Below, piece by piece: positions 1-32,000 of a stretch of 32,000 nucleotides of DNA (positions are counted from its first letter, which is position 1; each line of letters starts with the position of its first letter). Both the position numbers and the translations under genes were made by a program. The stretch is from Halomicronema hongdechloris C2206 (GTDB taxonomy: Bacteria > Cyanobacteriota > Cyanobacteriia > Phormidesmidales > Phormidesmidaceae). The notes beneath the pieces are model-generated. The model was given only the letters and a program-made list of their open reading frames with translations. It searched no databases and was not told the origin of the DNA. Location of the stretch: positions 540,001 to 572,000 of the forward strand of contig NZ_CP021983.2 of NCBI RefSeq assembly GCF_002075285.3, read 5' to 3'.

Positions 1-3000
1 GGCCTTTAGATAACTCGAAAGGGTACTGACATTGGCGGCATTGTCTTCGGCCAGCAAAATCAAGGGTGAGACGCCTGACCGGGGATGGTAGGAGTCGCGT
101 TTGGGTTCTGACGGGAGCACGGGTTGAGGAGCTGGGAGTGCGATCGCAACACAGGGCAGGTCTATGGAGAAGCAACTGCCCACCCCCACCTCGCTAGTGA
201 GCGCCACTTGGCCACCGTGGAGTTCAACAATGCGTTTCACCAGGGCCAGCCCCAAGCCGGTCCCCTCATATTGACGGTTCAGGTCACTATCGATCTGGAC
301 AAAGGGCTGAAAGAGTTTGGTCAGATTCTTGGGGGCAATGCCGATGCCAGTATCGATCACCGCCAGCCGCAAGCAGTTCTGCTGCTCTGGTCCGTCTTCC
401 CTGGGCAGGGGAGAAACTTTGAGGGTAATGCGGCCCCCTGCCGGTGTAAATTTGACGGCATTGCTGAGCAGGTTGATCAGCGTCTGGCGGATCCGCCGTT
501 CATCCACGAAGAGATCCGGTAGATTGGGCGGTAATTTGAGTTCAACCTGGAGGCGTTTGCTGAGGGCCTGTTGCTGGATGAAGAGCAAACTCGATTGACA
601 GAGAGGGGCGATCGCCGTAGGGGCACGGTCTAGCTCCAGGCGACCCGATTCGATTTTGGACAGGTCGAGAATGTCGTTAATCAGGTCCAGCAAATGGGAA
701 CCACTGCGCTCAATCGTTTGCAGGGCCTTGTGTTGTTGCGCGTTGATCTCGCCAAAGACAGCATCCTGGAGTCCTTCGGTCATACCCAGGATGGCATTGA
801 GCGGGGTGCGGAGTTCGTGGCTCATGTTGGCCAGAAATTCATCCTTGAGGCGGGTGGCGCGGGCGAGTTCTGCGTTGGTTTGTCGCAGTTGGGCTTCGGC
901 CTGTTTGCGCTCAGTAATATCCTCCACAATGCCTTCGACGGCAACCAAGTGGGCGGCGGCGTCTCTCACCGCATGCTGAGCAACGTGAATTGTGCGCAGA
1001 CTGCCATCCGGATGACGAAAGCACATCTCAAACTGCTGAGCGTCTTCCTGATTCTCCTGCAGACGCTGCACCGATTGCTGGGCGGCGTCCAGATCTTCGG
1101 GTAGCCACTGAAACATTTGCTGCCAGGGCTGGCCCAGGACCTCCGCTTTGCTGATGCCAAAGACTGCTGCGATGCCGGCACTCACATAGGTGAGTCTGCC
1201 CGTGGGACCTGTATGACTAAAGACGACAAACTTCTCCCCGATATCATCCACGAGCCGCTGGAACTTGTCACTGACGTGCTGCAGTTCCTGGGTCCGTTCT
1301 GCGACCTTGCTCTCCAGTGCTTGATTGAGCTGCTTCAGGGAGGCCATGGCGCGTTGACGTTCCAATTCGGCAGCCGCCCGGGCAGCAAAGACGCTCAGCA
1401 GGTTGGCGGCTCGCTCTGGATCTTGGATACGTTGCTGGCTAAGGATACACAGGTTCCCGATCGCCTGTCCCTGGTTATCCCGTAAGGCAATGCCCAGATA
1501 ACTCTCGGCCCCCATCTCAACCAGATCGGGGTCTTCGGGGAACCGCTGCTGAAGGGAGTCTGCGCAGTAAAATTGGCCGTCTTGCAAGGCCCGCTCGCAG
1601 GGAGTTTTGGCAGGCCGGTAGGCAAAGTTCGCTTGCAGCCTGCCGTGGGCCCAAAACGACAGGGTCCGCAGTTCTTCATCGACCCATTCTGTCACCAACG
1701 CATAGGAGACGTTCAGGGCGACGGCCATATGGCTGACTAAGGCCGGGAAAAAGTCTGGCCCGGTGGTGGCCGCAGTTCCCTGAATCAGCGTTTGCAGGGT
1801 GAGTTCAGCTTGCTTACGCTCGCTAATATCGGTAATCGTGCCCACGTAGCCGATCGCCTGCCCCGTGACATCCCGTTCTGCAACGACCTGTCCATAGACC
1901 CACGTCACTGTGCCGTCGGGACGTTGAAAGCGATATTCGAGCTGGAAGGGGCAATTTTCCTGAGTCGCTCGCTGCCACTCGGTGATCACTCGATCGCGAT
2001 CCGCTGGATGTAATCCCTGTCGCCAGCCCTGACCCGCTGCCGCTGCGGGGCTGAGGCCCGCGATCTGACACCAGCGATCGTTGACGTAGAGACAGTTACT
2101 CATTGGATCGGCGCGAAAGATCCCCACCGGAGCCGCCGCCGCCAGACTGGCATAGCGTTGTTCGCTGGCCTGGAGTCGGGCTTCGGCTTGCTGGCGCTCC
2201 TGCAGTTCTGTCTGGAGTTCTTGGTGGGTGGTCGCCTGCTGGATGGCGATCGCCAGTTGCTCCCCCAGGGTTCGCATCAGTTCCACATCTGCCGGTTGCC
2301 AGTCACGGGGGTGCTGGCTCTCGCTGGCATTGAGCAATCCCCAGAGGGTTTCGCCACACAGCAGCGGCACCAAAATTTTGGCCCGTGTCTGAAGCCCAAT
2401 CAGCATTTCCCGGTGACAGTCTGCCATGGGCGTCGTGTAGATATCGGGCACGACCCGAACCCGCCCCTGGCGATAAATGTCCCGGTAATCTTGATAGCAG
2501 GGGTCATTGACCCGTTCGCCCCGCAGCGACAGCGGCGAGTCAGTGGATTCGGCCACGACCCTGAACGGCCCTTCGGCCTCAAGCTGCCAAATATTGATGC
2601 GATCGCACTGCAGGATCGAGCGAATCTCATGCACGGCGGTCTCCAGAACCGCCTCTAAATTCAGGGATGAACGGATCTGGGTGGATATGCGGGCCAGCAA
2701 TCGCTCCCGACTGGCCAGGGCTTGCAGTTGGCGGGTGCGGGTCTCGACCTGCTCCTCCAGGGAGGCATTGAGGGTCTGCAGTGAGTGATAGAGGTCTGCC
2801 TGTTGCAATGTAATGGCCAACTGCACCGATAATTGCTGTAGTAAGTGGATATCATCCTCGTCCCAGGCACGGGGGCCAGCGCATTGGTGGGCTACCAGTA
2901 AGCCCCAGAGGGGGTGAGTCTCGTTGTCGGACACGATAATAGGCACCACTAGGTTGGCCCGCACCTGAAACCGTTCCAGCAGTTGCACATGGCATTCTGA

Positions 3001-3780
3001 CAGGTTAGCCGCATAAATATCAGCGGCAACAAAGATTCGGCCTTCCCGGTAGCCCCCACCCTGATTGTCTTGAAAGCAGGTGTCGGTGAATTGCACGTTC
3101 AGGGCAGGGATCCAGGGCGGCACGATCGCCTCTGCGACGATCGTGCCACTCAGATCCGGATTGAATTGATAGACGATGACCCGATCCGCCGCTAAAAATT
3201 CCCGCACTTCCTGGACGATGGCATTGGCCACCGCCTCTAAGCCGATATGCTGCCGCACCCGTAACGCCATGTCGGCCACCAGCGTCTCTTGCTGGTGAGC
3301 CCGGAGCCGTTGACCCGTAAGTGCGGTTAGGTGAAGACTGCCTTGGGTAACTAGCCCGACCAGGCGATCCTGCTCATTCAGCAGGGGCAAATGCTGAATG
3401 TTGTGGTGCTGGAGCAGGGTAACGGCGGATAGCACATCGGTGAAGGCAGACTCGCGCAGGGTCACCACGGGCTGGGTCATCACCTCGTGCAGTTGCAGAG
3501 TTTCAAGGGGGCGCTGCTGGAGACTCAGGCGTAGCACATCCCCTTCCGTCAGAATCCCGACCACCTGCCCGTCTTCTACAACCACGACACAGCTTGACCG
3601 TGCCTCCTGATGGTAATCTTCCAGGTGAGCCGCTAACATGCCAGGGGTTTGATAGCGTCCGTGCCTCCCGCTCATGGAGGCGATCGCCCGCACCACAAGG
3701 GTATCCGGGGAAACCGCCAGCGGATCCGAGACGATCGCCACCCGCCGCTCAACTTGGGTTAGACGAGTAAACTGGGTCAA
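1..3780 (-). CDS. Hybrid sensor histidine kinase/response regulator, 3'-partial (runs off the left edge). Domain order: CBS pair, GAF (CBCR-like), GAF (CBCR-like), PAS, GAF, PAS, HisKA, HATPase_c, start of REC
   Basis: My own minus-strand translation is open from the TAA at 3792..3790 to position 1. It is absent from the ORF track because no stop lies inside the window. Motifs read: CBS pair (VVVEDGQVVGILTEGDVLRL; HLPLLNEQDRLVGLVTQGSL); GAF1 (VYQFNPDLSGTIVAEA...DTCF...SECHVQLLERFQVRANLVVPI...LWGLLVAHQC); H-box FLANMSHELRTPLNAILG (about 812-833); G-boxes DTGIGI and GTGLGLALVKRIV; then ILLAEDNAANV (receiver start). No hydrophobic TM segment seen. Start is uncertain: TTG 3780 or 3783, GTG 3741, or ATG 3675. 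The CBS domain begins before the ATG. Confidence 0.85.
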   Translation of the reverse strand, partial: MTQFTRLTQVERRVAIVSDPLAVSPDTLVVRAIASMSGRHGRYQTPGMLAAHLEDYHQEARSSCVVVVEDGQVVGILTEGDVLRLSLQQRPLETLQLHEVMTQPVVTLRESAFTDVLSAVTLLQHHNIQHLPLLNEQDRLVGLVTQGSLHLTALTGQRLRAHQQETLVADMALRVRQHIGLEAVANAIVQEVREFLAADRVIVYQFNPDLSGTIVAEAIVPPWIPALNVQFTDTCFQDNQGGGYREGRIFVAADIYAANLSECHVQLLERFQVRANLVVPIIVSDNETHPLWGLLVAHQCAGPRAWDEDDIHLLQQLSVQLAITLQQADLYHSLQTLNASLEEQVETRTRQLQALASRERLLARISTQIRSSLNLEAVLETAVHEIRSILQCDRINIWQLEAEGPFRVVAESTDSPLSLRGERVNDPCYQDYRDIYRQGRVRVVPDIYTTPMADCHREMLIGLQTRAKILVPLLCGETLWGLLNASESQHPRDWQPADVELMRTLGEQLAIAIQQATTHQELQTELQERQQAEARLQASEQRYASLAAAAPVGIFRADPMSNCLYVNDRWCQIAGLSPAAAAGQGWRQGLHPADRDRVITEWQRATQENCPFQLEYRFQRPDGTVTWVYGQVVAERDVTGQAIGYVGTITDISERKQAELTLQTLIQGTAATTGPDFFPALVSHMAVALNVSYALVTEWVDEELRTLSFWAHGRLQANFAYRPAKTPCERALQDGQFYCADSLQQRFPEDPDLVEMGAESYLGIALRDNQGQAIGNLCILSQQRIQDPERAANLLSVFAARAAAELERQRAMASLKQLNQALESKVAERTQELQHVSDKFQRLVDDIGEKFVVFSHTGPTGRLTYVSAGIAAVFGISKAEVLGQPWQQMFQWLPEDLDAAQQSVQRLQENQEDAQQFEMCFRHPDGSLRTIHVAQHAVRDAAAHLVAVEGIVEDITERKQAEAQLRQTNAELARATRLKDEFLANMSHELRTPLNAILGMTEGLQDAVFGEINAQQHKALQTIERSGSHLLDLINDILDLSKIESGRLELDRAPTAIAPLCQSSLLFIQQQALSKRLQVELKLPPNLPDLFVDERRIRQTLINLLSNAVKFTPAGGRITLKVSPLPREDGPEQQNCLRLAVIDTGIGIAPKNLTKLFQPFVQIDSDLNRQYEGTGLGLALVKRIVELHGGQVALTSEVGVGSCFSIDLPCVAIALPAPQPVLPSEPKRDSYHPRSGVSPLILLAEDNAANVSTLSSYLKA

Positions 3781-3944
3781 CAAAACCGATTACCACCCTC
3801 AAAAAACAATATGCTTTCGTTCAACCGAACCCTCGTGAAGAAACGCAAGTGATTAGGTTCATTATTTACATCTGCAAGGTCTAGACTTTATAAGGTTAGT
3901 TACTAATATTTCTCTTAATATTCCTCTATTAGGGTACCCCGATT

Positions 3945-4355
3945 GATTGCCCTACTGCCAATGGGGAGAGGCTGCAATACCTAGGACGTGTTGATATAGT
4001 CACCACCACAAGGCTTTGTGTGGTGGCGAGCCAGTCAGCCTCCCTAGACTGGACAATTAAGCGATCAGCAATGTCCTAAGCGTTCCAAAGGGCGCATCCC
4101 AATTTTGCAGATGTCATTCTGAGTGTAGCGATAGCGGCACGAAGAATCTCGGCTGATAGCGTAGGATCGAGATCCTTCACGACACTTCGTTTCGTTCAGG
4201 ATGGCAAAACTGGGATGCACTCTATTTCAACTCGTCTGTTCAAGTCGATCGAAGAGCTTGAAGCTCTTATCAATAGACTGCTAAATCAGAGAGAAATTGT
4301 CATCAGTTGGAAACGCAAGTTGAAAAATAAAGGAAACGCTATTAATGCATTTTAG
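3945..4355 (+). mobile_element. Possible degenerate transposase (IS630-like?) C-terminal remnant, split by a palindromic element
   Basis: Frame fragments ...ANGERLQYLGRV... (from about 3957) resemble the NPIERLWQYLK motif with indels. STRLFKSIEELEALINRLLNQ...* (4221-4355) resembles the F-x-S-x-x-E-L tail of IS630/Tc1-type transposases. No intact ORF and no terminal repeats identified. Confidence 0.2.
4094..4218. repeat. Imperfect palindromic (hairpin-forming) MITE/REP-like element of about 125 bp
   Basis: The outer arms gcatcccaattttgc (4094-4108) and gcaaaactgggatgc (4204-4218) are reverse complements with one mismatch. The inner arms gtcattctgag...gaagaatctcg and cgagatccttc...ttcaggatggc also pair. 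The gtcattctgag/gaagaatctc core resembles a palindromic repeat class I recall from many bacterial genomes; this is recollection, not verified. Confidence 0.6.
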
Positions 4356-4369
4356 ATGTACGACAGCCT

Positions 4370-4507
4370 ATGCTTGATATATGCCTCAAAGCCACAGAAG
4401 ACACTGACCTTGATTATGTCCTTGCTGCTGAACATGAGCCTCATAATCGGCAATATGTAATGACTTGGTCATGAGAACAGTATCGCCAGGCTTTAGATCA
4501 TGGTTGA
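4370..4507 (+). pseudogene. GNAT-family acetyltransferase N-terminal stub (interrupted and truncated)
   Basis: ATG 4370 gives MLDICLKATEDTDLDYVLAAEHEPHNRQYVMTWS*EQYRQALDHG*. There is an in-frame TGA at 4472 and the frame ends at 4507. The pattern (ATEdDLDfVlaaEh.peNr.fv..WsrEQh..aL) matches N-termini of small GNAT proteins. No downstream acetyl-CoA-binding part exists, and the stub overlaps the DinB start. Confidence 0.4.
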
Positions 4508-5009
4508 CAATGCTCAGTTCGCCCTGATGGCTCAATATAACCAATGGATGAATCAAAAGCTCTATGCCGTATGTGCATCCATTCCAGATAGAGACAGAAA
4601 GCGAGATCTGGGGGCATTCTTTAAGTCTATCCACGGCACCCTCAACCACCTCCTGTACGGCGATAAAGCTTGGATGGGGCGCTTCACCGAACAACCCTTC
4701 ACAGGGGCCAAGTTGGGCCAGGAGCTCTATGGTGACTTCGACGAGTTGCGCCAAGCTAGGGTAGTGCTAGACCAACAGATCCTGGCCTGGGCTCAGCAAT
4801 TGAACGTTGATTGGCTCCATGCTGCCTTTGAATACACCAGTGGCATCGATAGTCAGACCCGAGTGCTGCCGACCTGGGTGTTGGTAACTCACATGTTTAA
4901 CCACCAAACCCATCATCGCGGTCAGCTGACGACGCTGATTAAACAGCTCGGCTATGAACCTGGCATCACTGACTTACCCTGGTTACCAGCCTTGAATTCC
5001 TATGGATAA
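4500..5009 (+). CDS. DinB-family (DinB_2-like) metal-dependent protein
   Basis: 169-aa ORF. N-terminal YNQWMNQKLY and the His triad context (HGTLNHLLYGDKAW; HMFNHQTHHRGQL) are typical of the DinB superfamily. Confidence 0.8.
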   Translation: MVDNAQFALMAQYNQWMNQKLYAVCASIPDRDRKRDLGAFFKSIHGTLNHLLYGDKAWMGRFTEQPFTGAKLGQELYGDFDELRQARVVLDQQILAWAQQLNVDWLHAAFEYTSGIDSQTRVLPTWVLVTHMFNHQTHHRGQLTTLIKQLGYEPGITDLPWLPALNSYG

Positions 5010-5038
5010 GCTGATTGAGCGACTTGCTTGACCGGGAA

Positions 5039-5638
5039 CTAAATTCTAGCTAAGGTCACTTGTTCTGGTTGATCCTGATACTTGCCACGGCGAGTGTCGT
5101 AGCAAATCTGACAGGGCTCCCCTTCAAAAAACAGCAACTGCACGACCCCCTCATTGGCATAGATGCGACAATCAGCACTAGAGGAATTAGAGAATTCCAG
5201 AGTTAAGTGACCCCGCCATCCTGCCTCTGCTGGGGTCAAATTGGCAATAATGCCACAGCGGGCATAGGTGGATTTACCGATACAGATAACGCTGATGTTA
5301 TTGGGGACTTGAATCTTTTCTAGAGCCACACCCAGGCCATAGGAATGGGCTGGCAGAATAAAGTAACTACCGCTGGTATCGGTACGTAGAGCTGTGGGTT
5401 CTAGATTATCTGGGCAAAAGTGCTTGGGATCGACGACGGTACCAGGAATGTGGCGAAAGATCCGAAATTCCGCCGGCGATAGGCGAATGTCGTAGCCATA
5501 GGAAGATAAACCGTAGCTGATCACAGGTCGGGTCTGACTTAGGCCATCTAGGGGGATCTGTCGGACCAAGGCAGGCTCAAACGGCTCGATCAGGCCTGCT
5601 GCAGCCATGGCATGGATCCAGCCATCGTTTTTAATCAT
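5039..5638 (-). CDS. dcd: dCTP deaminase
   Basis: 199-aa ORF. MIKNDGWI...GLIEPFEP N-terminus and STYARCGIIANLTPAEAGWRGHLTLEFSN core match the dCTP deaminase/dUTPase-fold family. Confidence 0.85.
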   Translation of the reverse strand: MIKNDGWIHAMAAAGLIEPFEPALVRQIPLDGLSQTRPVISYGLSSYGYDIRLSPAEFRIFRHIPGTVVDPKHFCPDNLEPTALRTDTSGSYFILPAHSYGLGVALEKIQVPNNISVICIGKSTYARCGIIANLTPAEAGWRGHLTLEFSNSSSADCRIYANEGVVQLLFFEGEPCQICYDTRRGKYQDQPEQVTLARI

Positions 5639-5689
5639 TGCCTCTCTCCCGATGTATAACCGTTATTGCTTACTAGGGTTGTGCCTTTC

Positions 5690-6265
5690 TCAGGGTAGGA
5701 AGTTACGGCGAAATTCAGTCACCTGATCAGCTATGGTCAGAAGCGATTTAGGCATCTGCGGACCCGTGAAAATGATATCGACGTGGGCAGGGCGCTGCCT
5801 CAACATATCCAGCACTTCTGGTTCTGGAATTAGGCCATAGGCCATGCCTAAACTCAACTCATCCAGGACGACTAGGGTGTAGCGTCCTTGGCGAATCAGC
5901 GTCTGGGTGTGTTGCCATAGTCGCCGTAACGCTTGCTGCTCGGCAGTGCTGATGTTGGGACCATGAATACAGCGGGGCAGATCTACCCGCAACCAATCCA
6001 GATTTTGGCCCAACTGAGTGGGGTGCTCAGGCCCCTGGTCAATCCCACCCTTGAGAAACTGCACTACTAGTACCGATGTGCCTTGGCCTGCAGCCCGCAG
6101 AGCTTGCACCATGACATTGGTGAAAAAGCTGCGGTGGGCGGCGGTGAAAACCTGAACGGTGCCGGCAACGGTCTGTAGTAACGGATGGCGAACGACCGAT
6201 GAGGATTGCCCTGACCCGGCATCACTAATCGTAAGCTGGGAAACCATGCGACGGGACTGCTCCAA
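5690..6265 (-). CDS. CobA/CobO/BtuR-like (cob(I)yrinic acid a,c-diamide adenosyltransferase family) protein with a degenerate P-loop
   Basis: Core similarity to CobA: VVQFLKGG, LVVLDELSLGMAYGLIP, DIIFTGPQMP, ADQVTEF. The canonical GNGKGKT Walker A position reads TAAHRSFFT. The track start is TTG 6265; ATG at 6247 is an alternative. Confidence 0.65.
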   Translation of the reverse strand: MEQSRRMVSQLTISDAGSGQSSSVVRHPLLQTVAGTVQVFTAAHRSFFTNVMVQALRAAGQGTSVLVVQFLKGGIDQGPEHPTQLGQNLDWLRVDLPRCIHGPNISTAEQQALRRLWQHTQTLIRQGRYTLVVLDELSLGMAYGLIPEPEVLDMLRQRPAHVDIIFTGPQMPKSLLTIADQVTEFRRNFLP

Positions 6266-6539
6266 CGAATGGCCTAAATATAGCGTATATCTAGGCGTTA
6301 TTTCGACTAGGCACTCTATATGTATGTAAACAGTACGAAAATACTGCCCGTGAGGTTTGTACGCAAGTCTAGCGCAAGACCTGTAATTTTCCGCCTGGTA
6401 ACCCTGATTAGTCGGGTATTAATCATTATCGGGTATTAGTCAGGGCTGGCATACAGTCTACTAACCTAGCGGACGCACATAGGCTCTGCAAGCGGACGAT
6501 GGCGCTGTATCCTAAGTGAGGATTGTCTGGGAGGACACT

Positions 6540-7259
6540 ATGGTTTGGCAGCGTCCCGATGGTCGCCGGTCCGATCAGCTCAGGCCGATTGCCTTTGAAC
6601 GACGCTTTACTCGATTTGCTGCGGGCTCGGTGCTGGCTCGGTGTGGGCACACCCAGGTGTTATGCACGGTGTCGGTACAAGAGGGGGTGCCCCGTTTCCT
6701 GGAGGGATCGGGAAGGGGATGGCTAACGGCAGAGTACCGGATGCTACCTGGGGCAACGCCACAGCGGCAACGGCGAGAATTTCTGAAGTTGTCGGGTCGT
6801 ACTCAGGAGATTCAACGCCTGGTTGGCCGTAGCCTGCGGTCTACCCTCGACTTTGAGCGTTTAGGGGAGCGAACCCTGACGGTGGACGCCGATGTGTTGC
6901 AGGCCGATGCTGGCACCCGCACGACATCGATTACGGGGGGATATGTGGCTCTCCATGATGCCATCACAACCTTGATAGATCAGGGGGAATTGGCCCATTC
7001 CCCGTTGAAACATCAGGTAGCAGCCATCTCGGTTGGTCTAGTGGAAGGAGAAATGCTGCTAGACCTGAAGTATGAAGAAGACGTGGCTGCTGCGGTGGAC
7101 TTTAATGTGGTGCTGAATGATGAGATGTCGATCATTGAGGTGCAGGGCACGGCAGAGGAGGGGAGCTTTAGCCGGACTCAAATGAATGACTTGATGGATT
7201 TAGCCGAAGGTGGCATTCGGGAGTTGCTGCAGGCTCAGCGACAAGTATTCGCCGGGTAA
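6540..7259 (+). CDS. rph: Ribonuclease PH
   Basis: [45 protein letters not shown]... is a classic RNase PH N-terminus. ATG 6540 is preceded by gggagga, so it is preferred over the upstream GTG 6516. Confidence 0.9.
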
Positions 7260-7509
7260 AGGTTACAAACCATGACAATTTGCCTGATCCTGAGGGGATA
7301 GTAATTTGCCCTAAGGCTTGATAGAAGGGGGGTTTGGCGACTTCGTAATACTTTCTTAAGGTGACTAGGACTGCCTAAGGAAGAGGAAACCCTTTATCCT
7401 AAGTTCTATATAGCCTGCGGCCTGCTTCAGTGCACTGTTGGGTAGCCAATGCGGATGGGTGTTTCGGCAAATCACCACTGACTGGCTTACACGACAGGAG
7501 ATTTTCCCT

Positions 7510-9036
7510 ATGAAACTGGCTTACTGGATGTATGCGGGTCCAGCCCATATTGGTACGCTGCGCATTGCCAGTTCGTTTAAGAATGTGCATGCCATCATGC
7601 ATGCGCCCCTGGGGGATGACTATTTCAATGTGATGCGATCCATGCTGTCGCGGGAGCGGGACTTCACTCCGGTGACGGCTAGTATCGTGGATCGCAAGGT
7701 GTTGGCTCGCGGCTCCCAAGAGCGGGTAGTAGATAATATCGTTCGTAAGGATCGGGAAGAAACGCCGGACTTGATTCTGTTGACCCCGACCTGCACCTCC
7801 AGTATTTTGCAGGAGGACCTACAAAATTTTGTAGAGCGAGCGAGTCTGGATGCCCAGGGAGATGTGCTACTCGCAGATGTCAATCACTACCGGGTAAATG
7901 AACTGCAAGCGGCGGATCGAACCCTGCATCAAGTGGTGGAGTTCTATCTACAGAAGGCCCGTAAGCAAGGCACGTTGCCTACGACGAAAACTGAGCGTCC
8001 GTCTGTCAATATTCTCGGCATGACGACGCTGGGCTTTCATAATAACCATGACTGTACTGAACTGAAAAAGCTGATGGGCGACCTGGGCATCGAGGTCAAT
8101 TTGGTGATGCCAGAAGGGGCCTCGGTCCATGAGTTGCACAAGTTACCCCAGGCTTGGTTTAACTTGGTGCCCTATCGAGAAATTGGGCCTCAGACCGCTG
8201 AGTATCTACGGGCAGAGTTTGAGATGCCCTGCTTAGATATTACGCCCATGGGACTGGTGGAGACGGCCCGTTGTATCCGGGCGATTCAATCGATCTTGAA
8301 TGACCAGGGGGCCGAGGTGGACTATGAACCCTTTATTGATGAGCAGACTCGGTTTGTCTCCCAGGCGGCTTGGTTCTCGCGTTCCATCGACTGCCAGAAC
8401 TTAACCGGCAAGAAGGCGGTGGTGTTTGGGGATAATACTCACGCTGCGGCCATGACGAAAATCTTGGCTCGGGAGATGGGGATCCATGTGGTGTTGGCCG
8501 GGACTTACTGCAAGTATGATGAGGCCTGGTTCCGCCAGCAGGTGGGCGAGTATTGTGATGACATTTTGATCAGCGATGACAATGGTGCGATCGCAGATGC
8601 CATTGCCCGCCACGAGCCTGCTGCCATCTTCGGTACCCAAATGGAGCGCCATGTGGGCAAACGCCTCGACATTCCTTGTGGGGTGATTGCCGCCCCCATC
8701 CACATTCAGAACTTCCCGGTCGGGTATCGCCCGTTTCTGGGTTATGAAGGGGCTAACCAGGTGGTAGATCTGGTCTATAACTCCTTCACCTTAGGCATGG
8801 AAGACCACCTGTTGGAGATTTTCGGCGGGCACGACACCAAAGAGGTGATTACCAAGACTGTCTCTGCCGATTCCGACTTGGTCTGGACTAAAGATGGGTT
8901 GGCGGAACTCAATAAGATCCCTGGCTTTGTGCGGGGTAAAGTGAAGCGCAATACCGAGAAGTTTGCCCGGGAACGGGGCTTCGGTGAAATCAATGCCGAG
9001 GTGCTCTATGCGGCTAAGGAGGCGGTAGGGGCCTAG
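7510..9036 (+). CDS. chlB: Light-independent protochlorophyllide reductase (DPOR) subunit B
   Basis: [58 protein letters not shown] is the canonical ChlB N-terminus. The length is 508 aa from ATG 7510 (SD acaggaga upstream). The longer track ORF from 7438 is an upstream extension. Confidence 0.95.
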
Positions 9037-9376
9037 TGTGCCCGCCTGTGCCCGTCTGAGGTGGCGGTGTTCGGCAACAGCCCTGGTCAGTGCGAAGGGC
9101 TGACGCTTGCTTCGGTCCTGGCCTCAAGGCTACACTGCCACCACCAGTTGCCAACCTAAGGAGCGATGGAAGGTGATCATCAGGCGAGCGTGGCACCACA
9201 GTAAATAGGTCCACGAAGACTGGTTTTGCTAGCTCGGCTTGATAGCTTGAAAATAGGCTGCTCAGGCACTGGCTGGCGTATCTATACCGCTATTACAACG
9301 CTTTCTTTTCAGGCATGGGGATTCGATCCGCGGTGGCCCTAATTTCATTTGATTTCAAAGCTTTTACCCTATGAGA

Positions 9377-9448
9377 AGCCGATGGCGGGATTTGAACCCG
9401 CGACCGCTCGATTACGAATCGAGTGCTCTACCACTGAGCCACATCGGC
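9377..9448 (-). tRNA. tRNA-Thr (anticodon CGU)
   Basis: The reverse complement folds as a perfect cloverleaf: acceptor GCCGATG/CATCGGC, D arm GCTC-AGTGGTA-GAGC, anticodon arm CTCGA-TTCGTAA-TCGAG, variable CGGTC, T arm GCGGG-TTCAAAT-CCCGC, discriminator T. 72 nt, no encoded CCA. Confidence 0.93.
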
Positions 9449-9583
9449 AGCTTTACCATATCCAGGTCTAAACCCGGATCAGGTTTATTTTCAGGCAACT
9501 AGTATAACAGTTGATGCCGTCCCCGGCGGAGGTGGCTTAATCGGGGAAGTGGGTCCATCTGGCAGCTGCCCTCGAGTATAAGC

Positions 9584-9619
9584 CCCTGCAGAAGGGCGCG
9601 GTGTCCGACTTCTGCAGGG
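9584..9619 (-). terminator. Perfect 11-bp stem hairpin downstream of the aldolase gene (possible terminator or mRNA-stabilising element)
   Basis: ccctgcagaag (9584-9594) pairs with cttctgcaggg (9609-9619), with a 14-nt loop. It lies 42 nt after the fda stop on the minus strand. No U-tract follows on that strand. Confidence 0.3.
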
Positions 9620-9660
9620 TGAGGTATCAGGGCTGAACTAGAGCAGTCGGCCTGGTTGAC

Positions 9661-10701
9661 CTATACTAAAGCAGGCTGCTTCTCCATATCGGGGTTGTAT
9701 TGACCCTGGCTGGCGGCACCATTGCAGCGGGCCCGGTGGAGTAGAAGCTTCTGAGCTGCGGCCACCTTGCTGTCATCGCCACGCCAGTGATTCAGAGCCG
9801 GTTGCTGAATGGCCCGGGCGTAGGAGAAAGTCAGACGCCAAGGACACTTGTCGCCGTACTTCTGGTTCATCATATTCAGGTGCTCTGAGGCCCGCGCTTC
9901 ACTTTGTCCGCCAGATAGAAAGGCGACGCCGGGCACCATGGCGGGTACATTTTTGAGCAGACAAGCAACGGTGGCATCGGCGACTTGCTCTACCGTTGAC
10001 TGAGTGGGGCAATCGAGGCCAGAGATGACCATGCTGGGCTTCAGGATCATCTGGTCGAAGGCAACGCCCTGGCGATAGAGTTGCTCGAAGACGGTGTGCA
10101 GGGTCTCGTCGGTGACCTCATAGCAGCGCTCTAGGGTATGGTCGCCGTTGATCAACACTTCGGGTTCTACGATGGGCACGAGTCCGCCTTCTTGGCAGAG
10201 AGCAGCGTAGCGAGCCAGGCCGTGAGCGTTGGCTTCGATGCAGGCACGACTGGGTAGGCCATCTTTAATGGTGATGACGGACCGCCATTTGGCGAAGCGA
10301 GCACCCATCTGATAGTACTCGGCGATGCGATCGCGCAGGCCATCTAAGCCTTCGGTGACCTTTTCACCCTCGTGGCCTGCCAGATCCTTAGCCCCGGTAT
10401 CGACTTTGATGCCGATAATAATGCCACCATCTTTCATCACCTGGGTCAGGGGCACACCGCTATCCGTAGATTGGCGAATGGTCTCATCGTAGAGAATGGC
10501 CCCACTGATGGCCTCACTGAGATTCGATGTGGTCAGAATCAGCTGCCGATAGGCCCGTCGCCGATCTTCTGTGGTGGGGATTCCCAGTTTATCGAAGCGC
10601 TTATTACAGGTGCCATTACTCTCGTCCATGGCAAGGATGCCCTTACCAGGAGCCATCATGGCTTGAGCTGTCTGGCGCAGTTCCGAGGCATAGGAACTCA
10701 T
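9661..10701 (-). CDS. fda: Fructose-bisphosphate aldolase, class I
   Basis: 346-aa ORF with APGKGILAMDESNGTCNKRF and the IILKPSMV-type Schiff-base lysine region (MILKPSMV). Typical class I FBA. Confidence 0.9.
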   Translation of the reverse strand: MSSYASELRQTAQAMMAPGKGILAMDESNGTCNKRFDKLGIPTTEDRRRAYRQLILTTSNLSEAISGAILYDETIRQSTDSGVPLTQVMKDGGIIIGIKVDTGAKDLAGHEGEKVTEGLDGLRDRIAEYYQMGARFAKWRSVITIKDGLPSRACIEANAHGLARYAALCQEGGLVPIVEPEVLINGDHTLERCYEVTDETLHTVFEQLYRQGVAFDQMILKPSMVISGLDCPTQSTVEQVADATVACLLKNVPAMVPGVAFLSGGQSEARASEHLNMMNQKYGDKCPWRLTFSYARAIQQPALNHWRGDDSKVAAAQKLLLHRARCNGAASQGQYNPDMEKQPALV

Positions 10702-10944
10702 AGTACCTCCTGTTCAATTAGCAACAAAGACTATGGCAGGGGTGTTGCGAGCAAATCGCAGGAAAAATGTTTGACCTGGGGCCAAAACTACCCAGTAGTC
10801 TATTCACGATCCAACCTATCAAACAGCCCCCGGCCTGGCCAGAGTAAAGTCGCCGATGGAGGGTTTTCGGCACCTAAATCATCCTTAGGGAATAGAAAGG
10901 GTTAGATCCCTAGGCTGATTTTAAGTAGATGATAGATTGGGGAG

Positions 10945-11190
10945 ATGGCACCCACTGTGAAAGGATATTTAGCCGCCTTAGTCGATAGGCGCTTCCGGGC
11001 CACTGCCCTGCGGGTGGCTGGAGTCGTGGGTTCTCTGCTGTTTGTGATTAACCACGGGGCCGCCTTGGTCCGGGGTAACATGACGCCAACGCGCTGGTTC
11101 TCGGCCATGCTGACTTATTTGGTGCCCTATGGGGTCAATGTGCATGGGCAGTACACCCATCGAGTATCGAGATCACCCGATTCGGAGTGA
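10945..11190 (+). CDS. Small two-TM membrane protein, NrtS-like (nitrate/nitrite transporter NrtS family)
   Basis: 81-aa ORF. ALRVAGVVGSLLFVINHGAALVRGNMT...W..MLTYLVPYGVNVHGQY fits my recollection of the NrtS family consensus. Needs an HMM check. Confidence 0.5.
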   Translation: MAPTVKGYLAALVDRRFRATALRVAGVVGSLLFVINHGAALVRGNMTPTRWFSAMLTYLVPYGVNVHGQYTHRVSRSPDSE

Positions 11191-11261
11191 CAAGATTCAG
11201 AGTGACAAGGCTGCCTGCTGGTGTGGTAACCCCGTGGTTCCCCTCTTCACGGCTAAAGAAG

Positions 11262-11993
11262 CTATTCGCTGCCGTTTTGTTGTTCCTGGGGTGGCGATTG
11301 TTGGGAGGTCCGCCACGGTTGGTCTAAGGGGTGATGGGTCTTGGTCGAGACAGAGGCAGCCTGGGCCAGGAGCTCACACACGGTGCGATCGCGCGTCTGA
11401 TCAAAATTTTCATACCAGAGGCTAATGGAGTTAAGGGCCTCGGGCATGAGTGGGCAGATGACCTCGTCTACCTCTTGTTTGAGGCTGGCGACTGTAGCCG
11501 GCGGTGCCACTGGCACCGCGACGATAATGGCGGTTGGGTGCTGGGCCTTGATCACAGCAATGGCGGCCCGCAGAGTAGACCCAGTAGCTACTCCATCATC
11601 AATCAAAATGACGGTCTGATTGGTCAGCTGCAGCGGCGGACGTCCCTGGCGATAGGTAAGATTGCGTCTCTCTAATTCCACCTGTTCCTTAGCGGCCACC
11701 TGGTCGATGGCCTCGGGAAAGATGCCCAGGCGCTCTACCACCTGTTGATTAATGACGCGCACGCCATTGCTGGCAATGGCTCCCATGGCCAGTTCTGGCT
11801 GTCCGGGGGCGCCTAATTTACGGACCAAGCAGATATCTAAGGGGAGGTGTAGTGACTGGGCCACTTCAAAGGCCACAGGGACTCCCCCTCTGGGCAAACC
11901 TAGGACAATCGTGTCTGACCGTTCGCTGTACTCCTGCAAACGAGCCGCTAGCCGTTGCCCCGCGTCCGTGCGATCGCAAAAGCGTCGTGCCAC
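11262..11993 (-). CDS. Phosphoribosyltransferase-family protein
   Basis: 243-aa ORF. N-terminal FxDRxDAGxxLA, LGLPRGGVPVA and the PRPP-binding loop VILIDDGVATGSTLRAA. Confidence 0.8.
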   Translation of the reverse strand: MARRFCDRTDAGQRLAARLQEYSERSDTIVLGLPRGGVPVAFEVAQSLHLPLDICLVRKLGAPGQPELAMGAIASNGVRVINQQVVERLGIFPEAIDQVAAKEQVELERRNLTYRQGRPPLQLTNQTVILIDDGVATGSTLRAAIAVIKAQHPTAIIVAVPVAPPATVASLKQEVDEVICPLMPEALNSISLWYENFDQTRDRTVCELLAQAASVSTKTHHPLDQPWRTSQQSPPQEQQNGSE

Positions 11994-12127
11994 CGGTTGC
12001 CTCCACCTGATTACGCCCTCAGCTTATCGCCCTTGGCAGAGAACGACACGGCTCCGCAACACTCTGTGAGTTGGGGAAAGGGGATAGGGCGTAGGGTGTT
12101 TTGCACTCAGCGGCTCCGCTCGTAGTG

Positions 12128-12163
12128 AGCGAAGTCGAACTGCAGGAGCAGCGAAGTCGAACT
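12128..12163. repeat. 14-bp direct repeat (agcgaagtcgaact x2, 22-bp period)
   Basis: Exact copies at 12128-12141 and 12150-12163 in the intergenic region upstream of the phosphoribosyltransferase gene. Confidence 0.6.
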
Positions 12164-12340
12164 ACGTTGGATCCCGCGGCAGGGCATATTGGTTAGTGGT
12201 GGTGGATCGCGTCGCATCGGTGAAGAGGCGATAGGGCTCTTCTATCTGACGAGTAAACCAAAGCAGAGACAGACTTGGGTAGGAAAGGATGTTTTGACCG
12301 TTGATCTGTTGAGGATTGAATTCAATCATTACCGGAAGAA

Positions 12341-12473
12341 CTCAACACTCAACACTCAACCCTAAGACCTTAAAACTCTCCTCCGTCCTCCGCCCTCCGC
12401 TCTCCGTCCTCCCTTTTCCTTTTCCCCATCACTCATTCACTCCCCACCTCCCCACTTCCGCCTTCTGCTCGCC
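12341..12473. repeat. Polypyrimidine (plus strand) / polypurine G-rich (minus strand) low-complexity tract with internal repeats
   Basis: ctcaaca heptamer about 3x (12341-12360). ctccgtcctc 10-mer at 12381-12390 and 12402-12411. Almost purine-free through about 12473. Confidence 0.75.
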
Positions 12474-12806
12474 TCAAAAGCTAGTACCGAACCCAAAGGA
12501 GGGATCGCCCATGGTTTCGTAGACTCGGACGCTGGGATTAGAGCCAGAGCCATCACTATCGTCTAGAAACCCATCGAGCCCAAGGTCTGAGAAGCTGAGA
12601 GTGTTCTCGTCTTCTGCATCGATGACTGCGTTGTTAATCTGCTCGGATACCTGATTGAACCGATTAGGATCGTAGGTATTTTCAGGGGTGCGGGGTTCTA
12701 GGGGACCTAATTTATCGGCATCATCGCTAACGGATTCAGCCAAGGCTGGTGACACACTGCACAAGACGAGACTCAGGGCGCTAGCGAGAACCAGAGGAGT
12801 CTGCAT
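12474..12806 (-). CDS. Hypothetical small secreted acidic protein (signal peptide)
   Basis: From ATG 12806: MQTPLVLASALSLVLCSVSPALA|ESVSDDADK..., a Sec-type signal with an ALA cleavage motif. The mature part is Asp/Glu-rich and ends GDPSFGFGTSF. No family recognised. The longer track ORF begins at 12845. Confidence 0.5.
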   Translation of the reverse strand: MQTPLVLASALSLVLCSVSPALAESVSDDADKLGPLEPRTPENTYDPNRFNQVSEQINNAVIDAEDENTLSFSDLGLDGFLDDSDGSGSNPSVRVYETMGDPSFGFGTSF

Positions 12807-13301
12807 GATAGGCACCTCGACGGCAGAGGACAAGCGAGACAACACGGACGTTATCCAGTCCAGCTTGGGATAGGCATGATCTGCCTGACTGGCCTGGGAC
12901 AGGGGAGAATCCTAGGGGCACTTGATGTCTCGGCCTTAGGCGCTAAGGAGATCCCAGGCCTACGCGATTCACTCGATGGTGAGGCAGGCAGGGCAGTGGG
13001 TTGGCGCTAACCGAGATCGGTCGCCTGAGCTGTGCCCAGTCCAGTTTGAGCTTGGCAGCTCCTCCTTGATGTAGACTCATGGTCAAGTAGACTCGCGGTC
13101 TAAATGTCAAGCAGGGGAGTATAGAGGGCTCAGGGCAATGACCCCTAGAACGGGCATCGATTAAGTCGGCTGCAAGTGTCTATCTAAGGTATACTGCAGC
13201 GTCTCGGTAAGTGGCTGCTCCCTTATCAAGGATTCATAAACTTTTTAGTGAGCATGCGATCGCAACCACGACCGAGCTCTGCCCATAGATATTCCTAGCA
13301 G

Positions 13302-14474
13302 CTAAGGCTGGGCACGAGAAAATAGGCGGAAATACAGGGCTTGACTGGCTTCTTTCAGGGGAAACACCAGGTAAGTCAGTGGATTAATGGTGATGATGAT
13401 ATTGCGGACATTGCGTTTCACTAAAGCCACCACTGCCCACGCTACCCAGTGAGCATCCATGACACCAATGGGGTTGAGCTGGCTCTTGAAGGGGCCCAGA
13501 ATAATCTTGCGCACCACACAGGGAGCATCAAGCCGCCGCAGGGTGACCAGCTGGCCCATCAATCGCTTGGAGATCTCGTAGAGAGGGCTGAAGGCCGGGC
13601 TGACTTCGGCTTCTGAGGTGTTTACCCAGAGTTCCTTGTTGGCTCGCTCAGCCGAGGTGTCGACCGTGCTGAAGAAGACTTCCATCAATCGCCACCCGGA
13701 GAGGGCATTGGCCGTTAAGGATTGCTCGACGGCGGCGGCATCGCGGGCCTCATGGACATTGAGGCCATGGTTGATGACGAGAATGTCTATTGATTTGAGG
13801 GCACTGCGTAGGTCAGCTTCAGCCCCCGGTTGCCAGGTGAGCACGTCAATGCCGGAGTCAAAGGAAGCCCGTTCTGAGCGCGTCAGGGCAATGGGACGGG
13901 CCTGGTGTTTGGCCAGTTCTGCCAGTAGGGCGCGACCCAGGGTGCCGGATGCTCCGGTCACGGCTACTCGTTTCCCTTTCAGGGAAACGGCTGTTCCCAG
14001 AAGTTTATCTACCACAGTGAAGTAGCCGGCATAGTAGGCAGTTGTATTGTCGAAGTGATGCCGCCAGTGATAGGTGCGGTTGACCAGCCAATTGCTGGGG
14101 CGCTGGGTCAGGGGGCCGGGTTCGTGGGTCAGATCGGTGGCCAACAGCCAGCCCTGAGAGCGGGCTAGAGCCGCCCCGAGAAAGCCCAGGCCATAGAGGA
14201 ATCCCAACCAGAAACCATAGTAGGGGGTCAGGGTTGCGATCGCAGCCATCACCGCCATCATCACCAGGGCTTCAGGCACATCATTATAGAGCTGGGCCTG
14301 GCGGTAAAGGGTTGAACTCACCGGCGTAAAGTCTTTCTTGTAGGCCCGATGATGCCAGGTGTGCAGCTGCATCAACGGTGGCCAATAATGGCTGGCGACG
14401 TGGTAGACGTCTCGCACAATTTCGACAACGACGATAGATACCAGACCCAATACAGCCTGCGTGATCAGCTCCAT
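13302..14474 (-). CDS. Bifunctional fatty-acid hydroxylase/sterol desaturase-like membrane domain fused to an SDR (NAD(P)-binding) domain
   Basis: His boxes HVASHYW, HTWHHRAY and HWRHHFD sit in the hydrophobic N-terminal half. The Rossmann motif VAVTGASGTLGRAL is in the C-terminal half. Confidence 0.8.
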   Translation of the reverse strand: MELITQAVLGLVSIVVVEIVRDVYHVASHYWPPLMQLHTWHHRAYKKDFTPVSSTLYRQAQLYNDVPEALVMMAVMAAIATLTPYYGFWLGFLYGLGFLGAALARSQGWLLATDLTHEPGPLTQRPSNWLVNRTYHWRHHFDNTTAYYAGYFTVVDKLLGTAVSLKGKRVAVTGASGTLGRALLAELAKHQARPIALTRSERASFDSGIDVLTWQPGAEADLRSALKSIDILVINHGLNVHEARDAAAVEQSLTANALSGWRLMEVFFSTVDTSAERANKELWVNTSEAEVSPAFSPLYEISKRLMGQLVTLRRLDAPCVVRKIILGPFKSQLNPIGVMDAHWVAWAVVALVKRNVRNIIITINPLTYLVFPLKEASQALYFRLFSRAQP

Positions 14475-14764
14475 AGTATGGTGAAGGCCCTGTTTACCGA
14501 GTAGACTGTTCCCCTGCCATTATTCCGGTAAACGCCTTGGAACTCAATGCGATTCCCCCCTAAATCCCCATAAGAATGGGCAATATGCCACAGACCCTGG
14601 ATCACCCAATCGCAACTCCATGGGCCGGTCGCCTATTGCCCCAAAATGGCAGCTGGCTACCATAGACCAACTGCTAGAACCAGTCAATTTATATTGTGTC
14701 CTGCTTGTGGACGAACATCAACAGTCCCGTGGGAAGATGTGGAGATACGGATTATAGAGTGCCT

Positions 14765-16630
14765 ATGGCTTCTTCCCTTGATGTTGCCCTGGAGACCGTT
14801 CGTCGTCGCGATCGCGTGTTCTTGCAGCAACAGGTACGCTACGACGGCGTGCAGGTGTTGCCCCAGATCTGGCCCCTGGCGGCCCAGCGCTTTGGCGATA
14901 CGGTGGCCATGCGGGATCCCCACGGTCAGCCCCCCGCCACCCTCACCTATCGGCAGCTGTGCGATCGCATCCTCACCTTTGCCAGTGGCCTGCAAGCCCT
15001 AGGGGTCAGCCAGGGAACCCATGTGGCCCTCTTTGCCGACAACAGCCATCGCTGGTTTATTGCCGACCAAGGCATCATGACTGCCGGCGGCGTCAATGCC
15101 GTGCGCAGCGCCATGGCCGACACCGAGGAACTCCTCTACATTGCCGAGCACAGTGATAGCACTGTCTTAGTAGTGCAAGACTTAGCCCTATGGCAGCGGC
15201 TGCGGCCCCACTTAGACCCACTCCCCATCCGCCAGGGAATCTTGCTTTCCGATCAACCGCCGCCCCAGGAAGAGTCCCTGAAGCTACTTTCCTTCCAGCA
15301 ATTGTTGGCCCTGGGCAACGACCACAGCTTGCAGGCGGTGACGACCCAGCCCGCGGATTTGGCCACCCTAATTTACACCTCAGGGACCACTGGCAAACCC
15401 AAGGGCGTCATGCTCACCCATGGCAACCTGCTGCACCAGATCAACCATTTTGGTGCCGCCGTGCAGCCCCAGGTAGGGGATGGGGTCTTGGGCATCTTGC
15501 CCTCCTGGCATAGCTTTGAGCGCACCGTGGAGTATTACCTATATTCCCAAGGCTGCAGTCAGACCTACACCACGATTCGCCATGTCAAGACCGACCTACG
15601 CCAGGCGCAGCCGCAATATATGGTGGGGGTGCCCCGACTCTGGGAGTCGATTTACGAGGGCGCCCAGAAGCAATTTCGCGAACAACCCCCCGGTAAGCAA
15701 CGACTGATCAACACGTTTTTCGGCCTCAGCCACCGCTACGTCAACCAGCACTGGCGCTATCAAGATCTACAGCTAGACGAACCGCATCTCTCCCCGGGGC
15801 AGCGGCTATGGGCAGGGGTAATGGCGGCGGTCCTATGGCCCTTGCACCAATTGGGTAAGCGACTAGTTTACGGCAAAGTGCGGGCGGCCACCGGCGGTCG
15901 AGTCAAGCAGCTGATCAGCGGTGGTGGCTCCCTGGCCCGTCATATCGATGTGTTCTTCGAGATTGTCGATGTGCCCTTACTGGTGGGCTACGGCCTCACC
16001 GAAACCTCACCAGTGCTGTCGGTTCGTCGTCCCTGGCGTAATCTGCGAGGGGCCTCGGGCCAGCCTATCCCCCAGACGGAATTGAGAGTGGTTGATCCCG
16101 ACAGTCGCCAGGATTTGCCCCAGGGACAAAAAGGCTTAGTGCTAGCTCGTGGTCCTCAAATCATGGCCGGATACTACAAAAATCCGGAGGCAACAGCCAA
16201 GGTCCTCGATCCCGAGGGCTGGTTTGACACCGGCGATTTGGGCTGGTTGACCCACGACTACAACCTGGTGCTGACGGGGCGAGCCAAAGATACCATCGTC
16301 CTCACCAATGGCGAAAACATCGAGCCTCAACCGATTGAAGATGCCTGTGTCCGCAGCCCTTACATTGACCAGATCATGCTGGTGGGTCAAGATCAGCGCT
16401 CCTTAGGGGCATTAATTGTCCCCAATTTGGAGGCCCTAGACCAGTGGGCCGCCAGTCAAGGCCGCTATCTGCAGGTTGCCGGCAAGGACGATGAGGTGCC
16501 CCCCGAGATGCCCCCGATTTCCTTAGAGGACGAAGCGGTGCAGGCTCTCTTTCGCCGTGAGTTGACCCGTCAGGTGAAGGACCGGCCTGGCTATCGCCCT
16601 GATGATCGAATTGGGCCCCCTTCCAGCTGA
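14765..16630 (+). CDS. aas: AMP-dependent long-chain acyl-ACP/CoA synthetase (Aas-like); the reading frame breaks before the conserved C-terminus
   Basis: AMP-binding motif IYTSGTTGKPKGVMLTHGNL and GYGLTETSP, TGDLG. ATG 14765 (MASSLDVALE...) is preferred over the upstream GTG 14696. The ORF stops at 16630 just after a G3C5 run; the conserved tail continues in another frame (next feature). Confidence 0.8.
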   Translation: MASSLDVALETVRRRDRVFLQQQVRYDGVQVLPQIWPLAAQRFGDTVAMRDPHGQPPATLTYRQLCDRILTFASGLQALGVSQGTHVALFADNSHRWFIADQGIMTAGGVNAVRSAMADTEELLYIAEHSDSTVLVVQDLALWQRLRPHLDPLPIRQGILLSDQPPPQEESLKLLSFQQLLALGNDHSLQAVTTQPADLATLIYTSGTTGKPKGVMLTHGNLLHQINHFGAAVQPQVGDGVLGILPSWHSFERTVEYYLYSQGCSQTYTTIRHVKTDLRQAQPQYMVGVPRLWESIYEGAQKQFREQPPGKQRLINTFFGLSHRYVNQHWRYQDLQLDEPHLSPGQRLWAGVMAAVLWPLHQLGKRLVYGKVRAATGGRVKQLISGGGSLARHIDVFFEIVDVPLLVGYGLTETSPVLSVRRPWRNLRGASGQPIPQTELRVVDPDSRQDLPQGQKGLVLARGPQIMAGYYKNPEATAKVLDPEGWFDTGDLGWLTHDYNLVLTGRAKDTIVLTNGENIEPQPIEDACVRSPYIDQIMLVGQDQRSLGALIVPNLEALDQWAASQGRYLQVAGKDDEVPPEMPPISLEDEAVQALFRRELTRQVKDRPGYRPDDRIGPPSS

Positions 16631-16740
16631 TAGGGGAGCCATTTTCCATCGAGAATGGCCTGTTAACCCAGACGCTCAAGCTGAGACGGGCCGTGGTGAT
16701 GGAGCGGTATCGCGGTATGATCGACGCGATGTTTGCTTAG
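16621..16740 (+). other. Frame-displaced conserved C-terminal segment of the Aas-like synthetase
   Basis: The -1/+2 frame from 16621 reads FQLIGEPFSIENGLLTQTLKLRRAVVMERYRGMIDAMFA*. This is the typical adenylate-forming enzyme tail, including the A10 lysine (TQTLKLRR). Confidence 0.7.
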
Positions 16741-16832
16741 CCTGTGTTGCATCGTGGGCATTGAGCAACCATCGCCGCTGGCGTGTAGCTGTGCGGTGTG
16801 TGTAAAGACATGTCCCTTGACCTAGCCAGACT

Positions 16833-17270
16833 ATGGACGTTTCTCAATCTCAACTGCTTCTGAAGCGGGTAATAACCATCAAAGCTGTCGTCACCCCACT
16901 CTGGAAGGAAGAGGCGCAAAAGCAACTGCAAAACCAGATCAACCAACTCGATAGTCGCTTGCAACAACTGGAGATGCAAGGACAGCGTATGGTGTCGGAA
17001 CTGCAGAAGCAGTCTTCTGATACGGCTACGCAGCAAGTGTCAGACGTGCAAACCAAACTCAACCAAGATAAAAGCAAACTGCTACAGCAAAAAAATCAAG
17101 TATTGCAGCAGCTCCAGACAGTACAGACTCTAGAGCTCAACCAAGAGGTCGATCAAGGGAAGGTGGAAAGTTTCTTCAATGTCAATGTCGGGGATAACTT
17201 AATTCGTAAGTTGCAGGTGGAAATCTTGCTGCGGGATGGCGTGATCGAGGAAATTCGCGGCGAGCTCTAG
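16833..17270 (+). CDS. YlqD-family coiled-coil protein
   Basis: 145-aa ORF. LLLKRVITIKAVVTPLWKEEAQKQLQNQINQLD...VEILLRDGVIEEIRGEL matches my recollection of cyanobacterial YlqD-family proteins. Confidence 0.55.
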   Translation: MDVSQSQLLLKRVITIKAVVTPLWKEEAQKQLQNQINQLDSRLQQLEMQGQRMVSELQKQSSDTATQQVSDVQTKLNQDKSKLLQQKNQVLQQLQTVQTLELNQEVDQGKVESFFNVNVGDNLIRKLQVEILLRDGVIEEIRGEL

Positions 17271-17401
17271 GCCTCCATTAGGAGCGGCCCCAATTCTTAC
17301 GGATTTGACTGACCTGCCACCATTCCCGAGGCGCCCAGGGGATACAATGATCCCTTGGCGCCTTTGCTATCTGTGTCGATTGCTGTCTCGGAAGCCACCT
17401 C

Positions 17402-18712
17402 ATGATTCGAGAAATTTTCATGCCCGCCCTCAGTTCCACCATGACCGAAGGCAAGATTGTCGCTTGGGAAAAGTCCCCTGGGGATTGGGTGGACAAAGGT
17501 GAAACCGTCGTCATCGTCGAGTCCGATAAGGCAGACATGGATGTGGAAGCCTTCTATGAGGGCTACCTAGCTACTGTGATAGCAGAGGCGGGGGATACGG
17601 TGCCGGTGGGTAATGCGATCGCACTGTTAGCCGAAACCGAGGCCGAGATCGACACCGCCAAGCAGCAGGCCAGCGCCCAAGCCAGCGCCGGTGCCAGTGA
17701 CAGTGCCACTACGGCGACGGCCCCCGCTAAGACAGCTCCTGCTCCGGAACCGATCCCGTCAGAACCGGCGGACAACAATGGAGCCACTGGCACCAGCACT
17801 ACAGGGACAGCCAGTGGCCGCCTGATCGTCTCCCCCCGGGCCCGCAAGTTGGCCAAAGATCTGAAAGTGGATCTCAGCACCATCCAGGGCAGCGGGCCCC
17901 ATGGCCGCATCGTGGCCCAAGATGTAGAGCGGGCCGCTGGCAAAGTCCCCACTTCCCCCGGGCCAGACACCATCCCCACCCCGGCAGCTGCCCCCGCCCC
18001 AGCCGCCCCGGCAGCCCCGACGCCAGCGCCGGCAGTGGCTGGTCAGGTGGTGCCGATGAATACCCTGCAGCAAGCCGTCGTCCGGGGCATGGTGGCCAGT
18101 CTATCGGCGCCCACCTTCCATGTGGGCTACACCATCACCACCGACGCCATGGATGCCCTCTATAAACAGATCAAGGGCAAGGGGGTGACGATGACTGCCC
18201 TGTTGGCCAAGGCAGTGGCCGTGACCCTGCAAAAGCACCCGCTACTCAACGCCTGCTACGCCGACCAGGCCATTCAATATTTCGGTCAGATCCATGTGGC
18301 GGTGGCGGTGGCCATGGACGATGGCGGCTTGATTACACCGGTGTTGCAGCGAGCCGACCAGCTCGATATCTATTCCCTGTCGCGCGCTTGGAAGGATCTG
18401 GTAGCCCGAGCCCGCAGCAAGCAGCTGCAGCCAGAAGAGTACAACTCTGGCACCTTCACCCTGTCTAACTTGGGTATGTTTGGGGTAGATCGCTTCGATG
18501 CGATTTTGCCGCCAGGCCAGGGGGCAATTTTGGCCATTGGGGCTTCCCAGCCCACGGTAGTGGCCAACGACGACGGCATGTTGGGGGTGAAGCGGCAGAT
18601 GCAAGTCAATATCACCTGTGACCACCGGGTGATCTATGGCGCCCACGCCGCCGCCTTCTTGCAGGATTTGGCCCAGCTGATCGAAACCAATCCCCAGTCA
18701 TTGACCCTCTAG
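17402..18712 (+). CDS. pdhC: Dihydrolipoamide acetyltransferase (pyruvate dehydrogenase E2)
   Basis: Lipoyl domain MPALSSTMTEGKIV...VESDKADMDVE, Ala/Pro linkers, E3-binding SPRARKLA, catalytic DHRVIYGA. Confidence 0.92.
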   Translation: MIREIFMPALSSTMTEGKIVAWEKSPGDWVDKGETVVIVESDKADMDVEAFYEGYLATVIAEAGDTVPVGNAIALLAETEAEIDTAKQQASAQASAGASDSATTATAPAKTAPAPEPIPSEPADNNGATGTSTTGTASGRLIVSPRARKLAKDLKVDLSTIQGSGPHGRIVAQDVERAAGKVPTSPGPDTIPTPAAAPAPAAPAAPTPAPAVAGQVVPMNTLQQAVVRGMVASLSAPTFHVGYTITTDAMDALYKQIKGKGVTMTALLAKAVAVTLQKHPLLNACYADQAIQYFGQIHVAVAVAMDDGGLITPVLQRADQLDIYSLSRAWKDLVARARSKQLQPEEYNSGTFTLSNLGMFGVDRFDAILPPGQGAILAIGASQPTVVANDDGMLGVKRQMQVNITCDHRVIYGAHAAAFLQDLAQLIETNPQSLTL

Positions 18713-18716
18713 GGAA

Positions 18717-19592
18717 CTACGCCACCTGTTCCATCCAGGCGATGCACTGCTGCATCTGTTGGGCCATGGTGGCCCGATCGGCGTGGTAGCGGCGACCGTG
18801 GCCGGGGAGCACCCATTCGAAGGAATAGGCGGCCAGTTTTTTCATGGATTGGATCAACTCGGGCCAGGAGTACCAGCAGGCCCGACGGAAGGCATGGAGA
18901 TGTCCCAGACCAGGAGACCAGGCCAGGTGGTCACCGCTGAAGAGCACCCGATTTTCATAGAGCAGGACGGTGTGGCCCTTGGTGTGGCCGGGCACAGGGA
19001 TGATTAGCAAGTCTGGGGCCAATGATACGGGCTCCTGGCCAGTCAGGGGGATTTCTACGCCCCGGGTGCCCGGGCTGATATCGTCCTGGTGCAAGATGCG
19101 ATCGCACCCAAACTGCTCTCGAAACCGCTGATGATCCGCCACATCATCCCGATGGGTGAGATAGAGATAGCGCACCCCGCCCAAGGCCTGGAGCTGTTTT
19201 ACTAGGGGTGGGCTAAACCGGGGCGAATCCACCAGCACATTGCCCTGGGGACGTCGGATCAAATAGCTGGCGGCCCCGAAGGAGCTTTCGGCATGGTAGC
19301 CACAGTGGTACACATCGTCAGTGACCGGGATGGGAAAACTCTGCTGCACCTGGCGGATCTCCTGGGGCGGTTCCACCGTACCGATGGAGGCAGTGGGGCA
19401 GGCCAACAACGCCTGCAGGGCTGCCTGCCGTTCGGCCTCAGTGCCAGGCTGATGGGATACTGCCGATTGCCCTTCTACCCGTTCAAACACAGAAGGGGCC
19501 ATCCAACGGCAGGTGTCACAGTCGATGCAGCTACTATCGACATAGATATCCCCTGACACGTTTTGGGGTCGTCGTCGAGAAAGGGTGGCCAT
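18717..19592 (-). CDS. MBL-fold metallo-hydrolase with an N-terminal single-cluster ferredoxin-like domain
   Basis: From ATG 19592: MATLSRRRPQNVSGDIYVDSSCIDCDTCRWMAP...LLACPTASI (CxxCxxC...CP). The MBL motif follows: LTHRDDVADH, PGHTKGH. The track ORF extends to TTG 19715, which is less likely. Confidence 0.8.
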   Translation of the reverse strand: MATLSRRRPQNVSGDIYVDSSCIDCDTCRWMAPSVFERVEGQSAVSHQPGTEAERQAALQALLACPTASIGTVEPPQEIRQVQQSFPIPVTDDVYHCGYHAESSFGAASYLIRRPQGNVLVDSPRFSPPLVKQLQALGGVRYLYLTHRDDVADHQRFREQFGCDRILHQDDISPGTRGVEIPLTGQEPVSLAPDLLIIPVPGHTKGHTVLLYENRVLFSGDHLAWSPGLGHLHAFRRACWYSWPELIQSMKKLAAYSFEWVLPGHGRRYHADRATMAQQMQQCIAWMEQVA

Positions 19593-19771
19593 AGAGGTTA
19601 CTGAATCCTTATCTCTAGGGTAATCAATCGTCCCTTTCCCGTTGGCGTCTGAACGGTACAATACGTCCCGAGGGAGTTTGAACTGTGCCTGCAGCCCGGC
19701 CCGGTTGCGGCTCAAGCGGGATCACTCAGCTCCTGGATATCACCCCTATTGACCTGACTGCCAACTAGCCT

Positions 19772-20074
19772 ATGACGGACGAGCAAGACAATACGACCCC
19801 TCAACCCGAGGAGCAGCCTCAAGCCCGGGAAGAAGCGCCTGCGGCAGAGGCCCCAACCTCTCCCTCGACCGAGGATGAGGAGACGATAACTGATGCCGCC
19901 GCCTCTGAACCCGAAACGCCAAACACAGCTGCAGAGCCCACCCCTGCCTTTGGCTGGACCGCCTATGCCGAACGCATCAATGGCCGCTTTGCCATGGTTG
20001 GTTTTTTGGCTTTACTGATCCTTGAGTTCTTCACCCACCAAGACTTTTTCACCTGGATTGGGCTGCTTAACTGA
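19772..20074 (+). CDS. High-light-inducible protein (CAB/ELIP/HLIP family) with a long acidic Pro/Glu-rich N-terminal extension
   Basis: The C-terminal FGWTAYAERINGRFAMVGFLALLILEF is the Hlip chlorophyll-binding helix (ExxNGRxAMxGF). It is preceded by about 60 low-complexity residues. Confidence 0.8.
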   Translation: MTDEQDNTTPQPEEQPQAREEAPAAEAPTSPSTEDEETITDAAASEPETPNTAAEPTPAFGWTAYAERINGRFAMVGFLALLILEFFTHQDFFTWIGLLN

Positions 20075-20313
20075 AGACAGAACATTCGAGACAATGGTTA
20101 AGCGTTCAACGTTAAAGTCACGAGTAGTCAGGAGCTGGAGCCGAAGGTGAACCCTGGGACAGCTCCGTTGCAGACGGCAACCGATTGAGTTGTGGTGCCT
20201 ATCGTACATTGACCCCACAAACGCAACTTGGGTGGTTTGCTTGAGTCAGCTCCCAAAATCTACTGAGAGCCGACACGCTTGGTTGACACGCTGCTGCTGC
20301 TCCTGCTGGTAGG

Positions 20314-20574
20314 CTAGAATAGCCTCTCGCCAGCAGAGGTTTCCCAAAACATTGAGCCTAAATTCTGATGACGACGCTTCAATGCCTGTTGATGACGGGG
20401 GACACTGCTTTTGGAAATTCCGGTGGCGGCGGCGATTGATCGAATTGTTTGAGAGCCCTTGTCTGCCAGCCTCGCTGCGATTTGCTGATAGTGATCGTCG
20501 TATCCTCGGAATCGTCTTTGAGGATACGATACTGTCCCTAGCGCTCTATCGCGGGAGCATCTCATCGTCAGCAT
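20314..20574 (-). mobile_element. Orphan transposase-like N-terminal HTH fragment (remnant)
   Basis: GC-rich ORF piece ...SYPQRRFRGYDDHYQQIAARLADKGSQTIRSIAAATGISKSSVPRHQQALKRRHQNLGSMFWETSAGERLF*. The HTH pattern (SxRxIAxATGISKSSVxRH) is typical of transposase/resolvase N-termini. No catalytic domain follows in any frame. It sits exactly at the compositional junction. Confidence 0.3.
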
Positions 20575-21247
20575 GTTTAAATTTCCCATAGTTGAGCATT
20601 TTAGGCTCAAACGCATATCCTAAAAACTCAACAACTTTCTTAATAGCCGTAGATGTATCCTCTACTAAATCTTCATAGCGGACTATAAGTTTATGGCTAG
20701 GTTTAAGGTTATCTGCGACTTCAAGTACGGATTTATTATATCTGTACCAAATCTCTAATCCTCTCTTTGGATTATTGATAAACCAAGGACTCATAGCAAC
20801 TGAGCGTGCATCTCTAACGAGATGGATCAGTTTAAAGTCTGCGAAATCCTGATAAATTTTATCTAAGAAAAGGGATTGTCTAGGCTCTTTTATTACGACA
20901 GATTTTTTCTTTTCTTTTCGGCGAATTTTCTGAAATAGATGCTGGGGATTTCCTTTGCAGAGATAAAAATTCGCAGAATAATAATCACATATTTGCTTGT
21001 ATTTTTCATTAACGGTTTTTCGCTTCCAGTCCCTGCGGAAATACTTCGGAAATGCAATTTCACAAGGTGCCGAAATTTTAGAGTGGGAATCTAGAATCCG
21101 AATTAACATGGTTGATCCGCTTCTAGGCGAACAACCAATGAACGCAATTCTATTATCCCTGATAGTCTGAGGTTGGATTAGACTCGTCGCAGGATCAGAA
21201 TAAGTTAATATAGTAGATGTAAGCTTACTGATACTTTCTCTAAGCAT
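20546..21247 (-). CDS. Sulfotransferase-family protein (PAPS-dependent), probably 3'-truncated at the island junction
   Basis: 5'-PSB loop IGCSPRSGSTML and 3'-PB-like HLVRDARSVAMS. The last roughly 9 codons (HADDEMLPR*) are encoded by GC-rich flank DNA. Confidence 0.75.
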   Translation of the reverse strand: MLRESISKLTSTILTYSDPATSLIQPQTIRDNRIAFIGCSPRSGSTMLIRILDSHSKISAPCEIAFPKYFRRDWKRKTVNEKYKQICDYYSANFYLCKGNPQHLFQKIRRKEKKKSVVIKEPRQSLFLDKIYQDFADFKLIHLVRDARSVAMSPWFINNPKRGLEIWYRYNKSVLEVADNLKPSHKLIVRYEDLVEDTSTAIKKVVEFLGYAFEPKMLNYGKFKHADDEMLPR

Positions 21248-21364
21248 TAGCCCAATATTCTTAAGAACTTTCTAAGTTACTAATTACTGTAAGTAGGCTG
21301 TATATTTCGATAATAAGATAGATTGTTATCTACAAGGAACGACATCAAATGTGGGCATAAACCC

Positions 21365-22465
21365 TTAAATTATTAGGGACTTATATGCCTGTATGGTTTG
21401 CTCGGCAGCCTTTTCCCACGTGAAATCTTGTACTCTTTGCTGACCCTTGGAAATTAGACGTTCTCTTTCTAGGGGATGATTAAGTAGAAGTAGCAGTAGA
21501 TCTGCTAAGTCTGTGGGAGAGTTAGGATTGAATAAAAAACCAGCATCGCCCACAATTTCAGGAAAACATGAAGCCTTAGAGGCAATAACTGGCGTTCCAC
21601 ATGCCATTGCTTCTAACAGCGGTATTCCAAAGCCTTCGTAGAGAGAAGGGTACACAAAGGCAACACTACATCTATAAAGCTTAGCGAGATGATGATCACT
21701 AACATTCTCGAAGACTTCTATAGCACTACCTATCTTAAGTGAATTAACCATCTCTTGTTCGCTTTTATTAAGAGGCCTTCCTACAACGCAAAGTACAGCA
21801 TCTGACTGTAAACTCAAGATCTTTGAAAATGCCTTCAGTAAAACCTGAAAATTCTTATAGTTTAAGTTACGGGAACCTACATATAAAAAATATGGACGAG
21901 ACGGAATGGCTTCGGGACCATAAGACATGCTTTCATTCAAATCAGTTGCATGATAGATTACTTTTAGCTTATCCTCGGGGACAGAATATCTTTCTAAAAT
22001 ATCTTGCTTCGTGTTTTCTGATATACAAATGATTAGATCAGCAGCTTGAGCGGCCCTCAGCTTCACTTTCGCAACCTGCCCTAAAGGATCCATTTGCTTC
22101 GAAAATATTTCATGGACCATATCATGGAAGGTTACAACTACAGGCTTACCATAACTCTTTAAATCTTGACCAGTATGAGACCAATAGTAAGTTGGATGAA
22201 TCAAGTCAAACTCTGCAATTGCTGTTGCTAACCTTAGGAAATTGCTACCCAGAGGTTCAAAGAGGCGTTTTGGTTTATTATTAGTGAACGGATAAAAATA
22301 TTTTATTAGCCCTGGATGTTCTGGATAAATAACTTGATTGGAGCGATAACCTGTTATGATAGGACTGAAATCTTTAGGAAGTGCTTCAACAAGGTTTTTA
22401 AAGTAACGACTAATACCACCTCGGGTCTGGAGTTTATATATCAAGCCGTCATATAGAATATGCAT
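21365..22465 (-). CDS. Glycosyltransferase family 4 (GT-B, group 1)
   Basis: 366-aa ORF. The C-terminal EGFGIPLLEAMACGTPVIAS (E-x7-E region) is typical of GT4. Confidence 0.85.
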   Translation of the reverse strand: MHILYDGLIYKLQTRGGISRYFKNLVEALPKDFSPIITGYRSNQVIYPEHPGLIKYFYPFTNNKPKRLFEPLGSNFLRLATAIAEFDLIHPTYYWSHTGQDLKSYGKPVVVTFHDMVHEIFSKQMDPLGQVAKVKLRAAQAADLIICISENTKQDILERYSVPEDKLKVIYHATDLNESMSYGPEAIPSRPYFLYVGSRNLNYKNFQVLLKAFSKILSLQSDAVLCVVGRPLNKSEQEMVNSLKIGSAIEVFENVSDHHLAKLYRCSVAFVYPSLYEGFGIPLLEAMACGTPVIASKASCFPEIVGDAGFLFNPNSPTDLADLLLLLLNHPLERERLISKGQQRVQDFTWEKAAEQTIQAYKSLII

Positions 22466-22574
22466 AGAATCTCAACCATATTAAACTCTGCGGTAGACTT
22501 TCTAATATTAAATGCGAGATTGTTATCCCTAAAAACTAGAACTTTTGGCGAAAAATTTGTTTAATCTATTATTT

Positions 22575-23663
22575 TTATTCGACTTGCTGTAGGCATCTAG
22601 AAGCTGGAAAGTCTTTAGTATATTTAGAAAATAATGATGAAAAATGAAATTCATCAAATTCTCCGCCTATATCAACTGTGATCCACTCACTTTTATCTAG
22701 ATTAAACATGTGAAAATGAGGATAATAAAACTTAATGCCACTCGACAAAAAACCTGGCCAGTGAGAAAAAGAACTATTACCGATAACTAGGATATCTGCA
22801 ACAGCCATATGATGAATTGCCTCCATTGCTGGCTCATTGCAATGGAATATTAGATTATTACTAGAGATAGAGTGTAACTCTCTTTTAAGAGAATTCATCT
22901 CTTTTTCAGATCCAGATGAATATATATGAAACTCATGAAAATCACTTTTAATGAGTCTGTTCAGCTTCGATAATAACGCTTTATAATAAGATAATGGTAA
23001 GAAGCGCTGGTTTTCGACTGATGCATCATCTCTTCTTATGTGAACAGCTATATTAATGGCGTCTGGATTAAAATAACACTTTTTCATCGAGTGCTTTTTT
23101 CCAAAATATTTTCTCTTAAGTTTCTGAATGACCCTACTATAAAGATTAGGATCTATTTTACCTTGTCTACCCCAATCATAAATTTGATAGAGCATTACTC
23201 TGATCCCTTTCTGGAAGCAGAATATAACTTCCCTATTCTTATTGTCTTGATTGAAAATCTTTTCAAAGTATTCAAGTGGAGAACCATCCCAAAAGTTAGG
23301 ACGTCGCCATTGACGTAATTCCTTAATTGGGGATTTCTTTAAGGTGGAATGGACTCTGTATTCCAGCCATTCAATATGTCGAATGGCAAATCTGGATTGA
23401 GGATTCAAATGCCTAATCCCTAAAAATGGGGTACATGATATGATTGGCAAGTCTTTTCTAAAGTCCTCGGAGAAGATTATTTCATCTTCACCAAAACCGA
23501 AAAAATCTTCCCATTTTCCCTGCGGTAAAGGGCTGTGAAGGTATTTTAAGTTATGCCATTCTGCGAGGATAAAACCAGTTATTAAATCATCAAGCTTATG
23601 CCCGATTCTGTGCCCAGAGTTTGGGATAACGGTGATATAACTAGTATTTAATTTTTGAGTCAT
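22575..23663 (-). CDS. Putative GT11-like (alpha-1,2-fucosyltransferase-like) glycosyltransferase, divergent
   Basis: IAVHIRRDDAS resembles GT11 motif I (HxRRGDY). ADILVIGNSSFSHWPGFL resembles the GT11 IIxNSSFSWWxAxL motif. N-terminal NSGHRIGHKLDDLITGFILAE stands in place of GGLGNQmFqYA. Confidence 0.5.
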   Translation of the reverse strand: MTQKLNTSYITVIPNSGHRIGHKLDDLITGFILAEWHNLKYLHSPLPQGKWEDFFGFGEDEIIFSEDFRKDLPIISCTPFLGIRHLNPQSRFAIRHIEWLEYRVHSTLKKSPIKELRQWRRPNFWDGSPLEYFEKIFNQDNKNREVIFCFQKGIRVMLYQIYDWGRQGKIDPNLYSRVIQKLKRKYFGKKHSMKKCYFNPDAINIAVHIRRDDASVENQRFLPLSYYKALLSKLNRLIKSDFHEFHIYSSGSEKEMNSLKRELHSISSNNLIFHCNEPAMEAIHHMAVADILVIGNSSFSHWPGFLSSGIKFYYPHFHMFNLDKSEWITVDIGGEFDEFHFSSLFSKYTKDFPASRCLQQVE

Positions 23664-23710
23664 AATTTAAACTTTTTAAGCAAATTACCTATCCTTAGTG
23701 CTTAAAATAT

Positions 23711-24553
23711 TTAGACTATATAATTTAGCTTTGATAAAGAGTCGGAAGCAGTTTGGAGAAAATACTTTTGAATTTCTATTGGCATTTCATCTTTGTATGA
23801 GCCGGCTTTGCCTCGACGTGCGAAAAGCTTATCTTTAGGCCAAGCTGGATTGTTCATTCCAAATTTCATCTCTTTAGAACGCATCTTATTGAATGCTGTT
23901 TGCCGCTCAATTTCTTCGAGGCGATATCTAGGAGCATCAAAGCCAATAAATTTACAAATATTCTCGAGTTCCCCTACGAAATTATGAAGCATATCTTCAT
24001 ATTTTATCAGAATTAAATCTGCTCCATAGGGATTTTTAAGCCAGGCCTCCACGTGTTCATGCCAAAGCTTTTTTTGAAACAAGCCGTCTTTCTCGAGCAG
24101 TAATTGCTCAAAACTAATGTCGATTCCTTGCCGTTCTCTTAAGACCTTTAAGTAGTAGAAATAAGAGACCATTACGTCCCGGCCATCACGAACAATATAT
24201 ATGACCTTTCTATAGTCTGGCCTCGGAAAACTATGAGACTTAAACACCATAGAAGTTCGATAGCGTCTATAGTAACGTTTATAGTGTACATCTGGAATCA
24301 AATCCTGAATTACAGAATCAGGCGTGAATTCTGGATTTACACCATATATAAGTCCAGCTAATATATTCTGAAACCATGTATTCCCTGATTTTGGGTAACC
24401 GACAATGAATATGTCATTGTCGAAAAACTCTGATATAGGAATGGTTTCCGTAAATGTTCGAATTCTCTGATCAATTTTGGCGCTTACCATTCTTCTCACT
24501 GGCTTAGTAAGGGGTTTCAAGAGAGGAATAGAATCGATCATACTAAAATCCAT
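23711..24553 (-). CDS. Sulfotransferase (Sulfotransfer_1-like, PAPS-dependent)
   Basis: 5'-PSB YPKSGNTWFQNIL, 3'-PB IVRDGRDVMVSYF and C-terminal RRGKAGSYKDEM (RKGxxGxWK-type) motifs. Confidence 0.85.
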   Translation of the reverse strand: MDFSMIDSIPLLKPLTKPVRRMVSAKIDQRIRTFTETIPISEFFDNDIFIVGYPKSGNTWFQNILAGLIYGVNPEFTPDSVIQDLIPDVHYKRYYRRYRTSMVFKSHSFPRPDYRKVIYIVRDGRDVMVSYFYYLKVLRERQGIDISFEQLLLEKDGLFQKKLWHEHVEAWLKNPYGADLILIKYEDMLHNFVGELENICKFIGFDAPRYRLEEIERQTAFNKMRSKEMKFGMNNPAWPKDKLFARRGKAGSYKDEMPIEIQKYFLQTASDSLSKLNYIV

Positions 24554-24900
24554 TTCTTTTAAGGGATTTGTTAGCTTAAATCAATATCATAATATACTAA
24601 AATGTAATGACCAAGCTATTTGACACTATTTAAAAAGCCAAGTCTTTACGATTTCATCTTGGTCTTTAAGTTGATATAAAATTTTGAATTTATTCTGTTA
24701 TTTATTTGGGAGTTACCAACCAAAATGGGTTTTCATTAATTAAATGTATGTAAAGAATATGTTAAATTCTTATAGATACTATTTAGGGGATATTGCATTG
24801 AGTGGAAGTGTTTGCTTTTAGAACCTTGAAATATATTAGAGAGACTAGATAAATGTTCGAAAGATTGATCTATCAGGTTAATCAACACTCGAAGCCAATA

Positions 24901-25887
24901 TCACTTTAATAAATTAGATACTAGTTTCTTCCCACTAGCTTCTAGATGAACTATTCTTGGATAAAATTTGCTCCCAGGTAAAGAGGAAAAATAGTGAAAG
25001 TATATTTGTGGGTTAAAAGGATCAGCGTCTAAAGAGAGCCTTAAGTACTTTTTCCCTAAAGTGACGGCTTCTTCATGATTAATTGCACTGCCATGACATA
25101 ACAAGCGCCGACCAATATTGAAGAGGTAGTTAGCTTTTTGTGGTAGAGAAAATGATCCAATACTTCGATATTCGCTAAATAGCTTAGAGTGATGCTTCTG
25201 AAGAAAATGTAGATATCCTTCAACAACAGCACTATGATTGATAGAACCTCGATTTTTGTCGCTATGGTCACGATATTGAACGAGTGGTTCTGGAATCAGG
25301 TCAAACTCACAATTATGTGCAAGTTGCAGCCATATATCCCAGTCTTCACAACATCTCAAGCGTGTATCAAATCCTAAGGTTTTCTCAATGTAATTCCTTT
25401 TTATCATTGGTGTGGAAGGAGTGCCAATGAAATTTGAATATAGTAAGTCTTGTTCTATATTGCCATGTAAACTTGGTTTTCTTAGTTTTTGGAATTGAGC
25501 ATTTATATCAACAACTTTTAGCCAAGTATAAATAACGCCAATTCGCTCATTGGCTTCATTGAATCGATCAATCTGTCTCTGTAATTTGTCAGGCATCCAT
25601 TCATCATCAGAATCTAAAAAGGCAACGTACTCTCCTTTTGCCTGTGCTAGCCCTGTATTTCTAGCAGCGCATACCCCCATATTTTTGTTGTGCTTTATAT
25701 ACTTTATACATGACTCATAGAGGCGATCAATTGTTGCTGTTGTCTGATCCGATGAGGCGTCATCTACAATGATGAGTTCGAAGTTGCTAAATGTTTGCTT
25801 TAATACACTTTTGATGGCTTTTTCTAAGAGAACTGCTCGATTATAAGTAGGTATGATAACACTGACAATAGGGTCTCTGTCTGGCAT
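24901..25887 (-). CDS. Glycosyltransferase family 2
   Basis: VSVIIPTYNRAVLLEKAIKSVLKQTF..ELIIVDDASSD and FLDSDDEW (DxD) motifs. Confidence 0.9.
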   Translation of the reverse strand: MPDRDPIVSVIIPTYNRAVLLEKAIKSVLKQTFSNFELIIVDDASSDQTTATIDRLYESCIKYIKHNKNMGVCAARNTGLAQAKGEYVAFLDSDDEWMPDKLQRQIDRFNEANERIGVIYTWLKVVDINAQFQKLRKPSLHGNIEQDLLYSNFIGTPSTPMIKRNYIEKTLGFDTRLRCCEDWDIWLQLAHNCEFDLIPEPLVQYRDHSDKNRGSINHSAVVEGYLHFLQKHHSKLFSEYRSIGSFSLPQKANYLFNIGRRLLCHGSAINHEEAVTLGKKYLRLSLDADPFNPQIYFHYFSSLPGSKFYPRIVHLEASGKKLVSNLLK

Positions 25888-26611
25888 GAAAATTCATCTC
25901 CTAAAATAGATGATGAAAAATATTTTGAGGGACTAACTATGATCATCCAGTCGCTAGAGTGGCTTCGGCTCTTCTGGGTTTGTGACTGAAACTGTATCTC
26001 AGGGCACAATATTTGCCTGATTCGGAGGCTGAAGCCCTTGCCAGACAGCACATAAGTCCCACTTATCACCCAATACTCAGAAGAGCTGTGGCTTCCTATA
26101 TATGAGACGTTTGTCTATTTTGAATGACTGATAAACGTCGAGATAATAAAAGCGGCTTTAACTTGCTCTGCTTAAACAGCACTAAACTATTACAGGATAG
26201 ATGACTCTTTTGACCATCGTCTTAGTTATCGATGGAGATTCGATGAAGCTTGGCTTGGATGTAGAAAAGATTTTGTAAATTACTTGCTCTTCAGCGCTTA
26301 CTAGGACTCAATTGCCCTCTGCTCTAGCGAGTTATTCCCTAACCTAAACATCTATATTTAACTATGAGATCAAGATGATCTACCTGCCTGAATTTTAGTA
26401 AACCAAAGCAAGTGAAAATACGAAGTATCGATCGTCGCGGTACAAAGTTACAGATGCCAAGAGCATATGTGAATTATGTTGAGGTCTTGGTACTGCTCTC
26501 TCGGATTGCCATACTGAATGATTGCCGACAATCTGGCATCAGAAAACCTATTTATAATTGTCTGCAGGTAATCTGATGGTGGACGACATAATTCAGCTAT
26601 GCTGGAGTCTC

Positions 26612-27070
26612 CTACAACTTCATTTGTACGGAGGTTGCTTCTGGCTCTATATCCCCTAAGAAGGCCATAGCTTTCTTCTGCATCATCTTGAAGATGTTGT
26701 AGAACCCGTTGGCTCTAGAGGGAGTGAGGCTGACATCGAGTTGGGTTTCTTTGATAAAGTCTGGTGTTAGGTCGATGACTTCTTGGGGAGTGAGGCCATT
26801 GAGTGCCTTAATCAGTAAGGCAACCAGTCCCTTAGTGATCTGGGCATCTGAATCAGCTTGATAGTGCATCTTGCCATCTTGTAGGTCAGCTATGACATAG
26901 ACCTGAGAGACGCAGCCTGGCACTTTATTATCGGGTACCTTAGCCGCTTCGGGAAGTGGCTCTAGTTTCTTGGCAAACCAGAGTAATTGCTCATAGCGTC
27001 GCTTGGGATCTGAAGCTCGTTGAAAACGATTAACGATTTTGTTGATGGAAGCAGGACGAGAAGCAGCCAT
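26612..27070 (-). CDS. sufE: Cysteine desulfuration protein SufE
   Basis: 152-aa ORF. RYEQLLWFAKKL...VPGCVSQVYV (active-site Cys) is typical of SufE. Confidence 0.9.
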   Translation of the reverse strand: MAASRPASINKIVNRFQRASDPKRRYEQLLWFAKKLEPLPEAAKVPDNKVPGCVSQVYVIADLQDGKMHYQADSDAQITKGLVALLIKALNGLTPQEVIDLTPDFIKETQLDVSLTPSRANGFYNIFKMMQKKAMAFLGDIEPEATSVQMKL

Positions 27071-27145
27071 TGCGATCGCAATCTAACAGCATAGTGGCTC
27101 GGCAACGCGAACCCTATCCCATTGTAGCTCTACACCTGAGCAGCT

Positions 27146-27409
27146 TCAGCCATCGGCTTGGCTATCTTTGCTGGCCACAAAGCGATGGGCTACTGTTTCC
27201 GGCTGGATTGCTGACAGAATGACATGACCTGAATCAGTGATGATCACGGCCCGAGTCCGGCGACCATAGGTAGCATCGACTAGCTGCCCTCGCTCGCGAG
27301 CGTCGGAGATGATGCGCTTGATCGGTGCCGACTCTGGGCTAACGATGGCAATCACTCGGTTCGCTGACACGATGTTGCCAAAGCCAATATTGATCAGCTT
27401 GATGTCCAT
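27146..27409 (-). CDS. remA: DUF370 / RemA-family protein
   Basis: 87 aa. [67 protein letters not shown] is the highly conserved RemA/DUF370 sequence. Confidence 0.88.
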
Positions 27410-27616
27410 AATAAAGAAGGGAGCGCCGAGGTTGCCGCTTATGATGGCTAATAGGTCAATGGTAGCGACAAAAAAATAGACCTACAAGGTGAAAATTCGG
27501 CGAAATCCCATTTCTCCAGCCATCTTGATTCTCTAAAAGAGTCTGATGGGACAATGGTTCCAAAGACTACAAAATGATGGCTCTTACACCGACGACTATT
27601 GCTGAGGCAAGGTTCC

Positions 27617-29380
27617 GTGCAACCGGTTGATGTGACGACACTAACGGCGATTTGCCACGACCTTCGTTGCCAATGGATACCGGCCCGTTGCGAGCAGGTT
27701 TATCAGCGCGATCGCACCACAGTATCTCTGGCCCTGCGCACCCTAACTGACCGCGGCTGGTTAACCCTATCCTGGCACCCCCAAGCGGCGCGGCTCCATC
27801 TAGATCATGCGCCGCCGCGGCAACCGGATACCTTCACCTTCAGCCAGCAACTCAAGCACCAGTTGGGGGGATTTGCCCTCGTCACCATCGAGACCATCGC
27901 TCCCTGGGAGCGAGTCTTGGATCTACAGTTTGCCCGCCGTCCTGGCGATCCAGTGCAATGGCATCTGTACGTAGAGGTGATGGGCAAGTACAGTAACGTC
28001 ATCTTGACCAATGCTCACAACCAAATTGTGACCGCGGCCCACCAGGTCAGTGAACAGCAGTCCCGAGTGCGTCCGATTTTAACGGGTGATGCTTACCAGC
28101 CACCGCCGCCCATCACCGCTGCCTTGCCCCACCAGGATGAGTCTCAAGCTCGCTGGCAAGAGCGGGTGGCTCTGGTCCCAGGCCCCCTGAAACGACGCCT
28201 GATGCAAGCCTATGGCGGGCTCAGCTCAGCCCTAACCCAATCGATGCTCACCACTGCCGGGTTAGGGCCAGATCTAAGGACTGACCAGCTCACCCAGGCC
28301 CAATGGACAGCCCTGTATCAAACCTGGCAAGCCTGGCTATGCCGCCTTGCCACCAGTGACTTTCAACCCGGTTGGACTGAGGATGGCTATACCGTCTTAG
28401 GATGGGGACTAATCCGGCCGGCGGCATCGGTACAGACATTACTGCGGGACTACTATAGTGACCAGCTCAATCGCCAGGCCTTTGAGCGGTTACGCCATCA
28501 GCTCAGCCAATTACTAAGCCATCGGTTGCAGAAGCTGCGCCAAAAGGAGGCTACGTTTCTGACCCGTCTCGACCAGTCAGAGCAAGCCGATCAAACCCGA
28601 CAATGGGCTGACCTTTTGATGGCCTACGGCCACCAGTGGCAGCCAGGCCTGACCCACATCACCTTGCCAGATTTCGAGACGGCAGAGCCGGTGACGATTC
28701 CGCTAATTCCCGAGAAAACGGCGGTGCAGAATGCCCAAGCCCTCTATAGGCAGCACCAAAAATTGAAACGGGCCCGCCAGGCCGTAAAACCACTGCTGGC
28801 GGAAGTGTGGGCAGAAACCGCTTACTTAGAGCAGGTGGAAGCTACCCTGATGCAGGTCAGTGCCTACAAAACGGTTGCCGATCTCGATGCGATCGCAGAG
28901 ATTCGAGACGAACTGGCCCAGCAAGGGTATCTCCCTACGGATCAGCGCATTCGGCAGAATCGCCACCAGGACGCCTTCCCATTCCATCGCTATATCAGCC
29001 CCAGTGGGTGTGACATCTTAATTGGCCGCAATAATCGCCAAAATGATCAGCTCACCTTTGGCATCGCCACCGATTACGATCTCTGGTTCCATAGCCAAGA
29101 GATCCCTGGCAGCCATCTACTGCTACGCCTGGCGCCCGGCCAGGCCCCGAGTGATGCCGACTTGCAATATGCAGCCAACCTGGCAGCTTATTTTAGCCGT
29201 GCCCGCCAGGCGGACCAGGTGCCCGTTATCTATACCCAGCTTAAACATGTCTACAAACCCAAAGGCGCCCGGCCCGGTATGGTGATCTATACCCATGAGA
29301 CCGTTCTCTGGGGATATCCCCAGGCTATCCAATCCCCACTACCGCCACATCCTGAAGCTACTGACTCTGTCAGCCAGTAA
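27617..29380 (+). CDS. rqcH: NFACT-family protein (RqcH / FbpA-like ribosome quality-control factor homolog)
   Basis: N-terminal MQPVDVTTLTAICHDLRCQWIPARCEQVYQRDR (NFACT-N). C-terminal DILIGRNNRQNDQLTF...DLWFHSQEIPGSHLLLR (NFACT-R). GTG 27617 with gaggcaagg upstream is preferred to TTG 27599. Confidence 0.8.
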   Translation: MQPVDVTTLTAICHDLRCQWIPARCEQVYQRDRTTVSLALRTLTDRGWLTLSWHPQAARLHLDHAPPRQPDTFTFSQQLKHQLGGFALVTIETIAPWERVLDLQFARRPGDPVQWHLYVEVMGKYSNVILTNAHNQIVTAAHQVSEQQSRVRPILTGDAYQPPPPITAALPHQDESQARWQERVALVPGPLKRRLMQAYGGLSSALTQSMLTTAGLGPDLRTDQLTQAQWTALYQTWQAWLCRLATSDFQPGWTEDGYTVLGWGLIRPAASVQTLLRDYYSDQLNRQAFERLRHQLSQLLSHRLQKLRQKEATFLTRLDQSEQADQTRQWADLLMAYGHQWQPGLTHITLPDFETAEPVTIPLIPEKTAVQNAQALYRQHQKLKRARQAVKPLLAEVWAETAYLEQVEATLMQVSAYKTVADLDAIAEIRDELAQQGYLPTDQRIRQNRHQDAFPFHRYISPSGCDILIGRNNRQNDQLTFGIATDYDLWFHSQEIPGSHLLLRLAPGQAPSDADLQYAANLAAYFSRARQADQVPVIYTQLKHVYKPKGARPGMVIYTHETVLWGYPQAIQSPLPPHPEATDSVSQ

Positions 29381-29483
29381 CGGCACCCTGGTTCACCTCT
29401 TCATCAGGTTCGCTTATCTGAAGCGCCCGGGGCAAGCGTAAACTTATATAACAAAAAGAGTGTACTGCTTGATACAATGTAAC

Positions 29484-29675
29484 ATGAAGAACGGAAAAGC
29501 CAGCCCACTATCGTCGGCATATATTCCTGGCTTATCAGCTGGGAATCCGGTTGCAAAGCTGCAGGGTTGGCCTATTACCGTGCCAAGAATTTTTGGACGG
29601 TTTCCTCCGTTTGAAAGAGCAACGTGGTTTTAATTTATCGTCAATCGGCTTCTAGCGGAGCCGATTTTTTGTTTT
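29484..29675 (+). ncRNA. Candidate orphan small transcript: a structured sRNA, or a leaderless mRNA for a 49-codon ORF (29484-29633)
   Basis: Extended -10-like TGaTACAAT at 29470-29478. Local hairpins: aagccag/ctggctt, cagct/agctg, ttggc/gccaa, and ggacgg-uuuccu-ccguuu. A strong intrinsic terminator sits at 29643-29675. The ORF MKNGKASPLSSAYIPGLSAGNPVAKLQGWPITVPRIFGRFPPFERATWF has no SD and uses many codons that are rare in neighbouring genes. Confidence 0.3.
29643..29675 (+). terminator. Rho-independent terminator
   Basis: 8-bp stem aatcggct (29643-29650) / agccgatt (29659-29666) with loop tctagcgg, followed by ttttttgtttt. Confidence 0.75.
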
Positions 29676-29677
29676 CG

Positions 29678-29702
29678 TAATCTAGCCTTTTAATCTAGCC
29701 TT
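29678..29702. repeat. Tandem direct repeat taatctagcctt x2 (13-bp period)
   Basis: Exact 12-mers at 29678-29689 and 29691-29702, immediately after the terminator and about 400 bp upstream of isiA. Confidence 0.7.
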
Positions 29703-30101
29703 CGGGGGCAGTGGGTAGACCACTGGGGGCGGTTACTCCAGCCAGCACCAGGGCAAATGCGGCATCGGAGCGTCATATTGTTACATAAGTTCATTAATGG
29801 TTAGGGGAATCTAGCGCCTTGCCCTATACTTTAATGCCAGGATCCTATTGACTATTTATCTCATTAAGGGCATCCTGATTATGACCAGGTGACAGTCCAC
29901 CCAGAGTTCCCTATTCCTGCATGGACTCTCCTCTGGCGCTCTCTCTAGGGAACTCTGGTTTCTTTCCTGGTTAGTGTTCTGATCTATTCCGCGGTTTAGA
30001 TCCTGTCAGAGCTAAGTGAGAATTTGTCTCACGGGCTATCTTTTGTGATGGGGTCTCCGATGTAGCTTATTGCAATAAAATCTCTTTAATGGAGGTGTTG
30101 A

Positions 30102-31130
30102 GTGCAGACCTACGACAATCCCAAGATCCGATACGAGTGGTGGGCGGGTAATGCTCGCTTCGCCAATCTGTCAGGGCTATTCATCGCCGCCCATGCGGCT
30201 CAGGCGGCCCTGATTACCCTGTGGGCAGGGGCATTTACCTTGTTTGAGATATCCCGCTATAGCGCCGAGGTCCCCATGGGGGAGCAAGGGTTGATCCTAC
30301 TGCCCCATTTGGCCACGTTAGGCTTTGGTGTGGGTGAAGGGGGGCAAGTCGTCACGACGTATCCATTCTTCGTTATCGGCGCCATTCATCTGATTTCATC
30401 GGCCGTGCTAGGGGCAGGGGGGCTGTTCCATGCCCTGCGGGCTCCCAGCGACTTGAAAGACGCCAAGGGGATTGCCCGGCGTTTCCATTTCGACTGGGAT
30501 GACCCGAAGCAATTGGGCATTATTCTTGGTCATCATCTCCTGTTTTTAGGCATGGGTGCCCTGTTATTGGTGGGCAAAGCCATGTATTGGGGCGGGCTGT
30601 ACGATGCCGCCTCTGAAATGGTGCGAGTTGTGACTCAACCCACTCTAGATCCCTTGGTGATCTACGGGTATCAGACGCACTTTGCCAGCGTCGACAACCT
30701 TGAGGATCTCGTCGGTGGTCACATCTATGTGGGGCTACTGTTGATTGCCGGAGGCATCTGGCATATTGTGCGGGAACCTCTGCCCTGGGCTAAGCGGGTG
30801 CTAATTTTCTCTGGAGAAGCGATTTTGTCTTACTCTCTGGGGGGCATTGCCCTGGCAGGGTTTGTGGCTGCTTATTTCTGTGCAGTGAATCCTTTGGCCT
30901 ATCCGGTTGAGTTTTATGGGCCGTTGCTGGAGGTTAAATTTGGGGTCAGCCCTTATTTTGCCGACACCATAGAGTTGCCGATGGGAGCCCATACGGCCCG
31001 GTGTTGGTTGGCTAATGCCCACTTTTTCCTGGCCTTCTTCTTTTTGCAGGGCCATCTGTGGCACGCTCTACGGGCCATGGGCTTCGACTTCCGGCGGGTA
31101 GAGAGGGCTCTCAGTGCCGTTGAGGGCTAA
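30102..31130 (+). CDS. isiA: Iron-stress-induced chlorophyll-binding protein IsiA (CP43') / Pcb-family antenna
   Basis: 342 aa from GTG 30102 (SD ggagg at 30091-30095). [49 protein letters not shown] is the IsiA/Pcb N-terminus. The length shows it lacks the large lumenal loop of CP43. Confidence 0.9.
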
Positions 31131-31218
31131 CTGATAGCCAGAGTTTGCCTCTCTGCTAAGGCTGGTTTCGTGCCGAGCCGGGCTCAGGCAATAAGGTTCC
31201 CTCCCAAGCGGGACGGAT

Positions 31219-31252
31219 GCGTCGGGTAGTGCCGTTACCCGGCGCTTTCTTA
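31219..31252 (+). terminator. Probable intrinsic terminator of isiA
   Basis: 10-bp stem gcgtcgggta (31219-31228) / tacccggcgc (31236-31245) with one G-U pair and loop gtgccgt, followed by tttctt. Confidence 0.45.
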
Positions 31253-31253
31253 G

Positions 31254-31733
31254 TTAGGGGCTCTTCGTATCTGTGTCGATGTATTCCCGCCAGCGTTGGA
31301 TATGGGTGCCTTGTATGTCAATTGCGATCGCATCCTCGGCAGTGGACACCTGACCGCTAGATCGCTCCACCTCCTGCCAAGACCACTCCACCATGGCCCG
31401 GTTCTCCTGAATCACGACATTGCGGATATCAATGGCAGTGACCTGATGGGTGGCCATGAACGTTTGACAGGCCTGCAAAATTGCCTCTGGCCCTTGCCAG
31501 CACTGCCCCGGCACGATGAATTCTCCCGTGGGGCCAAACAGGGTGGCAAAGGCCTGGCCGTCCCCTTGCAACCAGGCGCGTCGAGCTAGTTGGATGACGG
31601 TTTGCATCATCACAGATGGATCCATGGTCTGAGTCGCCCCCCGGGTAGGAAAGATAATGGCGAGGAGGCCATAGGTCGAGAATGCGCGTCGATACACGAA
31701 AGTCGAGGAAATGTCGGCAATTCTGGCAGTCAT
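31254..31733 (-). CDS. SnoaL/NTF2-like fold protein, possibly with an N-terminal Tat-like signal
   Basis: The C-terminal 120 aa (AFATLFGPTGEFIVPG...AMVEWSWQ...IQRWREYIDT) looks like a SnoaL/ketosteroid-isomerase-like domain. ATG 31733 avoids overlap with the upstream hydrolase gene and adds YRRAFSTYGLLAIIFPTRGA. ATG 31625 is the alternative start. Confidence 0.55.
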   Translation of the reverse strand: MTARIADISSTFVYRRAFSTYGLLAIIFPTRGATQTMDPSVMMQTVIQLARRAWLQGDGQAFATLFGPTGEFIVPGQCWQGPEAILQACQTFMATHQVTAIDIRNVVIQENRAMVEWSWQEVERSSGQVSTAEDAIAIDIQGTHIQRWREYIDTDTKSP

Positions 31734-31755
31734 CGATGGTCTTTGCCCTAGCCCC

Positions 31756-32000
31756 TCATAGCAGCGTCTGTCGGAAAAAGTCGAGGGTTTCTTGCCAGGC
31801 CGCCGCCGCCGCCTCAGGGACATAACGTTGGCCAGAGGGATTGGCGAAGGCGTGGCCAGCCCCTTCATAGACATGAACGTCGACCGACTTGTCCAGGTCT
31901 GTCAGGGTCGACTCGAAGGCCCGCACCTGCTCCAGGGGAATTGAGCGATCTTCTGCCCCAAAGATGCCAAGAATCGGCATTTGCAAGGGCTCTAACCGAC
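31756..32000 (-). CDS. Dienelactone hydrolase-family protein, 5'-partial (continues beyond the right edge)
   Basis: C-terminal ...PILGIFGAEDRSIPLEQVRAFESTL...VHVYEGAGHAFANP... is the typical DLH catalytic His region. The frame is open to the window end. Confidence 0.75.
   Translation of the reverse strand, partial: RLEPLQMPILGIFGAEDRSIPLEQVRAFESTLTDLDKSVDVHVYEGAGHAFANPSGQRYVPEAAAAAWQETLDFFRQTLL

Follow-up and report, generated by a model that had tools for sequence, protein, structure and literature searches.

Organization of the locus

The window, that is the whole stretch of 32,000 nucleotides analysed here from the genome of Halomicronema hongdechloris C2206, carries an island of five genes between hlip and sufE (Table 1). 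The five ORFs, co-oriented as the preliminary description had it, are all borne by the minus strand, at the places proposed, and follow each other in the order GT2, a gap of 347 bp, ST1, GTx, GT4 and ST2. The proposed family assignments are supported for four of the five genes, which Pfam places above threshold. No transmembrane segment was found in any of the five island proteins.

Table 1. Features of the island and of its borders
Feature	Position	Strand	Length	Description
hlip	19772..20074	+		High-light-inducible (CAB/ELIP/HLIP) gene, left core flank; Pfam Chloroa_b-bind 7e-6; G+C 0.57
DUF6399 remnant	20317..20487	-	57 codons	N-terminal helix-turn-helix part only (residues 10-66 of a 534-aa protein)
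ST2	20546-21247	-	233 aa	Sulfotransfer_3/Sulfotransfer_1, Pfam PF13469 2.4e-21; 3'-truncated
GT4	21365-22465	-	366 aa	GT-B fold; Pfam PF00534 1e-38 and PF13439 7e-20
GTx	22575-23663	-	362 aa	Unclassified GT-B glycosyltransferase, fucosyltransferase-like superfamily (related to GT11, GT23, GT65)
ST1	23711-24553	-	280 aa	Sulfotransfer_1, Pfam PF00685 1.4e-32; full-length PAPS-type sulfotransferase
Gap GT2-ST1	24554..24900		347 bp	Non-coding, 26-33% G+C; read as a deletion scar
GT2	24901-25887	-	328 aa	Pfam PF00535 6e-39; first gene of the block
Leader sufE-GT2	25888..26611			AT-rich non-coding, right end of the island; G+C 0.35-0.49
sufE	26612..27070	-		Right core flank, conserved attachment side of the island; Pfam SufE 3e-44

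GT2 is of the soluble WcaA/TuaG/PglI-like type, its top NCBIfam similarities being TuaG, WcaA and PglI, all under cut-off. ST1 has the motifs PKSGNT, VRDGRDV and GKAGSYK, and GT4 an EX7E motif (EGFGIPLLE). GT4 is the conserved partner of GTx, the two genes being adjacent in seven loci besides the window (L001, L002, L003, L004, L005, L169 and L172).

GTx corresponds to XM38_005520 of H. hongdechloris C2206 (100% identity) and is the signature gene of this type of cluster. It had been presented as a fucosyltransferase-like, GT11-like enzyme. This view holds at the level of the superfamily only, and the window protein itself has no Pfam or NCBIfam match. The family conserves the motifs HIRRDD (HxRRxD) and D..L....SSFS. 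The best PDB folds for the AF2 model (pLDDT 87) are those of POFUT1 (E = 1.7e-6) and FUT8, with TM-scores of only 0.40-0.45, and 11 of 26 homologues have weak matches to PF01531 (GT11; best E 3.7e-6). There are only 27 close homologues, cyanobacterial in every case where the organism is named.

The leader is presumed to be the promoter region of the island; promoter and terminator scans of it were at chance level, and it contains no ORF with a family match. A scan of the larger window ORFs other than the 1263-aa one at 1-3789 revealed no gene for an exporter, a polymerase or PAPS supply. Neither the window nor most of the related loci showed a gene for a priming phosphoglycosyltransferase, a ligase or PAPS supply.

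Composition and borders of the island

The foreign composition reported for the block is borne out by all the measures used. The AT-rich block has 36% G+C against 56% in the flanks. In 500-bp windows the G+C content is 29-40% within the block versus 51-65% in the flanks, and in 2-kb windows the mean is 0.359 inside versus 0.558 +/- 0.027 outside, with disjoint ranges (Mann-Whitney p = 3e-6). Measured against the core, the tetranucleotide L1 distance amounts to 0.70 for the block and to 0.22 +/- 0.03 for the rest, and GC3 is 0.30-0.35 in the island genes versus 0.60-0.72 in most core genes. AGA represents 40% of the Arg codons inside the island and 3% outside; for ATA among the Ile codons, the shares are 33% and 4%. 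The codon usage of the host is very poorly matched by the island (AGA, ATA, TTA), which could limit translation.

The window has 19 HIP1 sites, versus 0.56 expected by chance. A site scan of the whole window gave none in 19106-27071, in line with the void noticed earlier; with the HIP1 density of the flanks, the island should contain about 4.8 sites (Poisson P of zero = 0.008). The caveat that a second stretch is also poor in HIP1 is equally true, as 3688-8586 has no site.

The bounds first proposed for the block, 20546-26100, have to be corrected to 20558 and about 26600. On the left the block begins abruptly at 20557/20558, within the 3' end of ST2, and the right end corresponds to the stop of sufE. 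Neither a tRNA or integrase gene nor flanking direct repeats were found for the island.

At the left junction, the homology of ST2 to its full-length relatives stops at 20558; its last three codons and stop are made of junction DNA. Both sulfotransferases had been said to keep their 5'-PSB and 3'-PB motifs. Both sets are indeed present, with PRSGST and VRDARSV in ST2, but in alignments the homologues of ST2 (269-286 aa) extend about 58 residues beyond ...HADDEM, with a conserved WGTSGKG segment, and in tblastn the 286-aa Baaleninema homologue is matched over residues 29-225 only. ST2 is probably inactive, and the working set would more likely comprise three glycosyltransferases and one sulfotransferase. 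The truncated end abuts the DUF6399 remnant, which has a G+C content of about 0.5, unlike the island, and is 49% identical to its homologue over 57 aa (E = 2e-10). In tblastn searches against plasmids, the remnant matches DUF6399 proteins that are multicopy on Acaryochloris plasmids; Pfam finds DUF6399 and an N-terminal HTH in the full-length homologue. The remnant probably stems from a mobile element responsible for the truncation of ST2.

Homologous clusters and the missing exporter

Homologous clusters have the gene order of the window, with 60-73% amino-acid identity. In L001, for instance, the orthologues are 61% identical for GT2, 73% for GT4 and 72% for ST1, a value also found for the ST1 orthologue of L005; both ST1 orthologues hold the equivalent position in their cluster. 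The nearest homologues of the island belong to clusters located on cyanobacterial contigs of 40-48% G+C, with HIP1 sites within the cluster. In the closest full clusters, the position of the gap is occupied by a PglK/HepA-like ABC exporter gene, with or without an extra sulfotransferase. The order is GT2-ST-ABC-ST1-GTx-GT4 in L001 and GT2-ABC-ST1-GTx-GT4 in L005, and the exporter occurs in five of the seven informative cluster contexts. For the cluster ABC proteins the highest scores are those to PglK, followed by HepA and MsbA, with about 300-350 bits for an equivalog cut-off of 1000, and the identities of these proteins run parallel to those of GTx. In an NJ tree of GTx, the window and its closest counterpart, the metagenome contig L002, are nested among the ABC-bearing clusters. 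Since the exporter stands between GT2 and ST1 in the homologous clusters, parsimony suggests that it would have been lost from the window locus; no remnant of an ABC or sulfotransferase gene is found in the gap. What had been seen as a portable decoration module is better described as the reduced form of a cluster conserved in cyanobacteria, with an ABC exporter gene at the very place of the 347-bp gap.

The surroundings of the related clusters are varied. Recurrent neighbours are rmlABCD, Kdo-synthesis genes, further glycosyltransferases and glycan-type ABC exporters. Some clusters adjoin giant PA14/Calx-beta, Laminin_G or pectate-lyase-fold proteins and PMT_2-family glycosyltransferases, and that of L001 is flanked by FkbH, carrier protein and MBOAT genes. 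The Pfam lists of the related loci include no Wzx, Wzy or PCP.

The absence of an exporter, as claimed earlier, stands for the window ORFs scanned but not for the genome. About 3000 genes from the island, H. hongdechloris encodes ASC72660.1, an orthologue of the cluster ABC exporter with 64% identity. This protein has as its partner a metagenome protein of 87% identity and shows the amino-acid composition of the product of an AT-rich gene; the position of its branch agrees only roughly with the GTx tree. As the orthology suggests, the island probably depends on a matching exporter from a distant part of the genome, with ASC72660.1 as the best candidate.

Conservation in a sister lineage

The island is not strain-specific, as the sister lineage represented by L002 carries it at the same sufE site. 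Nucleotide identity between the window and L002 is 87% in the core flank and 80-83% in the island. The leader aligns poorly (56-76% identity, many gaps), and L002 has an equivalent GT2-ST1 gap of 337 bp. GT2, GTx and GT4 are under purifying selection, with dN/dS values of 0.086, 0.080 and 0.155, respectively, versus 0.11 for sufE, in a comparison of two sequences only and with dS uneven across the island (0.23-1.28). Three 1-bp deletions, either real or due to assembly errors, interrupt ST1 of L002. About 22 more distant relatives keep the NFACT-RemA-SufE arrangement, with none of the island genes beside their sufE. In none of the relatives examined does the hlip side adjoin sufE, and no empty site was found.

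Possible origin and function

The explanation that we favour, and hold to be rather probable, is that of a horizontally acquired sulfated-glycan island, stripped of its exporter, whose cytoplasmic module would make a product exported in trans. The source would be a cluster type of lower-GC filamentous cyanobacteria, in which the genes follow each other as GT4, GT2, (ST), a PglK/HepA-like ABC exporter, ST1, the GT11-like GTx, GT4 and (ST). Insertion beside sufE would have preceded the split of H. hongdechloris and its sister lineage. The exporter gene would then have disappeared from the locus in the Halomicronema lineage, leaving the 347-bp gap; in the window strain, the distal ST2 is additionally truncated beside the mobile-element remnant. 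The four intact genes left (GT2, ST1, GTx and GT4) encode soluble cytoplasmic enzymes, which would act on the inner side of the membrane, putatively on a lipid-linked glycan. Three sugars would be added, one of them probably a 6-deoxyhexose via GTx. ST1 would sulfate the product using PAPS, and a transporter encoded elsewhere, possibly ASC72660.1, would flip and export it. The most likely function would thus be the assembly or tailoring of a sulfated oligosaccharide.

The poorly matched codon usage and the lack of priming, ligase and PAPS-supply genes noted above count against this explanation, and so do signs of decay: the truncation of ST2, the exporter gone from the locus and the deletions in ST1 of L002, if they are real. 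Together with the codon usage foreign to the host and the mobile-element remnant at the island border, these signs might indicate a decaying relic, in which loss of the exporter ended product formation and the genes are becoming pseudogenes. Such a fate is nevertheless unlikely. GT2, GTx and GT4 are intact in two lineages with 13% core DNA divergence, with dN/dS of 0.08-0.16, as low as that of sufE; ST1 of the window is intact with all its motifs, and an orthologous exporter exists in the genome. Surface-polysaccharide loci are frequently AT-rich relative to their own genomes. It may thus be imagined that the block is native, its low G+C reflecting local mutational or regulatory constraints typical of surface-glycan loci; its presence in both known members of the lineage and the lack of tRNA, integrase and flanking direct repeat would fit. 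We regard this as very improbable, given the relatives that have RemA-SufE but not the island, the closest homologues on contigs of lower G+C with HIP1 inside the clusters, the lack of HIP1 in the island, and a 20-point G+C drop with sharp edges, one of them inside a truncated gene.

Other possibilities concern the acceptor. The best structural matches of GTx are structures of protein O-fucosyltransferase 1, and the giant proteins and PMT_2-family enzymes beside related clusters would be suitable company for a protein O-glycosyltransferase; GTx could then take part in the glycosylation and sulfation of a secreted or surface protein. However, the TM-scores are low, the glycan-acting FUT8 matches nearly as well and the motifs are common to the entire GT11/23/65 superfamily. 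In addition, no giant protein of that kind occurs in the window, and the cluster ABC exporters resemble those of lipid-linked oligosaccharides or polysaccharides, so that protein modification seems quite improbable. Least probable of all is the tailoring of a small natural product, such as a sulfated glycolipid or a glycosylated secondary metabolite. The FkbH, carrier protein and MBOAT genes of L001 would accord with it, and cyanobacterial natural products such as aeruginosins can be sulfated, but the island is not bordered by any NRPS, PKS or lipid-synthesis gene and the recurrent neighbours elsewhere are of the glycan type.

Comparison with known systems

Sulfotransferase clusters of the Wzx/Wzy or ABC type, "more or less partial", are common in cyanobacteria, and saline cyanobacteria commonly carry sulfotransferases (Maeda et al. 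2021, PMC8205485). The island shares the co-clustering of sulfotransferase and glycosyltransferase genes with these partial clusters, and its halophilic host fits the saline trend; unlike them, it has no membrane component at all. An island of this kind is fairly ordinary. Its distinctive trait is that the built-in exporter was apparently lost and that a matching one is found elsewhere in the genome. No characterised cluster combining a PglK/HepA-like ABC exporter, a GT11-like GTx and GT4 was found in the literature searched.

The xss cluster of Synechocystis (synechan), cited as a precedent in the preliminary description, also has two sulfotransferases and several glycosyltransferases; it is located on a megaplasmid and directs the synthesis of a sulfated extracellular glycan (PMC8205485). 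Both systems are on foreign or accessory DNA. However, xss depends on Wzx/Wzy/PCP and has the XssQ/R/S regulators, none of which was found in the scanned window ORFs or in the Pfam lists of related loci, and it has no GT11-like signature enzyme. Beyond the shared gene content, the precedent is thus a loose one.

Parallels for the export step may be Campylobacter PglK, a lipid-linked oligosaccharide flippase, Helicobacter Wzk and Anabaena HepA (heterocyst envelope polysaccharide), considering the ranking of the related-cluster exporters given above. As happens there, the soluble GT2 and GT4 enzymes of the island would build their glycan on the cytoplasmic side before flipping; the Helicobacter pathway also employs fucosyltransferases. 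In contrast, the island pathway would add sulfation, no oligosaccharyltransferase or ligase was identified for it, its exporter would be encoded outside the locus, and the cluster ABC proteins score far under the equivalog cut-offs. As for GTx, its HxRRxD and SxFS motifs are common to the GT11 alpha-1,2-fucosyltransferases (FutC, WbsJ) and the GT23/GT65 superfamily, with which it also shares the GT-B fold. It differs from GT11 in staying under every Pfam threshold and in belonging to a small family whose named members are all cyanobacterial. Moreover, some GTx-type clusters hold rmlABCD, for dTDP-rhamnose synthesis, and not GDP-fucose genes.

Composition and borders of the island

The preliminary description had presented the AT-rich block beside sufE as foreign in composition, and G+C content, tetranucleotide and codon usage, GC3 and HIP1 frequency all set it apart from the host. 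The 500-bp windows between 20501 and 26500 have 29-40% G+C, as compared to 45-65% in the remainder of the window, and overall the G+C fraction of the island is 0.36 versus 0.56 outside. In 2-kb windows, G+C averages 0.359 within the block versus 0.558 +/- 0.027 elsewhere, and the two sets of values do not overlap (Mann-Whitney p = 3e-6). Measured against the core, the tetranucleotide L1 distance reaches 0.70 for the island, as compared to 0.22 +/- 0.03 outside, with a maximum of 0.32. AGA accounts for 40% of the arginine codons of the island versus 3%, ATA for 33% of the isoleucine codons versus 4%, and TTA for 33% of the leucine codons versus 9%. GC3 is 0.30-0.35 in the five island genes and 0.60-0.72 in most core genes. 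The HIP1 motif (GCGATCGC) occurs 19 times in the window, for 0.56 occurrences expected by chance, with zero sites between 19106 and 27071; at the density of the flanks, about 4.8 sites would be expected in the island. A second HIP1-free stretch (Table) has a somewhat lower G+C content (0.45-0.59); it carries ordinary housekeeping genes (DinB family, dCTP deaminase, cobO, RNase PH, chlB) and, by this gene content, does not look foreign.

At 100-bp resolution, the drop in G+C starts at about 20575 and stops at about 26600. The right end of the AT-rich block had been placed at 26100; the block actually extends up to the stop codon of sufE, near 26600. The borders show neither a tRNA, an integrase nor flanking direct repeats, and searches for direct and inverted repeats returned short chance-like pairs only. 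Promoter and terminator scans of the border and regulatory regions remained at chance level; within the island, neither an Rfam RNA family nor a tandem repeat was detected. The literature on the H. hongdechloris genome and its islands yielded nothing useful. Taken as a whole, the island is real and foreign, and probably functional. The adjacent sufE gene is of intermediate composition (G+C 0.47, GC3 0.50), below the remaining core genes; it nonetheless belongs to the core with its synteny conserved, showing 90% amino-acid identity to its counterpart in the sister lineage L002 (see below) and 67-79% to those of other relatives.

Enzymes encoded by the island

As initially described, the five ORFs share a common strand, with a 347-bp gap between the glycosyltransferase gene GT2 and the sulfotransferase gene ST1. 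Four of the five genes are well over the Pfam threshold, and both sulfotransferases pass the gathering score (Table).

Features of the island and of other parts of the window
Feature	Position	Strand	Match or description
ORF at left end	1-3789	-	at least 1263 aa
HIP1-free stretch	3688-8586		housekeeping genes
DUF6399 remnant	20317-20487	-	57 residues, 49% identity, E = 2e-10, residues 10-66 of a 534-aa protein
ST2	20546-21247	-	PF13469, E = 2.4e-21, 77.5 bits
GT4	21365-22465	-	PF00534, E = 1e-38
Segment of GT4	21412-22161		3' two-thirds of the gene, 750 nt
GTx	22575-23663	-	no Pfam or NCBIfam match
ST1	23711-24553	-	PF00685, E = 1.4e-32, 113.6 bits
GT2	24901-25887	-	PF00535, E = 6e-39
sufE	26612-27070		core gene, right flank
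RemA-family gene	27146-27409	-	two genes from the island
isiA-like (CP43') gene	30102-31130	+	opposite IsrR
IsrR	30495-30672	-	Rfam RF01419, 117 bits

The PAPS-binding 5'-PSB and 3'-PB motifs attributed to the two sulfotransferases are present in both, as PKSGNT and VRDGRDV in ST1 and as PRSGST and VRDARSV in ST2. In ST1, the C-terminal glycine-rich segment is complete (GKAGSYK). The assignment of ST2 to the PAPS sulfotransferases holds on the Pfam match and on both motifs, but its C-terminal region is incomplete. Full-length relatives (269-286 aa) extend for about 58 residues past the end of the window protein, which terminates with HADDEM followed by LPR and the stop codon. The missing part includes a conserved WGTSGKG, which aligns with the glycine-rich GKAGSYK of ST1. 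With the Baaleninema homologue as a tblastn query, ST2 covers residues 29-225 of 286, and the homology ends at 20558, the exact point where the G+C content rises.

Next to this point lies a remnant of a DUF6399 gene. The homologous protein carries an HTH at its N-terminus, and several copies of it are found on plasmids of Acaryochloris. The fragment was identified solely by tblastn against plasmids, a word-based homology search giving no match, and no paper mentioning DUF6399 was found in a literature search. In our reading, a mobile element severed the 3' end of ST2 and was later mostly deleted, leaving this relic; DUF6399 proteins may be transposases, judging from copy number only.

None of the five island proteins has a hydrophobic segment. 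The island therefore encodes soluble, presumably cytoplasmic, enzymes only. GT2 and GTx are taken here to be inverting enzymes, and GT4 a retaining one. A match to PF20706 ("GT4-conflict") raised the possibility of a role in anti-phage defence, which was set aside as PADLOC models match none of the five proteins.

GTx and the fucosyltransferase superfamily

GTx (ASC69624.1, 100% identical to XM38_005520 of H. hongdechloris C2206) has 27 close homologues among 5.8 billion proteins, every named one being cyanobacterial. The family alignment conserves HIRRxD and D..L....SSFS, with HIRRDD and NSSFSHW as conserved forms. The HxRRxD and SSFS motifs are marks of the superfamily that groups the GT11, GT23 and GT65 fucosyltransferases. 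The AlphaFold model of GTx (pLDDT 87, pTM 0.86) is closest in the PDB to POFUT1 (E = 1.7e-6), then to FUT8, with probability 1.0 and TM-scores of 0.40-0.45. By sequence only, a GTx profile retrieves FUT8 as the best PDB entry, at a non-significant E of 1.3.

The HxRRxD and S-x-F-S motifs and the fold define the superfamily, not GT11 alone. PF01531, the family of the GT11 alpha-1,2-fucosyltransferases, does not match the window GTx at the gathering score, and gives weak matches in 11 of 26 family members (best E = 3.7e-6). A profile search of 1.84 billion representatives brought in 5463 relatives, most of them matched in the C-terminal half, which binds the nucleotide; among ten of these checked in the same way, one reaches the GT11 threshold, one is weak and eight show no match. 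On these weak GT11 scores, together with the motifs and the fold, GTx belongs to the fucosyltransferase-like GT-B superfamily, as a branch without classification. Hence, the GT11-like resemblance noticed earlier is real, but it does not extend to membership of GT11. As to the donor, the gene neighbours in related loci speak for rhamnose no less than for fucose.

History of the sufE site

The only close relative, a 7.2-kb metagenome contig (L002), carries the island at the same site. Its gene order, NFACT, RemA, SufE, GT2, a 337-bp gap, ST1, GTx and GT4, matches that of the window, with a similar contrast in G+C (0.56 versus 0.28-0.41). Thus, the insertion next to sufE predates the split of the two lineages, which differ at the species level: nucleotide identity is 87% in the core flank and 80-83% in the island. 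Between the two lineages, dN/dS, determined in the island for GT2, GTx and GT4, is 0.086, 0.080 and 0.155, respectively, to be compared with 0.106 for sufE and 0.029 for remA. By these ratios, the three glycosyltransferase genes have been under purifying selection. In L002, ST1 is split at 3364-4183 into ORFs of 167 and 92 aa by three 1-base deletions. This may be a true pseudogenisation or an assembly error, the latter being conceivable because two of the deletions sit in short homopolymer runs.

Beyond GT4, L002 and the window share nothing, L002 having other AT-rich DNA without ST2. The homology stops abruptly at the GT4 stop codon. Within GT4, the 3' two-thirds of the gene is 95-97% identical to L002, as compared to 81-93% in the core flank and 77-86% in other island parts, and dS is 0.23 for GT4 versus about 1.25 for GT2 and GTx. 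This pattern suggests that the distal end of the island recently underwent recombination or the exchange of a cassette.

A scan with the NFACT protein, one genome per species, gave 80 loci, all at 68% identity or less and with synteny broken past sufE. The NFACT-RemA pair is widely conserved among them, and SufE comes next in about 22 loci. In these, neither ST1, GTx nor ST2 lies beside SufE, and no hlip (the left-flank gene in the window) or Fer4-MBL gene is present at the site. The sufE side is thus free of the island in every one of these more distant relatives. With the Fer4-MBL protein as a query, a scan of metagenomes also found 80 loci, none above 77% identity and none from a closer relative, with zero instances of hlip-sufE adjacency. 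The RemA family is named after a regulator of extracellular matrix and biofilm; its proximity to the island is probably coincidental, since the NFACT-RemA pair is kept in relatives without the island.

Related clusters and a probable loss of the exporter

A recurrent cluster is seen around the homologues of GTx. In L001, on a 318-kb contig (locus at 40% G+C, with HIP1 sites within the cluster), the order is GT4, GT2, ST, ABC exporter, ST1, GTx, GT4; in L005, it is GT4, GT2, ABC exporter, ST1, GTx, GT4. Set against their counterparts in these loci, GT2, ST1, GTx and GT4 of the window show 59-73% identity, in conserved order, and the exporter (fused ABC_membrane and ABC_tran, 578-609 aa) occupies the spot of the gap of about 340 bp in the window and L002. 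Such an exporter is encoded at the gap position in 5 of 7 informative related loci (L001, L005, L006, L168 and L172). None occurs within 10 kb in L169, and L171 is truncated by an IS. The distal end of the window is mirrored in Baaleninema simplex and in L169, where GTx, GT4 and an ST of 286 aa follow each other.

In a neighbour-joining tree of GTx, the window and L002 together are sister to L001 and nested among exporter-bearing clusters. Exporter identities (75% between L001 and L005, 64% between L001 and L172, 50% between L001 and L006) track those of GTx. In view of this nesting and of these parallel identities, parsimony favours a loss of the exporter from the sufE locus in the Halomicronema lineage. 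Searches of the 347-bp gap and of the 724-bp leader for traces of an ABC exporter, an extra sulfotransferase or an upstream GT4 gave chance-level matches only.

Five cluster exporters score highest with PglK, then with HepA and MsbA, far under the equivalog cut-offs, and the best full-length half-transporter in the PDB is also PglK (E = 1e-74). PglK is the Campylobacter flippase for lipid-linked oligosaccharides, MsbA flips lipid A, and HepA is linked to the heterocyst envelope polysaccharide. Neither a Wzx flippase, a Wzy polymerase nor a PCP was found among the scanned window ORFs or in nine related loci. Recurrent neighbours in the related loci include further sulfotransferases, rmlABCD, GT61, PMT_2-family GT-C enzymes, the Kdo-synthesis genes kdsD, kdsB, kdsA and kdsC, MBOAT with a carrier protein, pectate-lyase-fold proteins and giant PA14/Calx-beta proteins. 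L172 has the complete Kdo-synthesis set. An FkbH-like protein, an 84-aa phosphopantetheine carrier protein and an MBOAT are encoded in related clusters (L001 12526-17727, L172 4694-6157); this group resembles a Dlt/AlgI-type system acylating an exported glycan.

A distant exporter in the same genome

The absence of an exporter, as first reported, is correct for the window, where no fused ABC exporter was found, but not for the genome. The L001 exporter used as a query retrieves ASC72660.1 of H. hongdechloris (600 aa, 64% identity over 98% coverage), at the same level as the L172 cluster exporter. From the distance of 3036 between the accessions of GTx (ASC69624.1) and ASC72660.1, we infer that the two genes are about 3000 genes apart on the 5.58-Mb chromosome. 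ASC72660.1 pairs with a metagenome protein (P0193) that is 87% identical, a divergence that matches the level expected for the L002 lineage. The branch of these two proteins neighbours the L001/L005 clade and falls inside L172, in rough agreement with the tree of GTx. The FYMINK/GARP ratio of ASC72660.1 is 1.39, as compared to 1.22-1.55 for orthologues from genes with 41-46% G+C and 0.5-0.9 for host core proteins; with such a ratio, its gene is probably AT-rich and foreign too.

Possible pathway and alternatives

The enzyme set comprises three intact glycosyltransferases under selection, one intact PAPS-type sulfotransferase and one truncated sulfotransferase. A cognate-type exporter is present elsewhere in the genome, and the island is homologous to exporter-containing clusters. 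The reading that we find reasonably likely is that of a foreign island, devoid of its exporter, that builds and sulfates a glycan whose product is exported in trans. In this model, the island enzymes would work at the cytoplasmic face of the membrane, lengthening a lipid-linked glycan and sulfating it, with GTx probably adding a 6-deoxyhexose, either fucose or rhamnose. The distant ABC exporter, or some other transporter of the host, would then flip the product, which may end up in an LPS-like glycolipid, a capsule or EPS, or a glycoprotein. It is tempting to go further and to imagine that the sufE island and ASC72660.1 are the two halves of one split, acquired pathway for a sulfated glycoconjugate, restricted to cyanobacteria. 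Assembly and sulfation would occur on a cytoplasmic lipid carrier, followed by flipping of the PglK/HepA type, distinct from the Wzx/Wzy route of synechan, and GTx would represent a new family distantly related to GT11. This more specific proposal is offered tentatively and is, taken in full, rather doubtful.

Several alternatives may be envisaged. The block could be a relic without function, as the severed ST2 and the split ST1 of L002 might indicate; with the low dN/dS of the three glycosyltransferase genes on the other side, this is unlikely. A native block that is AT-rich rather than transferred would fit borders devoid of integrase and repeats, and sits poorly with the sharp edges of the G+C drop, the lack of HIP1 sites and the about 22 relatives devoid of the island beside SufE; it receives a smaller share still. 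So do two readings that keep the enzymes active and change their product. Protein glycosylation is suggested by the structural match of GTx to POFUT1 and by the giant proteins and PMT_2-family enzymes near related clusters; against it stand the low TM-scores, the nearly equal match to FUT8 and the likeness of the cluster exporters to transporters of lipid-linked oligosaccharides and polysaccharides. A natural product is suggested by the FkbH, carrier-protein and MBOAT genes next to the L001 cluster, and is at odds with the rmlABCD, Kdo-synthesis and glycan-type exporter genes that recur in other loci.

The island with export in trans, the reading preferred here, may be set among known systems. 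Sulfated polysaccharides are rare in bacteria other than cyanobacteria and, to our knowledge, the xss/synechan cluster is the only biosynthetic cluster for them to have been dissected. It has Wzx, Wzy, PCP and the XssQ/R/S regulators, none of which was identified in the island; the island is therefore not of the xss type. According to Maeda et al. (2021; PMC8205485), cyanobacterial sulfotransferase genes mostly lie in polysaccharide clusters of the Wzx/Wzy or ABC type that are "more or less partial", and the island is one case of such partial clusters. The type of cluster that combines sulfotransferases, the GT11-like GTx, GT4 and a PglK/HepA-like exporter appears to be uncharacterised, the window copy being an exporter-less derivative. 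Together with its relatives, the locus suggests that a second type of cluster recurs across filamentous cyanobacteria, a possible source of new sulfated glycans and of sulfotransferases whose acceptors are defined. In Halomicronema, the copy amounts to a natural experiment on whether a glycan-assembly module stays functional once its locus has lost the exporter, thanks to one encoded in trans. As regards H. hongdechloris biology proper, the gain is modest, since accessory islands for surface glycans are common in bacterial genomes.

Other features of the window

An IsrR antisense RNA lies opposite the isiA-like gene (Table), and the two form the known iron-stress regulatory pair. At the left end, a long ORF runs past the limit of the window and is for this reason absent from the ORF list; towards its C-terminus, the sequence resembles the receiver domain of a response regulator.
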